From: Phapecoctavirus DIJ07P1
Sequence record: OZ035743.1
Length of the DNA: 64,000 nt
Reading direction: 5' to 3' (one strand)
Shown here: piece after piece, positions 1-64,000 of the stretch
How positions within the stretch are numbered: the stretch's first letter is position 1
Layout: each line of letters starts with the position of its first letter
The notes under the pieces: generated by a model
Database searches by the model: none
What the model was told of the DNA's origin: nothing
Seen by the model: the letters and a program-made list of their open reading frames with translations, nothing else
Program-made: the position numbers and the translations under genes

Positions 1-7
1 GAGATAA

Positions 8-2032
8 ATGAATTTAACAAGACCTAATAGTGCGATAGCCGATCTAGTAGAAGCTACTTATCGAAAACGTCGCAGTTTTGAGGCAGGTTTTACATTACGT
101 AATTCCCGTGAAGTTTTGCTGTTAGCGGCAGAAGGGAATTATTACCAATGGAAAGGAACTTTTCCTAAAGTAGTTCCAGCAAACTCTACGCCAGCCACCA
201 CAGGTGGTATTTCTTCCCTTGCATGGCAAAGTGTTGGGACCGCTGATGATATAGCAATTATCAATGCCAAGTTTACGGCAATGCAGCAACAGATTGATGA
301 TCTGTCGGAAACAATACCTGAAGCTGGTAAATCGGCTTATCAGATCGCACTTGATAATGGTTTTGTTGGAACAGAAGCACAATGGCTTGCTTCTTTGAAA
401 GGGGATACTGGTGCTCAACTTAATATTAAAGGATCGTTAGCAAGCACTAGTGAACTACCATCTACAGGTAACGTTGCAGGGGATGGTTATATCGTAGGCG
501 ATGTGATTTACGCTTGGGACGGTTCTGTTTGGAAACTTATTTCTTCTCTTGGACCAGAAGGGAAATCAGCTTACGAGGTATGGTTGGCAGATGGTAATAC
601 AGGATCTGTTTATGACTTTCTTGCCTCTATAAAAGGTGATAAAGGAGACGTTGGTCCTACAGGTCCACAGGGTGCACCTGGTGTCAACGCTAATGGTTTT
701 GATTACCGTGGAGATTTGCCTTCTACAAGTAACTTACCACAACCCAACTCTGAAAACGTAAGCCAAGCTTATTCTATTAATGGTAATCTTTATGTCTCTA
801 ATGGGACAGCTTGGGTCAACATGGGTAATATTGTTGGTCCTCAAGGTCCACAAGGTGAGGCAGGTAAAGACGGTCTAGATGGAACAGATGGAGACGAAGG
901 GAAATCTGCATATCAAAGTTGGCTGGACGCTGGTAATGAAGGGACAGAAGTAGATTTTATTGCCTCGCTTAAAGGTCCAAAAGGAGACAAGGGAGAGCAA
1001 GGAGAACGAGGACCACAAGGCGAATTAGGTCCACAAGGACCAGTGGGTGCAACAGGATCAGGTTTAGAGATTATCGGGGTTCTGAACAGCGAAGCTGAAC
1101 TTCCTCCGACTGGAGAAGTAGGTGATGCATATAAAATTAATAATGATTTGTATGTTTGGGTTCAAGATGCTACAGAATGGATGAATGTTGGCAGTCTTGG
1201 AGGAACATCAATTACAGCCAAAGGTCATGTTCCGAACAGCGAGGCTCTCCCTGTTTATAATAACTATGGTGATGCCTACTTAACTGAGGACACTAGTAAT
1301 CTTTACATCTATACCTACGATCAAGACACCAATTCCGCATCTTTTGTTGACATGGGGAGTATTAAAGGTGACAAAGGTGAAAAAGGGGATAAAGGAGATA
1401 AGGGTGATCCTGGAACAAACGGAACCAACGGTACTGATGGAACCAACGGTAAGGACGGCGCACAGTGGTTTGTAGCAACAACTAATCCAGTCACAGGAGA
1501 TGGTGTTATCAATGATTACGCCTTCAATACTACCACTGGGGCAGTGTTTAAGAAAACAGATTCTTCTACGTGGACACTTATAGGAACTCTTCCTAGTATA
1601 CCAGAAGCCCCTCAAGATGGCTTGACGTATGGTCGTTCTGATGGAAACTGGATCGAAATATCAGGATCAGATCCTACGGAAGCTATAACACCAACTAGAG
1701 TTACAGCAGGTTTCATGGAACTTGAAACAACTACTGCCAACTCTGGAGCATCTTGGACTCCTTCTGGAACTTCCAATATGTATGTTGTTACAGTAACTGA
1801 CGCTTTGACAGTTGGAGCATGGCCTGGTGTCACTGGCTCTACAAAACCTAAAGCGTTTTCAGCAATGATTTATTTGATTCAAGATACAACGGGACACACG
1901 GTTACACTAGATGCGTCTTATGGAGCACTAAATGATACAGAAATAGCAACTACTGCTAACGCAGTAACAATTTTGCAATTAACGTATCCTGGTGTGGGCG
2001 ATATCGTGGACATGGTTGTTGTAACACGATAA
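8..2032 (+). CDS. Tail-fibre-like structural protein with collagen-like Gly-X-Y tracts
   Basis: 674-aa ORF; Gly-X-Y runs (GPKGDKGEQGERGPQGELGPQGPVGATG; KGDKGEKGDKGDKGDPGTNGTNGTDGTNGKDG) alternating with repeated GKSAYQ/GKSAYEVWL modules; terminator follows. Confidence 0.75.
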   Translation: MNLTRPNSAIADLVEATYRKRRSFEAGFTLRNSREVLLLAAEGNYYQWKGTFPKVVPANSTPATTGGISSLAWQSVGTADDIAIINAKFTAMQQQIDDLSETIPEAGKSAYQIALDNGFVGTEAQWLASLKGDTGAQLNIKGSLASTSELPSTGNVAGDGYIVGDVIYAWDGSVWKLISSLGPEGKSAYEVWLADGNTGSVYDFLASIKGDKGDVGPTGPQGAPGVNANGFDYRGDLPSTSNLPQPNSENVSQAYSINGNLYVSNGTAWVNMGNIVGPQGPQGEAGKDGLDGTDGDEGKSAYQSWLDAGNEGTEVDFIASLKGPKGDKGEQGERGPQGELGPQGPVGATGSGLEIIGVLNSEAELPPTGEVGDAYKINNDLYVWVQDATEWMNVGSLGGTSITAKGHVPNSEALPVYNNYGDAYLTEDTSNLYIYTYDQDTNSASFVDMGSIKGDKGEKGDKGDKGDPGTNGTNGTDGTNGKDGAQWFVATTNPVTGDGVINDYAFNTTTGAVFKKTDSSTWTLIGTLPSIPEAPQDGLTYGRSDGNWIEISGSDPTEAITPTRVTAGFMELETTTANSGASWTPSGTSNMYVVTVTDALTVGAWPGVTGSTKPKAFSAMIYLIQDTTGHTVTLDASYGALNDTEIATTANAVTILQLTYPGVGDIVDMVVVTR

Positions 2033-2035
2033 CAG

Positions 2036-2058
2036 AAGCCCCGAAAGGGGCTTTCTTT
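2036..2058 (+). terminator. Rho-independent terminator
   Basis: agccccgaaaggggct hairpin followed by T-run. Confidence 0.7.
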
Positions 2059-2073
2059 TTATGGAGGGTTTAA

Positions 2074-3840
2074 ATGTTTCCAATTCCAATATTTACTATT
2101 ATGACCAGCACTGGTGTCGTTCCTCTGCCAGCAGGTATTGTTAAAAAAGTAATCACTTTAGATTACCCAGATAATGCTGGTAATTCTAACAGCAGTTTAG
2201 CAATTTTGCTTAATGATGGTAGATTGTTTACTCAAGGCGCAAACCTTTTTGGTGAGATTGCAGATGGAACTCGTAGTGCACGATTCAATAATTTCCACTT
2301 AGCTTCTACTGTAGTAGCGGATGTGTTTACCGCAGATCGTTGTTTTGTTATTAAAACTAACAGTGGGGGATGGCAATATTCAGGATTGACAGCAGGGTTG
2401 GTAGGATCTATAGCAGCAGGTGGTACGGATGCATGTGTAACTACCTGGACCAGCTTTCCATCTGTAATAACAGGGACTATTTCTTTAGCCAATCTTAAAG
2501 AGGTTAAAGGAGGGTATAACAATACTCTCTGGTTAATGAATAGTGGTGTTCTTTATGGATCGGGTCAAAACACAGTGGGTAGTTTAGGTGCAAGCACTAC
2601 TAACGAAGTTTCTACTCCTCGTCAGATAACAAGCGCAGCAGTTGCTTTTGATGCAGGTTACAACCAATGCTCTTATGTCAACAATGTGGGAACCTTGCGT
2701 GTTTGTGGAGCTAGTAAAGGTTTAGCAGGTAATAATAACACAACAACAGCTTTTGTCAATGCCACAATATCCGCTACTGAAACAGTGTATGTCAAAGATT
2801 ACATCAATACAGTTTCCCAGACAATAGTTGTAGGAGATACCTCCGGTGGCACGGGTACAGTAAACTACTTATATGTTAGATCTAATACAGAAACAACCTA
2901 CACTAAACTGGATACCTTTGCAGCAGGTTTCTCAACATGGAAGTTTCCACCAAGCCGCCACTCTTTTTTCGTTGGGATCAATAATTCCTTGTGGGCTATT
3001 GGTAAGAACTACACTGCAAACTTAGGTTTGGGGTATGATTCTGCGAGCGGAGATCCACTCCAAGTGGGAAAACCAGTTAAACCTGAAGGAGTGGGTTCTT
3101 GGGATATAAACAAGCTCACAAGCGTTCATACGCTGAATATGGATGTTACTAACCAATTAGGTTATCAAGGAACCTTTTTCGTTTATAATGGAGATATGTA
3201 TTATTCCGGTATTTGGAAAGATGGGAAAGCCTCGTATCTGTTCAATAGTGGTCTAAACTATAATAAATTCACACCAATAGCAAGCTCCGTGATTACGGGC
3301 GATATTCTGGCAACTGGCTTAACTACAGATTCTTTAGGAATTTGTATTGTAGGTGGAACTAAACAGTTGACACATTCTGTTAGCCCAGAAGGAGGTAAAC
3401 TTTTCAATATTAAATACACTTCTTCTGCCCCTGCAAACATGACAATATCATCTACTGGTTTAATGACTTTCCATGCAGAAGGTGGTTTTGATGCAGGTAT
3501 GACAGCCTTAAACGCTGAAGGAACAACTTTATCAGATACCTCTGGAGGATATGCTTCAACATTGAGTGTTTACACCCCTAGCTTATCTGCGATGGATGTA
3601 GGAACAACACAAACAATGGTAGCAGAAATAACGCCAACAGGAGCAGCAAGCTTACCTGGTATGGTTGTTGAGTATTTCTCTAATGACCCTACGGTAGCAA
3701 CAGTTGACCCCGTTACAGGCGTTATTACAGCGGTTGCTGATGGAGGTTGTCGTATCGGTTGTAGAGCAACTTATCAAGGTGTGGTAACTGCCGAAGATAG
3801 TTCTTATCTCACAGTGAATGCTGTGGTGATTATGATTTGA
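2074..3840 (+). CDS. Tail fibre / structural protein with C-terminal Ig-like (Big_2-like) region
   Basis: 588-aa ORF, Gly/Thr/Ser/Asn-rich; C-terminal segment resembles bacterial Ig-like domain; RBS GGAGGG upstream. Confidence 0.65.
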   Translation: MFPIPIFTIMTSTGVVPLPAGIVKKVITLDYPDNAGNSNSSLAILLNDGRLFTQGANLFGEIADGTRSARFNNFHLASTVVADVFTADRCFVIKTNSGGWQYSGLTAGLVGSIAAGGTDACVTTWTSFPSVITGTISLANLKEVKGGYNNTLWLMNSGVLYGSGQNTVGSLGASTTNEVSTPRQITSAAVAFDAGYNQCSYVNNVGTLRVCGASKGLAGNNNTTTAFVNATISATETVYVKDYINTVSQTIVVGDTSGGTGTVNYLYVRSNTETTYTKLDTFAAGFSTWKFPPSRHSFFVGINNSLWAIGKNYTANLGLGYDSASGDPLQVGKPVKPEGVGSWDINKLTSVHTLNMDVTNQLGYQGTFFVYNGDMYYSGIWKDGKASYLFNSGLNYNKFTPIASSVITGDILATGLTTDSLGICIVGGTKQLTHSVSPEGGKLFNIKYTSSAPANMTISSTGLMTFHAEGGFDAGMTALNAEGTTLSDTSGGYASTLSVYTPSLSAMDVGTTQTMVAEITPTGAASLPGMVVEYFSNDPTVATVDPVTGVITAVADGGCRIGCRATYQGVVTAEDSSYLTVNAVVIMI

Positions 3841-3912
3841 CGCAAGAAACTATTCCGGCGGATTGGGGATCGAAGTTCATTACAGGTTTGAAATATTACG
3901 ACTAATAAAAAA

Positions 3913-3932
3913 GGGAACCCGCAAAGGTTCCC
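3913..3932. terminator. Bidirectional terminator between convergent genes
   Basis: gggaacc-cgcaaa-ggttccc hairpin flanked by A-run upstream and T-run downstream. Confidence 0.7.
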
Positions 3933-3968
3933 TTTTCTTTTATAAAAACTCTTTATAAATCAATAAGA

Positions 3969-4856
3969 TCAGAACGGAATATCATCGTCGAAGTCCATTG
4001 GAGGTTCTTCTTGATTACTTGGAGTTGGTTCTGGTTGTGGTTCAGGTTTCTTAACTTCTTTCTTCTCTTCTTTCTTAGGCTGTTCTGCGGAACCACGAAT
4101 GGCAGCAGCAACTTTATCAGACAGAGCCAGAACTTTACGAGCAGAGTCGATCAGATCTTCTACAGATACAGTCTTAATGGTATGGTCTTTACAAGCATTG
4201 AGGATAGCGTGACCAACAGATGCCCCAAGATCATAATCATTAATATCAACACCACGAGATTCAGCAATTTCCGATTTCAGTGTGACAGTTGCAGATTGAA
4301 CAACCCCAGCGATATCGAAAGCATCGCCTTTAACACCATTACGAATCAGTTCCAGTGCACCATTTACTGCGTGACCAGTTTCCAGACCTACAGTATCACG
4401 TTTTTTATAGGACTGCTTAGGAGCAGCATCGTTGGAACCTTTATTACCAGAAGATTTGTTAGACTTCTGAACACCATCGGTAGACAATACTGTAATACGA
4501 GATTTTTTAGTATTGTAGTAAGTTTTACCGCCTTTATTATCAACGCGATCAATATCAATACTTACTTCTACACCTTTTTCAATAGTGATCCAATTATCAC
4601 CTTCTTTGACTTGCAGGTTTTCATAACCTTCTTTCAGTTCAATGTCACCAAGAGAAATCCAAACACCTTTCTCATCTGGTTTAGCACCTTTCTCTTTCAG
4701 AACAAGAGAGGCTCGGTGAGTTGAAACAATCGTTTTTCCTTCCCAATGAAAAGTTTTAGGTTCAGCGAATTTATCCAGTTTAACGTAGTCTACGATACCA
4801 GTTGCATAAGTTACGGTTTTGCCTTTACGATCAGTTTCAGTATTAATTACGGACAT
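3969..4856 (-). CDS. ssb: Single-stranded DNA-binding protein
   Basis: 295 aa; C-terminus PMDFDDDIPF matches the acidic SSB tail (DDDIPF); Gly/Lys-rich linker before tail. Confidence 0.75.
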   Translation of the reverse strand: MSVINTETDRKGKTVTYATGIVDYVKLDKFAEPKTFHWEGKTIVSTHRASLVLKEKGAKPDEKGVWISLGDIELKEGYENLQVKEGDNWITIEKGVEVSIDIDRVDNKGGKTYYNTKKSRITVLSTDGVQKSNKSSGNKGSNDAAPKQSYKKRDTVGLETGHAVNGALELIRNGVKGDAFDIAGVVQSATVTLKSEIAESRGVDINDYDLGASVGHAILNACKDHTIKTVSVEDLIDSARKVLALSDKVAAAIRGSAEQPKKEEKKEVKKPEPQPEPTPSNQEEPPMDFDDDIPF

Positions 4857-4872
4857 TATTATCTCCTCTACA

Positions 4873-5265
4873 TTACATTAATTTTGCACAGAAAGAGCGG
4901 AGTCTTTCCATATCATCTTGCTCTAACAGGTATTTACCTTTACCTATTCCAACTCCAATTTCACCATTAGGAAAATGAACTATTTGCACTGGGAAACCTC
5001 CGAGTTTAATTGTGGCAGCTTTGCCTTCTTCGTCTATAACGTTTCGGATTGTATCTTGCAGTGAAATGAATTCTTTGTTTGTAACAGTGGTTTCAATTAT
5101 TTCAGATGTTTCGACACGAGCAGTTAGCTTCTTGTTTCCACCTTGAATAACCAAAATTTGAAAATAAAAAGAGTTGTCAAGACCTACAACATTTTTCTCA
5201 ACTAGTGTCAAACTGGTGTAGTTTCCATAAACAGTTTCAACAGCTATCTTAGAACGTTCAGTCAT
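4873..5265 (-). CDS. Hypothetical protein
   Basis: 130-aa ORF in compact minus-strand operon; no motif recognised. Confidence 0.55.
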   Translation of the reverse strand: MTERSKIAVETVYGNYTSLTLVEKNVVGLDNSFYFQILVIQGGNKKLTARVETSEIIETTVTNKEFISLQDTIRNVIDEEGKAATIKLGGFPVQIVHFPNGEIGVGIGKGKYLLEQDDMERLRSFCAKLM

Positions 5266-5310
5266 TGAATGCTATCCTATCATAAAATGTTTAATATTGT
5301 CAAGCTTTAA

Positions 5311-5904
5311 TTACCAAGGAATATCATCTTCTTCCAATCTGGTATCTACTTGAGGTGGACGTGGAACCTTAACCTCTTTCACAAAACGAAGATATGGGAA
5401 ACGTGTAGCAATTTTAATAACGTGTTTGGCATCTTCTCTAACATCTTTGTGCAAGAAGCAGATCCCTGTTTCCAAAGTTGTTTCAAAATCTTTAGAGTAA
5501 TAACAATCCTTCCCATCAAATGCAGCCTGGCAGATGGACAGATCAAACTCATTTAGAAAGGTTGTCATTACGCTTGGTTCCATAATCATAAGGTTGCAAA
5601 GCTGACCATCACGTTCAAACTCAAAAACGTGTTTAAGACCAGTAACACCCTCGTAGTTATCCGAAGCTTCTTTGTTTCCTAATTTACGAACATTAGTTCC
5701 CATCAAAGCAGATGCAATCAATTCTTGTATTTGCTCTTCTGATCGATGTGCAGGAAGAGACGTGTAAAAATCCAGATCACGTCCAGCAATATCAAGAATA
5801 CGCCAATCACGAACAGCGCCGCCAGCCAAGACAGAATTAGGATCAGCAATCTTTAATACGGTAAGAATTTCTTTGGCAATATTGATTTGTTTTGATTTAG
5901 TCAT
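5311..5904 (-). CDS. Pol-beta-type nucleotidyltransferase (CCA-adding-enzyme head-domain-like)
   Basis: 197 aa; LAGGAVRDW...DLD matches the GGxVRD plus DxD signature of tRNA nucleotidyltransferase head domains. Confidence 0.55.
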   Translation of the reverse strand: MTKSKQINIAKEILTVLKIADPNSVLAGGAVRDWRILDIAGRDLDFYTSLPAHRSEEQIQELIASALMGTNVRKLGNKEASDNYEGVTGLKHVFEFERDGQLCNLMIMEPSVMTTFLNEFDLSICQAAFDGKDCYYSKDFETTLETGICFLHKDVREDAKHVIKIATRFPYLRFVKEVKVPRPPQVDTRLEEDDIPW

Positions 5905-6115
5905 GGATACGCCCCACAGTTACTTTTACAACATCGTCCATATTAATCTCATCCCCCAAGACCTCAATAACACCTTCCTCATAAAGTCGAGCACATTCTT
6001 CCCACACTTCAGCTTCCGTCATTCCACCTGCAATCTTATTTGCAAGACCTTTAATAACATCTTCATTTTGTTCATCAACAAGAATTGAAACATTAAAGCT
6101 CACTAATTTACGCAT
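5897..6115 (-). CDS. Hypothetical protein
   Basis: 72-aa ORF, 8-nt overlap with upstream gene; RBS present. Confidence 0.5.
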   Translation of the reverse strand: MRKLVSFNVSILVDEQNEDVIKGLANKIAGGMTEAEVWEECARLYEEGVIEVLGDEINMDDVVKVTVGRIHD

Positions 6116-6125
6116 TGTTTTCTCC

Positions 6126-6293
6126 TTATACTTCTAAACGGAAAGTTTCTTTAGATACAAAATCGTATCCACCTTTTTCAAGCCAGTCATTGTAAACCTC
6201 ATCGGCTTGAGACTCTATCATAAAATACCGAGTGATAACTTCGTCTCCGACAATACGCACAATTTTATAGCAAATCATGATACCATTTCCCAT
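6126..6293 (-). CDS. Hypothetical small protein (below ORF-track cutoff)
   Basis: about 55-aa ORF read manually; ATG overlaps stop of upstream gene (TAATG); boundaries approximate. Confidence 0.35.
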   Translation of the reverse strand: MGNGIMICYKIVRIVGDEVITRYFMIESQADEVYNDWLEKGGYDFVSKETFRLEV

Positions 6294-6484
6294 TAATCTT
6301 CCTCCAGATCAATTTCATTATAACAATGTATGCAGAAACCATCATTGTGCATATGTTGTTCATAGGACATATCTTTACCACAAGACCAACAACGGATATC
6401 CCCATCGTCCCATTCACGTTCTTCTTCACCTTCAAATTCATCTGGTAGATAAGGCATACCAAGACAATCTAAATCGTAATGCAT
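6293..6484 (-). CDS. Small acidic zinc-ribbon protein
   Basis: 63 aa; CWSCG...CIHC Cys pairs; GGAGG RBS upstream; preferred over overlapping 6265..6462 frame. Confidence 0.6.
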   Translation of the reverse strand: MHYDLDCLGMPYLPDEFEGEEEREWDDGDIRCWSCGKDMSYEQHMHNDGFCIHCYNEIDLEED

Positions 6485-6500
6485 ATCTCCTCCTATAAAG

Positions 6501-6522
6501 GGGCAGAAGCCCCTTATAAAAC
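6501..6522 (-). terminator. Hairpin downstream of DNA polymerase gene
   Basis: aaggggc-aga-gcccctt stem-loop; weak T-tract. Confidence 0.45.
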
Positions 6523-6532
6523 AATGAGTTAA

Positions 6533-9130
6533 CTAGTGACAGGACGCCCAGGAGTTACCCACATCATATCCGGCAGTAAGCTGAACATTAAGATTGTAAA
6601 ATTCTCCAGCCTTAGTAACAGCTAAAGCAGCAAGTTCACCTGCCCGACTATAGGCTGTAAACCATCCACCTTTGGGAGATTCATGAATGTTAGCCCAAAT
6701 TTGCCCTGTCTCTTTTTCCTTATTATGCTTCCATTCTTCAACTTTAGCAAGGCATTCTTTATCAATTTTCTTTTGTTCTTCAGGATCGTCTACTTTCTTC
6801 CAACCTAATGATTCAGGTGAAAACCATTTAAATTCTACAAGGTTACGAGAAACTTCAAGCTGGGCTTCATCGTGATATGCAATCATTTGTTGCACGAAGT
6901 CTTTATTCTTCCAGTCATCTTTAAAGAAGTCAACACTTAGCCCTTCTTCTTCGATCATGTCGTCATAAATAACCATTGCACGTTTAGCACAGATAACCCC
7001 ACCACTTTGGAACAGAGAGTTAAGAATCGCGTGAGCAGAACGAGTAGGAACCTTACGACCGTCAATACCCAAAACATACTGTTTACCAGTCTTAACCCAG
7101 AAATCGTTTAAACGTTCTTTAAGACGCGCCAGTGGGAATGCAGCTTCCCAGAAAGCATCGAACACCAGTTGCCCTGTGTATTTATCGCTACCAATTGTTT
7201 TAGCAACCTTGTCTGCTTGTGCACCATAAGTGATCCCGTATTTAACAGATTTCGCCGGACTACGTTCAAATTTACGCCCAATAGTATCTGTAATACGTTT
7301 TGCCATCATGGTATGAACATCGTTAGGCTTCTCTAACAAGAGAGCGTTACAGTATTCATGAGGCTCCGGTTCGTAGCGCCAACAATAATGCGACTCAATC
7401 TTTGCTTCCAAAGAGTCGAAGTCATAACCGATCTGGAAGTATTTAGGAACTTCTACACCAAACAAGTTACGCATCTCCCATCCAAACAAAGATGTGACAC
7501 GAGGGATATTGGCTACAGACCTATGCTTCATACGAGAGGTTGCAGCATCACATGTAGCGGCTGGTGTAGGAATACGCCCATCCGCCCTTACTGCGGCTAA
7601 GAAACCTTTATCGTATTCTTGATCTTCTTCATCTTCTTCCCAATCAGCACCGCCACCTAAAATAGAGTTCCTACGATGCTTATACGTTAAGTATTCTACA
7701 ATCTGAGTAGCATAAGGAAATTTCTCACCCAAAGCTTGCAGGTTAGGACAAATTTCTTTTTCCTGGCCTTTGGTAAAACATGGGTTAGTCAATACTTTAA
7801 GACCGCGACCTTTACCTTTTGCTATACGCTCTTGAATCTTCCTTTCCAAGGTTTCCGGTGTGCACTCCAGATGATCACAACGATCCTGACAAAAATTAGA
7901 AGATAGAGTTTGCTCAACGTAAGCTCGAATACCTTTCTGAAGTTCTTCCTCGCTCTTTTTAATCTTGGTGCCAGATTTAAGAGTCAAGTCTTTATCTTTA
8001 TATTCAGACGGTACCCAACCTAATCCTACAAGCCAGTTTTTAATATGGGTTGTATCGTTCAATGTTGCAGGGATGTTAGGATCACATAGAGGTTCATCTG
8101 CTGCAACTGGCAGTTTCCACTCTTTCCCCAACATAACTAACCACCAATCGCCATCCCTCTCTTCCAAATGACCATCATGTTTCTTAGCAAAATTAATCAT
8201 ATGGTTAGTTGGCTCTAAGTTCTTTTTAATTTGCAACTTAGGTGGAATAAAAGCCTTAAGATAACCTTTTGTTGCTGGTTTAGGTGGCAAAATAGGCTCA
8301 ACGAGTAAACGAAGACGCTCCATTTCTGCATCCAAAAAAGCAAGGTTCTCTTCTGCTTGCTTCATGTTAAAAGCAAACCCACGGTGTTCCTGGCGTGTAA
8401 TAATGTCTGCTACACGTTGTTCAAGTTCAAATGGACCTTCCCATTTATCATAATCGCCCCATTCTTCCATAAGGTAATTATATACGCTCGTATTGGCTTT
8501 GTTGTCATAGATACAGTAATAAAGCATATCCGCAGCAAAAGTCTTAAATCGATCTTCTTCTGGAATCTCTTTACGGAAATCTATTTTTACATCACCACCT
8601 GCCTTTCGAGAAAGTGCTGCCAAACTATGTCCTGATTTGCCCTCAATCTTTCGATCTGGGTTTAACACTTTACTCAAAATCAAGGAGTCAATAAGTTTTA
8701 CCTTATTTTTGCCCCACGTATTATATTTAACACTGTAATCTAAGCCATAAAACAGTTTTGTAGCCAACCAGTCATAGTTGATACCGTTGTGAGCCACAGC
8801 CATTTCAACTAGATATTCAGGCTTATCTTTAAAATAACCTTCATGATTAATAAAATCTGGGAAATCTTTTAGTTGAAAATGTGTGTAATCTTGCGCCACA
8901 TATTCTTTAAGAACATATGTGTATTTACCATCTGACTCTTCATAAGGACGCCCATCAAAGATGTATTTAGGGCCATCGTGGAAAGCTACTATTTCTCCTG
9001 TTTCATGGTTCTCTAAGACAATACAGTGCATTTGAAATGTGTCTTTGAGACGATAAGGACTAGCTAAATAATCGATAGTGTCATTATTCAACAATCCGTT
9101 TGCTTCAATATCCCATGTAAACTTACTCAC
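6533..9130 (-). CDS. DNA polymerase, family A, with N-terminal 3'-5' exonuclease
   Basis: 865 aa; DIEANGL (Exo I); GYDFDSLEAKI (motif A); RSPAKSVKYGITYGAQ (motif B); YHDEAQLEV (motif C). Confidence 0.9.
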   Translation of the reverse strand: MSKFTWDIEANGLLNNDTIDYLASPYRLKDTFQMHCIVLENHETGEIVAFHDGPKYIFDGRPYEESDGKYTYVLKEYVAQDYTHFQLKDFPDFINHEGYFKDKPEYLVEMAVAHNGINYDWLATKLFYGLDYSVKYNTWGKNKVKLIDSLILSKVLNPDRKIEGKSGHSLAALSRKAGGDVKIDFRKEIPEEDRFKTFAADMLYYCIYDNKANTSVYNYLMEEWGDYDKWEGPFELEQRVADIITRQEHRGFAFNMKQAEENLAFLDAEMERLRLLVEPILPPKPATKGYLKAFIPPKLQIKKNLEPTNHMINFAKKHDGHLEERDGDWWLVMLGKEWKLPVAADEPLCDPNIPATLNDTTHIKNWLVGLGWVPSEYKDKDLTLKSGTKIKKSEEELQKGIRAYVEQTLSSNFCQDRCDHLECTPETLERKIQERIAKGKGRGLKVLTNPCFTKGQEKEICPNLQALGEKFPYATQIVEYLTYKHRRNSILGGGADWEEDEEDQEYDKGFLAAVRADGRIPTPAATCDAATSRMKHRSVANIPRVTSLFGWEMRNLFGVEVPKYFQIGYDFDSLEAKIESHYCWRYEPEPHEYCNALLLEKPNDVHTMMAKRITDTIGRKFERSPAKSVKYGITYGAQADKVAKTIGSDKYTGQLVFDAFWEAAFPLARLKERLNDFWVKTGKQYVLGIDGRKVPTRSAHAILNSLFQSGGVICAKRAMVIYDDMIEEEGLSVDFFKDDWKNKDFVQQMIAYHDEAQLEVSRNLVEFKWFSPESLGWKKVDDPEEQKKIDKECLAKVEEWKHNKEKETGQIWANIHESPKGGWFTAYSRAGELAALAVTKAGEFYNLNVQLTAGYDVGNSWASCH

Positions 9131-9924
9131 TATTCCTCCTTTCTAATGTTCTCCAGAACCCACTGAAGTTCTTTTAAACTTAAACTTCTTACTCCCGCAG
9201 TTTTACTAGCTTCAGCTTTAAGTAACGGGTAAGCCTCAATGATACGCGTTTTAAGATCAGAAGTCAAGGCTTTTAAAAAATAGGTAGATGCTTCAGATAA
9301 AGAATCTTCTTCTGATAACACTTTACCTGCACTTGCTCCCGCTCTCCTAACGGCTATATCGTAGTCTTTACTGTTACCTAATACGAATAGTCGATTCTCT
9401 CCTAAAACAACGGGAGAACGCTTCTCGTTGCGTTTAATCCATATCTGGAATACACAAGGAACATCCCAAGGTTCTCCATGAAGAATAAAAGATCCTTTTG
9501 GACATTCTTCTTCGTAAAGAAGATGCATATGGGGATTTAGTTTGTGTGCAAAAAAGATTTTTTGAAATGTGCGAGGCAAGATAAAACAAATACCACCTTC
9601 GTTATCCAGCATTTCAGCACAATGGTTAAAGAATTTAATGGCAAGACTAGCATTTTTTCCAAATGGAGGATTACCGACAAAAGCAGTTACACTACCAACA
9701 GACTCAACAGATTGAGCTAAAAAATCTGCCTCAATACAATCTTCAAACTTAGGGTCAATATCAAAAGAAGTTATGTTTTTAAAACAAGAAGAGAAAGCTC
9801 CTTCTCCCGCAGATGGTTCTACGTAGTTAGCTTCCTCTCCAAAAATTTCTTTGATCTTATCACATAAGAACCCCGCATAAGCGGGGTTAGTGTAATATTG
9901 ATCAAGTGTGTTCAACTTGCTCAA
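9130..9924 (-). CDS. DNA N6-adenine methyltransferase (orphan, no adjacent nuclease recognised)
   Basis: 264 aa; VEPSAGEGAF (AdoMet motif I) and FVGNPPFGK (NPPF catalytic motif). Confidence 0.75.
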   Translation of the reverse strand: MSKLNTLDQYYTNPAYAGFLCDKIKEIFGEEANYVEPSAGEGAFSSCFKNITSFDIDPKFEDCIEADFLAQSVESVGSVTAFVGNPPFGKNASLAIKFFNHCAEMLDNEGGICFILPRTFQKIFFAHKLNPHMHLLYEEECPKGSFILHGEPWDVPCVFQIWIKRNEKRSPVVLGENRLFVLGNSKDYDIAVRRAGASAGKVLSEEDSLSEASTYFLKALTSDLKTRIIEAYPLLKAEASKTAGVRSLSLKELQWVLENIRKEE

Positions 9925-9933
9925 TAGTCCTCC

Positions 9934-10365
9934 TTAGTTGTTAGCGAACTCAATAGTGAGGTCCACTTTACCATCATCAGAAATAACCATGTTTTTGGTA
10001 TTTTTAAAGATGATATCTACTTTACCTTCACTTACACGACAGAATGCAACACCATCTGCAACTTTATCAATATAATATTTGTAAGAAAGAATACCCACTT
10101 TACTACGACCAGCACCTTTTGTGAAAGAAGGGCTTACATCGAAACGGAAACCTTTAGAAGAAACAACACGGTAAGAACGTCCAGTTGGGATATGTTCAAT
10201 AACAGAGACATTGTTCTCAACAACTTTTACAGCAAACTCTTCAGGATGATCCTCAACAATCATGTGCGGAATGGCAAATGCCAACGCTTGTTTGTGTTTA
10301 ATAACACCAGCACCCAGAGCACCAGCAGCTTTAACTTTTGCATTCAGATCGATTGTCATACGCAT
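9934..10365 (-). CDS. Hypothetical protein
   Basis: 143-aa ORF between methyltransferase and primase-helicase. Confidence 0.6.
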   Translation of the reverse strand: MRMTIDLNAKVKAAGALGAGVIKHKQALAFAIPHMIVEDHPEEFAVKVVENNVSVIEHIPTGRSYRVVSSKGFRFDVSPSFTKGAGRSKVGILSYKYYIDKVADGVAFCRVSEGKVDIIFKNTKNMVISDDGKVDLTIEFANN

Positions 10366-10440
10366 TTTTACTTCTCCTCTTGTTTGGTTGATGAGACAAG
10401 TATAAGTCCCTTCCGCAAAGTTGTCAACAGGTATTTTTAA

Positions 10441-10459
10441 TAAAAGGGCCGAAGCCCTT
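10441..10459 (-). terminator. Terminator after primase-helicase
   Basis: gggcttcggccc hairpin followed by TTTTATT on minus strand. Confidence 0.6.
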
Positions 10460-12236
10460 AATAGTTGCTATCCGTAGGCAAATTAGCAGGATTGTTGAAA
10501 TACTGCTCTTTGTCATGCAGAGTTGCAGTTCTAATATCATAGTAAAACTGCCCTGCTGGACCAGTCTCTGAGAACTCACGGTTTTTTAGGATAAAGCAAT
10601 GAGTCGTATTTCGTTCTACAGGGTCTTCAGCGGCTTTATCTCGTTCCAAAGCCAAGGTAATACCAGCACCTTTAGCCAAGAAACTACTACCCATTGCATC
10701 GTCCTCTGTTAAGTGTTCATTGCCACCATTAGCCGATTTCTTAACGTGTGAGATGACGATAATAGTTATAGCATACTCTTTCATGATGCGCTTCAACCAT
10801 GTTGCTAACTCTTCCTGGGCTTGAACATCCATACCAGAAAGCAAATCAGAATAAGGGTCGATAACAAGAATTGTTACTCCAAAATAGATGATCATCTCCA
10901 AAACTTTTTCTTTGATAGACTCCACATCTGCTCCACGATCATCACACACATAAAAACGTGGTGATCCATCTTCTCTTTCGTAAAAATCTAGAATTTTTTC
11001 TTTATTCTCTTCCAGGATTTGAAATTTCTCTTCCGGTGTTTTCCTATGTAGAGGAATGTGCAGGAAAGAGGACAACAGGTTACGAGAATATTTCTTATAG
11101 GTTGCTTCCAATGACAGAATACCGAGGGTATGTTCTGGGTGTGCAACGATAATATGTTTGGTGATCTCGTTCACCATCAAAGTTTTACCGATACTGGTCT
11201 TTGCCAGGATAACTGTAATCTCTTCCTCTACTAAACCACCACCCAGCATATTTGCAGCAACACGCATAAAAGGAGGCAAGGTAATCATCTTGGATTCCAA
11301 GCATTCTAATGCAGCTTCATACAAGACATTAGAAGCATAAACACCTGCTGGGGTGTATAGACGAGCACTCCAAAAAGCTTTTACGAAATCTTTTGCACGA
11401 CCTTCTTCCAGATACTGATTGGCATCCTTAAGATCCATCTGCATACGGTAGACTTTGTTACGAGGCAGCACCTTAACAATATTTTCAAATGCCTCATTAC
11501 CCGCTTTGTCATTATCCATGCAAACAATAATCTTCTTAAATTTTTCAAAGAAAGGATATTGTGCCTGAACTTGTTTATACATACTGGTTTCACCAGTTGT
11601 GCCACTAACTACTGCTGGAAGTTCATATTTGTTGTCCAAGTTTTCAGACAGCATCTGATAAGCTGCCAGAGCATCGTGTTCACCACCTGTAATTACAACA
11701 GTATGAGAACGGTCTGCAAAACGAATTTGTCCAAAAAGATCTACATCTTTACCTACTTGACCAATAGGTTTACTGAAATCTTTAGGATGAATACGACGCT
11801 TAAAACCAACCAATTCTTTACCGATAGTAGTCGGATATAAACAACTTTCTACTACCATCTGATCCCCTTCCTGACGGTATTCATAACGAACACCATAGAA
11901 AGATGAAACTTTTTCTTTAATACCTCGATAACCACGTGGGTTGGTTGATGTTTCTTGAACAATTTTACGATGAATCTGTTTATTAAATTCCGAACCCACA
12001 ATCTCCTCCTCTTCTTCTAAAACTTCACCATTTTCTCGTAACCATTCTACGCTAGGAATAGTGTATTCACACGCAAAGCACTTAGCACCTTTATGCTCTC
12101 CATTAGAATCTAATCCATAAACCATCAGGTTATTACGAGAGCGATCCTTGCCATTTTTCATGCAGCGCGGACAACCTGTATGCCCTTCCTTGCTAAGATC
12201 AACATCAAATCCATATTTAGTTATAATGTGCGACAC
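10458..12236 (-). CDS. Primase-helicase (T7 gp4-like: zinc ribbon, TOPRIM, DnaB-like helicase)
   Basis: 592 aa; N-terminal CPRC...CFAC zinc ribbon; central VVITGGEHDALAAYQ; C-terminal Walker A AKTSIGKT. Confidence 0.85.
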   Translation of the reverse strand: MSHIITKYGFDVDLSKEGHTGCPRCMKNGKDRSRNNLMVYGLDSNGEHKGAKCFACEYTIPSVEWLRENGEVLEEEEEIVGSEFNKQIHRKIVQETSTNPRGYRGIKEKVSSFYGVRYEYRQEGDQMVVESCLYPTTIGKELVGFKRRIHPKDFSKPIGQVGKDVDLFGQIRFADRSHTVVITGGEHDALAAYQMLSENLDNKYELPAVVSGTTGETSMYKQVQAQYPFFEKFKKIIVCMDNDKAGNEAFENIVKVLPRNKVYRMQMDLKDANQYLEEGRAKDFVKAFWSARLYTPAGVYASNVLYEAALECLESKMITLPPFMRVAANMLGGGLVEEEITVILAKTSIGKTLMVNEITKHIIVAHPEHTLGILSLEATYKKYSRNLLSSFLHIPLHRKTPEEKFQILEENKEKILDFYEREDGSPRFYVCDDRGADVESIKEKVLEMIIYFGVTILVIDPYSDLLSGMDVQAQEELATWLKRIMKEYAITIIVISHVKKSANGGNEHLTEDDAMGSSFLAKGAGITLALERDKAAEDPVERNTTHCFILKNREFSETGPAGQFYYDIRTATLHDKEQYFNNPANLPTDSNY

Positions 12237-12248
12237 TTTGTTCTCCTG

Positions 12249-12527
12249 TTAAAATGGTTCGTTAGTCTCCATCATATATTCTGCTTCTAGTTCTTCCATA
12301 TGCTTTCTAAATTGGAAAGCAATTTCTGCTACAGTTACATTTAAATCTTTTTCAAAAACTTCTGTAGAGCCTTCATAAAAACGAATACCGTCAATTAAAA
12401 GCCCTCCGTGGTAATCCCAATCACTTTCACGAGAAAGCGGGTTAGGCTCTTCATAATAGTAATCCACCTCCACAACTAAGGCTTTCCCGTTACGAGTGGT
12501 GTATTCAAAATCAAAAGTGTTAATCAT
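12249..12527 (-). CDS. Hypothetical protein
   Basis: 92-aa ORF. Confidence 0.55.
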   Translation of the reverse strand: MINTFDFEYTTRNGKALVVEVDYYYEEPNPLSRESDWDYHGGLLIDGIRFYEGSTEVFEKDLNVTVAEIAFQFRKHMEELEAEYMMETNEPF

Positions 12528-13471
12528 TATAGCTCCTCAAATAAAAGTCTACGACGCTCATTCAACACATCAATGTGATAATGAGTCCTGACATACTTAG
12601 CTAATGCTAATCCTTTCTCCATGCAAACATTAGGAGCACTTAATAAGTATTCCGTAATATCTTTCCACTCGGAAGGTGTTTCAGCAAAGAATAACAAATC
12701 TTTAAACTCTTGTGTATGATAATTCTCACGAGGAGAACAGATCAAAGGTAAACCCTTAGCACCTGCCTCAAGAATTTTAAGATTGCTTTTTGCATTATTA
12801 AACACGTTATCAATCAATGGCGCAAGACTGATTTGATGACCATCGTAAGATTCCATGTAGTTGGCATATGGTCTTACACCTTCATAAACACAAGTTGGTG
12901 CGACATTTTCTCTGATTACAGACCATTCACGACTACTTAAAACTTCAGAATCCCTACGAAAACCACATATTGTAAGATCTTTACCAAAATCAGGCAAGAT
13001 AGCCAAATCTTGTTTATGTGTTTCACTTCCAGCCCAGACTAATGGAGTTTTGGAGTAGCGATCACGGGTCAACACAAATTGACCTTCATCGTAAGGAAGT
13101 CCATTAGGGATTATGTGCACATTATCATTGTATTGTGAAAGTTCAACTTGCAAGGCAGGTGTCGTAGTTGTAACAAGGTCACTGTGCTCTAAAAACCATT
13201 TTAAATGTTCACGAATACCTGATTCAAAAATACCTTCTAACATGTGTCCTTTTGGAATAACTAAAGAGTCATCCAAATCCATAACCATTTTAAAGCCTAG
13301 GTTTTTAAGGGCTAAAAAGCCCTCTTTACCTTTTGTTGGCACTCCGTTAAAAACGAAAACGTTGTGTTTAGGTTGTGAAGAGAACTGCCTTGAGTAAGGC
13401 AGCACTACCCTATGGAAATCGCAGACACTATAATTGATTCCGTTACGATTGTCAAGAATTATTTGTCCCAT
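12527..13471 (-). CDS. Glycosyltransferase, GT-B-like (paralogue 1)
   Basis: 314 aa; C-terminal KSNLKILEAGAKGLPLICS resembles GT1 motif; paralogous to next gene. Confidence 0.6.
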   Translation of the reverse strand: MGQIILDNRNGINYSVCDFHRVVLPYSRQFSSQPKHNVFVFNGVPTKGKEGFLALKNLGFKMVMDLDDSLVIPKGHMLEGIFESGIREHLKWFLEHSDLVTTTTPALQVELSQYNDNVHIIPNGLPYDEGQFVLTRDRYSKTPLVWAGSETHKQDLAILPDFGKDLTICGFRRDSEVLSSREWSVIRENVAPTCVYEGVRPYANYMESYDGHQISLAPLIDNVFNNAKSNLKILEAGAKGLPLICSPRENYHTQEFKDLLFFAETPSEWKDITEYLLSAPNVCMEKGLALAKYVRTHYHIDVLNERRRLLFEEL

Positions 13472-13478
13472 ACTTCAC

Positions 13479-14426
13479 CTACAAACTTTCAATAACCTGG
13501 CGTCGCAATTCGTTTGCATCTGCTAGATTATAGTGTGTTCGAACATGTTCCGCTAAGAACAAGCCACGATCTTCCCGATAGTTTGGATTGCGAAGAAGCT
13601 TAACAATTTCGTAATGCCATTCTGCTTTGTTCTCTGCGTAAGCAACAGCACGAGCATCTACAGGGTTAAAATAAGGTAATACCTTAGAACAAACAATCGG
13701 AATACCCTTTGCTCCAGCTTCCAGGATTTTGAGATTACTTTTACAATTATTAAAATCATTATCTACCAAAGGAGCTATAGCAATAGCATGACTTTCGTAA
13801 ACACTCATGTAATTATCTAAATCTTTTACAGCAGCTTTATATTTAGCGTTTGGTAAATTTCTGCGAATCTTAATCCACTCTTGTCCCGTGATGCTCTGTG
13901 ATGCTTCATATCCCGCAATAGTAAGAAGTTCATCATCGAAAGTATTAGAGACTAGTCGTAAGTCGGGTTCGTGACTAGCACCGCCAGCCCATACAACAGG
14001 GGTACCGGATGAACGATCATTTGACAAAGTGAATTGTCCACTATCAAAAGGAAGTGCATTTCGGATCACAACAACATTCCTATTTAAGTGACGGATCTTA
14101 TATGCCAAGTATTCCGTAGTCACAATAACCACATCAGCAAGCTTAACCATAGCCACAATAGCATGAGTGTTTGACTCGTATAAACTTGCCAAATAATGCT
14201 CTGGATTAAGTTGGTAAAAATCATCTAAGTCTACAACAATCTTAACACCTTGACGTTTCAAAGATAAAACGTATTCTGCACCTTTAGAGTGGATACGGTT
14301 AAACACAACAACATCTTTCTTAGGTTGAATATTATTGTTGTTAAATGGCATAACAATACGATGATAGTCACAACCGCTGTGAGGTTTTGCATCAATTTTT
14401 AGTTTAGACCATTTTTTATTTGACAT
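13479..14426 (-). CDS. Glycosyltransferase, GT-B-like (paralogue 2)
   Basis: 315 aa; KSNLKILEAGAKGIPIVCS; shares VVDLDD / ILEAGAKG blocks with 12527..13471. Confidence 0.6.
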   Translation of the reverse strand: MSNKKWSKLKIDAKPHSGCDYHRIVMPFNNNNIQPKKDVVVFNRIHSKGAEYVLSLKRQGVKIVVDLDDFYQLNPEHYLASLYESNTHAIVAMVKLADVVIVTTEYLAYKIRHLNRNVVVIRNALPFDSGQFTLSNDRSSGTPVVWAGGASHEPDLRLVSNTFDDELLTIAGYEASQSITGQEWIKIRRNLPNAKYKAAVKDLDNYMSVYESHAIAIAPLVDNDFNNCKSNLKILEAGAKGIPIVCSKVLPYFNPVDARAVAYAENKAEWHYEIVKLLRNPNYREDRGLFLAEHVRTHYNLADANELRRQVIESL

Positions 14427-15099
14427 GTGCTAGTGCCTCCTCATAGGAAATTCGGATTTTCCCATTTTTAATATCCTCTAAAGATGCTTTATATTCTTCC
14501 CAGTTAATCCCAATAGCAGCTTCTTTCTCTTCTTTTGTCAGATTAGCAAAAGGCATAGGATTGTTTCCAAAAACATCGTCTGGGTGGATATAAGCCATGA
14601 TACGAAGTGGACAAGGTGTTGCCTGAATACCATGATTCAAACCAGCAGCTTTCAAACGGTGTCCCCATTCGGCATCTTCAAAACCATAACCGTGAGTGTA
14701 AGGGCGGAAATAACCCATCTTCTCAACAACGGCACGAGAATACATTGCAAATTGACACATTGCAAGTTCCCAGAGAATAACTTCTCCTTTGCTTCCAACA
14801 ACTTTATCTTTGAAGTACTCCGGCATACCAAAAAAATCCCATCCTCCAGAAACAGCTTGATCTACAAAGTATGTTTCCCATCCTTCCATGACTGGGTAGC
14901 AATCATCATCAAAAATAAACCAATAATCATAACCTTCTTCATAAAACTGGTGCATAAGTTCATTCCTGGCGTAAGCTACACCTTTACGATCTGGATCGTT
15001 GAATACTCGAAAATCTGCATGTGGATCTGTTACAAGATAGTCTTTAAGTGGACGGACACCTACAGTGATAACACCCACTCCGATTTTAATATTTTCCAT
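14416..15099 (-). CDS. Glycosyltransferase, GT-A fold (DxD)
   Basis: 227 aa; FIFDDDCYP DxD motif and YGFEDAEWG block. Confidence 0.6.
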   Translation of the reverse strand: MENIKIGVGVITVGVRPLKDYLVTDPHADFRVFNDPDRKGVAYARNELMHQFYEEGYDYWFIFDDDCYPVMEGWETYFVDQAVSGGWDFFGMPEYFKDKVVGSKGEVILWELAMCQFAMYSRAVVEKMGYFRPYTHGYGFEDAEWGHRLKAAGLNHGIQATPCPLRIMAYIHPDDVFGNNPMPFANLTKEEKEAAIGINWEEYKASLEDIKNGKIRISYEEALAHVK

Positions 15100-15107
15100 T
15101 TTCTCTC

Positions 15108-15671
15108 CTAGATAGTTTTACTGTGATCGTGACAGTGTAATAAATGATGTATAGACCGTTGAGGATTTGTTTGACCTAATCTGTAAATGTGAAACAGATA
15201 CATTCCCCGCATCAATCCTAACCTCTTTCCTTTTTCATGTAAAGTGCGAGAGAAAATTAGGTCGAATTGGATAGATTTTTCTTCGAAAGGAATTTCATTC
15301 CACAATGATTTTCTAAAAAGCAAAAAGAAACCTGCCAGAGGTGTTCCGAAAGGAACTTCTTCAACACTCACTTTATGATATTCTCTTGCAATCTTAGCAT
15401 ATTCTATATGGTTTAGAATATCTGGATCATCGTTAATTTGGTTAGAGAAAAGCTGATAACCACTACCTAACCTGTTACAAGTTGCACCTATTACATCAAA
15501 AGGCGGGTTTGACATAACAAGCTCTTCAAGCATAGATGGTTGATCAGGCAGGAGGAACATTGTATCGGTATCTCTTAAGCACACCCAACTATCATCTGGA
15601 AGAACGGCAATAGCTTCATTGATAGCCTTGCCGATATTTCCTGTCAGATAGGGAGTAATATAATAAATCAT
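15108..15671 (-). CDS. Putative GT-A-like glycosyltransferase
   Basis: 187 aa; VCLRDTDTMF DxD-like motif. Confidence 0.45.
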   Translation of the reverse strand: MIYYITPYLTGNIGKAINEAIAVLPDDSWVCLRDTDTMFLLPDQPSMLEELVMSNPPFDVIGATCNRLGSGYQLFSNQINDDPDILNHIEYAKIAREYHKVSVEEVPFGTPLAGFFLLFRKSLWNEIPFEEKSIQFDLIFSRTLHEKGKRLGLMRGMYLFHIYRLGQTNPQRSIHHLLHCHDHSKTI

Positions 15672-15687
15672 TCTCCCCTCCGTTATA

Positions 15688-15879
15688 TTAACTGTCAGCT
15701 ACAATCCCACGTTTAATCATTTCTTGTTGGATTTGGATGACACGATCTCGTGCTTCCATATATTCTTTAAAAGATTCTTGGAGATGGTCACGAGCTACAT
15801 CCCGTAGTTTAATCAGCTTGTCGTTTGTCACTTCTTGAAGAGAGATCTCGCCAGTTTCATTGGTCCCAAGCGTTTTCAT
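15688..15879 (-). CDS. Hypothetical protein
   Basis: 63-aa ORF. Confidence 0.5.
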   Translation of the reverse strand: MKTLGTNETGEISLQEVTNDKLIKLRDVARDHLQESFKEYMEARDRVIQIQQEMIKRGIVADS

Positions 15880-16087
15880 TTACAACCTCCTTAATAGCTA
15901 CTGCACAGTTCTTACAAATACATTGACCTTTGTTCTTAGAAATTTCAATGTAAGGTTCATTTTCGTTTTCTCCGCGTCGTGAATCGTATATTACAGTATT
16001 GAAGCAGACAACGCAAATGTTTTTAATAACGACATATTTTTGCACTTTTTGTTTAGTGCGAAAATTGACTTCAATAACTTCTCCCAT
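15857..16087 (-). CDS. Small zinc-ribbon protein
   Basis: CVVC...CICKNC Cys pairs; start moved to internal Met (MGEVIEV) to avoid long overlap. Confidence 0.5.
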   Translation of the reverse strand: MGEVIEVNFRTKQKVQKYVVIKNICVVCFNTVIYDSRRGENENEPYIEISKNKGQCICKNCAVAIKEVVNENAWDQ

Positions 16088-16371
16088 CAGTGAATCTCCC
16101 CTAAAATGTTGTTTTGAGACATTACTGCGGAGCATTCTACAGCATCATGAGTCCTTGCAAAACGCTCCCACAACACAACATCTACTTTAAGAACCATACA
16201 AGGATAAATACTGTCGTTGATCATATCAATACTGTATTTATCTACATCCTTTTCATCTTCCATAAACAAAGTAGCGTATGCTTCCAAATGCTTACGGGTG
16301 TAGTATACGTCCTCTTCGGTAAGACCGACAACCAGGTAACTTGCTACAACAACAGTATTATCTTCTTGCAT
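16087..16371 (-). CDS. Hypothetical protein
   Basis: Start moved to internal Met (MQEDNT) preceded by GGGGAG RBS. Confidence 0.5.
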   Translation of the reverse strand: MQEDNTVVVASYLVVGLTEEDVYYTRKHLEAYATLFMEDEKDVDKYSIDMINDSIYPCMVLKVDVVLWERFARTHDAVECSAVMSQNNILGEIH

Positions 16372-16372
16372 T

Positions 16373-16894
16373 TTAACTCCCCTTTGGTAGATAGAAACCA
16401 TGCACTTTATCTCGATAAACAAGACGCATATCACGCTCCCAGTGTGTCTTTATATTCCGCTTCTTGAAGTATAGAGCACCTTTAGTAACATCTAAAACAG
16501 ACCGCAATTCAGGAAAATGTTTCTCTAAATAAAGTAAACGCTCCGCTATTGCTTTTGCTTCCTGCCACTTATCTTTCTCTGTTACGTTAAAAGTTTTCGC
16601 ATATGAGAATTGCCCTTTCTGGAACAAGACTCCTCTGACTGTGTTAGGAAAGTAGGCATCATTTCTTCTATTGATTACCACATTCCCAACGGCATTCATT
16701 CCTTTTTTACCCAGACCGCGACCTTCTGCGTAAATTGCACAAGCTAATAGAATTTTATCATTATATTGTTTTGTACATTTGTGAACTACTTTAGCGGTTT
16801 TTACGTTTGCAGCTTCGGCTTTCGCCACAACAGGTGTAAATGTAAAAGCAGTTAAGGATAGTAACGCAACTGTTACAAAGTTTTTTATCAGCAA
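16373..16894 (-). CDS. SleB-like cell-wall hydrolase with signal peptide (lysis-enzyme candidate)
   Basis: 173 aa; N-terminal hydrophobic signal ending AKA; resembles SleB/Hydrolase_2 family; own TTGCAA-17-TATACT promoter upstream. Confidence 0.65.
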   Translation of the reverse strand: MLIKNFVTVALLSLTAFTFTPVVAKAEAANVKTAKVVHKCTKQYNDKILLACAIYAEGRGLGKKGMNAVGNVVINRRNDAYFPNTVRGVLFQKGQFSYAKTFNVTEKDKWQEAKAIAERLLYLEKHFPELRSVLDVTKGALYFKKRNIKTHWERDMRLVYRDKVHGFYLPKGS

Positions 16895-16955
16895 ATTTTG
16901 CCTCCTTTTTAAGTTAACGAACTTCTAGTATAACACGATAGAGGCTTTATTGCAA

Positions 16956-16975
16956 GAGGGGGATTTCTCCCCCTC
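16956..16975. terminator. GC hairpin between TerD operon and hydrolase gene
   Basis: gagggggatttctccccctc perfect stem-loop. Confidence 0.5.
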
Positions 16976-16993
16976 AAAATCATTTGTTAATTA

Positions 16994-17596
16994 TTATGGA
17001 CATTCATACCATTCTTTTTTACCACCGAAGGCCATCACCACATCGCAAATATCCAGACCAGCTTTACCTACACCATATGCTTTCAGTTTCCATTCCCCAT
17101 CTTCACGAACCAAGGAAGCCACGTGGCAGATTGTGTTGCCAGCTACTTCAGGAGCCAGGAAGTCAAAATCCAGAATTTCCACATTGCGCTCGGAGTCGAA
17201 GATTTTAAGCATACCTTCAGAAGCATGACCAAAACGTTTCAGACCTGTATCATCATCAATGGTCAGAACAAAGGCAATCTCTTGTGCATCAGGAGAGATT
17301 TTAGCCAGAGTAATATCAATCTGCTCCATGCTGCCAGTTCCATCACGAACATCGTCACCAGCGAAGGTAGAACGTTCAGGATCAAACTTGTTAGCATAGC
17401 AAACCAGATGACGTGCAGACAGCATTTCAGGATTGCCAGCGGCATTGTGACGACAAACCAGTGCACTTACATCCAGATCCAGTTTAGAATCAGATTTCCA
17501 AGAGAATTCCAGGCGCAGTTCTTTCAGAGCCGGAGCAACTTTCTTCAGGGAAATTTTTTCGCTAGAGCCTTTTTTCAGGGAAATTTTATCAGTCAT
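16994..17596 (-). CDS. terD: TerD-domain protein
   Basis: 200 aa; N-terminal repeated ISLKKG/ISLKK and overall TerD-family character. Confidence 0.75.
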   Translation of the reverse strand: MTDKISLKKGSSEKISLKKVAPALKELRLEFSWKSDSKLDLDVSALVCRHNAAGNPEMLSARHLVCYANKFDPERSTFAGDDVRDGTGSMEQIDITLAKISPDAQEIAFVLTIDDDTGLKRFGHASEGMLKIFDSERNVEILDFDFLAPEVAGNTICHVASLVREDGEWKLKAYGVGKAGLDICDVVMAFGGKKEWYECP

Positions 17597-17611
17597 CTTT
17601 TGTCTCCTCTA

Positions 17612-17881
17612 TTATTTAAGTGTAATACCAGTTACAGTCAATTCTACTTCCAAAAGCTTAGATGTGTTTTGGATTGATACTAATTGTGCATGATGGTTTA
17701 GTTCTACAGCAGAATAATCGTTTTCCCCATCATCTACTTTTAAATAAACAATGACTTCACTAAGGTCTAAACCATTTTCGTCAAATGCATTTTCATAGAC
17801 GAAAGTATCTCCTACATCCAAATCCTTAATGGTAAGGCATCGTTTATTTATTTTTTGCTCATCAATTTCGAAGTTTAACAC
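17612..17881 (-). CDS. Small protein, paralogue A (immediately upstream of terD)
   Basis: 89 aa; shares FxI..E / DLG..F.Y / EVxLxVTxITLK blocks with 18903..19181. Confidence 0.6.
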   Translation of the reverse strand: MLNFEIDEQKINKRCLTIKDLDVGDTFVYENAFDENGLDLSEVIVYLKVDDGENDYSAVELNHHAQLVSIQNTSKLLEVELTVTGITLK

Positions 17882-18110
17882 TTCTTCCTCCTAATGTTAT
17901 CTCCGGTTTGTATATACGAAGAATTATAGCATTTTCATTTTCTTTGTCAACCCATTCTTCATAATCAGGCCATACATGAATCTCTACTCTACTTACAATA
18001 TCTTCCATTCGCACAGTCCCAATGAAATACTCTTTGAGACTGCGCATAATGAAAGCTTCTCTCTCGCGCCAATAATTTTCTATGACTTGAGAGGCAAGCT
18101 CGTCGATCAT
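17862..18110 (-). CDS. Hypothetical protein
   Basis: 82-aa ORF. Confidence 0.5.
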   Translation of the reverse strand: MIDELASQVIENYWREREAFIMRSLKEYFIGTVRMEDIVSRVEIHVWPDYEEWVDKENENAIILRIYKPEITLGGRSVKLRN

Positions 18111-18901
18111 TTTTTAGCACCTACTTTAACAACCCACTCTCCGAACTCTTCAGATAAGAGTTTGTCATAAAGCTCTGAATCTGTCAAGTCTAAATCTTTA
18201 ATGCCAATAAAACCAACATTATCATAAGCATTTGCCAGTTCTTTCAGGAAGCCAAACTTCTCATTACCAACGCCAACCATGAACCAATAAATAGGTTTAT
18301 TCTTATTCTCTTCAATAAGACGACGAACAGCACTAGGATCACCATTCTCACCATCCGTCTGGAAGAATACAACACCAGGGGTAACGTCAGCACCTGGTTC
18401 AGACACAGCTACAACCTTTTCACGCTCTACAGATACTGTTTCAGTTTTACCAAGCAGACGATTAAAGAAGCCTTTCTTTGGAGCCTCCTCTTGTACCACT
18501 TGTTTAGTGGTAATATATTTGGTAACAGTGCCAAAATACTCATCGTAGATATCTGCCATTACAGGGGCGTAATTTGTTCCACCTCCGATACGAACATTGC
18601 GCATACATTTACCAACATAGTCATCGTAAACGTCTGCTGTTGCTGGAGTAAGCTCTTGGGAACTCGTATTGAAGGCCCACATATCAATTTGTTGATTATC
18701 GTCGAACAGCATACCAAAAGGAAGCAGTTTACCTACAAAATCACTCACTACCCCACTAGAATATAGACCATGCATACTACCAGAAATATCTAGAGCACAT
18801 GCTACACGAAGAACAATCTTACCTTCATTCAGGTTCTTATTCTTTTTCAGAGAGAAAGCAAGGTTTTCTTGACGTTTTTTCAGGCTGATTTTCTCGGACA
18901 T
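18107..18901 (-). CDS. vWA-domain protein with TerD-like N-terminus (TerY/TerF-like)
   Basis: 264 aa; N-terminal MSEKISLKK...SLKK; MIDAS motif DISGSM (DxSxS). Confidence 0.75.
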   Translation of the reverse strand: MSEKISLKKRQENLAFSLKKNKNLNEGKIVLRVACALDISGSMHGLYSSGVVSDFVGKLLPFGMLFDDNQQIDMWAFNTSSQELTPATADVYDDYVGKCMRNVRIGGGTNYAPVMADIYDEYFGTVTKYITTKQVVQEEAPKKGFFNRLLGKTETVSVEREKVVAVSEPGADVTPGVVFFQTDGENGDPSAVRRLIEENKNKPIYWFMVGVGNEKFGFLKELANAYDNVGFIGIKDLDLTDSELYDKLLSEEFGEWVVKVGAKK

Positions 18902-18902
18902 A

Positions 18903-19181
18903 TTATTTCTCCTTCTTAAGTGTAATATTGGTAACTTCTAAATCTACTTCCACCATATTTGTATCTGGCGGGATGCAATGAGTATAGCCTCGTTGTGCTA
19001 GTGATCCATTAATACAGATCGCACTGTTTGTGGAATTTTTAATGAACACCAAGTTACGGTAGGTATCCAACCCTGCGTCTTCATAGGCATCATAATACAT
19101 GAATGTGGCCCCTATGCCAAGATCTTCGAAAGCAATAGGTAAATCCTGACTTTTTTCTTCTTGAATATTGAATCTAAACAC
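18903..19181 (-). CDS. Small protein, paralogue B (immediately upstream of vWA gene)
   Basis: Paralogous to 17612..17881; start set at GTG after GGAGG RBS (ORF-track ATG at 19247 would overlap upstream gene by 74 nt). Confidence 0.55.
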   Translation of the reverse strand: MFRFNIQEEKSQDLPIAFEDLGIGATFMYYDAYEDAGLDTYRNLVFIKNSTNSAICINGSLAQRGYTHCIPPDTNMVEVDLEVTNITLKKEK

Positions 19182-19737
19182 GCATACCTCCTCTACCAAT
19201 TTTGAAGCCCAAATCGTAAGCTTCCTTAGTGATCTTTTGTAACTCACTTATAGGAAGTGTTACAAGAGGATCATCTTCTTCAATTTCCATCTTGTCATCT
19301 TCTGTTTCAATGAGAGTATTATGCACTTTGTGATAAGGGTTGTCAACACGTTTAAACTTATTCTTTTCTGTGCTGAAAAAACAATCTGGATCTTCTTCAC
19401 CATCACCCCAACCTTGGTTAGGATCTCCGTCAGATTGTTCTGTAGGGATTTCACCTGTAAAATACTCTTCCAGCACCATAGCGATACCGTCCCTTGGATT
19501 TGAGGAATGCATCAAATCACAAACCTTACTCCAATCCATAGCCCATTCGAATCGTTCGCGAACACCATTTTCATCCTCCTTTCCAGAGAAAACACAACCA
19601 TAACTATCATAGTTGCCATACATCTCTTCAATAACAACACCGTCCTTCAAAAGAAAGAGGTAGCAAGGTGATCCGTCGAAAGAAGTAGAAAGGGCAGCTT
19701 TGCCCGATTCTTTGCACAAAAAACTAAAACAACCCAT
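19174..19737 (-). CDS. Hypothetical acidic protein
   Basis: 187-aa ORF. Confidence 0.6.
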   Translation of the reverse strand: MGCFSFLCKESGKAALSTSFDGSPCYLFLLKDGVVIEEMYGNYDSYGCVFSGKEDENGVRERFEWAMDWSKVCDLMHSSNPRDGIAMVLEEYFTGEIPTEQSDGDPNQGWGDGEEDPDCFFSTEKNKFKRVDNPYHKVHNTLIETEDDKMEIEEDDPLVTLPISELQKITKEAYDLGFKIGRGGMRV

Positions 19738-19940
19738 TACAAACCCTCCTTCAGATTATCAAGAGCTACAGTGGTTTCACAAAATTCTCCATAAGCTTTA
19801 TGATGTTCCAGAAAAGCTTCGGGTCCACCCCAGTCATTATCTTGTGTATTCCAACCATCAATAAAAGCATCTTCAATGATTGTGATCAGTTCTTGTCGGG
19901 TTAACTGGATAATATTAGGATCGTTATCGTAGTTAAACAT
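19737..19940 (-). CDS. Hypothetical protein
   Basis: 67-aa ORF. Confidence 0.55.
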   Translation of the reverse strand: MFNYDNDPNIIQLTRQELITIIEDAFIDGWNTQDNDWGGPEAFLEHHKAYGEFCETTVALDNLKEGL

Positions 19941-20106
19941 CTTCTTCCTCCTCTAAAATATGAAACCCGTAATTACAATAGTCCTGAAAGGTTTCGTGCG
20001 CAAGATCTTCTATATCCTCTTGAGACATATCATCTTCAATTTCGATATCCACAACCTCATTGCATCCACACCAAGCAGTTTCAATATTCACTCGTAATAT
20101 TTTCAT
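19936..20106 (-). CDS. Hypothetical small protein (below ORF-track cutoff)
   Basis: about 56-aa ORF read manually (MKILRVNIETAWCGCNEVVD...); ATG overlaps upstream stop. Confidence 0.35.
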
Positions 20107-20303
20107 TACTCCTCCTCCTCATTGAAGTCAATATCTGCAAGGAGTTGGAATTTACGGAAGTTACGACAACCTTCATAAATATAACAATCACGACAAACTG
20201 CTAGAACACTTGGGGGATATATGCCTCCCATCGGTGCGAATCGTTTTTCGTCATCATAACGGACACCAATGTCTTCATCAATTATATAGATACGGATTCT
20301 CAT
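20106..20303 (-). CDS. Hypothetical Cys-containing small protein
   Basis: 65-aa ORF. Confidence 0.5.
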   Translation of the reverse strand: MRIRIYIIDEDIGVRYDDEKRFAPMGGIYPPSVLAVCRDCYIYEGCRNFRKFQLLADIDFNEEEE

Positions 20304-21412
20304 TTACCAAGCCCTCGTTTCACAGCAGCTACCATCCCGTCTTCCAAAGATTGAACTTCATTAATATAATCAACACGAGCAGCACGGGCTTCCGTATTGA
20401 TGCGGTTAGTTTCTTCCAACATCTTAACCAAGTTTTCCTGATCGTGACGCAGAGTTTCAATATCCAACACTTGACGGTTAGCCAGTGCTGCTGCTTCGAT
20501 CTGATTCTGTGTGGCAAGATCGCTACCCAGTTTAATTGCCAGGTTAAATTCATCAAGAACGTTATTCTGCGTCTCTGCTGCTTTCATTTGACGTAAGCTC
20601 TCGATATACATTGAGAAGTTAGCAGAGTAAGCAGGAATAACATTATTTACTATGTTACGCGCAGATCGCATTAAGCTTGCAGAAACTTTTTGCATACCTT
20701 GTACACGCGGTCCCATTTGGACACACAGTAGGCGCAATGCTTTTAAATCTGCAATACGAATCTCCAGAAGATCCAAAGTATCTCGGATCACTTGTCGCTG
20801 TTCTACTGCATCTTCTGGAAGAGCAGCCAAAGCTTGTTCTTCTTTTTCATAGGTTGCTGTTAGAAGCTGCATATCTCGGTTCAAACTTGCAGCATATTGT
20901 CCAATAGCTTGATGTAGCTTTTCAAGATATACCAAGGAATCTTCTTCTTTGCGAATATCCATTTGAAGGTTTTTTACCAACTCTTCAATACGGTTATTAA
21001 CATTATCAAACTCCCCAAACAGATCTTCTTTCATACCCATAACTTTTTTAATGAGTTTAGTAATACCCTTGCTTTGTTTAATAGAGTTTGGATCAAGTTG
21101 TTTTGCCTGTTTAATCAAAGCTGTGAGTCGTTCACTCATCTGATCGCCTTGATTACTACGTTGATGTTTTAATACCTCGGCATTCAAGGAACGCAAGGTT
21201 GTTCCTGCCTCTGCTCCAATCTCTTCGATCTCCTGTCGGGTCATAGAAGGCAAAACTGGAACTTCTTGCGGTGCCGCTGGTGCATAAACAGGACTGGCAT
21301 CTAACACGCTTGGAGCGAATACAGATTTACTTGCATCTGTTGTTGCAGCAAATACGCTCATTTCAGGTTTCTTCTGACAGCCAGTAGCTGCTTTTAAAAA
21401 TGGACTTGTCAT
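20300..21412 (-). CDS. Coiled-coil protein, possibly TelA-like
   Basis: 370 aa, helical/coiled-coil composition; TelA assignment rests only on size, composition and Ter context. Confidence 0.6.
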   Translation of the reverse strand: MTSPFLKAATGCQKKPEMSVFAATTDASKSVFAPSVLDASPVYAPAAPQEVPVLPSMTRQEIEEIGAEAGTTLRSLNAEVLKHQRSNQGDQMSERLTALIKQAKQLDPNSIKQSKGITKLIKKVMGMKEDLFGEFDNVNNRIEELVKNLQMDIRKEEDSLVYLEKLHQAIGQYAASLNRDMQLLTATYEKEEQALAALPEDAVEQRQVIRDTLDLLEIRIADLKALRLLCVQMGPRVQGMQKVSASLMRSARNIVNNVIPAYSANFSMYIESLRQMKAAETQNNVLDEFNLAIKLGSDLATQNQIEAAALANRQVLDIETLRHDQENLVKMLEETNRINTEARAARVDYINEVQSLEDGMVAAVKRGLGK

Positions 21413-21999
21413 TCTTCATTCTCCTCTTCTGCATCTCTTATATATGGTGAAACACCGTACTCTTTAGCTACTTTAACCCAATCGTCCCATTTATACAACC
21501 ATAATTTTCCTTCGGTCCCTTCTTTATCTGATTTCAACCACATATTAGGTTGCTTACCTGGGTACATGCGATTAGGTTTACGATTATAACCTCTAACACA
21601 TCTTGTCGCAAACCTATCTACCAGAACAAGAACATATTTATATTCGTGGTTCAACGGCTCTTTGGAAGTGGCTTTAGGATTAGCCCCTAACTCTGCTGCC
21701 AGTTTTTGCCAATGAGCACCGTGTCTACTAAACTTACCCATACAACCATCAATAGCATGAGCAATTTCGTGCTTCATTGTATCCACGATCATATCTCTTG
21801 TAGAGTTCTTATGCAAGTGCCAATTTACAACAACAATTTTATCTCGGTAGTTGCACCAACCGAAAGAGTTATTCACTTTGTTTCTAACACAAGCTTTATA
21901 TCCTGCTTCACGTAACATGTTGTAGTAAACAGGAAAATCTTCTTTTATTTCCTGCATCACTTCCCACCACAAGAGTTGCAAGTCTCTCTCGGTATACAT
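21409..21999 (-). CDS. SprT-like zinc metalloprotease
   Basis: 196 aa; MKHEIAHAIDG HExxH motif. Confidence 0.65.
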   Translation of the reverse strand: MYTERDLQLLWWEVMQEIKEDFPVYYNMLREAGYKACVRNKVNNSFGWCNYRDKIVVVNWHLHKNSTRDMIVDTMKHEIAHAIDGCMGKFSRHGAHWQKLAAELGANPKATSKEPLNHEYKYVLVLVDRFATRCVRGYNRKPNRMYPGKQPNMWLKSDKEGTEGKLWLYKWDDWVKVAKEYGVSPYIRDAEEENEE

Positions 22000-22002
22000 A
22001 AC

Positions 22003-22596
22003 TTACACCTTAAAAGTGAAATGCGTGGTCGTGGTTTCAAAATCAGGACCAGATAAACGTGCACTGAAATCTGAAATATTTGTAATTAAAAAGCTTTTAT
22101 GCATACCTAACACAGCTACGCTTTCAATATCTTCTACTAACATTTCAATCATGTTAGAAACATGGCTGAACGTAGAGTTTTGTTTTTTGATGGTGTAGAA
22201 AGAAAGATTCCCACCTGCTGTATAAGATACCTCTTCAAAATCTTTAATGGTATATTGTGTGCCATCAGTAAAGAAAATGGTAGCTTTATTAGTAGCACGT
22301 TTCTTGTTTTTTGGTCCTTTTTTACGTTTACTGCGAGTAGGCAAACCGTTTGGGAACACCATAGCTACAAATTCTTCAGCAGAAACCTCCTTACCGAAAT
22401 CATAACCATAAGAAACAGCGTCTATAAACTCGTCATCTTCATTTTTAAAATAATGGAAATAGGGCCAATTTGAGAGATTATCGAGCATCTTATGCTCATC
22501 CACAGCAGAGAACGTATCCCTCAAAGCACGTGTGATTTGCAAAGCATTAGGCAAACTTTTAACACCTGTAATGGAAGTACGAATAGAAATTGTCAT
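22003..22596 (-). CDS. Hypothetical protein
   Basis: 197-aa ORF. Confidence 0.6.
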   Translation of the reverse strand: MTISIRTSITGVKSLPNALQITRALRDTFSAVDEHKMLDNLSNWPYFHYFKNEDDEFIDAVSYGYDFGKEVSAEEFVAMVFPNGLPTRSKRKKGPKNKKRATNKATIFFTDGTQYTIKDFEEVSYTAGGNLSFYTIKKQNSTFSHVSNMIEMLVEDIESVAVLGMHKSFLITNISDFSARLSGPDFETTTTHFTFKV

Positions 22597-22610
22597 TGTT
22601 TTTCTCCTTA

Positions 22611-23048
22611 TTAACGTCGCTTGCTACGAGATGAACTCTTTTTACTTAAAGGGCTATTGTAAGATTTACGAGTTGTATAGCTACTATTTGTTTTAAAAGT
22701 TTGTCTCGGCTTTTCATAAGTTTTTATCTCTTGTTTAGGCTTACTATAAAAATTAGTTTTCGGTTTAGGTGTATTATAATGTTTATTAATAATCGTTCTG
22801 TTATCGTTATAATCCCCACTGCTACGATTACTACCGCCACTCATCATATGCCCTAACAACATACCTGTAGCAAACTCACCAACACCGTTACTACTAGAAC
22901 CGCCACCATTGTTGATAATAGTTGTATCTCCGTCAGATCCTTGTTGAGCGTATTGTTGAGGAGGTTGTTGGTATTGTGCAGGATTTGTTTCATCCTCGCA
23001 AGCTGTTAAAAAGATACAACCAATTAAAATCAGGGCTAGTTTTTTCAT
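22611..23048 (-). CDS. Lipoprotein, Gly/Ser/Gln-rich
   Basis: Start set at MKKLALILIGCIFLTAC (lipobox LTAC); low-complexity mature region. Confidence 0.6.
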   Translation of the reverse strand: MKKLALILIGCIFLTACEDETNPAQYQQPPQQYAQQGSDGDTTIINNGGGSSSNGVGEFATGMLLGHMMSGGSNRSSGDYNDNRTIINKHYNTPKPKTNFYSKPKQEIKTYEKPRQTFKTNSSYTTRKSYNSPLSKKSSSRSKRR

Positions 23049-23231
23049 ATTTGCTTTCCTCGTTTTGGCTATTAATACATCTGTGTTTGAAATCTCCAGA
23101 GAAGCAATAAAGTTGCTCTCCATCTCGGTATAAACTCACTTTACTGCCGTTGATTACGCTTGTCAATACAAAAATTACAACAAACAACCCTATTGCAAAA
23201 CAAATATTTTCAAACACAACCAACAAGTATT

Positions 23232-23582
23232 TCATTTTAAAAATACCTCATCATCAGTTTCATTATCCCAGAAGAACAAGTCCCAACCATTCGGATCATT
23301 CCATTTAGCTGCTGGAGAAGTCCATATTTGCTCGATATCAATATTCAAAACTTCACCGTTTCGTTTTGAAACAGCTTTAGTTAATTCCCAACGGGATACA
23401 GGCTCCACTTCCCCTGAACCACTCCCACAACAAGCTACCACATTAGGAGGCAAATTAATTGGATCTTTGGTCACGATCATAACGCTTACCCCAGGGTAAA
23501 CTTTTGAAAGATAATCTAAAACGTAATCCACATCACCAGATAAATCCCAAACAAGTTCTTGAATTTCATCAAAATTATTCAT
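23232..23582 (-). CDS. Hypothetical protein
   Basis: 116-aa ORF. Confidence 0.6.
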   Translation of the reverse strand: MNNFDEIQELVWDLSGDVDYVLDYLSKVYPGVSVMIVTKDPINLPPNVVACCGSGSGEVEPVSRWELTKAVSKRNGEVLNIDIEQIWTSPAAKWNDPNGWDLFFWDNETDDEVFLK

Positions 23583-23602
23583 AAGTCTCTCCTATAAAAT
23601 AG

Positions 23603-23618
23603 CCTCCCGAAGGAGGCT
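23603..23618 (-). terminator. Hairpin downstream of terC
   Basis: gcctcc-cgaa-ggaggc stem-loop, A/T-rich tail on minus strand. Confidence 0.5.
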
Positions 23619-23624
23619 CATCTA

Positions 23625-24599
23625 TTAAACAGAAGCTTCTTCTTTTTCAGGGAAGATAAAGCTTGCAATAACACCAAGAGATAATGTGCCTAGAACAATC
23701 ATCAGACTTACGTTAGGGGAAATATCATGCGGGAGGAATGACCACTTGGCATGAAGTGTTTCACCGAACGGGTGATACATAAGTTTAGCACCAACAAACA
23801 CCAGAACCACAGCAACAGCTTTCTCTAAGTGAACCAGATATTTCACAGCTACACTTAACACAAAGAAAAGTGCACGTAAACCAAGAACAGCCATCAGCAT
23901 TGCAGAATAAACTAGCAGAGGTTCTTGTGTCACACCGATCACAGCCGGAACTGAATCAAAAGAGAAGACAATATCTGTAAGCTCAATAACAAACACACAA
24001 AGAAGAGCAGGAGTTGCATATTTAATACCATTCTTAATGGTGATGAACTTTTCACCATCCAGTGCATTGTGCACAGGCAGAACTTTACCTACTAAACGAA
24101 CAGCCCAATGTTTAGAGTAATCAATATCCTCTTCTTCGTCACCACCTTTGATGATAGCCACGGCAGACCAAGCTACAATCAAACCGAACAACACTTGGAC
24201 CGACCAATGAAGGTTAAACAAAGCGGTCCCTGCTGCAACAAAAATACCTCGGAAGACAATGGCTCCTGCAATCCCCCAAAGTAGAATCTTATGTTGGAGA
24301 TGTGTGCTCTTAATTCCAAAGCTTGCAAAAATTGCCATGAACACCATTAGGTTATCTACAGAAAGACTCTTTTCCAACACATAGCCACTTAGGAAAAGCG
24401 CGGCAAACTCTTTACCATGTTCTACCCAAATGAATGCGTAATACCCTAAAGCTAAAGCAATCCAAAAAACAGACCAAAGCAAAGCAGATTTAATTCCAAT
24501 TTCTTTATTCTCTTTATGACCAAAGAAATCGATACCAATAGACAATGCCAAAATACCAACTAAAACAACTACATCAATAATTGGGAAACCGAGTTGCAT
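23625..24599 (-). CDS. terC: TerC-family integral membrane protein
   Basis: 324 aa, multiple hydrophobic segments; EKSLSVDN matches TerC signature. Confidence 0.8.
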   Translation of the reverse strand: MQLGFPIIDVVVLVGILALSIGIDFFGHKENKEIGIKSALLWSVFWIALALGYYAFIWVEHGKEFAALFLSGYVLEKSLSVDNLMVFMAIFASFGIKSTHLQHKILLWGIAGAIVFRGIFVAAGTALFNLHWSVQVLFGLIVAWSAVAIIKGGDEEEDIDYSKHWAVRLVGKVLPVHNALDGEKFITIKNGIKYATPALLCVFVIELTDIVFSFDSVPAVIGVTQEPLLVYSAMLMAVLGLRALFFVLSVAVKYLVHLEKAVAVVLVFVGAKLMYHPFGETLHAKWSFLPHDISPNVSLMIVLGTLSLGVIASFIFPEKEEASV

Positions 24600-24616
24600 T
24601 CTTTTCTCCTCTCTCT

Positions 24617-24677
24617 GCGGGGGAACTATTCCCCCGCTTCATGTGATATATCTTACTCTTTTTAAGAACTATGTCAA
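24617..24677 (-). promoter_or_regulatory. Promoter-leader cassette driving terC (TTGACA-16-TAAGAT plus 5' leader hairpin)
   Basis: Minus strand reads TTGACA-tagttcttaaaaagag-TAAGAT-atatcacatgaa-GCGGGGGAATAGTTCCCCCGC-agagagaggagaaaag-ATG; same architecture as the 46.5-52.7 kb array. Confidence 0.7.
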
Positions 24678-24680
24678 CAC

Positions 24681-24902
24681 TTATTTTGTTGAATGAGAGG
24701 AAAAGATTCCTCGTAATACCGCCAGAATAAACGAAACACAAACCACGGTCCAGAAGGTTACTGGGACAGTGATATCTGCATGACCCATAACTTCAGCAAC
24801 ATAGTTGTAAGCCAGCAACAGTAACCAAGCTGGAATCAAACTAAGCATAAAAGCAATAACAAAAAAGCTTACCACTGCAACAATACCTGCAAAAACACCC
24901 AT
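24681..24902 (-). CDS. Small membrane protein
   Basis: 73 aa, two hydrophobic segments. Confidence 0.5.
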   Translation of the reverse strand: MGVFAGIVAVVSFFVIAFMLSLIPAWLLLLAYNYVAEVMGHADITVPVTFWTVVCVSFILAVLRGIFSSHSTK

Positions 24903-24914
24903 ACTAATCTCCTC

Positions 24915-25388
24915 TTAAAGTTTATAAATAGTCACATCGTGACCTGTTTTTACTAAAGTTTCTTCAATCATCACTTGGATGATAGCCCAATTACCTCCAG
25001 CATATCCAGCGCCAATCATAGGTAAGCCGATCTTACATTTTTGGTCACGGAGAAGCAAATCATTAGCCATAGCTATTAGTGCATCGTAAAGTGCATCATA
25101 GTCCAACTGACGACCTTTAGCATTGTATCCGTAACGGTATTGCCCGTATAGATTATATACCAAAGGGTCTGATTGTTCGTCTGGCACCCCTAAACTAAAA
25201 GAACCTAACTTACTTTGATCACCAGCCATTGTGTCTAAATCTGCCGCATATGCATAAGGGAATGCTCGTTTAATTTGCGGAGCAATTCCTGCTCCCATAT
25301 TACACATACAATTGCAACAATGAGCAATAACAGTTACTTCACCTGCTTTAGCGGCATCAATAAGATTACCTGTTTTCATTTTAAGCAT
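24915..25388 (-). CDS. Macro-domain protein (ADP-ribose binding/processing)
   Basis: GNLIDAAKAGEVTVIAHCCNCMCNMGAGIA and IGLPMIGAGYAGG blocks resemble macro-domain motifs; start set at Met after AAGGAG RBS. Confidence 0.65.
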   Translation of the reverse strand: MLKMKTGNLIDAAKAGEVTVIAHCCNCMCNMGAGIAPQIKRAFPYAYAADLDTMAGDQSKLGSFSLGVPDEQSDPLVYNLYGQYRYGYNAKGRQLDYDALYDALIAMANDLLLRDQKCKIGLPMIGAGYAGGNWAIIQVMIEETLVKTGHDVTIYKL

Positions 25389-25401
25389 TTTTAGCTCCTT
25401 A

Positions 25402-26229
25402 TTACAGAATGTGTTGTTTTGTGTAACGATCCAAGAATTCAAAGTTTTCAGCATACTTTGAAATTCGGTTGTAACCTTCTCCCAAACATCCGAAGAAAAG
25501 TTGCTCTACATAGTAGTGTGGCAATTGGCTAAGAATGATTTTGAAGTCTTCGTGATTTTGGCCCATAAGATACTTAATAGGACGAACAAGACACTGTGCA
25601 TCACGTTCTTCATTAATCATTTTAACAAACGCTTCTGGTGTATTGATGTAGTTAAAATTCAGTTTAGCTTCAGTATCTGCTTGATTACCTTCATATTTTG
25701 CAAAATACAAGAAGTAAACATCATTTTTAACTTGATTTTCATCAAGAATCTCAATCAGTTTGTCTTCATGAGTTCCGGTGATATTTACATCATCAATGAA
25801 CACAAGCTTCTTATCACCCCAGAATTCTTTGTTGCAGTAGAATGTATCCCCATCAATAAGTTTCTTACGACTAGCTTTATCCAAGAAACCATAATCGTTG
25901 ATATAGCTAACTTTACGATGAATAATATCCAGTTCTGCTGAACGACCTTGATCATATTGTGCTTGCAACATATTAAAGTAATTAATAAAATGATCTGTCA
26001 TCATTGTTGCAGCATTGTGCACATGGTTATAAGGAGAAGGGATGATAACAAATTGTTCCCCAATATGTTTCATTGCCACTTGAGCAAAAAACTGAAGTGC
26101 CAATTCTTTACCCATACGACGCGCAGCTTGGTTACTACCAAATTTCAATTTTGAATAGTCTTTGATATCAAAAGTAGCAGTTTCCAGGTCATCAAATTTA
26201 TTTGCAAAAATTTGAGTTTGATTACGCAT
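25402..26229 (-). CDS. Phosphoribosyltransferase-like (PRTase) protein
   Basis: 275 aa; KLVFIDDVNITGTHEDKL resembles PRPP-binding loop. Confidence 0.55.
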   Translation of the reverse strand: MRNQTQIFANKFDDLETATFDIKDYSKLKFGSNQAARRMGKELALQFFAQVAMKHIGEQFVIIPSPYNHVHNAATMMTDHFINYFNMLQAQYDQGRSAELDIIHRKVSYINDYGFLDKASRKKLIDGDTFYCNKEFWGDKKLVFIDDVNITGTHEDKLIEILDENQVKNDVYFLYFAKYEGNQADTEAKLNFNYINTPEAFVKMINEERDAQCLVRPIKYLMGQNHEDFKIILSQLPHYYVEQLFFGCLGEGYNRISKYAENFEFLDRYTKQHIL

Positions 26230-26899
26230 TTACAATTTCTCCTCTTTTAAGTTTCTCTAGTAAGTCGTTAGGGTTCTTAATATGACAGAAGTTAATCCCT
26301 ATGTCAACACATTTACCATCAAATTCTTCGCTGTCCCCAACATGTAAAATCTCTTCAGCCTTCAAAGGAATGCTTGAATATGTGGCGGTCCTAACAAAGA
26401 ATCTAGGATCTGGTTTACATAACAGATGTTCGTCTGAAAAATGCATAAATTCAAAACAATTCCAACTGTCGAACATACAAGCACGACGCAAAATATCCCC
26501 AGATATAAAATTAGTATTGCTTTTAATACTAAGATCATATTTACCAGACAAGTATAGCAAACAAACTGGCAAATCTAAAGCGATATGTGGAGGAAATTTA
26601 AGAAACCATTGCTCACACTCAAAACGCATTTGTGCAGATTCTACAGGGGTTAAACCTATCTTTCTTCCCAACATATTCCATGCATATGCTACACCTTCTG
26701 CACACCCATTTAGTGCAGCATTATCCATAATTTCTTTGGCATCTTTATATGCTTCTTTTGCCGCACGTTCAGACATTCTACCATATGTAGCAATAGTGTG
26801 CGTACGTGCATCTGCATAGTTTTGATTGGCAGAAATAAGAGTATTCCATACATCAAAAGAAATATGTTTTATTGTCATACTAGGCCCACCACGCATCAA
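26222..26899 (-). CDS. HAD-like hydrolase (non-canonical motif I)
   Basis: ISFDVWNTLI (DxWxT in place of DxDxT) and ILHVGDSEEFDG (motif IV-like); true start may be Met at 26878. Confidence 0.55.
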   Translation of the reverse strand: MMRGGPSMTIKHISFDVWNTLISANQNYADARTHTIATYGRMSERAAKEAYKDAKEIMDNAALNGCAEGVAYAWNMLGRKIGLTPVESAQMRFECEQWFLKFPPHIALDLPVCLLYLSGKYDLSIKSNTNFISGDILRRACMFDSWNCFEFMHFSDEHLLCKPDPRFFVRTATYSSIPLKAEEILHVGDSEEFDGKCVDIGINFCHIKNPNDLLEKLKRGEIVNA

Positions 26900-27485
26900 G
26901 ATTTAAGTTACTGTCTACCACAACTTGTTCTATGTGGTAGCCTTTTATCTGTATCCCACTGTTCAAGAGCATATCATACGCTTCATTGAAACGCAACTTA
27001 TCTTCTGCGGAATATAAGCGAGCATTATAAAATCGGTAATCAATTTCTTCAGCATTAGAAGAAATACGGAAGAAGTTTGTTTCTACTTCGGGATCACTTG
27101 CTGAAGTCTTAATGTGAACTTCTCCATAATTTTCTTTACTTAGATCCATGAAAAGAACACAGGCAACATGTTTAAACATTCGTTCCAGTTTGTAACGAAC
27201 AACATTGAAACCTGCATTCTCAAGTTTTTCTACACACTGCAACATTAAAGTAGTGTCGAGATCGCTTTGATACTTTGTTAACATACGATCACGTTGAGAC
27301 TTTGTATCCCGATGTAAATCAATTGTTGTGCATTTGGCACCAATAATCTTAGCTGCTTTCATCAACTCTTCAGAACTAACGTTAGATAAAGTAAGATGAA
27401 AATGGGCTTTCCACACTTTTTTAGCAGGGACACCAAAAGATTTATCCCCACTATTCGGCATGTTGACTACTACACTATGTTGCAT
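26880..27485 (-). CDS. Hypothetical protein
   Basis: 201 aa; one HxTx element (HLTL) but no second, so 2H phosphoesterase not supported. Confidence 0.55.
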   Translation of the reverse strand: MQHSVVVNMPNSGDKSFGVPAKKVWKAHFHLTLSNVSSEELMKAAKIIGAKCTTIDLHRDTKSQRDRMLTKYQSDLDTTLMLQCVEKLENAGFNVVRYKLERMFKHVACVLFMDLSKENYGEVHIKTSASDPEVETNFFRISSNAEEIDYRFYNARLYSAEDKLRFNEAYDMLLNSGIQIKGYHIEQVVVDSNLNLDAWWA

Positions 27486-27500
27486 TACTTATCTCCTCAC

Positions 27501-27725
27501 TTAAAATGGAAGTCTTTGAAGTTCATCTCCTCCAATATCAAGTAATTTAGCAACATCTCGATCAGAAAGCAACTCTTTTCTTTGTAAAATATCCACAAGG
27601 GTTGCAAGAATCTCCTTAACGTCCCGATCACTGTTCTTCAACAGTTCTCCTGCCGTCCCTACTCTATCTCCTACAGCAAAATATGTAACCATGAAACCTC
27701 CTAAGTTAATCTGATTGCCAACCAC
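27501..27725 (-). CDS. Hypothetical protein
   Basis: 74-aa ORF. Confidence 0.45.
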   Translation of the reverse strand: MVGNQINLGGFMVTYFAVGDRVGTAGELLKNSDRDVKEILATLVDILQRKELLSDRDVAKLLDIGGDELQRLPF

Positions 27726-28176
27726 TTGCCGTTTTGGTCCATAATCTTTGATTATCTGACCCTCTGAAAGGTTTTGTAGTTGGATTGTTTATTTCGTACT
27801 TTCCGTCTACAATAATGTCAATAAGATTTTTAATATACAAAGGCACTTCCTCAAAAGTATATCCTGTATACACCATTATATCTTTGCTTGACCCATAAAC
27901 GTCTCTAACCTTTTCTATAAGGCTTTTAACATTGTGAATATTCTGCGGATCTAATGGTTCTCCTCCTAAAATTGTTAAACCTTTTACAAATGGTCTTGAC
28001 AAATCTTTTAAAACTTGCTCTACATTTTCGTCAGTAAACGGTTTCCCATAAGAATAAGACCAGGCTTTTTGGTTAAAACAGCCACGACAACCGTGGCTAC
28101 AACCACTAACCCAGAGGGAGCACCTAACTCCCTCACCATTAATAAGATCTACAGGTTCATATCCTGCAAAATTCAA
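27706..28176 (-). CDS. nrdG: Anaerobic ribonucleotide reductase activating protein (radical SAM)
   Basis: 156 aa; CSLWVSGCSHGCRGCFN contains CxxxCxxC; directly downstream of nrdD with 4-nt overlap. Confidence 0.85.
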   Translation of the reverse strand: MNFAGYEPVDLINGEGVRCSLWVSGCSHGCRGCFNQKAWSYSYGKPFTDENVEQVLKDLSRPFVKGLTILGGEPLDPQNIHNVKSLIEKVRDVYGSSKDIMVYTGYTFEEVPLYIKNLIDIIVDGKYEINNPTTKPFRGSDNQRLWTKTASGWQSD

Positions 28177-29987
28177 AGATGTTTCTCCCTTTGCAAAACT
28201 TCCTGCATTTTACCTTTGTTATAAGGCCGTGAATTAGGGGCAGAAAGATACCCTGATACACGCCTAACTACAGAAATAGTTTCTTCTTCATGGTTGCCAC
28301 AATCAGGGCACTCAAACCCTTTAGCCGTTGCCTTAAATTCTCCATGAAAACCACACTTAAAGCATTGATCCACGGGCTGATTAATACCAAAATAGTGAAT
28401 ATGTTCATAAGCGTAGTCTACTAAAGTCTCCAAAGCTTCTAAGTTATTCTTTAAGTTTGGTGTTTCGACATAACTTATGTTACCACCATTGCTAATCTGT
28501 GCAAAACCTGCTTCATAATCCCATTTTTCAAAAGGATTTGTTACCAACCATACAGGTTGGTGAAAAGAGTTGGTAAGATAGTCTCTTTCTACCAAACCTG
28601 GGTATTTTTCATTTAAAGCTGTTGCAAACTTATAGCACAAGGATTCTGCTGGAGTTCCATAGAGACTAAACGCCAACTTAGATCGTTCTTTAAACACAGC
28701 ACACACATCTTTCATATGTTGCAGAACGCTTTTACCAAGTTCCTTTTTATCTTTTTCTTCTGGATAAAGGATTTCCAAAGCTTCGGCAAGACCTACATAA
28801 CCAATACTAATAGAAGCATAACCACCTTCAAACAAAACACCAATTTCATCATTGGCATTTAAACGCGCTAAAGCCCCTTCCATGAAAAGAATAGGGTTTT
28901 CAGATGCTTTGGTATGTTTAATACGGTTTACACGTAACATGTGAGCATCGTAGGCTATCTCCATATGTTTATTAAGGAGGTCGGTGAAAGATTCTCCTTT
29001 ACTTCTCGCTTCCGCAGCAATCAGAGGCAAGTTGATAGAAACTACTCCAAGGTTGAATCGTCCATCATATTTTTCTCCTTGTTCGGTGGCATAGTACGAC
29101 AAAAAGGAACGACAACCCATACTCGTAACAGTACCATCTGCTGATCCCGTAACTTCTTTGTTCAAAGGAACAGAAATAAAATCTGGATAAATGCGATCAG
29201 CACAACATGCCAAAGCTTGTTGCTTAAGGTCATAGTTAGGATCACTAGGTTTCATGTTCACACCTTCTTGTAAAAAGAAAATAACTTTAGGAAATACAGG
29301 TGTTACATGATCTTTGCCTAGACCATTACTATGCACTTTAAGATAGTTAGCTGTGATCATTCTGCCAAAAACAGAGGTATCCAGGCCCATACTGATTGTA
29401 ATAAAAGGAGATTGTCCATTTACACTCATTAAAGTATTAACCTGATACAAGAGAGTTTGCATAGCATCATATACATCTTGTTCGGTCATTTCTAGGGCTT
29501 CTTTCCTTGCATAACAACCGTAGCGACGTTTAGTTATCTCCATGTTTTTAAGGAAACTAGCTTCAACATAAGGACTAAGACCTTTATCAATGTGCGCACA
29601 CGTCTGACCTCCATACTGACTGGAGGCAACAGCTTGGATGATTTGAGTTAGCACTGTAGTAGCTACTCCAATAGATTTTGGTTTTTCTATCTGTGCAGCA
29701 CCGATCTTAAAACCATTCTCTAACATATCTTGATAATTAACAAGACAACAGTTTGTAAGAGGAGAGAGCAGATAATCCAAGTCGTGAATATGTCCAAAAC
29801 CTTCTGTATGCCATTCTGACAAGTTTTTTGGCAGTATCTGTGTCATTGCCATATGTTTGCTTAAAATCCCCGCCAAGAGATCCCTATGCGTGTTAACGAG
29901 GTGGGAAGGTTTGTTTGCATTCTCTCTAGTGTATGTTTCTGAAGTGCGATCTAAAAAAGAAAAAACATCTTGGTACAAATCTTTCAT
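28173..29987 (-). CDS. nrdD: Anaerobic ribonucleoside-triphosphate reductase
   Basis: 604 aa; C-terminal CFKCGFHGEF...CPDCGN zinc site followed by glycyl-radical motif RRVSGYL. Confidence 0.9.
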   Translation of the reverse strand: MKDLYQDVFSFLDRTSETYTRENANKPSHLVNTHRDLLAGILSKHMAMTQILPKNLSEWHTEGFGHIHDLDYLLSPLTNCCLVNYQDMLENGFKIGAAQIEKPKSIGVATTVLTQIIQAVASSQYGGQTCAHIDKGLSPYVEASFLKNMEITKRRYGCYARKEALEMTEQDVYDAMQTLLYQVNTLMSVNGQSPFITISMGLDTSVFGRMITANYLKVHSNGLGKDHVTPVFPKVIFFLQEGVNMKPSDPNYDLKQQALACCADRIYPDFISVPLNKEVTGSADGTVTSMGCRSFLSYYATEQGEKYDGRFNLGVVSINLPLIAAEARSKGESFTDLLNKHMEIAYDAHMLRVNRIKHTKASENPILFMEGALARLNANDEIGVLFEGGYASISIGYVGLAEALEILYPEEKDKKELGKSVLQHMKDVCAVFKERSKLAFSLYGTPAESLCYKFATALNEKYPGLVERDYLTNSFHQPVWLVTNPFEKWDYEAGFAQISNGGNISYVETPNLKNNLEALETLVDYAYEHIHYFGINQPVDQCFKCGFHGEFKATAKGFECPDCGNHEEETISVVRRVSGYLSAPNSRPYNKGKMQEVLQREKHL

Positions 29988-30007
29988 TATTAATCCTTAT
30001 TTTGTGA

Positions 30008-30025
30008 GTAGAACTATTATTCTAC
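30008..30025. promoter_or_regulatory. Inverted repeat upstream of nrdD (possible operator)
   Basis: gtagaa-ctatta-ttctac palindrome in nrdD 5' region. Confidence 0.3.
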
Positions 30026-30061
30026 CTCTTCCAACCGAAAAAAGCTTTGAGGGAAATCAAA

Positions 30062-30080
30062 AAAGGCGCAAAGTGCGCCT
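30062..30080 (-). terminator. Rho-independent terminator
   Basis: aggcgca-aag-tgcgcct hairpin followed by T-run on minus strand. Confidence 0.7.
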
Positions 30081-30090
30081 TTAAGTTTTA

Positions 30091-31476
30091 TCATTTGGAG
30101 AGGAATTGTCTTCCCATGATCTTACCGTTCTTCACAGCGGTCCCATCGTGTCCATTGTAATCCCAGGTTCCATCGATATTACGCAAGAAGCTATCACGAA
30201 CAGTATAGGCTTTACCGTTCTCTACTTTACTTTCTTCCACAATGATTGCCATAACAAGCTTATTTTCAATTTCGGTAGTAACCGATTCTTTGATACCCTC
30301 TGTAACTTCACGATCATATTGGATATAAACTCGCTCCTCGGTTACTTGCACGTCTACCACATTTTTAAATGTGTAGGTCTGTTGCGTAGTGTAGAGGACA
30401 CGAACGACACTCTTCTTACCTACCGGAGGCTTCTTACGAGGCTTACGGTAACGTGGTTTAGGGTTGTTAGTTGGAAGCCAACCAACAATATCCCGATCAT
30501 ATCCAACATGACCCCAAGTGAAATGCGTAGCCGATCCACTATCCGTAGTTCCGTCACGAAAGAGAACTTCTACGTGACCACCACAAGGGCGGTGTCCACC
30601 ATTATTATAGTTGTATTTTGCCGTGCGCGGGAGAATGAAGTATTCTTTAATCGCCCACTCTTCCAGATTGTCGATATTCCAAGTGAATACTGTTCCCTTA
30701 GCAACATCTGTTTGACCATTGTTGAAGCGAACCTGCACGAAATCTTCTGAAGGCATAACACCTGTGTTCGGCAGATATTCAAATGCAGTATCTTCCGCTA
30801 CAAACTGTTCTTCCTCTTGCTCCTCAATACTTGGCACAGGCGCAGCTTCATCGTATTTCGCAGCAAACATATTTTTAAATTCTTGAGCCGTGACTTCTAC
30901 AAGGCCGCGATCACCAGTAGCAGCAGAGTGTGGGCGTGGTAAATCCCCAACTTCAATATGCATTGCATCTAAGCCTGCTTGACGATCAAAGAAGATAACC
31001 TTGCGGAATTGTTTATCTTTATATTGTGGCAGTTCATACATACTTGGATCGATTGTCTTCAAACGTTCAGCATCTTCTGGCTTCCAGAAGCTTTTACCTG
31101 TTGCAAATCTAAAGTCTACCAGTAGTTTAACAACATCTCCTAATGATAAACTATCTGCATCTACGAAAACGTCTTCGATTCCCAATAACCCTGATTTCTT
31201 AAGAATCAGATCTAACATGTAACCTCCTGTGGTTTGTTCTGCATCTGGATAACGATCAACACTGGTGCTGGTTACACCGTTTATTTCACCAGTGGAGGCA
31301 TTGTAGGAAATATATGGGAAGGTCATATCGTTCATTGCAAAATCACCTGAACAGGTTGGATCATCTTCTCCCTCCCAACCATACACCTTCACAATACCTT
31401 CACACAATTTGTCATACACACCAGCGCGACGTGCTGCTTCAGCAACTTCCTGTTTACGGGCAAATTTATTAATCAT
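30091..31476 (-). CDS. Hypothetical protein
   Basis: Start set at MINKFARK after AGGAGG RBS. Confidence 0.6.
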   Translation of the reverse strand: MINKFARKQEVAEAARRAGVYDKLCEGIVKVYGWEGEDDPTCSGDFAMNDMTFPYISYNASTGEINGVTSTSVDRYPDAEQTTGGYMLDLILKKSGLLGIEDVFVDADSLSLGDVVKLLVDFRFATGKSFWKPEDAERLKTIDPSMYELPQYKDKQFRKVIFFDRQAGLDAMHIEVGDLPRPHSAATGDRGLVEVTAQEFKNMFAAKYDEAAPVPSIEEQEEEQFVAEDTAFEYLPNTGVMPSEDFVQVRFNNGQTDVAKGTVFTWNIDNLEEWAIKEYFILPRTAKYNYNNGGHRPCGGHVEVLFRDGTTDSGSATHFTWGHVGYDRDIVGWLPTNNPKPRYRKPRKKPPVGKKSVVRVLYTTQQTYTFKNVVDVQVTEERVYIQYDREVTEGIKESVTTEIENKLVMAIIVEESKVENGKAYTVRDSFLRNIDGTWDYNGHDGTAVKNGKIMGRQFLSK

Positions 31477-32023
31477 GATTCCTCCTGTTAATTGCCATAG
31501 ATGCACGAGGTTCGGCTATGGCTGTTGCATAAATATATGGATGACCTTGTGGGGACAATCTTGTTCCGAATGACCCTAATTCTAAACCATTCATGTCTTC
31601 CACGTCAAGACCAATATCTGTCTCTATGATTTGAGTTTGAACTTTGTAATACGTCCAAAAGAAATAGCGCATAGTTTCGGCATATTCTTTGACGGACGCT
31701 CCTGGATAAAACTCAATAATTTCCAACTTTAAGAAAATGTTAAAATGAGCATCATCCAACTCTTCTTCTGTTCGGTAGCAAGGTGTTAGAGCCATATAAG
31801 GATGATCTGTTGAAAATTCAAACCCATCTTTCTCCATCTGGAGGAAAGACTGCTCTGCACTGGCTACGTAGAACTTACCATTAGGATGCCCCAAGGGGCG
31901 ATCCTCTTTACCTTCTGGTAATGTATATGCAAGGATATCCGCATCTACAAGATAAGGGACTTCCAACATCTCCGCAAATCGCCCGTAGTAATCAATAGCT
32001 TGAGCAATAACAGCTACGTTCAT
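31469..32023 (-). CDS. Hypothetical protein
   Basis: 184-aa ORF. Confidence 0.6.
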   Translation of the reverse strand: MNVAVIAQAIDYYGRFAEMLEVPYLVDADILAYTLPEGKEDRPLGHPNGKFYVASAEQSFLQMEKDGFEFSTDHPYMALTPCYRTEEELDDAHFNIFLKLEIIEFYPGASVKEYAETMRYFFWTYYKVQTQIIETDIGLDVEDMNGLELGSFGTRLSPQGHPYIYATAIAEPRASMAINRRNHD

Positions 32024-32271
32024 GATCTTCCTCCTGTGCGGAAAGCGCGTTTAGTAATGCTGGACATAATGATTAAATCTTGTAAAGTCATATCTGGGAA
32101 CTGTTGTTCTAAAACTCCCTCAACAGCACCTATAATATCTGATAATTCAACAAGTTGCATTATTTTGCAATCCTGTTCAACAGCATCAAAAAGTTCTTCT
32201 ACTTCCTCTTTAATCTTTTCTATGCTGCCATAAGGTTGTTTCTTAATGTCTGTTATGTGATACCCCGCCAT
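32020..32271 (-). CDS. Hypothetical protein
   Basis: 83-aa ORF. Confidence 0.5.
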   Translation of the reverse strand: MAGYHITDIKKQPYGSIEKIKEEVEELFDAVEQDCKIMQLVELSDIIGAVEGVLEQQFPDMTLQDLIIMSSITKRAFRTGGRS

Positions 32272-33864
32272 TTAACGATCCTCTCTGATTTGATTAATCT
32301 TACGAGCAAGGGCAGCTATAAGCTTATCTTCTTCGGATACAGGAGCCGTGCTCTTACCTAAACGATGCATGTCTAGAATCTCTTGAACAGTCCGGTTCCA
32401 TTGTAGACATTTAATACAACGTGTATGTGCAACATACAGAAGATTTCGTTCTGATTCTTCAAGACCTACCCACTCACCCTTCTTATCATAATTAGAAGGA
32501 AAGTCATTTGCAACAATAACCTGATCCCATTCCAAACCTTTTGATTTGTGGGCTGTAGTTAAAGTAACTTTAGCCGTTGGAGAGTTACGGTGCATACGTA
32601 AAGTGTATGCAATATTATTAGCTTTACCAGAAACAACAATGTTTAAAAGTCGTTTTGCATCAGGATCTGATTCTGCACACTCTACAAATTCTTCCCAAGA
32701 AGTGTAAGGTAGAACTGTCTCATGCTTAACTTTGTCCAAATCACCTCTACGTAAAGCATTAACACTATCAACCATAGAAATGAAATCTTTGGTATCTACG
32801 TTAATAATAATCTCTTCTCCGTTAGCGATTCGGTCCATAGCTTCGAGCAACAAAGTCAAATTCTTACGGAAAATAATGGTGTAAGGTTTACTATAATCTA
32901 CCACATCAGAATGAAAACTTCCAGTGACAGTATCATAACCTTTGCCTACCAGCGGATGCTTCAGAGGTGAACGATCAGAAAGGATCGCATTAGCAATGTC
33001 CGCAACTTTAGGACCAAAGCGAAAACAAGCTGTCAGAGGCAACTCAACCCCATATGTAGCCGTTTGCTTCATCATGTTCTGGCTTCCACGGAACTGATAA
33101 ATACTCTGAAATTCATCACCCACAACAACAATACGTTTAGCCGATTTAGCATTGCGAAGGATAGACAGGAATGCAGGGTTAACATCCTGGAATTCATCTC
33201 CAAAAATAATATCGTATCCTAAGTCTTCTTTGCTCAATTCAAAGAGTTTCACATAGGTGTCATGAGTCATAATGGTTTCTGATTTAGGATCGATACGCTC
33301 ACGCCAAAGTTGCTTCGCATATTTAACAACTTCGTTAATAAGTTTTTGTTCGTTGATGTTTTTACGTTTTAGGTCTGACATGTGCACTTTAGGAAAATGT
33401 TTATGTCCGATATGTTCATCGTCAGAAAACTCATATTTAGCTAAAGTTTGTTTTACCATTAACCCGATCATTGCACGAGTCAGTAGCACTTTACCATTCT
33501 TATCGATCAAGTTCTGAATCTTGAATTTCTTGGCAATCTCACTACCAGTGCCAGCTACGTTAACATATTGACCTTCTGGACGAGATAATTTGTGTCGAAG
33601 GTTTTGTGGAAGACGCTGGTAACAGATAGAATGTAGCGTTCGGCACATAACATTGGGCGGCATTTTACGTCGAGCTTCCTCTGCCATACTTTTGTTAAAT
33701 GCTAAGTATAGGATACTATCATTTGTACCATTAGCCAACATATACAGCGTTGACGTTTTACCTGATCCAGATTTAGCTTGAATTGTAACGAAACGATTTT
33801 CTTGATACCCACTTTCAATAGCGTATTGTTCGTCGGTAGGTGTAAAACTCAATTGTGTAGACAC
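32272..33864 (-). CDS. UvrD/Rep-like superfamily 1 DNA helicase
   Basis: 530 aa; Walker A AKSGSGKTS, motif II GDEFQD, motif III-like QSIYQFRGS, motif VI-like TTAHKSKGLEWDQV. Confidence 0.8.
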   Translation of the reverse strand: MSTQLSFTPTDEQYAIESGYQENRFVTIQAKSGSGKTSTLYMLANGTNDSILYLAFNKSMAEEARRKMPPNVMCRTLHSICYQRLPQNLRHKLSRPEGQYVNVAGTGSEIAKKFKIQNLIDKNGKVLLTRAMIGLMVKQTLAKYEFSDDEHIGHKHFPKVHMSDLKRKNINEQKLINEVVKYAKQLWRERIDPKSETIMTHDTYVKLFELSKEDLGYDIIFGDEFQDVNPAFLSILRNAKSAKRIVVVGDEFQSIYQFRGSQNMMKQTATYGVELPLTACFRFGPKVADIANAILSDRSPLKHPLVGKGYDTVTGSFHSDVVDYSKPYTIIFRKNLTLLLEAMDRIANGEEIIINVDTKDFISMVDSVNALRRGDLDKVKHETVLPYTSWEEFVECAESDPDAKRLLNIVVSGKANNIAYTLRMHRNSPTAKVTLTTAHKSKGLEWDQVIVANDFPSNYDKKGEWVGLEESERNLLYVAHTRCIKCLQWNRTVQEILDMHRLGKSTAPVSEEDKLIAALARKINQIREDR

Positions 33865-33878
33865 GTATTTCTCCTCTC

Positions 33879-34394
33879 TTAATAAAAACTCTTGACAATC
33901 CTCATCATTTCCTTAGCTCTGCTGGCGTAAGGTTCTTTTAGATTAGGTGGCAAATGTGCATTAATGTACCCCATTTGTTTTTCCCATGTCCACTTATCTT
34001 TAAATCTTGGCATGGTGTCTCCTGCTAAACTGTTTTCTTTTCGTGTTTGAATAATCCAATTACATGGGAAATGCACACCACCTTTACGGAAGGGAATATA
34101 ATGTCCCAATGTGAATGCCTTATTGTTCTTTAAACGTCCAGCTAAATTAAGATTAACAATAAGACTACGAAACACGTAGTATTGATAAAGATTGTCAACA
34201 GTATATACAGAGTAGTATGCTCTAAGTGCATTATCTCTACTAAGATTACCAACATCCAAACTGCACCAGTTTAAATTACTTGGATCGTAGTTGTGATTAT
34301 CAATCCATTCTTCTCTTTCCTCAAATTCTGCATTAACAGCAGACTGCCCTGCTGTAGATACAAAAAGAGAATTTGCATCAAAGAACATACTCAC
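33879..34394 (-). CDS. Hypothetical protein
   Basis: 171-aa ORF. Confidence 0.55.
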   Translation of the reverse strand: MSMFFDANSLFVSTAGQSAVNAEFEEREEWIDNHNYDPSNLNWCSLDVGNLSRDNALRAYYSVYTVDNLYQYYVFRSLIVNLNLAGRLKNNKAFTLGHYIPFRKGGVHFPCNWIIQTRKENSLAGDTMPRFKDKWTWEKQMGYINAHLPPNLKEPYASRAKEMMRIVKSFY

Positions 34395-34401
34395 TCCCCC
34401 T

Positions 34402-34755
34402 TTAGTTTACATCGTTTAGAGCATTACCAATCTTTAAGATAATAACATCATTAAGAGCTTCTTCTCCATTAAGGCCAGAGAAAGCAGGAGTAACGAAAGT
34501 TACCATATAATAATGGTCTTCTTGTAGGATTGCGATAACACCGTCTAGTTTAACATCTCCTGTGAAACGAAAAACTTTCAACTTTTGTTCTAAAGGAAGA
34601 TCTCCTTCAACATTTAAAACCATATCTCCGACACCAAACTTTTCTGCCCCGATGTAGATGTAAGCTTGGTCCTCTTTTTTATGGTAATACAATGTTGCTT
34701 GTTTGTCTTGTAGTGTTGTGATACCAAACACATCTACATCAATAATATTTTTCAA
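34402..34755 (-). CDS. Hypothetical protein
   Basis: Start set at TTG after GGAGGAG RBS (ORF-track ATG would overlap upstream gene by 61 nt). Confidence 0.45.
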   Translation of the reverse strand: MKNIIDVDVFGITTLQDKQATLYYHKKEDQAYIYIGAEKFGVGDMVLNVEGDLPLEQKLKVFRFTGDVKLDGVIAILQEDHYYMVTFVTPAFSGLNGEEALNDVIILKIGNALNDVN

Positions 34756-35120
34756 AAATTCTCCTCCCAAATCCAATAATTGTCTACATAAGTAGGATGC
34801 CTTTTGTCCCACTCTTTTCTAGCCCAGGCCACGGCTGCTATCAATACATCTCCATGACAAGGTTGAGGGGAGCAGAAGCAAACTAAATCTTTCCCTTCTA
34901 ACTCTAATAAATCTTCGAGAGTGATCTTACCACAACGAATTTGCTCCCACAACCACTCTTTATACCTTTGTATAGTTGATCCTCGTGGTTCATCATCTTT
35001 TAACTTAAAAGGGTTTGCAAACTTAGAGGCTTTTAGTCCCATATGTGGCATTGCTCTACCAATATAAACAGCACCATCTGGGATTGTTTTGCCTAAATGG
35101 TAAAAGTTTAATACCTTCAT
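34752..35120 (-). CDS. Conserved phage protein (possibly DUF4326-like)
   Basis: 122 aa; FANPF...CFCSPQPCHGD block; family name is tentative. Confidence 0.5.
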   Translation of the reverse strand: MKVLNFYHLGKTIPDGAVYIGRAMPHMGLKASKFANPFKLKDDEPRGSTIQRYKEWLWEQIRCGKITLEDLLELEGKDLVCFCSPQPCHGDVLIAAVAWARKEWDKRHPTYVDNYWIWEENF

Positions 35121-35121
35121 A

Positions 35122-35484
35122 TTAACCTAAACACATACGTGCGATCAGACCCTGGATGAGTTTATCTGCTTCTTCACGATCATAGTCGGTATCTTCTATA
35201 CCACCATCTTCATCACGATAAACTTTACCTTCAAGGTAGCCAGCATCGATCAAACCAATAATCAAATCGAACTGCCAGCAAGAGTTACCGAAAGGGCGTT
35301 TTCCACTGAAACTATCTTCTTCTTCCCAAAGTGTAGAGAGCAGTCGTCTGAAATATTCACGCACAGTAACAGTGCCAAGATCATCGTCTTCAAAAACAAC
35401 ATCTAAAGCATCTGGTTCAGCTTTTTCTACAACAGGCACATAACGTTGACCATTAATAACAACATCTACAATCGTTTCTCTCAT
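35122..35484 (-). CDS. Hypothetical acidic protein
   Basis: 120-aa ORF. Confidence 0.55.
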   Translation of the reverse strand: MRETIVDVVINGQRYVPVVEKAEPDALDVVFEDDDLGTVTVREYFRRLLSTLWEEEDSFSGKRPFGNSCWQFDLIIGLIDAGYLEGKVYRDEDGGIEDTDYDREEADKLIQGLIARMCLG

Positions 35485-35843
35485 TTTTCCTCCTTCTTGT
35501 ATTCTAAGAACATGTCAACTTCATAAGCTGTCCGTTCATCAAATTTGCTAGGATCTACTAAAATAAAAAGTTGTTTATTTATATCTTGAAACTCTTTTAC
35601 TACAATGTAAAGGTGTTTCTTACAAGAGAAGCCTGTTGCTCGATAAGCATCGCCCCAATCATCCACACCTTTTAATGTTTCTACATACTTACATTTTATT
35701 TTATCTTTACCATCTTGGTAAAGTGCTTCACCTCCGAACCATGTGAAGAATTTAGTGCGATCTGCCCCAACCTTAAAGCCGTCACGAGCAAAAACACCAG
35801 CAGAGGCTAATAACAGCAAGGCAAACAGCACTTTTCTCATCAC
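35481..35843 (-). CDS. Secreted protein with signal peptide
   Basis: N-terminal MMRKVLFALLLLASAGVFA. Confidence 0.6.
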   Translation of the reverse strand: MMRKVLFALLLLASAGVFARDGFKVGADRTKFFTWFGGEALYQDGKDKIKCKYVETLKGVDDWGDAYRATGFSCKKHLYIVVKEFQDINKQLFILVDPSKFDERTAYEVDMFLEYKKEEK

Positions 35844-36151
35844 ATCTCCTCGTCGGACTTCAAGGCTTTAGAGAATACTACATTAAACATTTCACCGCAA
35901 CCATTATTAACATAATACATGATGTAATTATCATCTTCATCTACAGGCGCACGATACTCCAATTCATAACTATACAAATTAGAATTACTTGTGCAACCTT
36001 GTGGATACCAAAAGTAAAGTTCACCACAAGATTCTACCCATTTAAGACCAGTCCGATCTTCAAATACTAATGTAGATGGATTTTCTGAATCTTTTACAGC
36101 CTCTTCGTAATACTGGTGCACCGTAACTGCTAATGATAATGTACTCATCAC
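35840..36151 (-). CDS. Hypothetical protein
   Basis: 103-aa ORF. Confidence 0.55.
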   Translation of the reverse strand: MMSTLSLAVTVHQYYEEAVKDSENPSTLVFEDRTGLKWVESCGELYFWYPQGCTSNSNLYSYELEYRAPVDEDDNYIMYYVNNGCGEMFNVVFSKALKSDEEM

Positions 36152-36364
36152 GCCTCCAAATAGTGTTTACAAATGACAAAACGCCATGTTTGTTTATAAT
36201 AGTCTCTTTTTTCAAGAGCCTCTTTGTAAGAGGGTATACGTTGCGACAGAAGCATCCATTCACAATCTGCACCCATTCTTCCATAAAGCGCGTAACGGAT
36301 GTTACTTTGTTTATCTCCCATAAATGCCTCCTTAATCTTGTTTACAAGTATACCCTCTAATTAG

Positions 36365-36562
36365 TTACACTTTTTCCCAAGTACCAAAAGCACAGGAAGG
36401 GTAGATTCCAACTTGGGGGTTTCCGTTATCATCTTTGAAAGTAAAACTGTTGTTGTCTTTATCAAGAACTGTAGAATAAATCTTACCAACAGTAACGCAG
36501 TTGGAAGCTTGACCCAGTTCAGTGAGAGTAAGACATTTCATTTTCTGTTTCTTTGTAGCCAT
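36365..36562 (-). CDS. Hypothetical protein
   Basis: 65-aa ORF; TTGACA/TAGAAT promoter-like sequence upstream. Confidence 0.5.
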   Translation of the reverse strand: MATKKQKMKCLTLTELGQASNCVTVGKIYSTVLDKDNNSFTFKDDNGNPQVGIYPSCAFGTWEKV

Positions 36563-36644
36563 TTATAAAATCTCCTTAGTAAGTGAATCTTTATTCTACA
36601 CAAAGAGCTTTGCACATGTCAAGTAACTCTTTGTCAGATTAGTC

Positions 36645-36914
36645 TTAATGATTGGTGATGTTGATCACAATCTTGGTTTCAACTTTAGCCCAACAGGAGT
36701 CTGCTTCATTAAAACGACTATTCACAATGTATTCTCCTGCACGAGAACCTGTTAAACACACTGCACCTGTATCTGTAGCCAAATAGTATTCTCGTTCTTG
36801 TTCATCTACTTCTGCAATGTAATAGTAGAAAACAGACATAGGTTCAATTTCAGATAAACGGTATAACTTTGGAACAGGGGATTTCTCGATAAACTCAACA
36901 GAAGTTTTACTCAT
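36645..36914 (-). CDS. Hypothetical protein
   Basis: 89-aa ORF. Confidence 0.55.
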   Translation of the reverse strand: MSKTSVEFIEKSPVPKLYRLSEIEPMSVFYYYIAEVDEQEREYYLATDTGAVCLTGSRAGEYIVNSRFNEADSCWAKVETKIVINITNH

Positions 36915-37147
36915 TTGTTTTCTCCTAGATCTAAACTAATTAAGAAGTCACGAAGGATGATCATTTGTTCTGTAGACAATGATAATACACCTTCTCCATA
37001 AATATCACCAGACCATTCAGCAGTTAGATCTAGTGTACCAGTACCAGGAAACCAATCAACAGTGATCTGATTACCATTAGAGTCAGGTAGTATTTCACTG
37101 ACTAACATAACACACTCTCCTATTATTGTTCTTGATCTTACGATCAT
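36911..37147 (-). CDS. Hypothetical protein
   Basis: 78-aa ORF. Confidence 0.5.
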   Translation of the reverse strand: MIVRSRTIIGECVMLVSEILPDSNGNQITVDWFPGTGTLDLTAEWSGDIYGEGVLSLSTEQMIILRDFLISLDLGENK

Positions 37148-37284
37148 CTACCGATAAGAACAAGTACTTAAATCTCTGTTCTTCGAACATCTAACGATAG
37201 AGATTAATCTATTACATAATCTATACTCGCTATCGCTCGACCCTTCGGGGTTAGGGTAGCATATTTTTTGAAAAAAGTCAACAC

Positions 37285-37635
37285 TTATTTTTTGGTAAGT
37301 AGATAAATCAATTGTTCACCTGCTTCTGGTGCATATAGTGCTTTAGTATCGAAGTCAAAGAAGTGAGTGACTCCTGTTACTTTGGATGCATGAATAGATA
37401 ATCGTGCAAGCTTAAGCAGATTATCCATTTCCGCAATCTTTGCACGAAATACTGCACGTGTAGCGTCAAAAGCTGCATGTGGCATGTATTTACGATTTAG
37501 ACTACTACGTTTAAATTTACGATAATCTGCAATGATCTTGTTACGTTCTTTGTTCAAGTGCTTTACCAGTGCAGTGTATACATGTGGTTCTTTGTTAGCC
37601 ATTGTTAATCTCCTCTTCATATGTTGGTAGTGCAT
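37285..37635 (-). CDS. Hypothetical basic protein
   Basis: 116-aa ORF. Confidence 0.55.
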   Translation of the reverse strand: MHYQHMKRRLTMANKEPHVYTALVKHLNKERNKIIADYRKFKRSSLNRKYMPHAAFDATRAVFRAKIAEMDNLLKLARLSIHASKVTGVTHFFDFDTKALYAPEAGEQLIYLLTKK

Positions 37636-37807
37636 GGTATGCGATCACAGGTGCCAAGTCAAAATAAAAATGACCATTGATAACAGCTATCGTGCCATTG
37701 CGTGTTTTGTTAACTTCACAGAATCCCTTCTTGCCGTTTGCCATGATTACAAGCCACTCTCCGATAGGAACATCCTCGGTACCAGATACTTTAATCCATC
37801 CACTCAC
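37595..37807 (-). CDS. Hypothetical protein
   Basis: 70-aa ORF. Confidence 0.5.
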   Translation of the reverse strand: MSGWIKVSGTEDVPIGEWLVIMANGKKGFCEVNKTRNGTIAVINGHFYFDLAPVIAYHALPTYEEEINNG

Positions 37808-38061
37808 TTTACTTCCCCTTTGTAATCGGACACTATACCAGGTCTTACTTTTGCCTTAAGATGTTTCAACTCTACCATAGGAGTTGCCACTTGTATAGGG
37901 CTAACTTCAACCTTGTAGATAGTATATTCATAAGTCGCATATTTACCGATGGAATGCAAATACTTAATTGCGTGTTCAGGGGAATCTGCTTCAACATACC
38001 CTAAATCTTTCGTAGTACGACCTTCGGTATCGCCTTCAGTGGTTACGTGATAAAGTGTCAT
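37804..38061 (-). CDS. Hypothetical protein
   Basis: 85-aa ORF. Confidence 0.55.
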   Translation of the reverse strand: MTLYHVTTEGDTEGRTTKDLGYVEADSPEHAIKYLHSIGKYATYEYTIYKVEVSPIQVATPMVELKHLKAKVRPGIVSDYKGEVK

Positions 38062-38381
38062 AAAACCTCCTTCTGGTTGGCTGCTTCAATCATAACGTTA
38101 AGAGTCTCCATACCGCTTTCAACTGCTTGAGCAATCTCTTGGAACACTGTTTTCTTAAAGATGTATAAAGATCCTGCCTGTAAGCGTTGCACACAGCATA
38201 AGAGGGTTTGGTGATCCATAACAAAGTCTCCATAAGCACAATCAATTTTCCCTGTGATTGGGTTGTCTCGTGAGCGAGGATCGTATTCTAATGTGATATG
38301 CGTTACACCAGGTAAAGTAACAAACTGACAACGGATGTTGACACGTGGTGCAATTGACACGCTAAACAAACTGTTTGACAT
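38058..38381 (-). CDS. Hypothetical protein
   Basis: 107-aa ORF. Confidence 0.55.
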   Translation of the reverse strand: MSNSLFSVSIAPRVNIRCQFVTLPGVTHITLEYDPRSRDNPITGKIDCAYGDFVMDHQTLLCCVQRLQAGSLYIFKKTVFQEIAQAVESGMETLNVMIEAANQKEVL

Positions 38382-38528
38382 TTAAACCTCCTCGTAGTAA
38401 GGCAAAGCTTTGATCAGCTGTTCTGAAGTGCCATTCTCTGTCCATGTAACCCCGTTGTCAAGAGAAACATACCCTTTCTTATCGATAAATTTACGGAGAC
38501 AACCAGTGAACTTGTTTTTGTAGATCAT
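38382..38528 (-). CDS. Hypothetical small protein (below ORF-track cutoff)
   Basis: about 48-aa ORF read manually (MIYKNKFTGCLRKF...); ATG overlaps upstream stop. Confidence 0.35.
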   Translation of the reverse strand: MIYKNKFTGCLRKFIDKKGYVSLDNGVTWTENGTSEQLIKALPYYEEV

Positions 38529-38959
38529 TTCTTCTTTCCTTTCTTTAATTTGTTGTGACCTTTACCCTTATAAAGCTTGTGATTACGAGCAGATGGGTTA
38601 TTTTGGTTCTCCAGTCGGCTAACAGGTGTATTCCAAAGATTTCCTGCTACAAAAGATGCTGCCACAAGTTCTTCCAGGTATACAAAATCCAAAGCAGGTA
38701 TCTTTGTTTCCCTCATCTTGCGTTCTACATTAGACAACACGCCTTCTTCCTTACTGTCTTCTTTTTCAATTACAGACCAACCCTCTTCCTGCCAAGCTTC
38801 CCCTCTGAACCAAGTTTCCATGTTATAACCTTGTTCGTCGAGAATAACACCATCTCGCATCTCAAACCATTCACCACCGCAAAAATAACTGTGCTCAACA
38901 CGTCTACCTTCCTTCATTGCTTCTTTAGCTTCGGTCCAAGTCAGTTTGATGTTTTGCAT
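38525..38959 (-). CDS. Hypothetical protein, possibly DUF2829-like N-terminus
   Basis: 144 aa; N-terminal W.EA.EAMKEGRRV...W pattern; basic Lys-rich C-terminus; first gene after minus-strand promoter. Confidence 0.5.
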   Translation of the reverse strand: MQNIKLTWTEAKEAMKEGRRVEHSYFCGGEWFEMRDGVILDEQGYNMETWFRGEAWQEEGWSVIEKEDSKEEGVLSNVERKMRETKIPALDFVYLEELVAASFVAGNLWNTPVSRLENQNNPSARNHKLYKGKGHNKLKKGKKK

Positions 38960-39073
38960 TTGTTTTCTCCTCTTGTTTTGTATGAGTTGATCTTAACAGG
39001 ACTAAAAAGCATGTCAATACTTGATCTGAAATTATTTTCAGGTATCATATATGAACATTAACAAGAGAGGTAG
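38960..39073. promoter_or_regulatory. Divergent promoter region at strand switch
   Basis: Minus: TTGACA-16-TAAGAT; plus: TTGATC / TATCAT-like elements before 39074 ATG. Confidence 0.5.
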
Positions 39074-39367
39074 ATGATGAACATTACTTTAGCAACTAAG
39101 AATATTTCTGAGACAATTAACGGTTTTGGTGTCATTGTAGCCTTACACGGTAACAACGAGAAATGGTTGGCTTCTTTTGAAGAGGATCGTCAGCACAACA
39201 TTATTTTAGATGCTCCTATAAAAGTTATGCATATCGTTGGTGAAAGCAAAGTGCTCACTTCCTCCCGTTCAAAAGAACAAATTACAAATGAATTAGTAAA
39301 ACTGCTTGACAATGTTCTTAACATGTTTGATAATGCACCCATCGATACAAAACGTGTCTTAATGTGA
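39074..39367 (+). CDS. Hypothetical protein
   Basis: 97-aa ORF, RBS GAGAGG. Confidence 0.55.
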   Translation: MMNITLATKNISETINGFGVIVALHGNNEKWLASFEEDRQHNIILDAPIKVMHIVGESKVLTSSRSKEQITNELVKLLDNVLNMFDNAPIDTKRVLM

Positions 39368-39379
39368 GAGGAGAACCAA

Positions 39380-39667
39380 ATGTATTATTCACAAAATGAA
39401 GTAGCAAACATTAAACTGGCAGTTGGCGATCTTATTGTGTCACCTAACTACCATTGGGATAACACAGACTTGGTTGAAGTAGTAACTCATGTTGGGTTTG
39501 AGGGTGTTGTGCTCTACACCCTGGGTGGAGGTGTTGTTGGGGAAATGGAACGTTATACAACGACCAAGAAACTGGTAAGTTCTTATCGTATGTTCTTGCA
39601 TCAAGGCTCAGAAGAGTATGCAACCTTCTTGTTGAAATTGGACGCAGATCGGGAGAAGGCACGATGA
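39380..39667 (+). CDS. Hypothetical protein
   Basis: 95-aa ORF, RBS GAGGAG. Confidence 0.55.
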   Translation: MYYSQNEVANIKLAVGDLIVSPNYHWDNTDLVEVVTHVGFEGVVLYTLGGGVVGEMERYTTTKKLVSSYRMFLHQGSEEYATFLLKLDADREKAR

Positions 39668-40020
39668 AAATTGTACACGATGAAATTCAAATAGAAGAAA
39701 GTGACACGATGGATTTGGATGCAGCTTTGGGGAAGGTAATCTATGCAGGAATTAAAGCCTTCCGTGAGAAGGCAAACAATAGCACGTTTGTCATGATCCC
39801 CACTAAACTGATGCGTGTTTTGTATCCAAATAGAAGTGCGCCGTATACAGATGAAGAAGAGGAGACAGGTAGAAGAGAGTGGTTAAATATTTTAGAAAAG
39901 ATGGAGAATGCTTTTATTGATAGTGGTAATCCAGAAATCGTGTATGCTGAAGATCAAAGGAAGGCACGGTTAGAGGGCCGTCTTTTATTCGCTAGTTATT
40001 TTGATAATCTTTGGAGCTAA
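39664..40020 (+). CDS. Hypothetical protein
   Basis: 118-aa ORF. Confidence 0.55.
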   Translation: MKIVHDEIQIEESDTMDLDAALGKVIYAGIKAFREKANNSTFVMIPTKLMRVLYPNRSAPYTDEEEETGRREWLNILEKMENAFIDSGNPEIVYAEDQRKARLEGRLLFASYFDNLWS

Positions 40021-40199
40021 ATATGTCTGAATTCTTCACAATGGCTTTCTTAGGGATCTATCTGATTATTAGTGCTGTTGGCTTAATCATGTCTCTAATA
40101 GAGGAAATGGGAATTAAGTGGAATTGTGCATTCGGTATAGCTCTTATGCTCACTCCGGTTTGGATCTACATCTGCAAAGCAGTTGAACTCATTGGTTAA
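40011..40199 (+). CDS. Small membrane protein
   Basis: 62 aa, two hydrophobic segments. Confidence 0.5.
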   Translation: MELNMSEFFTMAFLGIYLIISAVGLIMSLIEEMGIKWNCAFGIALMLTPVWIYICKAVELIG

Positions 40200-40209
40200 T
40201 GGAGGTAAT

Positions 40210-40548
40210 ATGTTTAGTAAAGAAATGAGAGAGGTGATCGCTACTCTGGTAGTAGATCATGGTGTTGAAGTTGAGCGTCACGTTTGGAAAGATGAGCCTC
40301 CTTTCTTTGATTTGGCATCACGGGCTAAAAGTCACATGTATCTCCTTGAAGATGATAAGGATTTTATTCTGCGTATGCGTTATGATCGAGAGTTTAGAAT
40401 TCCTCTTGACACAGATCCTGATGATGTAGTATTGTGGTTGGCAGAGCATTTCGCATTTAACGCTCTACATGGAAGAAGTTTTGGTAATGAACGTTGGGAT
40501 ACCATTTGTCGTAAACATAATATTGAACCAGAATACGGGAGTATGTAA
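40210..40548 (+). CDS. Hypothetical protein
   Basis: Start set at Met after GGAGG RBS. Confidence 0.55.
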   Translation: MFSKEMREVIATLVVDHGVEVERHVWKDEPPFFDLASRAKSHMYLLEDDKDFILRMRYDREFRIPLDTDPDDVVLWLAEHFAFNALHGRSFGNERWDTICRKHNIEPEYGSM

Positions 40549-40799
40549 TGTTAAGTATCAAACCTAAAATGATTACTGAAGATCAAAAAGATTACATTTA
40601 TAAATGTGGTCGGGTGTGGAAAGAATACACTAAAGGTAATGAAGTTATTGTAGTTACGGAACATGCTATTTCTTTATCAGATCTTTTTGGTGATTATTTG
40701 CAAGTCATTAAAATTGGTATTGACAGAGGTTTGGTGCAGGTGTTAACATTATCCCAAGTTGAAGCAGAACACTTAGACAAAATCATTGTCGAGTTCTAA
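40548..40799 (+). CDS. Hypothetical protein
   Basis: 83-aa ORF. Confidence 0.5.
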   Translation: MLSIKPKMITEDQKDYIYKCGRVWKEYTKGNEVIVVTEHAISLSDLFGDYLQVIKIGIDRGLVQVLTLSQVEAEHLDKIIVEF

Positions 40800-40812
40800 G
40801 AGGAGAAAGAAT

Positions 40813-40977
40813 ATGATCTCTTTAGAATCAATAGCTTTTAAGAAGGGGTATACCGCAGGGTTCAAGTTTGGTATGTTTAATAAAGTAAATCCATATTGTC
40901 CAATGACACACAAAAAGGAATTCGAAGAATGGGAAGATGGATTTTCTAAAGGCTATCAGGCAAAAGGTTGGTTGTAA
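40813..40977 (+). CDS. Hypothetical small protein
   Basis: Start set at Met after GAGGAG RBS. Confidence 0.45.
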   Translation: MISLESIAFKKGYTAGFKFGMFNKVNPYCPMTHKKEFEEWEDGFSKGYQAKGWL

Positions 40978-40986
40978 GGAGAGAAT

Positions 40987-41151
40987 ATGATTTTAAACTT
41001 CATCATCAACTTGTGTTTGACATTGGGGTTACTCTGTGCAATAGTATCCCCTTTGGTTGGTGAATATTGTTCTGAACTGGCGATGTTTATAGTTCTTGGT
41101 GCGGCTATTGCTAATATGTTTGTCGCTGCGATTTGTATGTTGTGGGAATAG
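40987..41151 (+). CDS. Small hydrophobic membrane peptide (below ORF-track cutoff)
   Basis: about 54 aa (MILNFIINLCLTLGLLCAIVSPLVGEYCSELAMFIVLGAAIANMFVAAICMLWE); AGGAGAG RBS. Confidence 0.4.
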   Translation: MILNFIINLCLTLGLLCAIVSPLVGEYCSELAMFIVLGAAIANMFVAAICMLWE

Positions 41152-41162
41152 GAGGGAAGTTT

Positions 41163-41519
41163 ATGAAAAAACTAATCTTAGCCACATTGCTGGCTACCGT
41201 AAGCTTCACCACTTACGCTCAAAAATTTGTAGCAGTTAAAACAGATATTGGTAAAGATGTTGTGATCACAGGCAACAAGTTTTACTATACACCTGGGAAT
41301 GGTGTTCTAGAAGAGTGTAAAGATGTTGAGGCATATACGGGAAAAGAAGATAACACGGAACGTCCTTTTTATTCGATTATAGCTACTTGCAAAAATGAAA
41401 TAGTAGCTATTAAACAATACAAAGATGCCCCTGGAGGAGAATACTTATTAGTCAAGAATATTAAGAGTGAAAAAACTGCAAAGTTTACAGTAATTATTTT
41501 AAAAGGAGAAACGTTCTAA
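41163..41519 (+). CDS. Secreted protein with signal peptide
   Basis: MKKLILATLLATVSFTTYA signal; GGAGGG RBS. Confidence 0.6.
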   Translation: MKKLILATLLATVSFTTYAQKFVAVKTDIGKDVVITGNKFYYTPGNGVLEECKDVEAYTGKEDNTERPFYSIIATCKNEIVAIKQYKDAPGGEYLLVKNIKSEKTAKFTVIILKGETF

Positions 41520-42658
41520 TGAAATACACTATTTTTGGAGATGTAGCTGTTGTAAATAAGGAATATGGCGTTGAAGCTAATAAACTTCCTGCTGGAGTTT
41601 GGGTTGTCAACTGCGATCCGCACGGTAACTACTCTTTAGTGCGTGGTGAAAGTTTCTCTCTTCCGAACACTCTTTATGGGGAAACTAAAGATCGCGCCGC
41701 ACATGTTATTAAAACATTTGCTCGTCGTAGTAAAGAAGGTAAAAATACTGGGGTGTTACTGACAGGGACAAAAGGCAGTGGTAAGACGATGTTAGCTAAA
41801 CTAATTAGCATGTCTCTAATGTCCACAGAAGGTTTAGGTATTCCAACCATTTTGGTTACACAGCCTTACACAGATGCTGGCTTCTTAGAATTTATGAGTA
41901 AAATTACAGATCGTGCTGTTGTTTTATTTGACGAATTTGATAAAGTGTACGCTAAGAAAGAAGATCAGGAAGCACTGTTGACCTTGTTGGATGGAACAGG
42001 AAGTGGGAATAAACTTTACATCCTCACTAAAAATAGTGGTTATATCTCGGAATATTTTGTAAACCGTCCTAGTCGTATCTACTACAGTTTCAATTACGAT
42101 AAACTGTCTAGTGAAACTATGTTAGATTACTTGGATAAGAACTTGGTAAATAAAAAGCACGTAGATAACTTCCAACGTTTATGGGATGTTAGCACAGAGT
42201 TGTCTTTCGATGTTATTCAAGGCATTGTAGAAGAATTGAATTTCTATCCAAAAATGACTTTTAAAGAATGTCTTGAAATGATGGGTATTTCTTTAGGGAA
42301 CGATGCTAAATGGAATGTGGCTTCTATCGTAGCTAATGGCAAAACCTTGAAGGTGAATTGGATCAATAACTGGCACGACTTCACCCCTACTAAGTTTTTG
42401 TCGGGTGCTTGTTCCCTGAACATCTATCTACAAAGTTTGAAAGATGATGAAGTGGAAGCAATGGAAACCAACAGTTATGTTATCCTGGATGAAGATGGTG
42501 ATCCACATATTGATCTATGTGCAACGGCTGATGGTCTAACTTGTGATCTGATTGAAGGTGGTAAGATTCTGGTTATGAGCACTACACCAGGAAACACTTT
42601 GCGAGTGGTGCTGGAGCCTGTAACACAACGTTCCACTACACTTGGTAGCGTGTTCTAA
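41519..42658 (+). CDS. AAA+ ATPase
   Basis: 379 aa; Walker A GTKGSGKT, Walker B VVLFDEFD. Confidence 0.75.
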   Translation: MKYTIFGDVAVVNKEYGVEANKLPAGVWVVNCDPHGNYSLVRGESFSLPNTLYGETKDRAAHVIKTFARRSKEGKNTGVLLTGTKGSGKTMLAKLISMSLMSTEGLGIPTILVTQPYTDAGFLEFMSKITDRAVVLFDEFDKVYAKKEDQEALLTLLDGTGSGNKLYILTKNSGYISEYFVNRPSRIYYSFNYDKLSSETMLDYLDKNLVNKKHVDNFQRLWDVSTELSFDVIQGIVEELNFYPKMTFKECLEMMGISLGNDAKWNVASIVANGKTLKVNWINNWHDFTPTKFLSGACSLNIYLQSLKDDEVEAMETNSYVILDEDGDPHIDLCATADGLTCDLIEGGKILVMSTTPGNTLRVVLEPVTQRSTTLGSVF

Positions 42659-42663
42659 TAAAG

Positions 42664-42681
42664 ATGCCCCGCAAGGGGCAT
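42664..42681 (+). terminator. Hairpin terminator
   Basis: atgccccgcaaggggcat stem-loop followed by TTGTT. Confidence 0.55.
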
Positions 42682-42746
42682 TTGTTATGGAGGGATTTTA
42701 GTTATTCTTTTGTTGTAGGCTCGCACTAATAGCTAAAGGGGGAGGT

Positions 42747-44207
42747 GTGCCAAAAATAGTCACTTGGGAACAATATAAAACAGATATAAAACAAGCTTAT
42801 CAAGGTAAGTCTTGGACTGTTGTAGATTATATTGAGCCGTGGAACGGCAATAAAACTAAACTTAGATGCATCTGTGCTCTGCATGGAGAATGGAAAACAA
42901 CAAGCATAAATACCGCTAAACTAGGGAGGGGTTGTCCAGAATGCGGTAGGGAGATTATAAGTAAAGCAGTATCTATAAACAAATCAAAAACCTGGGAGCA
43001 ATATAAAGAAGAAGTGCAAACCACTTACAATCAGGCAGGTAAGTTTTGGACTGTTACAGGATGGCACGGAGAATGGAAAGGATGGAATACTAAACTGGTT
43101 TGTTGTTGTGCTTTACATGGGGAGTGGAGGTCTACTTCTATATCTTCTGCGAAAAACGGGAGTGGATGCAGGAAGTGTATGGGAGAAGCAAACAGAGAAA
43201 GAACATCGATTGCATGGGAGAAACATAAAGAAGAAGTAGAAGAAGCTTATAAAGAAAAACCCTGGATTGTTAGAGGCTATGTGGAACCGTGGAACGGTTC
43301 CCGCACTAAGTTGATTTGTGAGTGTAAGGTTCATGGTCAATGGTGCACTACCACTGTAAACAGTGCTAAACAAGGGACTGGATGCTACAGTTGTCAAAGA
43401 GAAATGACGAAACAAAGGAATACAATGGAGGATAAACAACATGTTGAAGATTTTATAAAAGCTTGTCCTGATAATGTAGAGCGTAAATATTATCGTAGCG
43501 ATAGAGTAGATAGATTAGGTCGTCAGGTTTACTGGATTGTAGAATGTCCTATATGTGCAGAGGATGATTATTGTAAAGAAGGCTTATGCGATAATAAATT
43601 TGAGATGAAGATGAGTCATTTGAAAAGGGGTGGCCTTCCTTGCCGTTGTTCTAAATATTATCATTACACTCCTGAACAATGGGCCTACCGTATGACCAAA
43701 GCTTGCCAGGAACGAGGGGATCAATTTATAGGATTCATTGATAAGGTAAGCAATAACAGCAAGTTTAAATATCTATGTAGGGAGCATGGAGAGCAAACGA
43801 TCACACCTACCGATTATCTCAATGGGAAAGGTTGTCCAGGCTGTAAGAACAGAAATATGCAAGAATTTTACATCAATATTATTCTTGATGAGTACGGAGA
43901 AGACACGGGAGCTTACAAGTTGGGGATTGCAAAGGACAGTGATATCAGGATCAAAGGGCAGAATGCAAACAACAATTACTCTATGCGCCGTATAGCATTG
44001 TTCGATCTGCCGTCCTACCAAGCTTGCAGGGCGTTAGAGAGTAAGCTAAAGTCTAAGACTGATCAGATTCTACCGTCTATTGGCTGTGTAGAACGCTTGC
44101 ACATGAAAGATGGTCATAGTGAAACCTTCCTGCGCGAGGATTTGGCTATCGTCTTAAGTGCTATCAACCAAGCAGGTGGAATAATGAGAGAGGAGGAAAC
44201 ATGTTAG
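42747..44207 (+). CDS. Zinc-ribbon tandem-repeat protein with C-terminal GIY-YIG-like region
   Basis: 486 aa; four tandem ~75-aa repeats (W..YK...W.V..Y.EPWNG..TKL.C.C..HGEW.TTS.N.AK.G.GC..C); C-terminal EFYINIIL...GAYKLGIA. Confidence 0.7.
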   Translation: MPKIVTWEQYKTDIKQAYQGKSWTVVDYIEPWNGNKTKLRCICALHGEWKTTSINTAKLGRGCPECGREIISKAVSINKSKTWEQYKEEVQTTYNQAGKFWTVTGWHGEWKGWNTKLVCCCALHGEWRSTSISSAKNGSGCRKCMGEANRERTSIAWEKHKEEVEEAYKEKPWIVRGYVEPWNGSRTKLICECKVHGQWCTTTVNSAKQGTGCYSCQREMTKQRNTMEDKQHVEDFIKACPDNVERKYYRSDRVDRLGRQVYWIVECPICAEDDYCKEGLCDNKFEMKMSHLKRGGLPCRCSKYYHYTPEQWAYRMTKACQERGDQFIGFIDKVSNNSKFKYLCREHGEQTITPTDYLNGKGCPGCKNRNMQEFYINIILDEYGEDTGAYKLGIAKDSDIRIKGQNANNNYSMRRIALFDLPSYQACRALESKLKSKTDQILPSIGCVERLHMKDGHSETFLREDLAIVLSAINQAGGIMREEETC

Positions 44208-44566
44208 TTGACGTTCAAATTATGCGCAACGAAAGAATGGACTTCTTTGAAGCAGTAGAGAAACATCTGATCAGATGGGACTATGAATTTGTTCCTGCTG
44301 GATGTGGACCAGTAGAGCATTTAGCGGAAGACGACGATGTATACATGATCATTCGTCAAGTGTACCAGACAGACCAGTGTGAAGAAACTCCCGAACTGAT
44401 TTTGTTTGAGTGTAAAGATCTTGCAAAATATTTTGACTATGGCGGAAAAGAGGGTCATAATCTCTCCAGATACAATAAACGTCTACTTATCTTAGACTAC
44501 ATGCGGAACAACAAACACAAACTCATCGACGCAGACGCAGTTTATGGCTACTGGTGGATGGACTAA
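44201..44566 (+). CDS. Hypothetical protein
   Basis: 121-aa ORF. Confidence 0.55.
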   Translation: MLVDVQIMRNERMDFFEAVEKHLIRWDYEFVPAGCGPVEHLAEDDDVYMIIRQVYQTDQCEETPELILFECKDLAKYFDYGGKEGHNLSRYNKRLLILDYMRNNKHKLIDADAVYGYWWMD

Positions 44567-44579
44567 CAAAGGAGAAACT

Positions 44580-44759
44580 ATGGCACGTTTAGCAGATCAT
44601 GAAATCTTTAAACCTATTCTGAACCACTATGATGAACTTAAAGCAGTGTTGGATTGTTATAGAGAGGATGAAGAACGTTTGGAAGTCAATCTTAAGATAG
44701 TTCTGATGAAAGCTTTTCAAGACGGGCAAGCTAAAGTTTTAGAAGGCATGAAAAAATGA
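44580..44759 (+). CDS. Hypothetical small protein
   Basis: Start set at Met after GGAGAAA RBS. Confidence 0.45.
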   Translation: MARLADHEIFKPILNHYDELKAVLDCYREDEERLEVNLKIVLMKAFQDGQAKVLEGMKK

Positions 44760-45298
44760 GAATAACTGATGAATATGTATTCTTCTTTTCACATAAAGAT
44801 GTGTTTAGTAATTGGTATATTGCACCCTTTACAGAAACTGAACCAGGTTACAATGAGACTTTCTGTTGTGTTGAGCAATATATGATGTGGCGTAAGGCTT
44901 TGCTGTTCAAGGATCATGCGATTGCAGCAGCTATCCTTGATCACTCAACTATACGTGACAACGAGAGGAAACAAGCATACTACAAACGTATGGGTCGAGC
45001 GGTATCTGGTTTTAATAATGATATGTGGGAAGAGAACCGTGAGCGTATTGTTATGCGAGGCTTATGCTTGAAATATGTACAGAATCCAGATTTGTATGCA
45101 GACTTACACCTTTACCAATACAAAACGTTTGTTGAAGCAAGTCCTTACGATAAGGTTTACGGTATTGGAATGGGAATGTATGAACCAGGGGTGCTAAACC
45201 CTGCTACCTGGAAAGGGCAGAATCTTTTAGGCAAATATCATAATAAACTGATCGAAATACTTTTCCCAGACAAAATACCGCAAAGACGATATTTGTGA
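44756..45298 (+). CDS. NADAR-domain (YbiA-like, DUF1768) protein
   Basis: 180 aa; VFFFSHKDVFSNWY...CCVEQYMMWRKALLF parallels E. coli YbiA INFYS...FSNF...SEHYFQAQKF. Confidence 0.65.
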   Translation: MRITDEYVFFFSHKDVFSNWYIAPFTETEPGYNETFCCVEQYMMWRKALLFKDHAIAAAILDHSTIRDNERKQAYYKRMGRAVSGFNNDMWEENRERIVMRGLCLKYVQNPDLYADLHLYQYKTFVEASPYDKVYGIGMGMYEPGVLNPATWKGQNLLGKYHNKLIEILFPDKIPQRRYL

Positions 45299-45353
45299 TA
45301 TTTTAACTTTTTTCATTTTTAGAACAAAGGTGTCACTTTGTAGCACAGAAATA

Positions 45354-45380
45354 AGGCTCCTACAGCACCGTAGAGAGCCT
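45354..45380 (+). terminator. Rho-independent terminator
   Basis: aggctc-ctacagcaccgtagag-agcct hairpin followed by gttattttgt. Confidence 0.65.
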
Positions 45381-45540
45381 GTTATTTTGTCCTATACAAA
45401 CCCTTGTCTTTTTCAGTTTGCATCACTAGGATTCGATCTGAGTGGGTTCCTGAAGGTTTACCAATAAGATTAAAGGTTATATCAAATTCCCACTATCTTT
45501 TATCTCAAAAATCCCTCAAATTATTTAAACTTTTTAAGAA

Positions 45541-45717
45541 TTTACAAAAATGAAAGTACAAAAGCAAAATTTAAAGTTTAGGAAAATTATCTTAAAATGT
45601 TAGATACAAAACAAAACTCAAAAGTCAAGGAAAATTTTAAAAATTTTGCGCGCCCACAGTATTTAAAGTTTTTTTGCTTTTACAAAAATGAAAGTACAAA
45701 AGCAAAATTTAAAGTTT
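45541..45717. repeat. 40-bp direct repeat pair in AT-rich intergenic region
   Basis: tttacaaaaatgaaagtacaaaagcaaaatttaaagttta at 45541..45580 and 45678..45717. Confidence 0.8.
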
Positions 45718-45740
45718 ACAAAAATTTTTATGCAGGTGAA

Positions 45741-45846
45741 AATGAGAAGAGTTCTCATATGGAAATGCAAATGATAATGATTCGCATTTAAGTTTATAAA
45801 TGAGATTGATTCTTATTTAATAAGGTAAATGACAATCATTCTCATT
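45741..45846. promoter_or_regulatory. Four tandem ~19-bp palindromes resembling the Fur box
   Basis: aatgagaagagttctcat; aatgataatgattcgcatt; aatgagattgattcttatt; aatgacaatcattctcatt at ~28-bp spacing; last copy matches GATAATGATAATCATTATC at 14/16 aligned positions. Confidence 0.45.
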
Positions 45847-46106
45847 TAGAGAATGACGCGCAGGGGCGGTGTTTGTCTCGCGCTCCCGTGTCCCCTCGCC
45901 ATGTAATAAGAATAACAGATCCAGCCAGGAAAGCAAGCGATTATTTTATCTTTACATTTCTTTACAAATATATAGCACCCAGCCTACCGGCGATCAACCT
46001 TCCAACCAGTGCCCCCTGGTATGTTAGCCCCGCCTTTACGCCGTGGGGTGGCGCTTCCTCTTCTGTATGTAAAACAGTATAAGCCCGATCCCTGGGCTTG
46101 TCAAGA

Positions 46107-46373
46107 TTATTTTTTGTTTTCTTGCCAGGATAGGACACCTAACCAAAAATACATATCGCCCCGCGCCCCTGGTGGTATCTTGCTTTCCCCGCCGCCACTG
46201 CAAGCCCATAGATAACCATTTGCGAACGTATCAAAATGATCTATCTCTTCCACCTTATGATCGCCCAGGTTGAGAACGGTTTCAACCTTTAAGCCCGTTG
46301 CGCTTGCTACCTGGTGCACCGTGCCGCCTTGCCAGCCCAATGAGTGCATAAGGTGTAATGTAGTATTTGTCAT
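46107..46373 (-). CDS. Hypothetical protein in GC-rich island
   Basis: 88-aa ORF; competing ORFs on both strands; weak RBS. Confidence 0.35.
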   Translation of the reverse strand: MTNTTLHLMHSLGWQGGTVHQVASATGLKVETVLNLGDHKVEEIDHFDTFANGYLWACSGGGESKIPPGARGDMYFWLGVLSWQENKK

Positions 46374-46482
46374 GATATCGCCCTTTCTTTGTTGTGCGCC
46401 CTGGTTGGCGCGGTAGAAAGATAATAGCCCTTTTCTTTATATATAGCAAGCAAAAAGAAAATAAAAAAGATTGAAAAATGGT

Positions 46483-46540
46483 TGACGTTAACCAGGCGGC
46501 GGCGTAGTATTCATCTTGTAGGGCGGCAATGGTGCCGCTC
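46483..46540 (+). promoter_or_regulatory. Promoter-leader cassette 1
   Basis: TTGACG-spacer-TAGTAT then tagGGCGGCAATGGTGCCGCtc leader hairpin. Confidence 0.6.
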
Positions 46541-46559
46541 ACTATTTGGAGTTAAGATC

Positions 46560-46757
46560 ATGGCAACATTGCACATTGTGGCGAAAGCTGGACAAATCAA
46601 CGTAGTGGTAAACGGTTTTACTGAGTTCAGTCACCCCCAGGATGATCATGAAACGGTTTTATCTTTCATTGATTCCCTGTTAGAAATGGGAGTCATTACA
46701 GAAGACCAGCACGCTACAAAATGCAAGCGCGTTAATCAAATTGCAGGAATAGAATAA
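46560..46757 (+). CDS. Hypothetical small protein
   Basis: Start set at MATLHIVAK after GGAG RBS. Confidence 0.55.
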   Translation: MATLHIVAKAGQINVVVNGFTEFSHPQDDHETVLSFIDSLLEMGVITEDQHATKCKRVNQIAGIE

Positions 46758-46763
46758 AAAGTA

Positions 46764-46823
46764 TTGACAACAAACAACAACCTGATAAGATGTATCACAT
46801 AGGGCGGCGGAATGGTCCACCGC
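46764..46823 (+). promoter_or_regulatory. Promoter-leader cassette 2
   Basis: TTGACA-16-TAAGAT-gtatcacat-aGGGCGGCGGAATGGTCCACCGC; then cacaacagaagagagattatcatc-ATG. Confidence 0.7.
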
Positions 46824-46848
46824 TCACAACAGAAGAGAGATTATCATC

Positions 46849-47121
46849 ATGGCATCATATAGCGCAACAATGATCGTAGCTGGCACCACTGGTAAACCTA
46901 TGCGCGGTGGCGGATCTTTCGCTAATATCAATATTGACGGGCGTTTATCCCTGGACGCAGCGATCACCGTGGCGCGGGAAACATTTAAGAAAGAATGTAA
47001 ATTCAATAAACAAGATTATCTCGGTTTTGCTATTGAAAAAACCGCGCGCTTTGTTGATTATAAAAGCCCGAAAATGGTTGACACTACATTAAAAGCGCAA
47101 GATGTAGCGTTTTTGCTTTAA
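46849..47121 (+). CDS. Hypothetical small protein
   Basis: 90-aa ORF after cassette 2. Confidence 0.6.
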   Translation: MASYSATMIVAGTTGKPMRGGGSFANINIDGRLSLDAAITVARETFKKECKFNKQDYLGFAIEKTARFVDYKSPKMVDTTLKAQDVAFLL

Positions 47122-47124
47122 GGC

Positions 47125-47180
47125 TTGACATTAACGAATAATTTGTTAATATGTTACATAAAGCGGGAATAGTTCCCGCT
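47125..47180 (+). promoter_or_regulatory. Promoter-leader cassette 3
   Basis: TTGACA-16-TAATAT then GCGGGAATAGTTCCCGC hairpin. Confidence 0.65.
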
Positions 47181-47197
47181 ATTTGTAAGGTGGTAGA

Positions 47198-47455
47198 ATG
47201 TTTTACATCAAATTAAAAGGTCACGTGATCGCGTTCAAAGATAACGCTTTTTACAGATTAGCAAAATATGCGTTAATACATCCCCACTATGTTTATATAA
47301 GGGGGCGTGATGAAATAAATATCTTTGATCAAACAACATGCGAGAACATCGAGATCCGCAAGGTTGGCGTACGTGATTATCGTACATCTTTCTACCCTTG
47401 CAAGGATTCAGCAAGTCTTTTTAAAGTATGCCAATTGTTGAAAAAAGGTGGTTAA
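47198..47455 (+). CDS. Hypothetical small protein
   Basis: 85-aa ORF, RBS AAGGTGG. Confidence 0.6.
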   Translation: MFYIKLKGHVIAFKDNAFYRLAKYALIHPHYVYIRGRDEINIFDQTTCENIEIRKVGVRDYRTSFYPCKDSASLFKVCQLLKKGG

Positions 47456-48014
47456 TATGGGCCGCGAATATGTGATCCAGTCTTGGGTAAAACATGAAGC
47501 AGATGATCCGCGCATCATTCCCGATCATCTTATCGATGAATCCACGGGATATAGTGGTGAGCAAATAGGTAACAGATTAGCACGTAGTAACGGCAACGTA
47601 AAAGCGCGTTATGTGCGCCCTGGTTGGCTGGCAAATGGTAACGCTGATTTATCCAGTGCGGAAGATGCGAGCGACGGCGCGAAAGATAATCCTTTGTACA
47701 AAGTTGATCCAGCTTTTCGTGTCCTGGATGAATACCCCAGCAAGATAGCGGCGCTCGATCAGGCCCTGGAAAGTAAGCGCATCACCTGGACCGCTTACAA
47801 CATGGCAAAAAACGTACTTGATGGTAAATTGATTCAAGCTGAAAGAAAATTAGCCAAAATTGCAGCCATAGCCCAGGAGGAAGACGAGGAGACAACGGAA
47901 GAGGAAGAGTACGAAGAGATCCCGCCGTTGTTGTGTGTTGATGCTTTTCCTGATTATCAGCCGACAGAGGAAGAAAAAAGGATCGCACTAGAAAACTTTG
48001 AAAATAGTCTTTGA
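47448..48014 (+). CDS. Hypothetical acidic protein
   Basis: 188-aa ORF co-transcribed with previous; start 47448 or 47456. Confidence 0.6.
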   Translation: MVNMGREYVIQSWVKHEADDPRIIPDHLIDESTGYSGEQIGNRLARSNGNVKARYVRPGWLANGNADLSSAEDASDGAKDNPLYKVDPAFRVLDEYPSKIAALDQALESKRITWTAYNMAKNVLDGKLIQAERKLAKIAAIAQEEDEETTEEEEYEEIPPLLCVDAFPDYQPTEEEKRIALENFENSL

Positions 48015-48068
48015 CATATCGCCGCCACTGGCATAATATTTACCACGTAGGGCGGCAATGGTGCCGCT
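48012..48068 (+). promoter_or_regulatory. Promoter-leader cassette 4
   Basis: TTGACA-16-CATAAT then GCGGCAATGGTGCCGC hairpin. Confidence 0.65.
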
Positions 48069-48096
48069 CATAGTGAAATTATGCAAGAGGCTTACA

Positions 48097-48192
48097 ATGA
48101 TTAATAAAGAAAATAGCTTGACGGTTGGAACGATTAACGCTATCATTCTAGCCGTTCCATTTTGGGTTGTAGTAGCGGCTATTATTTTCTAA
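48097..48192 (+). CDS. 31-aa hydrophobic peptide
   Basis: MINKENSLTVGTINAIILAVPFWVVVAAIIF read manually; RBS AAGAGG; only ORF after cassette 4. Confidence 0.4.
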   Translation: MINKENSLTVGTINAIILAVPFWVVVAAIIF

Positions 48193-48200
48193 AAATATTC

Positions 48201-48261
48201 TTGACAACGTTTTTTAATCTGATAAGATGTATCACATAGGGCGGCGGAATACTTCCCCGCC
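48201..48261 (+). promoter_or_regulatory. Promoter-leader cassette 5
   Basis: TTGACA-16-TAAGAT-gtatcacat-aGGGCGGCGGAATACTTCCCCGCC. Confidence 0.7.
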
Positions 48262-48284
48262 AAAACAAAAAAAAGGGTAACACA

Positions 48285-48647
48285 ATGAGCAAGCAAATCA
48301 ATACTATCATGTTTAATCTGGTATCTTTCCGCGATGATATGAAAAATTTACCACGTGAAACGGTTGATATTCATGTTTCAGCTTATCGCGCCCTTATTGA
48401 CATGTTACCGCTAAAACGTGATCAACATGCCGCTAATATGATGCTTAATGCTATGCTTAAAAAGATGATTCAAACGGATCTTACTCTGGCGTATGAGTAT
48501 CAAGGGCGCTTATATGCGACTTACAACAAAGCGGTACCTGGTCTGGGAAGTACCGAAGAGTTGCACGGCTTAAACCTGGATCAAAACACTTGGGATAGTA
48601 TGCGCCGCGTTATGGTATGGGCCGAAAGCGGTAAAATTTACGAATAA
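48285..48647 (+). CDS. Hypothetical protein
   Basis: 120-aa ORF. Confidence 0.6.
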   Translation: MSKQINTIMFNLVSFRDDMKNLPRETVDIHVSAYRALIDMLPLKRDQHAANMMLNAMLKKMIQTDLTLAYEYQGRLYATYNKAVPGLGSTEELHGLNLDQNTWDSMRRVMVWAESGKIYE

Positions 48648-48654
48648 AAACGGT

Positions 48655-48710
48655 TGACACTGTTTAAACTTCTGGTATAGTTTATCACGTAGGGCGGCAA
48701 TGGTGCCGCC
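48655..48710 (+). promoter_or_regulatory. Promoter-leader cassette 6
   Basis: TTGACA-16-TATAGT-ttatcacgt-aGGGCGGCAATGGTGCCGCC. Confidence 0.7.
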
Positions 48711-48730
48711 AACAATAAAAGGTTAACATC

Positions 48731-48910
48731 ATGGCTATCATTGCAAAAACTGAGATTATAGGTTTAGATTCGATCCTCCTGGCTTATGAGGAAACTTTAA
48801 AAATGTATGTAGTGACCTATGGTGATTATGTGCGTGAATACGAATACATTGATCTTGCTTTCGAATGTTACATTCGCCAGGTCAATAAAGCCTATAATGA
48901 TTATCGTTAA
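48731..48910 (+). CDS. Hypothetical small protein (59 aa, below ORF-track cutoff)
   Basis: MAIIAKTEIIGLDSILLAYEETLKMYVVTYGDYVREYEYIDLAFECYIRQVNKAYNDYR read manually. Confidence 0.5.
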   Translation: MAIIAKTEIIGLDSILLAYEETLKMYVVTYGDYVREYEYIDLAFECYIRQVNKAYNDYR

Positions 48911-48929
48911 AAGTTTTAGTCTTATACTA

Positions 48930-48981
48930 TTGACAATGAGTGATAGTATAAGCATAATAACTTTTATCGGGAATACTTCCC
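48930..48981 (+). promoter_or_regulatory. Promoter-leader cassette 7 (degenerate hairpin)
   Basis: TTGACA-17-CATAAT then CGGGAATACTTCCC. Confidence 0.55.
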
Positions 48982-49007
48982 ACTAACCAAAAAGAGAGAG
49001 TGACACC

Positions 49008-49373
49008 ATGGCTATTAATATCAATGTTTCCGCTTATGCTACCCTGGCTAACACGGCTAAAATTGAATTATCCAGCATTGAGGCGGTGCATATTAGCGCC
49101 CGTCGCTGGTTTCAACAGTCCTACGGTAACACATATTTTTCTTTAATGGTTGACGTTGAGATCGGCGGTAAACTGATCGAGGTGGTTAACGTTCCGTTTC
49201 AATATGGCTATGGTGATCATTTTGATACCGTCGCCCTGGAAGAATTTAGCAAGGTTATCAACCTTGAGGGCAAGGAATTTTCACGCGGCGCGTATCTTTC
49301 CCGTTTTTGCCGTGACAATGGGATCACTGTATACAGTCATGCAAGCGATGTAAAACGTAAAAAAGATTTATAA
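49008..49373 (+). CDS. Hypothetical protein
   Basis: 121-aa ORF. Confidence 0.6.
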   Translation: MAININVSAYATLANTAKIELSSIEAVHISARRWFQQSYGNTYFSLMVDVEIGGKLIEVVNVPFQYGYGDHFDTVALEEFSKVINLEGKEFSRGAYLSRFCRDNGITVYSHASDVKRKKDL

Positions 49374-49379
49374 AAAGCA

Positions 49380-49438
49380 TTGACAGCACGAATAAAAAGA
49401 GTAAACTGTATTACATAGAGAGCGGGAATAGTTCCCGC
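49380..49438 (+). promoter_or_regulatory. Promoter-leader cassette 8
   Basis: TTGACA-16-TAAACT-gtattacatagaga-GCGGGAATAGTTCCCGC. Confidence 0.65.
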
Positions 49439-49462
49439 CTCATTCAAAGAGAGATTATCATC

Positions 49463-49702
49463 ATGGCTATTACTAAAACTTACAACGGTCACAAAAACAA
49501 AACTCACTGGAATGTAAGCCTTTGGATTAATAACGACGAATCATTATATCGGTTGGCGAAAGAATTTATCGCCGCTAATACTAATCGTAATGATGCTGCC
49601 CGTGATATGATGTTATTCCTGGAACAAACTGGACAAGATAAAACTCCAGACGGTTTCAAGTATAGCACTACAGCGATCCGCGCCGCGATGGTTGGAATGT
49701 AA
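49463..49702 (+). CDS. Hypothetical small protein
   Basis: 79-aa ORF. Confidence 0.6.
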   Translation: MAITKTYNGHKNKTHWNVSLWINNDESLYRLAKEFIAANTNRNDAARDMMLFLEQTGQDKTPDGFKYSTTAIRAAMVGM

Positions 49703-49711
49703 TAAAAACAG

Positions 49712-49771
49712 TTGACAACGTTTAAAATTAGTGTAAGATGTATCACATAGGGCGGGAAGTGGTTTCCCGCC
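49712..49771 (+). promoter_or_regulatory. Promoter-leader cassette 9
   Basis: TTGACA-16-TAAGAT-gtatcacat-aGGGCGGGAAGTGGTTTCCCGCC (perfect 8-bp stem). Confidence 0.7.
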
Positions 49772-49793
49772 AACAACAGAGAGATTAAAGATT

Positions 49794-50021
49794 ATGGCTA
49801 TCAATATTGTTCGCGTATCCGGCACCGTTGGCACTTCCCAGGTTATTGCAGTTGTAACAAACAAAAAGATTAATGATGTATGTGAGATCTTGAATAAGTG
49901 GGCTATTGCTAATTTTGGGGAATATGCAAGCGTCGAGTACATCGAATCCTACCAGGTGCCAACCATCAGCCTGACCGATCTCAACGTTGATCGCCTGTTA
50001 TGCCTGGATGAATTAATCTGA
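49794..50021 (+). CDS. Hypothetical small protein
   Basis: 75-aa ORF. Confidence 0.6.
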   Translation: MAINIVRVSGTVGTSQVIAVVTNKKINDVCEILNKWAIANFGEYASVEYIESYQVPTISLTDLNVDRLLCLDELI

Positions 50022-50032
50022 AAAAGATTGTT

Positions 50033-50086
50033 GACACGGGAAAGAAAAAGAGTAAACTGTTACAGGTAGGGCGGGAATAGTGCCGC
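50033..50086 (+). promoter_or_regulatory. Promoter-leader cassette 10 (hybrid hairpin)
   Basis: TTGACA...TAAACT-gttacaggt-aGGGCGGGAATAGTGCCGC; 5' arm of one variant with 3' arm of another. Confidence 0.6.
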
Positions 50087-50111
50087 TCACAACAGAAGAG
50101 AGATTATCACG

Positions 50112-50324
50112 ATGGCTAATATCCGCACACTGTTAAAAAATGCAAGTCAAGTTTTATTTTCTGATCACGATCATTTTAATAAAGATATTACAGGCGTGAA
50201 GAATATCAAAGATGTAAAAAGTGTTATGGGTATATATTGCAATGTTAAACGTGTTGGAACGTTCGGTGATAAAGTATTGTACCAATCAGGTGATTACAAT
50301 TTTACTTTGACGATTATTTCATAA
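50112..50324 (+). CDS. Hypothetical small protein
   Basis: 70-aa ORF. Confidence 0.6.
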   Translation: MANIRTLLKNASQVLFSDHDHFNKDITGVKNIKDVKSVMGIYCNVKRVGTFGDKVLYQSGDYNFTLTIIS

Positions 50325-50329
50325 AACGC

Positions 50330-50391
50330 TTGCAATACTGCAAAAATAAAGTAAACTGTATTACATCAAGGCGGCGGAATGGTCCACCGCC
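50330..50391 (+). promoter_or_regulatory. Promoter-leader cassette 11
   Basis: TTGCAA...TAAACT-gtattacatca-aGGCGGCGGAATGGTCCACCGCC. Confidence 0.6.
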
Positions 50392-50415
50392 TAACAAAGA
50401 GAAGAGGAAAATATT

Positions 50416-50583
50416 ATGATCACTTTCGCTACCCGTGAAGCCGCTCGCAACGTTGCACGTAAAGTTAACGCCGCCAACCTGGGCGCTACGCTTAAAGCCC
50501 CTGTAAAAGATGAATCAGGAAAATGGATCTTCCCTGGTCTACGTCATGCTGACAAGTTAGGTACTTTAAGCCTTAAAAAATAA
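50416..50583 (+). CDS. Hypothetical small basic protein (55 aa, below ORF-track cutoff)
   Basis: MITFATREAARNVARKVNAANLGATLKAPVKDESGKWIFPGLRHADKLGTLSLKK read manually; shares MITFA start with 50836..51057. Confidence 0.5.
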   Translation: MITFATREAARNVARKVNAANLGATLKAPVKDESGKWIFPGLRHADKLGTLSLKK

Positions 50584-50585
50584 TC

Positions 50586-50625
50586 GTTGACTTTTCGTTA
50601 TAGCGCCTTATAATGGGCGCTATAG
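50586..50625 (+). promoter_or_regulatory. Promoter with -10 embedded in a palindrome
   Basis: TTGACT-17-TATAAT with atagcgcc / ggcgctat inverted repeat flanking the -10. Confidence 0.55.
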
Positions 50626-50660
50626 AGAAGAGAAACCAGTCACAACAGAGAGAAAATATC

Positions 50661-50822
50661 ATGACCAATAAAGAAAAAGCCATCATTAAAGCACATTATC
50701 CACATCTAACATTACGTTTTAAAGCCGATGGATCTGTTATGGCCTCCAGTGGGCGCGGGTATGCTTACGGTTTACTTTACACCGCACAACAAGCGCAAGA
50801 TCATTTAAACGCAGTAAAATAA
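50661..50822 (+). CDS. Hypothetical small protein
   Basis: Start set at MTNKEK after GAGAGAAAA RBS (ORF track begins 50613). Confidence 0.5.
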   Translation: MTNKEKAIIKAHYPHLTLRFKADGSVMASSGRGYAYGLLYTAQQAQDHLNAVK

Positions 50823-50835
50823 CAAGGAAACCATT

Positions 50836-51057
50836 ATGATCACTTTCGCTATTGTCGCCGTTGTTGCTGGTCAAGTTTACGTAAATGAGACATTTACTAC
50901 AGAAGACAAGGCAGCAGGAGATATAACCGCCGTTTACAATGAGTGCAAGGCAGTAGAAAGGATGTTAGCGCCTTGTATGCTAATGAGTGAACGCCAGGAC
51001 GGAATAACAGTATTTACTAACATTGGAACAGGGTACCAAATGGTAGTAACAAAATAA
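50836..51057 (+). CDS. Hypothetical small protein with hydrophobic N-terminus
   Basis: 73-aa ORF, RBS AAGGAAA. Confidence 0.55.
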   Translation: MITFAIVAVVAGQVYVNETFTTEDKAAGDITAVYNECKAVERMLAPCMLMSERQDGITVFTNIGTGYQMVVTK

Positions 51058-51060
51058 AGC

Positions 51061-51117
51061 TTGACACCGATTTAATTTTTAGTAAACTGTTACAGGTAGG
51101 GCGGGAATAGTTCCCGC
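51061..51117 (+). promoter_or_regulatory. Promoter-leader cassette 12
   Basis: TTGACA...TAAACT-gttacaggt-aGGGCGGGAATAGTTCCCGC. Confidence 0.7.
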
Positions 51118-51136
51118 TCAAAAAGAGAGAAAGACC

Positions 51137-51490
51137 ATGAAAGCACAAAATGCAATTAAAGAGTACATCCTTGCCGCTATCGATTTTAATGATTACGGTA
51201 TTACAACCGAAAAAGAGAAGATCGCGGAATTGATGCGCCGTTTTAATTCCGAGTACTGGTACCCTGATAACCAATCACGTTTTAATTATAGTATTGTTAA
51301 AGCACTTGCATCATGGTTACAAGGTTTGCCATCAGATATCAATATCGCTTTCGAATATTGGGAAATTGATCGCTTGTTAACATCCTGGGGATACATTAAA
51401 GAGAATAGCAGCGATGATAAAATCCAACGAGAAAGGGAAAATTATTGGCTTTATATTGCAGGCGTGATCCTTGCTTGCTCTTATGAATGA
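51137..51490 (+). CDS. Hypothetical protein
   Basis: 117-aa ORF. Confidence 0.6.
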   Translation: MKAQNAIKEYILAAIDFNDYGITTEKEKIAELMRRFNSEYWYPDNQSRFNYSIVKALASWLQGLPSDINIAFEYWEIDRLLTSWGYIKENSSDDKIQRERENYWLYIAGVILACSYE

Positions 51491-51496
51491 TAAACC

Positions 51497-51549
51497 TTGA
51501 CAATTTTACAAAACAGTTTAAATTAACAATATAGCGGCAATGGTGCCGC
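51497..51549 (+). promoter_or_regulatory. Promoter-leader cassette 13
   Basis: TTGACA-16-TAAATT...ataGCGGCAATGGTGCCGC. Confidence 0.6.
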
Positions 51550-51568
51550 TCATATGAAGAGGAAACAA

Positions 51569-51715
51569 AATGAATACATCTAATCGCGCAGAAAAAATTC
51601 AATCTTCCAAGATCCGCAAGGCCTGGAACGAGGAAGTGATCCGCAAAGGCGACAAGCGTAATAAAACAAAGCGCGGGAAGAGTGACAAATATAATTGGAT
51701 GGATTTAGAGGATTA
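51569..51715 (+). CDS. 48-aa Lys/Arg-rich basic protein (below ORF-track cutoff)
   Basis: MNTSNRAEKIQSSKIRKAWNEEVIRKGDKRNKTKRGKSDKYNWMDLED, codons checked manually; RBS GAGGAAA. Confidence 0.5.
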
Positions 51716-51722
51716 ACATAAC

Positions 51723-51749
51723 AAGGGCGCATCAAGCGCCCTTTCTTTT
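51723..51749 (+). terminator. Rho-independent terminator (copy 1 of a repeated terminator)
   Basis: agggcgcatcaagcgccct followed by ttcttttt. Confidence 0.75.
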
Positions 51750-51771
51750 TACATGTAGAGGATAAACAAAA

Positions 51772-51957
51772 ATGACTTTAAACGAGCTTAAAACAGCCTA
51801 CAACGCAACATTAAAAATAGCCGTGCGTTACCGTGATGCGTATGGTTTTATCGCGCAGGGCGTGATCCTGGGCTTTTCTGACGATGGTTTGATCTATGTT
51901 GATGCACATCACAACAAGGTTAAACCTGAAAACGTCATTAGCATAAAATATCTTTAA
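51772..51957 (+). CDS. Hypothetical small protein
   Basis: 61-aa ORF, RBS AGAGGA. Confidence 0.55.
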   Translation: MTLNELKTAYNATLKIAVRYRDAYGFIAQGVILGFSDDGLIYVDAHHNKVKPENVISIKYL

Positions 51958-51963
51958 AAACGG

Positions 51964-52020
51964 TTGACAGCATAACCAAGTATGATAAGATGTATCACGT
52001 AGGGCGGGAATAGTTCCCGA
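51964..52020 (+). promoter_or_regulatory. Promoter-leader cassette 14
   Basis: TTGACA-16-TAAGAT-gtatcacgt-aGGGCGGGAATAGTTCCCG. Confidence 0.7.
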
Positions 52021-52042
52021 CCACATAAAAGAGAAAAACATT

Positions 52043-52255
52043 ATGACCACTATCACAACAAAACAAGAAAAAATTATTACAGACATTGCCGCAGTAGCCG
52101 CTATTGCTATTATTGGTACCTACTATGACACCGCGCGACCTTCCTCCTTACATGAGATCGCCGCCGTTGCATCAGTTGGCGTACTGTTTTACGTTGGTAA
52201 ACGCTATTTATCACCAATGATTAACAAGCTGACACCGTGGAAAAATAAAGGTTGA
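52043..52255 (+). CDS. Small membrane protein
   Basis: 70 aa, hydrophobic core. Confidence 0.55.
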   Translation: MTTITTKQEKIITDIAAVAAIAIIGTYYDTARPSSLHEIAAVASVGVLFYVGKRYLSPMINKLTPWKNKG

Positions 52256-52261
52256 TCCTGT

Positions 52262-52316
52262 TTTATATTGTGTTATAGTTATCGTGTAGGGCGGCAATGG
52301 TGCCGCGCCCCTTTGA
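52262..52316 (+). promoter_or_regulatory. Promoter-leader cassette 15
   Basis: TTGATC-16-TATAGT-tatcgtgt-aGGGCGGCAATGGTGCCGC. Confidence 0.6.
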
Positions 52317-52326
52317 GGATGCAATC

Positions 52327-52611
52327 ATGCGTAAAGCTAACACCGTGCTAATGTTTTCCCTGATTAATAATGCCGCTTACTTGTCCAACATGACGCAGGA
52401 GGGTAACACATTAACGGCAACATTCACCAATAAGCTTGACCGAGTGATCATAATCTCACTGAAAACAGTTAGTAAAGGCTTTTACTCGTTAGCTTATCAT
52501 TGTATCACTGACACCGACGAGACAAGCCAGGACTATAGCGCCCCTTTCCCTGAATCAATGGCACGGGAGATCATCGCCGCCGTTGTAAATGATGGTTTGT
52601 TTACTGCATAA
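52327..52611 (+). CDS. Hypothetical protein
   Basis: Start set at MRKANT after GAGGATG RBS. Confidence 0.55.
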   Translation: MRKANTVLMFSLINNAAYLSNMTQEGNTLTATFTNKLDRVIIISLKTVSKGFYSLAYHCITDTDETSQDYSAPFPESMAREIIAAVVNDGLFTA

Positions 52612-52627
52612 AATAATTCAGAAAAGG

Positions 52628-52686
52628 CTTGCAATAATTTTCAGACCGTGTATATTTAATTCATAGGGCGGCGGGAATAGTTCCCT
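52628..52686 (+). promoter_or_regulatory. Promoter-leader cassette 16 (degenerate)
   Basis: TTGCAA...TATATT...catagGGCGGCGGGAATAGTTCCC. Confidence 0.55.
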
Positions 52687-52708
52687 AAGCAAACGAGAGG
52701 ATTACACG

Positions 52709-52828
52709 ATGAGCAAGTATACAGTAGAATACACGGTAGAAAATCCGGCAGTATCCGAAGGTAAAAAGATGACATTTGCCATCAGTATAATCGCTTTCGT
52801 TATCACTATCTTATCAATCATCTTATAA
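52709..52828 (+). CDS. 39-aa hydrophobic peptide
   Basis: MSKYTVEYTVENPAVSEGKKMTFAISIIAFVITILSIIL read manually; RBS GAGAGGA. Confidence 0.4.
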   Translation: MSKYTVEYTVENPAVSEGKKMTFAISIIAFVITILSIIL

Positions 52829-52966
52829 GGTGCGTACTATGAAAACAACAGACATTATCAAAGAGATCGCCCTTGCCGCTGACGTTGAGATCGAGGAAGT
52901 GATCGCGCTCAACCTTACAGAAAACGATCTACTCAATCTATGAAGCGTTATAATTGACAACAAAAC

Positions 52967-52993
52967 AAGGGCGCACCAAGCGCCCTTTCTTTT
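52967..52993 (+). terminator. Rho-independent terminator (copy 2, near-identical to 51723..51749)
   Basis: agggcgcaccaagcgccct followed by ttcttttt. Confidence 0.75.
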
Positions 52994-52994
52994 T

Positions 52995-54495
52995 GCCCGA
53001 ACAATGTTGATAGCTTTCGCCTATGAAAAACCGACACAGAACAAAACTGAATAAATCGCGGTATCGAGCTAATCAACCAGCAAACGAATAACCATACCTC
53101 CCAGGGTTACAGGCTGTTAGAGAGCCATTTAGAGCGGTTAAAATCGATCAACAACCAACAACAAACCATCAAAAACACCCTTTTACCTCCTTTCTAGTGC
53201 AATGATAACCATTATCATCTACCCATGATTATCTATGCAATATAAGCGCATAATTATAATGTTGATAATAGTTCGCAACAACTAACCAACAAACAACATA
53301 AAACAATAAGCAAACTAATCATAATCAAAGGAATAATAGCAAGATGATTGATAACGACAAACAATCAAACCATGATGAATACTAAGCAAGATAACGATAA
53401 CACGACAAAACAACCAACTAACGAACAATAACAAACGAAACCATTAAAATAATAACTATTAGCAAAATAGTGCATGAATGAAATCATTACAAAACGAATC
53501 ATTCACAGAGTCATCATTAGCACGCTATGCCGGACACATAGCGAGCTAATAATAAGCCAACTACACCCCAACAATCATAACCATCGGTGACGGTTATTTC
53601 TTGTTACTGCGTAGCTTGCAATAATTGCAAGCGTAATGACGCTTACACTTATTGCGCTGGCTTATTATTAGCATTATATGTAATTACCAAGATCATAACA
53701 TTAGCGCAATAACAATAGTCATTGTGATAATTACAAGATGAGATCATTAGCAAGATGAATAATTGCACGTAGCAACATGAGCGAATAGCGACAGGTTGCA
53801 TAGTGTGCACATAGTGTATAAACATACAAGAAAATAAAGGCTAATCTTTTGGGGGCGAATACTATCGCGTAGCGATATGTTGAGCACCTTCTCTTAAACG
53901 TAAATAAAATCAGAAAATTCTTGATTTATTTTGGCTTTTATGTTAATAAACGTTTAAATAATAATCATTCTCATATAAATAATAGTCTGCTTGTCATGAG
54001 CGGCATTAGTTGACATTGTTCCGTCATATGATGAAGTTGCCAAGCCATTGATAAATAAGTGTTTGTGTGATTTATAATCAGGTGGCCCACCTTGTCGCTA
54101 TGTTGGCATGAGCCTTGCATAAGTCATTGAATACGAATGATAATTATTCTCATTCGCATGATATTTGGGAATTGTCGCTGCGTGGACCTGACGGCCCGAA
54201 AATTCGCGTTAAGCACTTCTTACGTATGCGCCATGATTTTTGCCATATGATATTGATTCTATTAGATATTCTTGCCATTATTGCCATGAAACAGGGTGTG
54301 TCGAAATAATTGCTCCCCGTAGATATTTTGGGTTACTTTTTATACAAGAGTGGGGTGTCAAAAATAATCGGTATATATGGGATAATTGATAGGAATCCCC
54401 TATGATAATTCGATTGTAATTCCCTAAGATTGATCGTATGATGTTGGTGATTGATGATTGCCATGAAAGATGGCTAACGATGAGAGGAGATTGTC
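52995..54495. other. A/C-rich, strand-asymmetric non-coding region (~1.5 kb)
   Basis: No convincing ORF; plus strand dominated by A and C with recurring CAAGATGA / GATAACGA / ATCATTAGC words. Confidence 0.6.
53957..54157. promoter_or_regulatory. Fur-box-like palindromes (second locus)
   Basis: aataataatcattctcat (53957..53974) and cgaatgataattattctcattcg (54135..54157); same motif family as 45741..45846. Confidence 0.45.
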
Positions 54496-54840
54496 ATGCA
54501 AGAGAGTAAAAATGTTCCGTTGAGTAGTTTACGTCTAATGAAGTTTTACAAAGCTTGGCTTGCTGGTGAGGTAGAAGGTCACACAACGAGTGGTTTGTGC
54601 ATATGTTTGATTAAGTATGTAGAGGGAACATATCCTGATAAACTGTTACCTCGTCTACAACAGGAGATGAAATCACAGTTTATTAGTGCAGGATTGGATT
54701 ACAATTTCCCGTTTAATGAAGGTGGTTATGAAGAATACACCTTCGAACATAAAAAACATATTTGCCATAAAAACAAACATCGTATACAATGGGTGTTAGA
54801 TAGAATTCAGGATTATGAAGGAGAGAAAAATGACAAATAG
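54496..54840 (+). CDS. Paralogue family X member 1
   Basis: 114 aa; shares FYKAWL, TSGLC.CL, AGLDYN.PFN, R.QWV.DRI blocks with 54830..55198 and 60255..60569. Confidence 0.65.
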   Translation: MQESKNVPLSSLRLMKFYKAWLAGEVEGHTTSGLCICLIKYVEGTYPDKLLPRLQQEMKSQFISAGLDYNFPFNEGGYEEYTFEHKKHICHKNKHRIQWVLDRIQDYEGEKNDK

Positions 54841-55198
54841 TATTCCGTTGAGCAGTGCAACATTGCTTCGCTTCTACAAAGCATGGATTGCCAACTATCC
54901 TGCAATGAATCGCACAACGAGTGGCTTATGTGGTTGTCTGGTAGATTATGTAGATGATTTTGTTGGTGAGACAACTAGAGAAGAAGATAGAAGATGGCGG
55001 GATAGTTTGTTAGACCGTTTGAAATATGAAATGAGGAAACAATTTACATGTGCAGGGCTGGACTACAATCTTCCGTTTAATGCAGATTGCATGGATTACC
55101 TTTCAGAGTGTATAAACTTGGCGTGTCATACCAACACGTTACGTCTTCAATGGGTGAAAGACAGAATTGAAGATGCAAATAATGCTTGCATTGAATAA
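54830..55198 (+). CDS. Paralogue family X member 2
   Basis: Start set at MTNSIPLSS after GGAGAG RBS. Confidence 0.65.
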   Translation: MTNSIPLSSATLLRFYKAWIANYPAMNRTTSGLCGCLVDYVDDFVGETTREEDRRWRDSLLDRLKYEMRKQFTCAGLDYNLPFNADCMDYLSECINLACHTNTLRLQWVKDRIEDANNACIE

Positions 55199-55247
55199 AA
55201 ATGTCTGTATGATGGATGACATAACAGATAGCCAATGAGGAGATGAA

Positions 55248-55469
55248 ATGAAGAATTTGAAAACTGTCACAATGTTCTTGACTGATCCTACACGTGTGCA
55301 AGCACTGGCTAAAGCCAGCCGTGTAGCTGTAGAATTCCAAAACTTTAAGCCGTCCGTTGTGACAGGCAGTGAAACGTGTGTTATCGATTTCATTAACGAA
55401 TACTTCCGAGGGAATCCGGTTGGTCGTTACTTCATTAAAAACTTGAAGGATGCGGAGCAGGTACAATGA
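55248..55469 (+). CDS. Hypothetical small protein
   Basis: 73-aa ORF, RBS GAGGAG. Confidence 0.55.
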   Translation: MKNLKTVTMFLTDPTRVQALAKASRVAVEFQNFKPSVVTGSETCVIDFINEYFRGNPVGRYFIKNLKDAEQVQ

Positions 55470-55705
55470 TCCTTCCAGTAGATAATGAGATAGCTATGAA
55501 TGTTCTGGATACAGAATACTTCTACAATCACTACTCTGAGACAGAGTGGATGAACACGCAAACTCTAAAAGAGAAGACGCAAGCTTTGATTAAGTGTGAT
55601 CGCTACTTGCAACGTGCCGAGGAAGATAATATAACATTAGCATCTCGCGCACGACGCGTTTCCATTTTCAATAAAATGTTAGCATTATGGGGAGGTAGAA
55701 AATGA
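55466..55705 (+). CDS. Hypothetical small protein
   Basis: 79-aa ORF. Confidence 0.55.
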   Translation: MILPVDNEIAMNVLDTEYFYNHYSETEWMNTQTLKEKTQALIKCDRYLQRAEEDNITLASRARRVSIFNKMLALWGGRK

Positions 55706-56163
55706 GACAACTATCTATACTAGAAGCGCATGTGCAATGTGTTGTAGATTATGTCAAAGAACACTCAAGTTTGTTGAATGTAACCTGTGCAGTGCAAAAC
55801 GATGTAGGTGTTGTCTGTGTGCAACATATCTTATCTGAAACTCGTTATGAAGTATTTCGTGCCACGTTGTTTGGATGTGATCGAGTGCATGTAAACTTCC
55901 TGGACTCCAATTATCGTTATGCTTTAGAAGATATTGATAAGTATTTGCCTTGCTCTCCGACAGGATATGTAATGGTAACAGCAAACGAAGTAACACCGAG
56001 CAACAGTGAACAGGAAGCTTTGTTACGGAAGAAAATACGCCAACTGCAAGTGTTGAATGAACTGAAAGAAGAGATTGAAAAAGAACTGAAAGAAGATTTT
56101 GGTATGCTTCCAAAAGACGCTTTGAAATGGTATGATGAACTAGGAGGAGAAAGTTATGAATAA
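55702..56163 (+). CDS. Hypothetical protein
   Basis: 153-aa ORF, RBS GGGAGG. Confidence 0.6.
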   Translation: MRQLSILEAHVQCVVDYVKEHSSLLNVTCAVQNDVGVVCVQHILSETRYEVFRATLFGCDRVHVNFLDSNYRYALEDIDKYLPCSPTGYVMVTANEVTPSNSEQEALLRKKIRQLQVLNELKEEIEKELKEDFGMLPKDALKWYDELGGESYE

Positions 56164-56350
56164 AGGAACTACTGTATATTTAGTGACTAAGAACACCCCA
56201 GGTTGGAGCCAATGCAGCACTGTTCCTTACAAGATCTGTGCAACATTAGAACTAGCACAACGTGCAGAAGCAGAAGTGAATACCATGCAATACAGCTATG
56301 GTGAAATCATTCCTTTTACTCTTGAACAAGAAGGAGCACATCGTGTTTAA
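56156..56350 (+). CDS. Hypothetical small protein
   Basis: 64-aa ORF. Confidence 0.55.
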   Translation: MNKGTTVYLVTKNTPGWSQCSTVPYKICATLELAQRAEAEVNTMQYSYGEIIPFTLEQEGAHRV

Positions 56351-56798
56351 AGTAGGGTTTACTTATAAATTCAAAAGCGTTGCTGACCAAGGAGATATGG
56401 CAACACATGACAAAGCAAATATTGCTGTTTGCCAAGTGATTGGAAACGAAGTTTTCAAAGTTATGAATACAGATGATAAGTATGGTCATGTTCTTGAGTT
56501 TTATATCAACGGTACCCTCTATACAGCAGGTGTTACCCCAGGGTTTAATTCGTATACTTATTTGATTGATAACGAAGAATTTAAATATTTTGAAGAAGTA
56601 AAGGAGGAAACAATGGGTAAAGCAGAACCACAATGGCATGTTGTGATTGTAGGATCAGAGTGTGTAGATGTTTGTTCTAGTTTTGAAAAAGCTTCTGAAG
56701 TCGCTACAAAAGCTAAGAAGGATTATCCGTCGAAGACGGTTGAGATTTACGCTCGTGTTGCAGTAGCAAACGCCACAATCACTATTGATAAGGAGTAA
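56343..56798 (+). CDS. MFK-family tandem paralogue 1
   Basis: Start set at GTG after AAGGAG RBS, giving (M)FKVGFTYKFKS N-terminus matching paralogues; C-terminal TVEIYARV. Confidence 0.6.
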   Translation: MFKVGFTYKFKSVADQGDMATHDKANIAVCQVIGNEVFKVMNTDDKYGHVLEFYINGTLYTAGVTPGFNSYTYLIDNEEFKYFEEVKEETMGKAEPQWHVVIVGSECVDVCSSFEKASEVATKAKKDYPSKTVEIYARVAVANATITIDKE

Positions 56799-56803
56799 AA
56801 CCA

Positions 56804-57262
56804 ATGTTCAAAGAAGGTCATGTCTACCGTTTCCAGGATGAGGATTATATGCGACTATATTCTACCTTTGATAACAGTATTGCGGCTATCATTGGAGAGA
56901 ATTTTTTCGAGGTGTTGAGCACTGATGCAAATGGTAATATCTTGTCAATGGTTGTAATAGGTATGAGAGATGGTATTATCACTGCTGGTGATGGGGATCG
57001 TTACATAATCAATTCTGCTCATATAGATTATTTTGTTGACGGTGGTGTTCGTGGTGGTCGTGGAAAACCCCAAGAAGAACCTGTTGATACAACAAAAGAA
57101 GAGTGGTATGTTGTAATGACTGATGACACCTGTATTTCTGGATTTGAAAGTTATGAAGAAGCTTTGAAAGAAGCAGCAGAGCATAAAATGGCTAATCCTA
57201 CAGAAGAGGTTGAAGTTTATAAACGTATGGTTGTTGCTACCATCGGCGTATCTTTTGTTTAA
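56804..57262 (+). CDS. MFK-family tandem paralogue 2
   Basis: MFKEGHVYRFQ... EVEVYKRMVV. Confidence 0.65.
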   Translation: MFKEGHVYRFQDEDYMRLYSTFDNSIAAIIGENFFEVLSTDANGNILSMVVIGMRDGIITAGDGDRYIINSAHIDYFVDGGVRGGRGKPQEEPVDTTKEEWYVVMTDDTCISGFESYEEALKEAAEHKMANPTEEVEVYKRMVVATIGVSFV

Positions 57263-57274
57263 AAGGGGAATGTT

Positions 57275-58060
57275 ATGTTTAAAGTAGGTTTTGTTTATAA
57301 TTTCAAATCGGAAGATACCAAAAAGAATTTTGGTAAAGCCAGTATTCGTAACGCTTTCTTTGTAGGTTGCATTCAAGATAGCAAGTTTAAAGTTTTAGAT
57401 GTTGATTTTCTAGGTTCTGTGTCAAAGGTGAAGGTATTAGACACAAATAAGATCATCGAAGGTAGTTCTGGGCTTTTTCCTGAAGGCTATAAGCTTGTAA
57501 GTTGTATAGATTATAGTCGTTTTGAAGAACATCCTCCTGAAGATTATGAGGATTCTCCTACAGGAGGTTGTGTCTTTGTAGAAGGTGGTGTCTATAAGTT
57601 TGCAAGTGAACAAGATCGTAAGCTTTTCGCCAATTATATTGACGGCGGACAAACGACAAACAATGTAAACCGAAAAATTTCCGATCTTATTGGCGATGAT
57701 CCTTTCGTGATCACAAAGATGGTTGGACAAGATGTAACAGCAATCCGTAGGCTTGTATGTAATACAAATCATGTAGCAGGTGAAGGTTGGTTCAAAGAAG
57801 CTTGTGCACTGCTAATCAAAAGCGATAACCCTTACTTTAAAAATATTAAAGATGCTGTTGAGCCTAAACAAGAGGAACCCGCAGCGAATTTTAAACACTA
57901 TGCTATTGTTAAAGGTATGAATGTCCAACTGGTGTCACATTCTTACGAAGAGATCGCCACAGAAGCAAAAAAGATGAAGGAAGAATACCCAATTTCTACT
58001 GTTGAGATCTATGAGCGTATTGGTGTTGTTAGTATTGAGCCTACTGCGGTAATAAAATAA
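57275..58060 (+). CDS. MFK-family tandem paralogue 3 (duplicated N-terminal module)
   Basis: 261 aa; MFKVGFVYNFKS at N-terminus and internal GGVYKFASEQDRKLF repeat; C-terminal TVEIYERIGV. Confidence 0.65.
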   Translation: MFKVGFVYNFKSEDTKKNFGKASIRNAFFVGCIQDSKFKVLDVDFLGSVSKVKVLDTNKIIEGSSGLFPEGYKLVSCIDYSRFEEHPPEDYEDSPTGGCVFVEGGVYKFASEQDRKLFANYIDGGQTTNNVNRKISDLIGDDPFVITKMVGQDVTAIRRLVCNTNHVAGEGWFKEACALLIKSDNPYFKNIKDAVEPKQEEPAANFKHYAIVKGMNVQLVSHSYEEIATEAKKMKEEYPISTVEIYERIGVVSIEPTAVIK

Positions 58061-58069
58061 GGAGCTATT

Positions 58070-58507
58070 ATGTTCAAAGCTAATGCTGTTTACTGTTTCA
58101 AAAGTAAAGCTGCCTGTGAAGCTTTCTCTGTGATCTCGGATGAAAATTTCAAAATGGCAGCTTTGATTGAAGGGTCTTGTTTCCGCGTCGAAGATGTTAG
58201 TGAATCAGGGTCTGTTTGCTCATTGACTTTATTGGACAGCGGGGATATTATTGAAGCTGGACAGTATCCTTTCAGAAGTTGGGAGATATTGTTAGCTCGC
58301 GGAGAGCGTAACTTTTTTATGTGTGTGTCTGCGGGGGAAGTTGTGAAAGAAACTAATGATGTTTCTGTTTACAATTCTGAATTTATAAGTTATAGTGAGT
58401 ATCAACATCTGGAAGGCATTGTTGGTCACTTGTTATCTCTGATTGACGTTGAATGTGACCTGCCTGAATCATTGAAAGAAGAATTGAAAGCATTAGATCT
58501 GTTATAA
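58070..58507 (+). CDS. MFK-family tandem paralogue 4 (divergent)
   Basis: MFKANAVYCFKSKAA... Confidence 0.6.
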   Translation: MFKANAVYCFKSKAACEAFSVISDENFKMAALIEGSCFRVEDVSESGSVCSLTLLDSGDIIEAGQYPFRSWEILLARGERNFFMCVSAGEVVKETNDVSVYNSEFISYSEYQHLEGIVGHLLSLIDVECDLPESLKEELKALDLL

Positions 58508-58534
58508 TGTTTCGCACAACGAAAGGAGAATAAG

Positions 58535-58834
58535 ATGAATCTGACCGAACAGTTACGCCGTATTGCAAAAGAAGCTTCCTTCAACTTCCCTGTTGAAGAA
58601 GTGATCGAGACATGTTTTGCTGAAGCACGAGCGGGAAACTCTTCAAGAAATTTCACGCCATCTGATTTTGGTCTGGATAATTCCCCTACCCACCCAGGGG
58701 CGATCTACAATCAGGTGAAGTGGATGGATGAAGCAGTAGCAATTCTTCGTGAGCGTGGGCTTATTGTTTATAAAGAAATGGATTTGAACGGGGCATACGA
58801 GTGGATCACTATTGATTGGTCGGAGGTGAAATAA
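58535..58834 (+). CDS. Hypothetical protein
   Basis: 99-aa ORF, RBS AAGGAG. Confidence 0.6.
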   Translation: MNLTEQLRRIAKEASFNFPVEEVIETCFAEARAGNSSRNFTPSDFGLDNSPTHPGAIYNQVKWMDEAVAILRERGLIVYKEMDLNGAYEWITIDWSEVK

Positions 58835-59043
58835 TGGTTACTATCACATTGACAGTTACACAAGAGCAAGCAGAAGAATTGCGTGATGCTGTGGCATACA
58901 TGGGACGTTCTTATTATATGCCTCATAAGTCTCAAGATGTTTTTGCTACAGCCGTTGAGAAAGCTCTAAACAAATATCGAGAAACTCATGCCGTTCCTAA
59001 AGTATCAGCAGAAGAGTTTGGCACTTGGCACGAAGTTCACTAA
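58834..59043 (+). CDS. Hypothetical small protein
   Basis: Start set at MVTITLTV after GGAGGTG RBS. Confidence 0.5.
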   Translation: MVTITLTVTQEQAEELRDAVAYMGRSYYMPHKSQDVFATAVEKALNKYRETHAVPKVSAEEFGTWHEVH

Positions 59044-59053
59044 GGAGGTTTCG

Positions 59054-59287
59054 ATGAAAGGTAACAAGATGAAAGTTAATCAGGTACCGAGCGCATACAC
59101 TCTGTGGCTTGCGCGAGCGTTAAACCAGACGATCAAAAATCCTAAGAAGCCAATGAAGAGTGGGAAGAAGTTTATGTCTAAGGGCAAAACAACCTTTGGC
59201 TTCACTCGTATGTCTGTTAAGATGAAAAGGCTGGGGTATAAGCCAAACTACGCTCGTTACCCTTCCGAATACAACTGGTTTGACTAA
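59054..59287 (+). CDS. Hypothetical basic protein
   Basis: Start set at MKGNKMKV after AAGGAGG RBS. Confidence 0.55.
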   Translation: MKGNKMKVNQVPSAYTLWLARALNQTIKNPKKPMKSGKKFMSKGKTTFGFTRMSVKMKRLGYKPNYARYPSEYNWFD

Positions 59288-59302
59288 AGAGGAGAACAAA
59301 AC

Positions 59303-59521
59303 ATGAAAACATCTATTCGCGTGAAACATGATCCGAACAGCAGTTACCCATACGCGTATGTTGAACGTCATGAAGGAGACTATTACACCATAAAACGTAA
59401 AGTCCCAACTGATACAGGGTTTAACTTTGATGTTATTGCGCTGGATGATCAAGGTGTTGATAATCTGGTGAATGCATTACTCGCATTGAAGGAAGTACGA
59501 TATGAAAATCAGACTAATTGA
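59303..59521 (+). CDS. Hypothetical small protein
   Basis: 72-aa ORF, RBS GAGGAG. Confidence 0.55.
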   Translation: MKTSIRVKHDPNSSYPYAYVERHEGDYYTIKRKVPTDTGFNFDVIALDDQGVDNLVNALLALKEVRYENQTN

Positions 59522-59693
59522 AAAGGGTGATACCATCTTCGAAACCCGTAAAGGTGAAATCACAGAGATTCCAGAAGAAAGATCAACAATCCTTGTCGAT
59601 GGTGTTTTGAAATATTGCTGTAGTGTCTATAAATCTTACGAGAAGGATCAGTATGGCGATCCAGAAATCTGGTTTGTAGGAGATGTGTATTAA
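59502..59693 (+). CDS. Hypothetical small protein
   Basis: 63-aa ORF. Confidence 0.5.
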   Translation: MKIRLIEKGDTIFETRKGEITEIPEERSTILVDGVLKYCCSVYKSYEKDQYGDPEIWFVGDVY

Positions 59694-59702
59694 GGGGGTA
59701 AA

Positions 59703-60062
59703 ATGAGCGGAGAATTTCGTAAAGTAAAAGATATCTCCTTGTTTGAAGGAGATGTTGTTAGGATCAACGGAAGATTGTTAAAATTTCACCAGTTGATGCA
59801 TCCAAGCACAACACATAACGTGATGGTGGTCTTCCAGGATGCTTTTGCTGCCAGCGATTACACTCCGTATTCAGCAGAAACTGAAGTATATTTTGAAGGA
59901 TATGTTGATCGACCACTTGCAAAAGAGATGTGGGACAAGTATCATATAAACATTACAGATTCACGGGGTGTCTTCTGGAACTACCCTAGTGAAGGTAAGG
60001 TGGCTTTCGATTCTTGTGATCGTTTAGCCGAAGAGATTGCCGAATGGCGTGATACTCACTAA
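59703..60062 (+). CDS. Hypothetical protein
   Basis: 119-aa ORF, RBS AAGGGGG. Confidence 0.55.
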   Translation: MSGEFRKVKDISLFEGDVVRINGRLLKFHQLMHPSTTHNVMVVFQDAFAASDYTPYSAETEVYFEGYVDRPLAKEMWDKYHINITDSRGVFWNYPSEGKVAFDSCDRLAEEIAEWRDTH

Positions 60063-60077
60063 AACAGGAGAAAGATT

Positions 60078-60254
60078 ATGGCTACTTTTCAACAACTGAA
60101 AGATGTTTCACGTTTAGTAAGAAAAATCCGAGAAGCAGACGCTGCTGTGCGGAATGCATTAACGCCAGCAGAGCGTGAAGATCTTGAAGAGGAGGTGAAA
60201 ACAGCCGAGAATGCTTTTGCTGTGTATCTTTCAACACTGCATACGGGAGGCTAA
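60078..60254 (+). CDS. Hypothetical small protein (58 aa, below ORF-track cutoff)
   Basis: MATFQQLKDVSRLVRKIREADAAVRNALTPAEREDLEEEVKTAENAFAVYLSTLHTGG read manually; RBS AGGAGAAAG. Confidence 0.5.
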   Translation: MATFQQLKDVSRLVRKIREADAAVRNALTPAEREDLEEEVKTAENAFAVYLSTLHTGG

Positions 60255-60569
60255 ATGTCAGAGGAACTTAAAGAATTTTATCAAGCCTATCATAATTGGC
60301 TGTTAGCTGGTGCTCCAGATAATAATCCTTTCTGGCATGATAAAGGTTTGTGCAGTTGCCTCTATCTTTGGTCTGGTGGCTATGATGATCTAAATTATGA
60401 AATGCAAATGCAATTCCGCGAAGCAGGGTTGTCTGAAGAATACCCGTTTGATGACGGAGACTGGTTTAAATATGATTTTGCACAAAGAAACGGGCTATTG
60501 CATTTGAATGCTGCCCGTATAAAATGGGTAAAGGATCATGCTACACAGGAGGATGTGCAATGCCAATAG
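60255..60569 (+). CDS. Paralogue family X member 3
   Basis: FYQAYHNWLLAG...KGLCSCLYLW...AGLSEEYPFDDG...RIKWVKDHA. Confidence 0.6.
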   Translation: MSEELKEFYQAYHNWLLAGAPDNNPFWHDKGLCSCLYLWSGGYDDLNYEMQMQFREAGLSEEYPFDDGDWFKYDFAQRNGLLHLNAARIKWVKDHATQEDVQCQ

Positions 60570-60760
60570 TGTTTAGTTTCTTGGTAATTGTTATGGTTGT
60601 TCTTTTCGCGGCATGGCTTTGGGATTTTGACCCAGGAGCAGCGCAGCAAAGAGCTACAGACTGGAAAGAACAATGTATTGTGCTCAAACATGAACGAAAT
60701 GCGGAGAAATTTCTTGACCTGGAGTGTGATCGCCTTGTAAGATACAAGCAAGATAAATAA
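60560..60760 (+). CDS. Small membrane-anchored protein
   Basis: Start set at MPIVFSFLVIVMVVLFAAWLW. Confidence 0.5.
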   Translation: MPIVFSFLVIVMVVLFAAWLWDFDPGAAQQRATDWKEQCIVLKHERNAEKFLDLECDRLVRYKQDK

Positions 60761-60774
60761 CCTTGAGGTGCAAA

Positions 60775-60963
60775 ATGGTAATTGAGATTAAACTTGAATA
60801 TGCTGGGGCTGTTGCTTTGATCGCACAAATGCTTGGAGCAAAGATTGAAGAAGTGTATATCAATGCCTGGAGCGTAGAGATTGATGTTCCTATGGACAAC
60901 ATTGCTAATCGCTTGCTGGTAGCAGAGTGTGAACGCACCAACATAATCTACAAAGGGGCATAA
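60775..60963 (+). CDS. Hypothetical small protein
   Basis: Start set at MVIEIKLEY after GAGGTG RBS. Confidence 0.5.
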   Translation: MVIEIKLEYAGAVALIAQMLGAKIEEVYINAWSVEIDVPMDNIANRLLVAECERTNIIYKGA

Positions 60964-60964
60964 T

Positions 60965-61186
60965 ATGAAAATTAGAGTTTGTGATGTATTGGGTTATGTT
61001 GGTTTTGAGAATGTTCAGATTCCTTTTGTTGTTGAAGCACATCTTGTTAGTGATGATATGACAACATTCTTTGTTACGATAGAAGAAATGTCCAAAGTTG
61101 AGGGATGGGAGTGGTTTGAAGAAGATGTTTGGGAAGGTTGTGATTACGTATTTTTCTCTGACGAAGTGAATGTTCTTTCGGAGTAG
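60965..61186 (+). CDS. Hypothetical small acidic protein
   Basis: 73-aa ORF. Confidence 0.55.
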   Translation: MKIRVCDVLGYVGFENVQIPFVVEAHLVSDDMTTFFVTIEEMSKVEGWEWFEEDVWEGCDYVFFSDEVNVLSE

Positions 61187-61188
61187 GT

Positions 61189-61395
61189 ATGTCTTGTTTT
61201 ACAAAAGCAGTGTCCATATGTAAGAAACAGTATGAAAGTGATTACGGAATATTTAATATTCCAGCGGATCATGCAGAGTATTGTTCATGTGGTGGCAGAA
61301 TGAAGAAAACAGTGATTTATGCGGATAATGGAGATGAACTTGTTCCGGTTATGGTTTGCAAAGCTTGTCATTCTGTTAAAACATTAAAAGCGTAA
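61189..61395 (+). CDS. Small zinc-ribbon protein
   Basis: CSCGGRMKK...CKACHS Cys pairs. Confidence 0.55.
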   Translation: MSCFTKAVSICKKQYESDYGIFNIPADHAEYCSCGGRMKKTVIYADNGDELVPVMVCKACHSVKTLKA

Positions 61396-61399
61396 GGAG

Positions 61400-61466
61400 T
61401 CGGGACACCCGACGATTGGAGCTAAAAATTTTGCGTACAACCCTTTCCGCCCAACAGGGGGCGCAT
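61400..61466 (+). terminator. Two GC hairpins in intergenic region (terminator/attenuator candidate)
   Basis: gtcggg-aca-cccgac and cgccc-aacag-gggcg stem-loops. Confidence 0.4.
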
Positions 61467-61491
61467 CGGGTAAACAAAGAGGAGAGTTTAT

Positions 61492-61890
61492 ATGAAAAAG
61501 ATTATCGTAGGTTTATTGTTACTCATTGCATCTCTTGGAACAGCAAATGCGTCTCAAGTTTATGAGTGTGTATCAGATGTAGTTGTTAAAAATCTGAAAG
61601 GTGAAGTGATTTCTGGTCCTAAGAAAATGGCTTCTGTTGTCATTAATAAAGATAACTCTTTTATCCTTAAAAATTCGGGTGGTGCTTTGATGAGCGGTAT
61701 TCTTCAAAACACAGGAGGAAAGAGTAAAGATGGAAGTTCTATGTACGGTTCACAGCAGTTTATTGGCACTACCGAAGTTGTGATGATGCGCACAGAGTAT
61801 CGAGACACTTTGGCTTGGTTTGCATTTCTAAAAAATGATAAAACAATAACGAATGTTCTTACTCTAGAAGCTGATTGTACGCAACGATAA
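61492..61890 (+). CDS. Secreted protein with signal peptide
   Basis: MKKIIVGLLLLIASLGTANA signal; RBS GAGGAGAG. Confidence 0.65.
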   Translation: MKKIIVGLLLLIASLGTANASQVYECVSDVVVKNLKGEVISGPKKMASVVINKDNSFILKNSGGALMSGILQNTGGKSKDGSSMYGSQQFIGTTEVVMMRTEYRDTLAWFAFLKNDKTITNVLTLEADCTQR

Positions 61891-61899
61891 GGGGATATT

Positions 61900-62148
61900 A
61901 TGCTGAATGTTTTTACTACTGATCGTGTAGGAACACCGATTACCGAAGAAGAACGTGCAGAGATTACAAAAGAGTTGGAAGATCTTTACCGTGTTTTCTC
62001 TGATGAAGAAAGCATTAAAAAAGATGCTGAAAAGATGACAGATCTGTTGGGTTTTACTTGGTCCCCAGAATGGACCGCTGTTGCTCTTAGTGCAGATATT
62101 TGGGGGTATGAAGAAACCCTACGCACTGGGGTAGTGGCAGCTTGGTAA
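61900..62148 (+). CDS. Hypothetical small acidic protein
   Basis: 82-aa ORF. Confidence 0.55.
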   Translation: MLNVFTTDRVGTPITEEERAEITKELEDLYRVFSDEESIKKDAEKMTDLLGFTWSPEWTAVALSADIWGYEETLRTGVVAAW

Positions 62149-62220
62149 TATGATAGAGACTATCATTTTCATTGTTCTGGCTATTATTTTGGGTTTCTTA
62201 ATATATGAATAGAGGTATTT

Positions 62221-62676
62221 ATGACTAAAGTGCGACATTATGCTGTAAACTGCAACGATGTTTGGCGTTTGTGTCCTGATGATCCGACAGAAGGCACATT
62301 TGTAAGATATGAGGATTATAAAGAGTTATCGGATGCTGTGATCGCATTGTTAACCGATATCCGTTCACGTTATCCAGGACAAGATTTCACTTGCCCTCAC
62401 ATCAAACTTCTTGCTTGTCTGGTAGAAGGTGAGAAAGAAGTGGAAGATGGCTTCAAGCGTGTAGAGTATCAAGGTGAAACTTTAGATGTTCCTGAATTTG
62501 TTAATTATATTGCAACAGATTCAAGTGGCGAGCGTTATGGTTACACTCATAAACCGGAGATTCCAGATTTCGTTTATGCGTGGCGTATTCCTTATGAAGT
62601 TTTTAATGTTGCAGATTGCTGGTATTTAGGAGAAGGAAACAACCTTAATTGGCGTGACTCCTTGGTTCAGGTTTAA
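62221..62676 (+). CDS. Hypothetical protein
   Basis: 151-aa ORF. Confidence 0.6.
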   Translation: MTKVRHYAVNCNDVWRLCPDDPTEGTFVRYEDYKELSDAVIALLTDIRSRYPGQDFTCPHIKLLACLVEGEKEVEDGFKRVEYQGETLDVPEFVNYIATDSSGERYGYTHKPEIPDFVYAWRIPYEVFNVADCWYLGEGNNLNWRDSLVQV

Positions 62677-62941
62677 CAATATGAAAGAAACATTGCCAGC
62701 AGCATATCGTTTGAATGATGAACGTATTTGGGAGTGGACCGACGTTTCTTGTTTTTACCCTGAAATAGTTCAATATTGGCGAGCGAAAGGATGTGTTGTA
62801 GTTATCAACCCTTGTGGACCAGTAGATGAAGATTGCTTGTATCTCGATGGGAAGTGGCACAGTTATTGTCGCTGGCCTTTTGAGTGGATGTGTAAAGAAG
62901 ATCTCCCAGAGGGTTGGGAGTATCCAATTAATGACTCTTAA
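62654..62941 (+). CDS. Hypothetical Cys/Trp-rich protein
   Basis: 95-aa ORF; start uncertain (62654 or 62681). Confidence 0.5.
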   Translation: MTPWFRFNNMKETLPAAYRLNDERIWEWTDVSCFYPEIVQYWRAKGCVVVINPCGPVDEDCLYLDGKWHSYCRWPFEWMCKEDLPEGWEYPINDS

Positions 62942-63075
62942 GCACGGTTCGTTTGAGGTTTGGTTTGATGACATTGATGTAAATGGTTTTCATCCTGGCT
63001 ATAAAATCGCTATGCAGTTATCTTATCGTAGAGAAGTTGTAGCACATTTGGGTTTACATAACTAAGGAGAAAAGA

Positions 63076-63399
63076 ATGCAAGCAGTTGTTAACGAAGCTA
63101 TTATGAACTTATCCTTCTTGTTAGCTGGTTTAGGAGGTGTTCTCATAGGTTTGGCTCTTATCTGGTGTATTCGTCGATTAATCGGGTACCGACAAAAAGG
63201 TGTTTCATGTTTTGTATCTTACAATTTTACAACTGCTTACAGCAATGAGGTTGGATCTGGCAATGCTCAAGCATTTTTACCAACATATCCTCCTACGGTG
63301 GAAGATATTCGAAACTTGGAAGTAGAACTTATGGGACTAGGTGATAACTATACATCTCTAGTTATTCAAAATATTTTTCGACTAAAACAGGGGGCGTGA
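63076..63399 (+). CDS. Membrane protein
   Basis: 107 aa; hydrophobic N-terminal segment; RBS AAGGAGAA. Confidence 0.6.
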   Translation: MQAVVNEAIMNLSFLLAGLGGVLIGLALIWCIRRLIGYRQKGVSCFVSYNFTTAYSNEVGSGNAQAFLPTYPPTVEDIRNLEVELMGLGDNYTSLVIQNIFRLKQGA

Positions 63400-63612
63400 A
63401 TGAAGGTACATTACCCTCATCCATTTGATCCTAAAAACAAAGCCGTAATTCTTCGTCAGTGGCAACGGGTTTGTCGTACTAAATGTCCAATCAATAGCCC
63501 ACACAATGTAGACAAGGACTATCTTGGGACATTTGTTGAATACACTTACATAGACAAAAACAAGCGTAAACAACATGTCGAGGAATACTGCTTAAGAGTA
63601 GAATGGCTGTAA
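63400..63612 (+). CDS. Hypothetical small basic protein
   Basis: 70-aa ORF. Confidence 0.55.
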   Translation: MKVHYPHPFDPKNKAVILRQWQRVCRTKCPINSPHNVDKDYLGTFVEYTYIDKNKRKQHVEEYCLRVEWL

Positions 63613-63672
63613 ATAATAAAGACCTTGACAAGTGTTTATTCGTTTTGTAAAGTGAGAATACAGCAATGGTTT

Positions 63673-64000
63673 AGGAGTGGTTATGAAAAAGTTTGTTGTT
63701 TACAGTCGTCTTTCTAAACAGAAAAAAGGTGAGGCACAATATGGTATGGAGAGCCAAGAGAATGATATCCGTTACTTCTTAGACTCTGTGCCTGATGCGG
63801 AAGTTATTGGTCAATTTTCTGAATACTATTCGGGTAAGGGCGATTGGAAGCAACGTAAGGAACTGGTTAAAGCGGTTGAAATGTGTAAAGCTACCGGAGC
63901 AACTTTATTGGTAGCTAAAGTTGACCGCTTGGGTCGTAACAACGCCTCCGTAGCAACTCTTCTAGAAATGATCGATGTTAAGATAGCCATCATGCCAGAC
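63673..64000 (+). CDS. Serine recombinase (resolvase/invertase), N-terminal part; runs off window
   Basis: MKKFVVYSRLSKQKKGEAQYGMESQENDI...LLVAKVDRLGRN matches catalytic-domain pattern (YxRxS...Q...D...RLxR); RBS AGGAG; TTGACA promoter-like at 63633. Confidence 0.7.

Follow-up and report, generated by a model that had tools for sequence, protein, structure and literature searches.

The 64,000-nucleotide window analyzed here, the whole stretch of Phapecoctavirus DIJ07P1 DNA under study (sequence record OZ035743.1), opens with a reading frame in which short Gly-X-Y tracts alternate with a recurring GKSAY module. This raises the questions of what kind of protein is assembled in this way, where on the virion it would sit, and whether its repeats vary in number. 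A preliminary description of the locus had proposed a modular collagen-like tail fiber whose repeat number may differ between strains. Overall, this interpretation was partly supported by our analysis, and at a probability of roughly three in four, we read the gene as encoding a homotrimeric collagen-like side fiber of a phAPEC8-type myovirus.

Identity of the gene and its genomic setting

Judged by its nucleotide identity, the window is Phapecoctavirus DNA from a phAPEC8-like coliphage, a myovirus of the Stephanstirmvirinae; over its initial 4 kb, the DNA is 97.6–98% identical to the best-matching genomes, which include phAPEC8, ESCO13, and MirsaeidiM_Esher1. The start of the window falls within the tail-fiber region. 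The encoded 674-residue protein shares 99.4% identity with phAPEC8 gp087 (YP_007348547, annotated as “tail fiber protein”) and 99.7% with its ESCO5 counterpart, the phAPEC8, ESCO5, and ESCO13 records spanning 99.0–99.7% identity. Phage records covering at least 80% of the protein numbered 125; by identity band, 64 records were at least 90% identical, and dozens of phages carry proteins of about 99% identity that are annotated as tail fibers. PHROG 15437 (“tail fiber protein”) aligns with the protein over its full length, residues 1 to 674 pairing with profile positions 1-655/656 (E = 0).

In phAPEC8, the gene order is endosialidase, baseplate wedge proteins, short fiber and assembly protein, lipoprotein, colanidase tailspike gp088, and then gp087. 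By synteny with phAPEC8, the gene is the last but one in the baseplate/tail-fiber block and directly follows the colanidase tailspike. The proposal of a modular collagen-like fiber of the phage tail is thus in keeping with the PHROG assignment, the Tail_spike_N domain described below, the gene position, and the 99%-identical proteins annotated as tail fibers. The phAPEC8 annotation places a putative terminator at the hairpin matching the one found 3' of the fiber gene in this window. Minus-strand and overlapping reading frames listed within the gene were set aside as unsupported by-products of the reading-frame listing.

Module architecture of the protein

From N- to C-terminus, the protein follows the order N-domain, helix, H-B-H-c6-B-c8-H-c10-B-B-c11-(B-like)-foldon-like-knob, in which H is the module opened by GKSAY, B is a beta unit, and c6 to c11 are the Gly-X-Y tracts with 6, 8, 10, and 11 Gly in register (Table 1). 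The AF2 models were of monomers only, and the full-length model was poor (mean pLDDT 57); they were used for secondary structure and for the knob. The N-domain, the B module, the foldon-like motif, and the C-terminal knob were absent from the preliminary description.

Table 1. Features of the fiber gene and its 3' flank (nucleotide positions in the window; residues in the 674-residue protein)
Feature	Position	Strand	Residues and remarks
Complete reading frame	8..2032	+	ATG to TAA, 674 aa; phAPEC8 gp087 ortholog, positional equivalent of phi92 gp151
N-terminal Tail_spike_N domain, presumed docking domain	41..238	+	aa 12-77; Pfam PF18668
Short helix, probably a trimeric coiled coil (oligomeric state inferred)	242..313	+	aa 79-102; AF2 helix
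H module 1, helix-turn-helix	323..406	+	aa 106-133; HMM E 1.5e-18; AF2 helices 110-116, 123-130
B module 1, four-strand beta unit	431..547	+	aa 142-180; HMM E 1.3e-16
H module 2	557..640	+	aa 184-211; HMM E 1.3e-14
Collagen tract 1, 6 Gly in register	635..682	+	aa 210-225
B module 2	710..829	+	aa 235-274; HMM E 3.4e-14
Collagen tract 2, 8 Gly	836..901	+	aa 277-298; 5-11 triplets in orthologs
H module 3	896..979	+	aa 297-324; HMM E 7.9e-16
Collagen tract 3, 10 Gly	974..1057	+	aa 323-350; 9/18-nt periodicity
B module 3	1076..1195	+	aa 357-396; HMM E 3e-16
B module 4, longer hairpin insert	1223..1360	+	aa 406-451; HMM E 6.7e-10
Collagen tract 4, 11 Gly	1367..1459	+	aa 454-484; 9-nt tandem periodicity
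Divergent B-like beta module, tentative	1463..1591	+	aa 486-528; AF2 beta strands
Foldon-like beta-hairpin motif LPSIPEAPQDGLTYGRSDGNWIEIS	1592..1666	+	aa 529-553
C-terminal beta-sandwich knob, presumed receptor-binding tip	1676..2029	+	aa 557-674
Terminator-like GC hairpin (2035-2054) and T run	2035..2064	+	directly 3' of the stop codon

The N-terminal domain was recognized by PF18668 with an E-value of 1.2e-19 and 70.6 bits against a gathering cut-off of 25. Its sequence matches in the PDB comprise 9vvr, 9occ, 5w6h, 6nw9, 4oj5, and 4qnl (E 1e-13 to 3e-5), and it resembles the N-terminal regions of CBA120 TSP1/3/4, of G7C gp63.1, and of several spikes of Klebsiella and other phages.

Internal repeat detection bore out the described combination of Gly-X-Y tracts with a repeated GKSAY module, with four tracts and three modules found within the reading frame, beyond what chance would give. 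GKSAY occurs at residues 107, 185, and 298, and each occurrence starts a module of 28–30 residues (GKSAYxxxLxxGxxGxxxxxLxSxKG) whose three copies are mutually 47–60% identical and are recovered by an iterated module HMM at E-values of 1e-14 to 1e-18. The B module spans about 40 residues with the consensus G..(S/T)..LP..G..GDAY.V...LYVW.G..W...G and is present in four copies (iterated HMM E 1e-10 to 1e-16) plus a divergent fifth, the tentative B-like unit, which the iterated B HMM did not recognize and which is 12–34% identical to the B modules in a manual alignment. The AF2 secondary structure is alike across copies, with two short helices in H and four strands in B (pLDDT about 65–80); in the first B module, the strands lie at residues 139–144, 159–163, 166–170, and 175–179 (pLDDT about 75–80).

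The four Gly-X-Y tracts are uninterrupted, and the Pfam Collagen profile (PF01391) scored 46.4 bits against a cut-off of 27.2. Asp, Pro, Glu, and Thr are abundant at their X positions and Lys, Gln, and Asp at their Y positions, and a charged, hydroxyproline-free makeup is the style of bacterial and phage collagens. In the AF2 monomer, the tracts are unstructured (pLDDT <50). The only repeat signal at the DNA level was a 9-nt periodicity, and since it is detectable only inside the collagen tracts, the H and B copies are old duplications and not recent DNA repeats.

Neither the H nor the B module was recognized by the Pfam or NCBIfam profiles searched, the H-B-H fragment was without a Pfam match, and a literature search for the motif GKSAY returned irrelevant matches only. 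The profile search of the PDB found no solved structure with an H module, and the sole matches of the H profile there, designed ankyrin repeats (GKTPFDLAIDNGNE), covered half a module only and were judged helix-turn convergence and not homology. With the B profile, the PDB search found phiKZ gp184 (E 1.7e-4) and, weakly, a DUF2793 protein of the JBD30 baseplate (E 0.19), and no solved fiber with a B module. Reading the B module as an expanded foldon was not supported, with an hhalign probability of 20% over 13 columns.

The motif that follows the B-like unit is modeled by AF2 as a hairpin (541–544/547–550). By phmmer against the PDB, it matches T4 fibritin foldon fusion constructs at a borderline E-value of 0.003–0.007, and Pfam Fibritin_C (PF07921) scored below threshold on the same residues (13.1 bits vs 21, E 0.11), so the motif is called “foldon-like” and not a member of the family. 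Up to 16 copies of it occur per protein in other fiber proteins.

The AF2 model of the C-terminal knob is confident. By sequence, the knob is homologous to the last 112 residues of phiTE chain 9cuy_g, a “putative tail fiber protein,” and its relatives are few: of 1.84 billion representative clusters searched, 28 matched at E <= 1e-10, matches of the foldon-like motif included. It forms the extreme C-terminus in 35 of 37 homologs, where it sits atop shafts of quite different kinds.

Repeat variation among homologs

Among 8000 candidates, 1840 homologs were found at E <= 1e-10, with the repeat pattern conserved. Mapping of the module HMMs onto the best 120 homologs gave 0–20 H modules, 0–11 B modules, and collagen tracts of 4–26 triplets, and among the 70 architectures listed, those bearing PF18668 all start with H-B-H-c6-B and then diverge. 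The same three shaft modules recur in many phage fibers, including those of jumbo phages and fibers encoded in head gene clusters.

The suggestion that repeat number varies between strains held only at a distance. Between lineages and genera, there are 4–11 B modules, and Gly-X-Y tracts 2 and 4 vary from 5 to 11 and from 0 to 13 triplets, respectively, tract 4 being the most length-variable of all. Among close strains, by contrast, the claim was only weakly borne out: in every Phapecoctavirus record listed, the match to the gene is 2022 nt (674 aa) long, except in SKA64 and EP57. In SKA64, a 76-nt tandem duplication of the DNA of the first H module frameshifts the gene, either as a genuine mutation or through an error in assembly, and in EP57, an in-frame deletion of residues 319–480 (162 aa) removes c10-B-B-c11. 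In lineages at 58–86% identity, all notable indels lie in the collagen tracts and are multiples of three residues, which fits with the 9-nt DNA periodicity found only in those tracts.

Sequence conservation is graded along the chain. Against orthologs of 58–65% identity, conservation is 76–80% at the N-terminus and 34–59% in the distal parts, the Tail_spike_N domain being the most conserved part (76% identity). This N-to-C gradient is the usual pattern of fibers, in which the end that attaches is fixed and the working end varies.

A proposed trimeric side fiber, its alternatives, and related systems

Under the side-fiber reading, for which we infer the trimeric state, the triple helix, the docking partner, and the location on the tail, three chains would trimerize along a common axis. 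The collagen tracts, at 16–31 residues and with Asp, Lys, Glu, Gln, and Pro abundant, would be too short to fold alone; their nucleation, register, and clamping would come from the H, B, and foldon-like modules on either side as these trimerize around the same three-fold axis. Prophage collagens of the EPclA type and engineered foldon-collagen chimeras, both described below, offer precedents for this. The assembled fiber would be thin and segmented, a rod roughly 50–60 nm long that could hinge where modules meet, and of this length the 97 collagen residues would contribute about 28 nm at 0.286 nm per residue, the remainder being a rough estimate. The PF18668 domain would dock the fiber onto a branched tail-fiber complex at the baseplate rim, and the distal knob would reversibly contact a structure on the host surface. 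Shaft length would evolve through gain and loss of Gly-X-Y triplets, encoded by 9-nt periodic DNA, and of whole modules. The gene's identity and context, the family assignments, the module scores, the module combinatorics, the conservation gradient, the collagen-tract indels, the EP57 deletion, the terminal knob, the upstream colanidase, and the trimeric prophage collagens were all counted in favor of this explanation.

The docking site is most likely the adaptor region at the N-terminus of the neighboring colanidase tailspike (gp088 ortholog), which would carry the segment that binds the phiTE long tail fiber to its baseplate, or else a nearby site on the rim. The upstream colanidase has a long N-terminal region with D1/D2-type tailspike domains, including PF18668 at residues 302–361, and its residues 11–124 are homologous to residues 14–129 of phiTE chain 9cuy_g (E 1.5e-18). 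[quoted passage not shown] The fiber protein of this study carries only a PF18668-type tailspike domain, located at its very N-terminus. In the branched complexes of CBA120 and G7C, spikes with a short N-terminus hang on spikes with long adaptor N-termini, and by analogy, the fiber probably docks on the colanidase tailspike.

The most serious competitor, which we nevertheless regard as unlikely, is a fiber attached to the capsid or neck, that is, a head spike or whisker that keeps the phage longer at the cell surface, the role suggested for gp52, the capsid spike of Pa223. This spike (9ny6) is the best structural match of both the full-length and the C-terminal models. In phiTE, the gene of a 1099-residue protein with the same H and B modules (phiTE_215) lies between those of the major head protein and the neck, and gp151 could not be placed in the phi92 cryo-EM maps. 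The attachment end argues otherwise: the N-terminus is of the tailspike type (PF18668, E 1e-19), all of its solved homologs are tail-attached spikes, and it is without similarity to the capsid-attachment segment of Pa223. Moreover, the gene lies within the baseplate/tail-fiber block and not in a head block, and the same knob tips 9cuy_g, taken above as a baseplate-anchored fiber.

Much less probable still is that the protein is no receptor-binding fiber and acts in assembly or as an accessory factor, or else outside the virion as a collagen-like adhesin or decoy. Some homologs, such as those of Citrobacter phage Tr1 and AV123, are annotated as “tail assembly protein,” and our literature search on phAPEC8-type and Phapecoctavirus phages found no virion proteomics or imaging for this ortholog, including no proteomic evidence of its presence in virions. 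These annotations are automatic, however, the domain-profile scans detected no chaperone or enzyme domain, and fibers are typically laid out in just this way, with an anchor domain, a long shaft, a terminal knob, and conservation that falls from N to C. The idea that an ordinary reading frame shows these repeats by chance, through its composition or low complexity, draws on the Gly- and Lys-rich composition and on nothing else, and we consider its likelihood negligible. It is already refuted by 5000 residue shuffles, which gave a mean of 0.18 runs of at least 4 and any run of at least 6 in only 0.28% of cases, vs four observed runs of 6–11, and further by the module HMM E-values (1e-10 to 1e-18) and the retention of the pattern in the 1840 homologs.

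A bolder extension of the side-fiber reading is conceivable, although we consider it less likely than not. In this extension, the H and B modules would be so far undescribed but widespread trimerization staples which, together with foldon-like hairpins, would make up a kit for building length-adjustable fibers from collagen that is too short by itself, and gp087/gp151 would be a thin, flexible additional fiber of phi92- and phAPEC8-type phages, hung on the colanidase tailspike and lost to cryo-EM averaging.

The gene is already annotated as a tail fiber or collagen-repeat protein in dozens of near-identical coliphages and is no new kind of system; the fiber is ordinary for its kind, and what is new here is confined to the docking hypothesis and to a module grammar made explicit. 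The modest value of the analysis is descriptive, in that it provides a residue-level module map of a fiber encoded by phi92- and phAPEC8-type phages. The proposed docking of the fiber on the colanidase tailspike is a concrete, testable hypothesis, and short natural collagen segments clamped by small trimerization modules may be of interest to protein engineers.

Several known systems share individual parts of this design. The fiber's 25-residue IPEAPxDGxxYxRxxGxW motif, placed right after the last collagen/beta segment, matches the T4 fibritin foldon at about 12 of 27 positions; unlike the foldon, the motif is not C-terminal, as a 118-residue knob follows, and the protein is not a neck whisker. 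The foldon can register and stabilize collagen triple helices, as in engineered (Gly-Pro-Pro)n-foldon chimeras. The likeness to Pa223 gp52 (9ny6) is one of fold and concerns the distal part only: the N-terminus of gp52 attaches to the capsid, gp52 is without collagen or H modules, and neither the fiber protein nor the B-module profile gave a sequence match to 9ny6. With CBA120 TSP1-4 and G7C gp63.1/gp66, the fiber shares the PF18668-type N-domain and the pairing of a long-adaptor protein with a short-N-terminus protein, but its distal part is collagen-like with a knob, whereas theirs is an enzymatic beta-helix.

The collagen-like proteins EPclA and EPclB of E. coli prophages resemble the fiber in being E. 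coli phage proteins of the side-tail type with collagen flanked by trimerization domains, and they have been shown experimentally to form stable trimers with a collagen helix between such domains (Ghosh et al. 2012, PMC3368898). In them, a single long collagen domain is framed by PfN, PCoil, and PfC (Phage_fiber) flanks, whereas the fiber alternates four short tracts with H and B modules, begins with PF18668, and carries another knob; when the whole protein and its fragments were scanned against Pfam, no PfN/PCoil/PfC-type domains were detected, and only PF18668 and Collagen scored above threshold. In phi92 gp151 and its counterparts in phi92-like phages, which are about 59% identical to the fiber, the length, the position after the colanidase tailspike, and the module order are the same; some collagen tracts are a few triplets longer or shorter, and nothing else of substance sets these proteins apart.

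Length differences at and next to the fibre locus

Comparison of the collagen-like fibre gene with its near relatives reveals two departures in length. In Escherichia phage vB_EcoM_EP57, a phage otherwise 99% identical, the fibre homologue has naturally lost aa 319-480 (corresponding to window 962-1447) without a change of frame; gone with them are collagen tract 3, two B modules (four-strand beta units), and collagen tract 4, or about one-quarter of the shaft. In Escherichia phage SKA64 (OM362897; 301-2401 of its locus), the DNA of the first GKSAY module has undergone a 76-nt tandem duplication, at a site corresponding to window ~323-402. This duplication frameshifts the fibre gene, and the record therefore annotates an N-terminally truncated CDS only; the duplication may be genuine, or it may have arisen during assembly of the sequence.

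The tail protein encoded downstream shares 99% identity with phAPEC8 gp086 (891 aa) over aa 1-588 of the latter and is without the C-terminal ~303 aa present in that protein. All 20 of the relatives listed have ~843 nt extra at the site of this gene, and the junction at window 3400-4000 was spanned by none of the 98 phage records with a match. Judged from these alignments, the shortened protein looks like a natural C-terminal deletion, found within the collection in DIJ07P1 alone.

Features of the fibre locus and of related loci
Feature	Location	Strand	Remarks
Colanidase, phAPEC8 gp088	phAPEC8 locus 8892-11945		gene just upstream of window start
Tail protein, 588 aa	window 2074-3840	+	downstream of fibre gene; RCC1-like beta-propeller and Big_2
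295-aa protein	window 3969-4856	-	acidic C-terminal tail ending DFDDDIPF
197-aa protein	window 5311-5904	-	ends EEDDIPW; neighbour of 295-aa protein
phiTE_215, 'tail fiber protein', 1099 aa	phiTE locus 5005-8304		H/B modules as in DIJ07P1 fibre

Minus-strand proteins

The 295-aa protein is annotated as a single-strand DNA-binding protein in relatives, and PHROGs of that function matched it at the acidic tail only.

Correspondences with phiTE and designed repeats

The first half of the GKSAY (H) module (GKSAYQIALDNGF), at window 323-364 (aa 106-119) and in the other H modules, is similar to the designed ankyrin-repeat consensus GKTPFDLAIDNGNE, a likeness that probably represents convergence on a helix-turn. 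In Pectobacterium phage phiTE, the gene phiTE_215 is placed between the major head protein and neck genes, away from the baseplate genes. Fibres of the head or neck may therefore be built from the H/B module kit as well.

A further correspondence involves phiTE 9cuy_g, a putative tail fiber protein. The N-terminal part of gp088 (aa 11-124) is homologous to 9cuy_g residues 14-129, the stretch for which a model bound to the baseplate wedge exists, and the C-terminal knob of 9cuy_g is common to the DIJ07P1 fibre (8..2032). Thus, a single phiTE protein has its counterparts at the ends of two neighbouring proteins in phAPEC8.

Follow-up and report, generated by a model that had tools for sequence, protein, structure and literature searches.

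What does a phage protein that looks like half of a CCA-adding enzyme do in a replication operon? The window analyzed here is one stretch of Phapecoctavirus DNA of 64,000 nucleotides. It is 99.8% identical to Escherichia phage ESCO13 across the region that encodes this 197-aa protein, hereafter called NTase (Table 1). GenBank records label the gene either 'nucleotidyltransferase' or 'putative tRNA nucleotidyl transferase / poly(A) polymerase'. A sequence-only reading of the locus had likewise proposed a minimal tRNA nucleotidyltransferase that might repair tRNA 3' ends; as the records already carry this label, the idea is an existing annotation and not a new observation. We therefore asked how much of the label fits the protein.

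Table 1. Features of the NTase locus, with positions in the window.
Feature	Position	Strand	Basis or remark
Bidirectional terminator-like hairpin, closing the operon after the SSB gene	3909..3936		sequence
SSB-like protein, last gene of the operon	3969..4856	minus	last 12 residues, EPPMDFDDDIPF, identical to E. coli SSB
130-aa protein without functional assignment, PHROG 16560	4873..5265	minus	directly downstream of NTase; co-conserved in 5 lineages
NTase CDS, stand-alone class II-type, predicted head plus first neck helix, 197 aa	5311..5904	minus	ORF list
Acidic C-terminal tip EEDDIPW, aa 191-197, disordered	5314..5334	minus	pLDDT <50
First neck helix REDAKHVIKIATRFP, aa 156-170, at the position of motif D	5395..5439	minus	alignment and model
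Degenerate motif B position, EFDLSICQ, aa 119-126	5527..5550	minus	global profile alignment, low confidence
Motif A part 2, catalytic DLD, aa 43-45	5770..5778	minus	D43 and D45 invariant in 54 relatives
Motif A part 1, GGAVRD, aa 28-33	5806..5823	minus	G28, G29 and R32 invariant, D33 near-invariant, in 54 relatives
72-aa ORF, stop overlapping the NTase start	5897..6115	minus	ORF list
Family-A DNA polymerase	6533..9130	minus	0.6 kb upstream of NTase, same operon; PolA cluster confirmed by Pfam in relatives
Primase-helicase, T7 gp4-like	10458..12236	minus	same operon; Toprim_2 + DnaB_C in relatives

NTase belongs to a large and conserved phage family

The 197-aa protein with GGAVRD and DLD that the sequence-only reading had described was found as claimed, on the minus strand, with an ATG at 5904 and a stop codon at 5311-5313; it shares 8 nt with the upstream ORF (5897-6115), the start of NTase lying over the stop of that ORF. 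The gene is kept in at least 64 Phapecoctavirus genomes. Comparison with one metagenomic relative revealed 25 synonymous and 3 non-synonymous differences (dN/dS = 0.03), which indicates a real, expressed gene under strong purifying selection.

Word-indexed searches retrieved 58 relatives of NTase, all of 170-227 aa, and an exhaustive HMMER search retrieved 1,046 representatives of 50%-identity clusters at E <= 1e-3 (335 at E <= 1e-10), nearly all of them 170-250 aa long. In an alignment of 54 sequences reaching down to ~23% identity, residues A27, G28, G29, R32, W34, D43 and D45 were invariant, and D33, F46, Y47, Y84, F120, C125, F140, K164, F169 and P170, among others, were near-invariant. 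Judged by this alignment, the GGAVRD/DLD motif is not a chance match.

Among the bacterial and archaeal genomes of 185,579 species (one genome each), only three copies of the family were found, all on MAG contigs, and one of these was 100% identical to NTase, evidently on a mis-binned phage contig. With just these three copies, the family is essentially phage-restricted. A bacterial or prophage origin and a defence-island context were rejected, given the three MAG contigs and the absence of any match between NTase and the PADLOC defence and toxin models. The best matches in a viral structure library were other phage proteins of ~170-230 aa that are likewise uncharacterized. A scan of relatives with an N-terminal extension for fused domains yielded no Pfam match, no family member was found in phage KP34, and ICP1 was seen to carry only a truncated copy of 137 aa. 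The literature searched held no biochemical characterization of any family member, and published treatments consist of annotation and modeling only (PMC7693777; PMC7291057).

The predicted fold is that of a class II head domain

An AlphaFold2 model of NTase built on the 54 relatives reached a pLDDT of 87.5 and a pTM of 0.81. Only the last seven residues were disordered, with the fold running through a single neck helix to about residue 178. When the model was compared with the PDB using Foldseek, each of the top 34 matches was either E. coli PAP I or a class II enzyme that adds CC, A or CCA, with E-values from 2e-5 and TM-scores of ~0.55 on the query and ~0.3 on the targets, which are 340-520 aa long. 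The closest solved folds are those of the class II tRNA nucleotidyltransferases (PF01743 head plus PF12627; PDB 1miv, 3h37, 3wfo, 4wby and 6q52), and NTase has the class II head-domain fold whether it is compared with CCA-adding enzymes or with PAP I.

The sequence-only reading had suggested structure prediction and comparison with class II enzymes as a check, and had named placement in an unrelated nucleotidyltransferase family as grounds against it. The class II CCA and PAP I folds proved to be the nearest, and neither the model nor Foldseek placed NTase in an unrelated family. Both of its structural claims hold: the head-domain signature includes residues that are invariant in the 54-sequence alignment and lies in a predicted class II fold, and a body or tail is lacking both in the model and, to judge by their lengths, in nearly all of the ~1,000 relatives. 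On the model, NTase is a class II-type head with the first neck helix and nothing further.

Two other kinds of protein were compared with it. Streptococcus pneumoniae NP_344798.1 (PDB 2la3, 191 aa) is a bacterial stand-alone 'CCA-adding enzyme head domain'; it has no detectable sequence relationship with NTase and is itself uncharacterized, so no function can be transferred from it. MenT and AbiEii (DUF1814) toxins were clearly less like NTase than the class II enzymes were; they are products of bacterial toxin-antitoxin or defence genes, whereas NTase has no antitoxin partner or PADLOC match and is encoded in a replication module.

Sequence profiles were then used alongside the model. The Pfam head model PF01743 (PolyA_pol head) scored 15.5 bits against NTase, below its gathering cut-off of 23 (E = 0.023), over aa 26-74 only, and gave weak matches in 37/54 relatives, with E-values up to 0.1 and a best value of 4.3e-5. 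The NCBIfam CCA model TIGR02692 gave a meaningless score of 12.2 bits versus 438.8, and a single-sequence search of NTase against the PDB yielded chance matches only. PHROG 10174 matched aa 1-128 (E = 3.3e-63) and PHROG 1614 aa 4-184 (E = 2.9e-11), which places most of NTase in the phage short nucleotidyltransferase family that these models describe. The profile built from the relatives of NTase reached CCA-adding enzymes via motif A only. Similarly, when the 186-sequence family was aligned by hhalign with an enterobacterial Cca profile, a narrow one made only of Cca sequences of at least 68% identity, the profile-profile similarity was significant for aa 24-71 only, that is, only across motif A. 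The global profile alignment with Cca is of low confidence and served as a guide only; it agrees with the order of secondary structures in the model. A Pfam label, PF26128.2, which was precomputed on ~20 relatives, was neither reproduced nor identified with the copy of Pfam used.

Specificity features of CCA-adding enzymes and PAP

Class II enzymes have a head-neck-body-tail architecture with motifs A-E (PMC2910056; PMC11784652). The RRD in motif B reads the ribose (PMC2910056), the enzyme's own template for CTP and ATP is the EDxxR of motif D, and A addition depends on a flexible loop, 10-12 residues long, that lies between the BxA element and motif B (both PMC2910056; PMC11784652). Neither the D nor the R of EDxxR could be exchanged when A or CCA addition was selected for (PMC11784652). 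PAPs are recognized by a signature between motif A and the flexible loop, [LIV][LIV]G[RK][RK]F.[LIV]h[HQL][LIV] (PMC2910056).

These features were counted in the NTase family (n = 186) and in a control set of Cca sequences (n = 107). The motif A pattern (GGxxRD then DxD) was present in 166/186 family members and 83/107 Cca sequences, and the GGAVRD and DLD of NTase align to those of CCA-adding enzymes and PAP I. RRD was found in 0/186 members of the family versus 107/107 of the controls, and EDxxR (as [ED]D..R) followed by R..RF in 0/186 versus 106/107. The PAP-specific signature was absent from both sets (0/186 and 0/107).

In the low-confidence global alignment, EFDLSICQ of NTase stands opposite RRDLTINA of Cca, with F-x-x-S-I-C as the family consensus, and the neck helix REDAKHVIKIATRF stands opposite EDPLRVLRVARF of Cca. 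This helix carries a family motif of its own, [HY]-[IV]-x-K-[IM]-x-x-[KR]-F-P, without EDxxR: E157 and D158 vary even in the close clade, and H161 or Y occupies the place where the templating R is expected. Instead of a flexible loop, the model has only ~7 residues between strand 101-108 and helix 116-119, and the low-confidence alignment has a deletion there. Beyond the one neck helix, no neck, body or tail tRNA-binding domains were seen in the model of the 197-aa protein, and the relatives are of 170-250 aa.

By sequence, then, motif A is the sole defining CCA-enzyme motif that survives in NTase. Because several defining features were looked for and not found, we filed the protein neither as a CCA-adding enzyme, which it is very unlikely to be, nor as a PAP. 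Compared with the class II tRNA nucleotidyltransferases, NTase is half the size, lacks body, tail, flexible loop, RRD and EDxxR, scores below the PF01743 threshold and has its gene in a replication operon and not beside tRNA genes. It shares the head fold of E. coli PAP I (PcnB; PDB 3aqk and 3aql), but differs from it in lacking the PAP signature, RRD, and the neck/body and C-terminal RNA-binding regions (PMC2910056). With RRD lost, canonical reading of the ribose is gone, which makes the use of dNTPs possible. A low pI was considered as an argument against RNA binding and dropped, as the head of E. coli Cca is equally acidic (pI 5.3 vs 5.4).

A role in tRNA repair is not favored by the genomic context

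The proposal of tRNA repair, which the sequence-only reading shares with the GenBank label, would have NTase act in the repair or maturation of tRNA 3' ends: on tRNAs of host or phage that nucleases have trimmed, it would restore the CCA in full or in part. The nearest solved folds, those of CCA-, CC- and A-adding enzymes, speak for such a role, as does a motif A that closely matches that of CCA-type enzymes. ESCO13 also appears to invest in both tRNA supply and repair, with ten tRNA genes and an Rnl1-like RNA ligase that adjoins a phosphoesterase, plausibly a tRNA-repair pair, and full-length CCA-adding enzymes are known in jumbo phages (PMC7824862).

Against tRNA repair stand the absence of RRD and EDxxR from 186/186 relatives, the irreplaceable D and R of EDxxR (PMC11784652), the loop required for A addition (PMC2910056) and the lack of a body or tail with which NTase might hold a tRNA. 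No tRNA gene was found in the window. The ten tRNA genes of ESCO13 lie 39 kb from NTase and encode their 3'-CCA in 10/10 cases, which led us to reject the idea that the phage tRNAs need CCA addition, and the host already supplies its own Cca. Among 80 related viral loci, just 6 had a tRNA gene within 8 kb, and replication genes were commoner neighbors (see below).

The ligase pair of ESCO13 is located ~45 kb from NTase, so that the two do not adjoin. RlaP nucleotidyltransferases are defined by their association with RNA ligases (PMC7824862); this distance argues against RlaP membership, as does the survey of the 80 loci, in which no RNA-ligase cluster was identified among the recurrent neighbors. 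Taken together, we consider tRNA 3'-end repair a very unlikely function of NTase. The sequence-only reading therefore stands as to enzyme superfamily and minimal architecture, which fold and motif A support, and lacks support as to tRNA repair, for which the required class II elements are missing; its alternative, that NTase modifies some other RNA or a nucleotide, may still hold.

NTase genes usually lie among replication genes

In the window, the minus-strand operon runs from the primase-helicase through two ORFs, the family-A DNA polymerase and three small ORFs to NTase, and then through the 130-aa ORF and the SSB-like protein to the bidirectional terminator. To see how general this arrangement is, we surveyed the 80 related viral loci, which represent 47 NTase lineages at 70% identity, and clustered all neighboring ORFs without prior labels. 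The two most recurrent neighbor clusters, each present in 34/47 lineages, were identified through Pfam as DNA_pol_A and as Toprim_2 + DnaB_C, the latter being a T7 gp4-type primase-helicase; ThyX and an ATP-dependent DNA ligase were the next most recurrent.

PolA and/or the primase-helicase was found within 8 kb of NTase in 38/47 lineages, and PolA within 2 kb in 23/47, on the same strand in the loci listed and with a gene order that varies. As a rough estimate for genome sizes of 40-150 kb, chance alone would put a gene this near to the polymerase in ~3-10% of cases. In phi92 NTase directly follows DNA polymerase I, and in the podovirus fHe-Kpn01 a remote relative, gp22, directly follows the DNA polymerase. 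No replication gene was seen within 8 kb in 9/47 lineages, and the relatives P0011 and P0021 are located among small early genes. On these data, a link of NTase with replication is probable. Anti-host accessory genes, too, are found in the slots next to T7-type replication genes, and the synteny may reflect only a shared middle-gene timing or the inheritance of a module.

A replisome context would also suit a catalytically dead protein that serves the phage replisome as a structural subunit or adaptor, and the truncated copy that is all ICP1 keeps is consistent with this. However, both catalytic aspartates and the GG..RD loop have stayed invariant even between very divergent relatives, which is unexpected for a scaffold, and we regard a dead subunit as highly improbable.

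Phapecoctavirus NTases end in an SSB-like tip

NTase ends in ...RLEEDDIPW, a disordered acidic tail that carries D-D-[IL]-P-aromatic at its free end. DDIPW is kept in relatives down to 59% identity, and the linker that precedes it varies in length and sequence. Conserved end, varying linker and disorder together are, as far as the sequences tell, the behavior of a short linear interaction motif.

Within the window, a D-I-P-[FW] C-terminus is found only in NTase and in the SSB-like protein, whose gene is the second downstream of NTase. The SSB-like protein has only its last 12 residues in common with E. coli SSB, which ends in ...PPMDFDDDIPF, and these are identical. Proteins that partner SSB dock on the conserved hexapeptide DDDIPF (PMC5872125). 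The NTase tail resembles this SSB-Ct peptide in being disordered and acidic and in ending freely in D-D-I-P-aromatic; it differs in sitting on an enzyme and not on an SSB, in ending with W and not F, and in being limited to one clade. By sequence, the tip is a putative docking peptide of the SSB-Ct kind. The gp2.5 and gp4 proteins of T7, with which the tip was also compared, have acidic, aromatic-ended tails as well.

DDIPW is confined to the Phapecoctavirus-like clade and is absent from phi92 and most lineages. Acidic tails ending in an aromatic residue were found in 27/187 relatives or, counted by lineage, in 7/47, and were thereby ruled out as a family-wide trait.

An alternative is that the acceptor is not a polynucleotide; a mimic of the SSB tip could target SSB-binding proteins. 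NTase would then nucleotidylylate a protein, a small molecule or a nucleotide signal in counter-defence or host takeover, for example a host SSB-interacting protein reached via DDIPW, or a defence effector. The loss of every nucleic-acid-specific class II feature and the restriction of the family to phages agree with this. Yet the nearest folds are, by a clear margin, enzymes of polynucleotide 3' ends, no defence-related model matches NTase, and beyond the replication genes there is no conserved partner gene that would hint at a target. We therefore think such an acceptor unlikely.

Proposed activity of NTase

From sequence and model, NTase is predicted to be an active, divergent class II-type nucleotidyltransferase with a CCA/PAP-type head, belonging to a family of ~200-aa phage proteins; its two-aspartate metal site and its GG..RD NTP-binding loop are intact. 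Such an enzyme would transfer a nucleotide, without a template, to the 3'-OH of a nucleic-acid end that is not recognized as tRNA. As RRD is absent, it may not distinguish NTPs from dNTPs. It might act during replication, on nascent DNA, primers or other replication-associated 3' ends, and in Phapecoctaviruses it could be brought to its site by the docking of its SSB-tip-like tail on proteins that bind the SSB C-terminus. The acceptor in this scheme is one that we infer solely from the predicted fold and the gene context.

We tentatively favor this joint reading, in which a template-independent transferase acts in replication on a nucleic-acid 3'-OH other than that of tRNA and is recruited by its tail in this clade, although on present evidence it may well be wrong in one or more parts. 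Its most specific form would be a replisome-accessory terminal (deoxy)nucleotidyl transferase for the 3' ends of nascent DNA, of primers or of the genome, tethered to the fork by an SSB-like tip in Phapecoctaviruses, in effect a phage 'TdT' on a CCA-enzyme scaffold. This would be a kind of enzyme not described before, and we hold it to be improbable. To our knowledge, all class II enzymes of known function act on RNA 3' ends, and a DNA or primer acceptor would be without precedent.

The same point favors an RNA acceptor: all characterized class II enzymes act on RNA 3' ends, and NTase could tail RNA 3' ends without specificity, whether as a minimal poly(A)/poly(N) polymerase or by blocking the acceptor ends of tRNAs in the manner of MenT. 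Host RNAs would thereby be destabilized or inactivated, or phage transcripts regulated. Support comes from fHe-Kpn01 gp22, which is toxic when expressed in E. coli (PMC7291057). This protein is one of several short proteins of Autographiviridae and other phages (fHe-Kpn01 gp22, Pectobacterium PP47/Q19, LKD16 and Caulobacter Cd1; PHROG 1614) that are annotated 'tRNA nucleotidyltransferase'. Like NTase, these BFVD matches are phage-encoded, biochemically uncharacterized and of ~170-220 aa, and have a class II-like head only. Unlike NTase, they score much better against CCA-adding enzymes (for gp22, an HHpred probability of 99.8%; PMC7291057) and lack the RDW / S-I-C / K-F-P signature and the DDIPW tip; their sequence relation to NTase is remote.

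With 16.9 bits to the family HMM, gp22 is itself too remote a relative for its toxicity to be transferred to NTase with confidence. An RNA-tailing enzyme would also have to do without the PAP signature (0/186), a C-terminal RNA-binding region (PMC2910056) and RRD ribose recognition. NTase finds no match among the PADLOC defence and toxin models, and an RNA-tailing role leaves the replisome synteny and the SSB-like tip without explanation. RNA tailing is thus possible, but in our view rather doubtful.

Implications for phage annotation and biology

Hundreds of phage genomes have come to carry the label 'tRNA nucleotidyltransferase / poly(A) polymerase', copied both onto the NTase family and onto its look-alikes; in the strict sense this label is almost certainly wrong. 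NTase itself, a truncated and divergent member of a known enzyme class, is already catalogued, though probably under the wrong name. The family concerned is large (~1,000 clusters at 50% identity), phage-restricted and strongly constrained, and the Phapecoctaviruses, whose NTases end in the SSB-tip-like tail, are coliphages of a therapeutic type. If NTase were an RNA-tailing toxin, this would account for the reported toxicity of the related phage protein. If instead NTase acted on the ends of DNA or primers, or on a host protein that it finds by mimicking the SSB tip, a new activity in host takeover or phage replication would come to light, and biotechnology might gain a new, compact tailing enzyme.

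Variant Architectures of NTase Relatives

The NTase copy of Vibrio phage ICP1 (ORF223) is shortened, stopping shortly past the S-x-C motif, and its absent C-terminal third is not encoded in any frame downstream. In the further ICP1 records among those listed, the tblastn matches ended at the identical query residue (127). ORF223 is either a head-only version of the NTase or a gene in decay. One clade of relatives (P0118, P0131, P0115, P0171; loci L039 and L045-L057) carries N-terminal extensions of 100-210 aa, for which no Pfam match was found, and these may be a fused domain for substrate binding or targeting. P0009, P0015, P0016 and ~17 more relatives bear the precomputed Pfam label PF26128.2; this family was never recovered by a local Pfam-A scan, with E relaxed up to 10.

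Coordinates of the features described
Feature	Location	Strand	Remarks
Shortened NTase copy, 137 aa	L007 4956-5369		Vibrio phage ICP1 ORF223
130-aa protein, PHROG 16560	window 4873-5265	-	directly downstream of NTase
Phage SSB-like protein, 295 aa	window 3969-4856	-	compared with E. coli SSB
Ten phage tRNA genes	L091 14538-16550		ESCO13 57,537-59,549
Rnl1-like RNA ligase adjoining phosphoesterase	L091 8442-9927		ESCO13 51,441-52,926

Genomic Settings of the Relatives

On two large phage contigs encoding distant relatives (L003 and L004), the NTase is surrounded by small early genes and not by genes for replication. Both contigs also encode TerC, TelA and vWA-TerF-like proteins together with a dTDP-sugar pathway, to which L004 adds NAPRTase and PRPP synthetase. 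At another locus (L022 3742-7245), an intein bearing an HNH endonuclease splits the family-A DNA polymerase adjoining the NTase. In 4 lineages, a protein with four CapR-homology domains is encoded closely upstream of the NTase (L058 6410-7657).

A 100%-identical NTase copy was found on a 43.5-kb contig (JAEZZU010000064.1, L093) of a 'Proteobacteria bacterium' MAG; this is evidently a Phapecoctavirus contig that was placed in a bacterial MAG bin.

tRNA Genes and a Possible tRNA-Repair Pair in ESCO13

The tRNA set of Escherichia phage ESCO13 (Met, Arg, Ser, Asn, Thr, Gly, Gln, Pro, Ile, Met) has the 3'-CCA encoded in the gene in every case (10/10). The Rnl1-like RNA ligase and its phosphoesterase neighbor possibly form a tRNA-repair pair, and lie distant from the NTase, beyond the window.

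Downstream Neighbors of the NTase

A promoter-like site (window 5303-5274) precedes the gene for the 130-aa protein. This protein and the NTase were found together in 5 lineages, and it could be a partner.

The final 12 residues of the SSB-like protein, EPPMDFDDDIPF, are identical to those of E. coli SSB, and outside them no similarity between the two proteins was detectable. The phage has equipped its own ssDNA-binding protein with a copy of the interaction tip of the host SSB.

Follow-up and report, generated by a model that had tools for sequence, protein, structure and literature searches.

What do four glycosyltransferases encoded side by side in a phage genome glycosylate? The window analysed here is a stretch of 64,000 nucleotides from Phapecoctavirus DIJ07P1 (OZ035743.1), a phAPEC8-like E. 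coli phage. The preliminary description had reported a cluster of four glycosyltransferase (GT) genes at 12527-15671, comprising two paralogous GT-B-like and two GT-A-like (DxD) enzymes. Four minus-strand ORFs match these bounds exactly, with gaps or overlaps of only -11 to +8 nt between them. They encode GT-B1 (12527..13471, 314 aa), GT-B2 (13479..14426, 315 aa), GT-A3 (14416..15099, 227 aa), and the product of the GT4 gene (15108..15671, 187 aa). All four proteins match PHROG glycosyltransferase families (E = 6e-79 to 3e-149), within the PHROGs category “moron, auxiliary metabolic gene and host takeover”, and their glycosyltransferase labels are already present in RefSeq and are not new. The cluster is kept at 95-99% nucleotide identity across 64 deposited phage genomes.

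The surroundings of the cluster also agree with the preliminary description. The primase-helicase gene adjoins it on one flank, and the Ter genes encoding TerD, a vWA-TerF-like protein, and TelA adjoin it on the other. In this lineage, the GT genes are co-oriented with those for TerD, vWA-TerF, TelA, TerC, a ComF-like PRTase, a HAD hydrolase, and a Macro domain protein. The neighbours of the cluster in this phage are replication, Ter, and lysis genes, and the structural genes are far away. A consensus scan revealed a candidate sigma-70 promoter on the minus strand (17923..17950; TTGACA-16-TG-TATAAT, a 12/12 match to the consensus only), upstream of the TerD, endolysin, GT, and primase-helicase genes. 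No convincing minus-strand terminator was found between this candidate and the GT genes, and a host-type promoter may drive the cluster. The nearby gene at 9130-9924 encodes a 264-aa protein with an NPPF motif, a weak Eco57I Pfam match, and a PHROG DNA-methyltransferase match. No nuclease gene was found beside it; the preliminary description had called it an orphan N6-adenine methyltransferase.

To which folds do the four enzymes belong? The AlphaFold model of GT-B2 (pLDDT 95.7, pTM 0.92) adopts the GT-B fold, with two Rossmann-like domains. Foldseek returned 302 PDB matches at E <= 0.001, and the best are GT4-family enzymes (E = 7e-10, TM 0.58-0.65). The structural neighbours include GlgM, PglA, BshA, MshA, SdgB, TarM, and Gtf3. 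GT-B1 is a paralogue of GT-B2 (42% identity, E = 2e-78), and probably shares its fold on the basis of this identity. Both proteins match phrog_7162 (E = 1.6e-145 for GT-B1 and 3e-149 for GT-B2), while both remain below the Pfam gathering thresholds: GT-B1 has sub-threshold matches to Glyco_trans_1_2 and Glyco_transf_4 and scores 23.7 bits against a cut-off of 25, and GT-B2 scores 22.8 bits against 27 and 20.4 against 25. By Pfam score, they are divergent GT4-like members, and many GT-B homologues carry precomputed PF13524 or PF13692 matches. As for the EX7E motif, the invariant K229-S-N-L-K-x-L-E236-x-G238 segment keeps the second glutamate (E236), and the position eight residues upstream is not a glutamate.

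The 187-aa product of the GT4 gene matches phrog_14179 (E = 8.5e-113) and no Pfam family, including the GT families. Its AlphaFold model (pLDDT 92) is a minimal GT-A fold. The top Foldseek matches are all DxD GT-A enzymes (TM about 0.5), and the structural neighbours include GalNAc-T2, the LH3 GT domain, WrtF, RmlT, and TarP. In an alignment of 25 sequences, D34 and D36 of the D34-x-D36 motif are nearly invariant. GT-A3, which matches phrog_2456 (E = 6e-79), has no detectable relationship with the 187-aa protein. Its invariant residues are R16, D64-D65-D66, and E141-D142 (alignment of 17 sequences), and its Pfam scores are below the gathering thresholds for TAGT (19.2 against 27.5), GT2 (14.5 against 23.3), and Glyco_transf_7C (13.6 against 23). 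Among the 17 members of the GT-A3 alignment, such sub-threshold matches were found for TAGT in 11, GT2 in five, and Glyco_transf_7C in three, and the TAGT match of GT-A3 spans only profile positions 54-90 of 205. GT-A3 is therefore described here as a probable GT-A enzyme, of GT2/TAGT-like type. No convincing transmembrane segment was found in any of the four proteins (maximum 19-residue Kyte-Doolittle hydropathy 0.76-1.65), and the single borderline stretch corresponds to strand E99-102 as predicted in the GT-B2 model, which lies inside the first Rossmann-like domain.

How are these genes distributed outside this phage? The core trio of GT4, GT-A3, and GT-B forms a mobile module that is found almost exclusively in viruses, and this finding is new here. 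Relatives of GT-B occur in at least 575 viral stretches, as compared to 20 loci in 185,579 bacterial species genomes. GT-B, represented here by the core element GT-B2, is the most widely spread and the sole universally present element of the module. GT-B1 is a lineage-specific paralogue, and a single GT-B copy is present in the related lytic phages L012, L021, and L022. Homologues of GT-A3 (37-43% identity) are encoded directly upstream of GT-B in prophages, and homologues of the 187-aa protein (41-44% identity) are found in the module of prophages L006, L009, L011, and L098. The small ORFs flanking the GT cluster do not travel with the module, and the trio is joined to Ter genes in the large lytic lineage alone, not in the small phages. 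That the cluster lies close to the methyltransferase and replication genes seems to be incidental, as other phages carry the module without these genes. The few non-phage copies, in Burkholderia and Trinickia, consist of GT-B alone, adjoining genes for intimin/invasin-type surface adhesins. These adhesin neighbours hint at a protein acceptor.

In temperate phages of about 40 kb, the module can lie between the capsid and tail genes. The order in L009 is SPP1-type major capsid, GT4, GT-A3, GT-B, tail terminator, and tail tube, with gaps of 16-42 nt, too short to hold a separate promoter or terminator. In L040, GT-B follows TerL, portal, S78 protease, and HK97 capsid genes and precedes those for head completion and the tail tube. 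In L098, the trio is preceded by portal, collagen-repeat protein, and head completion genes, and is followed by gp10-like, tail completion, and Big_1-containing tail tube genes. In L005, L006, L011, and L093-L095, the GT genes are located between the lysis genes and terS/TerL. TerL was found in 23 of the 34 non-redundant viral loci, always on the same strand (23/23), and it starts 0.6-5.4 kb downstream of GT-B in 17 of these 23. When flanks of ±9 kb are taken from a 35-kb genome, a terminase gene is already likely to fall within them by chance. The large neighbours of the module are dominated by the terminase, portal, and capsid families. This linkage to structural genes, seen directly in L009, L040, and L098 and beside the terminase in many other phages, is absent from the present window.

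Next, we considered the sugar donor. The phage encodes a complete RmlABCD (dTDP-L-rhamnose) pathway outside the window, and hence out of reach of the preliminary description; this pathway and its co-inheritance with the cluster are new here. In vB_Ec-G1, a 98.8%-identical relative, the Rml equivalogs all score above the NCBIfam cut-offs: 465.5 bits for rmlA (cut-off 360.65), 429.4 for the dTDP-glucose dehydratase (365.1), 225.4 for rmlC (155.75), and 237.4 for rmlD (224.05). RmlABCD is co-inherited with the GT cluster across the Stephanstirmvirinae, with RmlC and the GTs found in the same set of phages, and an RmlB-like 4,6-dehydratase recurs within the module in independent lineages. We infer that one or more of the four GTs may use dTDP-rhamnose.

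What, then, is the acceptor? The preliminary description had offered three unranked roles, namely DNA glycosylation, conversion of host surface glycans, and glycosylation of a phage protein. The last gained the most support, from the gene context in small phages, and the first is disfavoured. We tentatively propose, as the best explanation of the gene context, the cytoplasmic O-glycosylation of virion structural proteins, while according it somewhat less than an even chance. A virion-protein acceptor is favoured because the small-phage module adjoins or lies inside the head and tail genes and because the family is overwhelmingly viral. The RmlABCD donor pathway and the lack of convincing transmembrane segments also support it. 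In the proposed mechanism, the four soluble, nucleotide-sugar-dependent GTs would work in the cytoplasm during virion assembly and equip at least one of the phage's structural proteins with a short glycan that includes rhamnose or a different 6-deoxyhexose. GT-B, with GT-B2 as the putative initiating enzyme, would attach the first sugar to Ser/Thr, as suggested by its universal presence and its occurrence alone beside adhesin genes. The two GT-A enzymes would then extend the glycan, with dTDP-L-rhamnose presumably used in at least one step, and the GT-B duplication in this lineage may have provided a second acceptor or linkage specificity.

Some observations point the other way. The cluster in this phage lies among replication, Ter, and lysis genes, and may be under a host-type promoter. 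The position immediately upstream of the terminase is also common for DNA-modification genes, as the terminase is listed among the neighbours of DNA-modifying GTs (preprint 10.1101/2023.12.21.572611), and this counts against a virion-protein acceptor. The weak resemblance of GT-A3 to the DNA-modifying TAGT enzymes likewise counts against it. Our literature search found no report of virion protein glycosylation in the Stephanstirmvirinae. As a lead to the acceptor, we considered the Ser/Thr residues at the capsid C-terminus, and this lead failed: the capsids of the GT-less rV5-like phages have the same length.

Could the acceptor instead be the phage DNA, with rhamnose or other sugars placed on a hydroxylated base in the T-even, RB69/DLP3, or TET-like manner? 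Olsen et al. 2020 proposed the rhamnosylation of hydroxymethylated nucleotides in these phages (PMC7552041), and the cluster is indeed among replication genes beside a DNA methyltransferase. Moreover, the R...DDD...ED signature of GT-A3, together with its sub-threshold TAGT matches, is common to DNA-modifying GT-A enzymes, although TarP shares the signature as well (10.1101/2023.12.21.572611). The GT-B2 fold is compatible with a DNA acceptor, because the DNA GTs of RB69, DLP3, and RL38J1 likewise belong to the MshA/7qsg-like GT-B enzymes. Against a DNA acceptor, its top 50 structural matches do not include the T4 alpha- and beta-glucosyltransferases. The known pathways, however, all require a ThyA-superfamily enzyme or a C5-methyltransferase with TET (PMC13326640; 10.1101/2023.12.21.572611). 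The preliminary description had seen no hydroxymethyl-pyrimidine pathway in the window, and this holds genome-wide in the relative vB_Ec-G1. The sole thymidylate synthase is ThyX-type (PF02511; TIGR02170 below its cut-off), and the divergence of this 332-aa ThyX-like protein, below the NCBIfam cut-off, is a point in favour of DNA modification. When E. coli ThyA was used as a tblastn query on the complete genome of the relative and on the window, the best E was 0.17, which is noise, and the ±10 kb surroundings of the module in 107 loci gave no match at E <= 0.01. The annotation of the relative's genome, with 274 features, lists no dioxygenase/TET. Pfam gave no match at E <= 0.001 for the other two proteins annotated as methyltransferases, and the one in the window matched only Eco57I, and that weakly; therefore, none matched a C5-methyltransferase family. 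HincII cut all of the phages in one collection except ESCO10, ESCO47, and ESCO58, and therefore cut the DNA of the Phapecoctavirus members ESCO5, ESCO37, and REC (PMC10269720). The phi92-like phages Bas60-62, whose GT and rml genes are orthologues of those here, are “exceptionally susceptible” to restriction systems (PMC8594841). The location of the module between the capsid and tail genes in the small temperate phages also argues against a DNA acceptor. Bulk DNA glycosylation is thus disfavoured. DNA modification would have to be confined to sparse or sequence-specific sites and depend on an as yet unrecognised hydroxylating enzyme, and we consider sugar transfer to phage DNA very unlikely overall. 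Its narrowest version, a rhamnose-containing glycan at sparse, sequence-specific sites formed without a ThyA-family enzyme and without a recognisable methyltransferase/TET pair, is slightly less probable still. If true, it would be a new DNA hypermodification chemistry, invisible to the restriction enzymes tried so far and possibly aimed at defences beyond classical restriction.

The modification of a host glycoconjugate or host protein during lytic growth has a better chance, while still being unlikely. Their targets would be lipid-linked intermediates of LPS, ECA, or capsule, reached at the cytoplasmic face, or else a host protein, and the enzymes would thereby remodel the surface, blocking superinfection or keeping progeny off debris, or take over a host function. 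The nearest structures include the lipid-linked and teichoic-acid GTs PglA, PimB, TarM, TarP, RmlT, and WrtF, and the PHROGs category of all four genes fits a host target. In lambdoid prophages, accessory genes often lie between lysis and terminase genes, as some copies of the module do. ECA and the LPS core are the receptors of these phages (PMC8594841), and surface remodelling has been raised as an ancestral role of phage GTs (10.1101/2023.12.21.572611). Against this, the four proteins have neither transmembrane segments nor GtrA/GtrC-type partners, and obligately lytic phages retain the module. In temperate phages, the module belongs to the late operon and in some cases stands between capsid and tail genes without space for its own promoter, and is therefore not expected to be expressed in lysogens. 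Outside prophages, the family is hardly seen in bacterial chromosomes, an unusual distribution for envelope-glycan enzymes. A small-molecule or nucleotide-like acceptor, such as a compound made by the neighbouring Ter-associated PRTase/HAD/Macro genes or a host signalling or defence molecule, would fit the co-orientation of these genes with the cluster, with no intervening terminator, and the GT4-family relatives BshA, MshA, and tetrahydrobiopterin glucosyltransferase use small-molecule acceptors. Nevertheless, neither the Ter genes nor the flanking small ORFs follow the trio into the small phages, where it adjoins structural genes, and we rate this acceptor slightly lower than DNA modification as a whole.

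How does the proposed glycosylation of virion proteins compare with known systems? The capsids of mycobacteriophages Che8 and Rita carry covalently attached glycans, according to the account of Freeman et al. 2023 given in PMC11256854. Like these phages, the present one encodes several cytoplasmic GTs per genome, and the small-phage relatives of the module have GT genes within or beside the structural operon. In contrast, the hosts here are Gram-negative, the phage has its own dTDP-rhamnose pathway, and its GT genes are far from the structural genes. Glycosylation is known from the virions of Che8/Rita, whereas the Phapecoctavirus case is known from genes, and capsid or tail decoration is our proposal. 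Actinophage matches, from Streptomyces and Arthrobacter phages, are restricted to GT-B at about 25% identity. The PBCV-1 capsid glycans and Mimivirus fibril glycans are made by virus-encoded 6-deoxyhexose (rhamnose) synthesis and GTs, independently of the host machinery. By gene content, this phage resembles those giant viruses in combining its own 6-deoxyhexose nucleotide-sugar pathway with several cytoplasmic GTs, and differs in using the bacterial dTDP route (RmlABCD) rather than the UDP-rhamnose route.

SdgB/SdgA act on SD-repeat adhesins and Gtf3/GtfC on serine-rich-repeat adhesins; these enzymes modify Ser residues of surface proteins in the cytoplasm, and further transferases extend the glycan. 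They share soluble GT-B enzymes with the present module, SdgB and Gtf3/GtfC are structural neighbours of GT-B2 (only 12-17% identity, TM-scores about 0.55-0.6), and the chromosomal GT-B relatives also adjoin adhesin genes. The structural resemblance is uninformative on the acceptor, because many GT4 enzymes that do not act on proteins score equally well. DNA glycosylation systems produce glucosyl-5hmC in T-even phages and arabinosyl-5hoC in RB69/DLP3, or are TET-associated TAGT systems. These likewise have several GT-A and GT-B enzymes, sometimes with sugar-nucleotide genes; the R...DDD...ED signature of GT-A3 is shared with the TAGT systems, and the RB69/RL38J1 GT-B enzymes also resemble MshA and 7qsg (PMC13326640). 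Unlike them, the present system lacks a ThyA-superfamily enzyme and has no C5-methyltransferase that can be recognised and no TET in its annotation, and the DNA is cut by restriction enzymes. Gtr-type serotype conversion also uses phage-encoded glycosylation genes to alter a glycan, but GtrA/GtrB/GtrC are integral membrane proteins expressed in lysogens, whereas the four GTs lack convincing transmembrane segments and are encoded in lytic phages or as part of late operons. If the glycosylation of virion proteins is correct, then we speculate that the glycan coat would alter the stability or antigenicity of the virion, or its contacts with host glycans or with its own depolymerases.

The four minus-strand genes at 12527-15671, GT-B1 (12527-13471, 314 aa), GT-B2 (13479-14426, 315 aa), GT-A3 (14416-15099, 227 aa), and GT4 (15108-15671, 187 aa), form an operon in which the spacing between the ORFs is only -11 to +8 nt. 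All four proteins match PHROG glycosyltransferase families over their full lengths (E = 6e-79 to 3e-149), and the ORFs and these families bear out the four-glycosyltransferase cluster proposed in the preliminary description. Sixty-four deposited Phapecoctavirus genomes (phAPEC8-like, Stephanstirmvirinae) match the region at 95-99% identity; they belong to E. coli myoviruses with genomes of about 150 kb. Because RefSeq already names all four genes "glycosyltransferase" (phAPEC8 gp071-074), the cluster is known as an annotation, and is not new.

GT-B1 and GT-B2 are paralogues (42% identity, E = 2e-78), and no relationship between GT-A3 and GT4 is detectable by BLASTP or profile-profile comparison (probability 0.1, not significant). 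In Pfam, GT-B1 and GT-B2 have only sub-threshold matches to group-1 families, GT-A3 has only sub-threshold matches to TAGT (the GT-A family linked to TET-associated DNA glycosylation), GT2, and Glyco_transf_7C, and GT4 has none. The NCBIfam search of the four proteins gave nothing useful, and they contain no convincing transmembrane segments. Since sequence searches of the PDB, with single sequences or profiles, gave nothing meaningful, fold prediction was needed. The GT-B2 model (pLDDT 95.7) adopts the GT-B fold and is nearest to enzymes of the GT4 family (the CAZy family, not the gene); its structural neighbours are GlgM, PglA, BshA, MshA, SdgB, TarM, and Gtf3, and the nearest viral models are uncharacterised caudoviral group-1 transferases. 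The GT4 model (pLDDT 92) matches solely DxD-type GT-A enzymes, with TM scores of about 0.5, and its neighbours are GalNAc-T2, the LH3 glycosyltransferase domain, WrtF, RmlT, and TarP. The D34 and D36 residues are near-invariant across the GT4 homologues. In the alignment of GT-A3, a probable GT-A enzyme by sequence, the invariant residues are R16, D64-D65-D66, and E141-D142, and 11 of 17 family members have sub-threshold matches to TAGT.

This cluster exemplifies a module that moves among phages. A profile scan of viral contigs yields at least 575 related stretches; in 185,579 species-representative bacterial genomes the same profile picks up only 20 loci, and several of these are prophages. 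The GT-B2 homologues with bacterial names prove on inspection to be prophage genes, directly preceded by GT-A3 homologues (37-43% identity) and often accompanied by GT4 (41-44%); this trio is present in viral contigs numbering at least in the hundreds, and in prophages of Pseudomonas, Enterobacter, Serratia, and Paraburkholderia. Every version of the module has GT-B; GT-A3 adjoins it in almost all relatives with more than about 37% identity, and GT4 has a patchier distribution. Only the Phapecoctavirus/phi92 lineage has the duplicated GT-B, as three related lytic phages (L012, L021, and L022) have a single copy. The small ORFs flanking the cluster (12249-12527, 15688-15879, 15857-16135, and 16087-16434) are confined to the large lytic lineage, which rules them out as module members. 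A lone GT-B also occurs in non-phage contexts in Burkholderia dolosa (L008, 3025-8440) and Trinickia symbiotica (L010, 2742-9026), where it directly follows an inverse autotransporter of the intimin/invasin type and a protein of 555-571 aa without a Pfam family. This adjacency to adhesin genes suggests adhesin glycosylation in Burkholderiaceae.

In small phages, the module lies within or next to the morphogenesis operon. The P. alliivorans locus (L009) reads terS, TerL, portal, MuF, SPP1-type capsid, GT4, GT-A3, GT-B, tail terminator, tail tube, and tape measure, with gaps of only 16-42 nt at the module edges. In another locus (L040), GT-B alone lies between an HK97-type capsid, preceded by TerL, portal, and S78 protease, and the head completion, tail tube, and tape measure genes. 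In a Paraburkholderia prophage (L098), the order is TerL, capsid, portal, collagen-repeat protein, head completion, the trio, gp10-like, tail completion, and tail tube (Big_1/PKD). In other loci (L005, L006, L011, and L093-L095), the glycosyltransferases lie between the Q antiterminator and/or lysis genes and terS/TerL. Among the large neighbours, the prevailing families are terminase, portal, and capsid. TerL is present in 23 of the 34 non-redundant viral loci outside Stephanstirmvirinae, always on the GT-B strand (23 of 23), and starts 0.6-5.4 kb downstream of GT-B in 17 of these 23, although many distant loci share one phage type and are not independent. Because the flanks span roughly half of a small genome, a terminase is already likely to fall within them by chance; the raw terminase-proximity census, inflated in this way, was therefore dropped in favour of gene distances, and the main weight is placed on the modules inside the structural operon.

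How is the sugar donor supplied? The window corresponds to positions 73,842-143,111 of the relative vB_Ec-G1 (98.8% identical), which carries outside this region four adjacent genes, RmlA, RmlB, RmlC, and RmlD (12056-15334 of vB_Ec-G1), among nucleotide-metabolism genes. All four score above the NCBIfam equivalog cut-offs, and together they make up a complete dTDP-L-rhamnose pathway. Olsen et al. (2020) noted this pathway and suggested the rhamnosylation of hydroxymethylated nucleotides (PMC7552041). The phage records with RmlC are essentially those with GT4 and GT-B, extending as far as the distant Klebsiella phage 05F01, and thus the pathway and the cluster are co-inherited across Stephanstirmvirinae. 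Moreover, an RmlB-like NDP-hexose 4,6-dehydratase lies inside the module in independent lineages. Five "Campylobacter jejuni" phage records (e.g. MG065645.1 and MG065656.1, "Campylobacter phage A145 / C3") are phi92-like, about 146 kb long, and their GT and RmlC identities match those of E. coli Justusliebigvirus phages; their host labels are probably wrong. The annotated "thymidylate synthase" of vB_Ec-G1 (21315-22313, minus strand, outside the window) is a divergent ThyX-like protein of 332 aa (Pfam Thy1, 33.5 bits; NCBIfam thyX, 30.9 against a cut-off of 87.9). Relative to the window, vB_Ec-G1 also has an insertion of about 730 bp at approximately 7383, within the DNA polymerase I gene (6533-9130, minus strand), so that polA is annotated as 3333 bp instead of 2598 bp; the extra sequence may represent an intron, an intein, or the insertion of a homing endonuclease.

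The surroundings of the cluster agree with the preliminary description, with the primase-helicase downstream and the Ter genes upstream. The orphan methyltransferase reported there is a 264-aa protein (9130-9924) with an NPPF motif, weak methyltransferase matches, and no nuclease partner. A near-complete Ter system occupies 16994-26900 on the same strand, transcriptionally upstream of the GT genes: TerD (16994-17596), a vWA-TerF-like protein (18107-18901), and TelA (20300-21412), followed to about 26900 (L001 locus coordinates plus about 199) by a SprT-like protein, TerC, a Macro domain, a ComF-like phosphoribosyltransferase (PRTase_3), and a HAD hydrolase. Anantharaman, Iyer and Aravind reportedly predicted Ter-associated "nucleoside-like metabolite" gene sets in 2012, which the phage Ter block resembles. 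The endolysin, a SleB-like cell-wall hydrolase (16373-16894, minus strand; Pfam Hydrolase_2, E = 1.4e-17), lies in this Ter/GT/replication strand block, away from the spanin and terminase genes. A candidate promoter at 17950-17923 (minus strand), a perfect extended sigma-70 consensus (TTGACA, 16 nt, TG, TATAAT), falls inside a small ORF or at its end. TerD, the endolysin, and the GT genes all lie downstream of this promoter, and no convincing minus-strand terminator was found between it and the GT genes.

The genomic context best supports, albeit tentatively, a reading in which a glycan containing rhamnose is O-linked in the cytoplasm to at least one structural protein of the virion. We propose that GT-B would initiate the glycan on a virion protein, and that the GT-A enzymes would extend it, with dTDP-rhamnose as a sugar donor. 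The local setting argues against this reading, as the cluster here is grouped with replication, Ter, and endolysin genes, behind the candidate sigma-70 promoter; so do the acceptor leads described below, which yielded none, and the literature searched, in which no experimental report turned up. Modification of a host glycoconjugate or host protein by the same enzymes is unlikely, and a small-molecule acceptor tied to the Ter genes appears the least probable of the readings considered.

Sparse glycosylation of the phage DNA also seems very improbable. All described routes to glycosylated DNA proceed through a ThyA-superfamily enzyme (5hmC, 5hmU, or 5hoC) or, alternatively, through a C5-methyltransferase with a TET-like dioxygenase (PMC13326640; 10.1101/2023.12.21.572611). 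The preliminary description had seen no hydroxymethyl-pyrimidine pathway in the window, and the search of the relative's whole genome and the window likewise detected no ThyA homologue, nor did that of the ±10 kb around the module in 107 loci; the only thymidylate synthase is of the ThyX type. A weak tblastn match to ThyA at 55227-55445 (E = 0.17) was discarded, as it lies on the non-coding strand and lacks the ThyA motifs. None of the three annotated methyltransferases matches a C5-methyltransferase family. In addition, HincII cuts Phapecoctavirus isolates that are 98% identical at the cluster (PMC10269720), and the BASEL phages Bas60-62, whose genomes contain orthologues of the GT and rml genes, are described as "exceptionally susceptible" to restriction systems "despite a putative dTDP glycosylation machinery" (PMC8594841). 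Some 65% of contigs with related GTs lack a base-modification partner in their vicinity (10.1101/2023.12.21.572611). On the other hand, sparse, sequence-specific modification would escape the restriction sites tested. GT-A3 bears the R...DDD...ED signature of DNA-modifying GT-A enzymes, which is also present in TarP. The GT-B fold does not discriminate: the RB69 and RL38J1 DNA glycosyltransferases share the structural neighbours of GT-B2 (PMC13326640), so the resemblance of GT-B2 to GT4-family enzymes, and not to T4 glucosyltransferases, does not count against DNA as acceptor.

Which virion protein might be the acceptor? None was found among the leads examined, namely the capsid C-termini and the collagen-like proteins. 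The module-adjacent capsids end in TSSSTT, APTT, or LTTA; these Ser/Thr tails were rejected as acceptor sites, because GT-less rV5-like capsids align up to residue 331 of 333, leaving no module-specific extension. One collagen-repeat protein adjoins the trio in the L098 prophage, and its repeats are poor in Ser/Thr; collagen-like proteins are kept only as a lead. The sole collagen-like protein of the phage is the tail fibre (8-2032, plus strand, 674 aa), with G-X-Y stretches at residues 210-227, 277-300, and 323-349, and as such a lead it is a possible glycosylation target.

Giant viruses, which glycosylate their capsids and fibrils autonomously and also make their own rhamnose donor, provide a more distant precedent for the proposed virion glycosylation by the phage. 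The closest functional precedent is the virion glycosylation of mycobacteriophages, in the account of Freeman et al. (2023) given in PMC11256854; that class is defined by glycans on virion proteins, and the phage here is a candidate member. The literature searched contains no experimental work on these genes. If virion glycosylation is correct, then the cluster represents a separate module, widespread in phages that infect Gram-negative hosts and, in Stephanstirmvirinae, linked to a full dTDP-rhamnose pathway; virion glycosylation would then be common among such phages, beyond the actinophages and giant viruses. It would also offer a concrete answer to a puzzle that has come up twice in published work: what use these phages, with their restriction-sensitive DNA, have for a dTDP-rhamnose pathway. 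The phAPEC8-like and phi92-like groups are E. coli phages with a broad host range; they are isolated frequently and are being considered for use in therapy and biocontrol. A rhamnose coat on their virions could alter antibody recognition, as reported in mycobacteriophages, as well as stability, clearance, and contacts with host surface glycans or the phage's own depolymerases.
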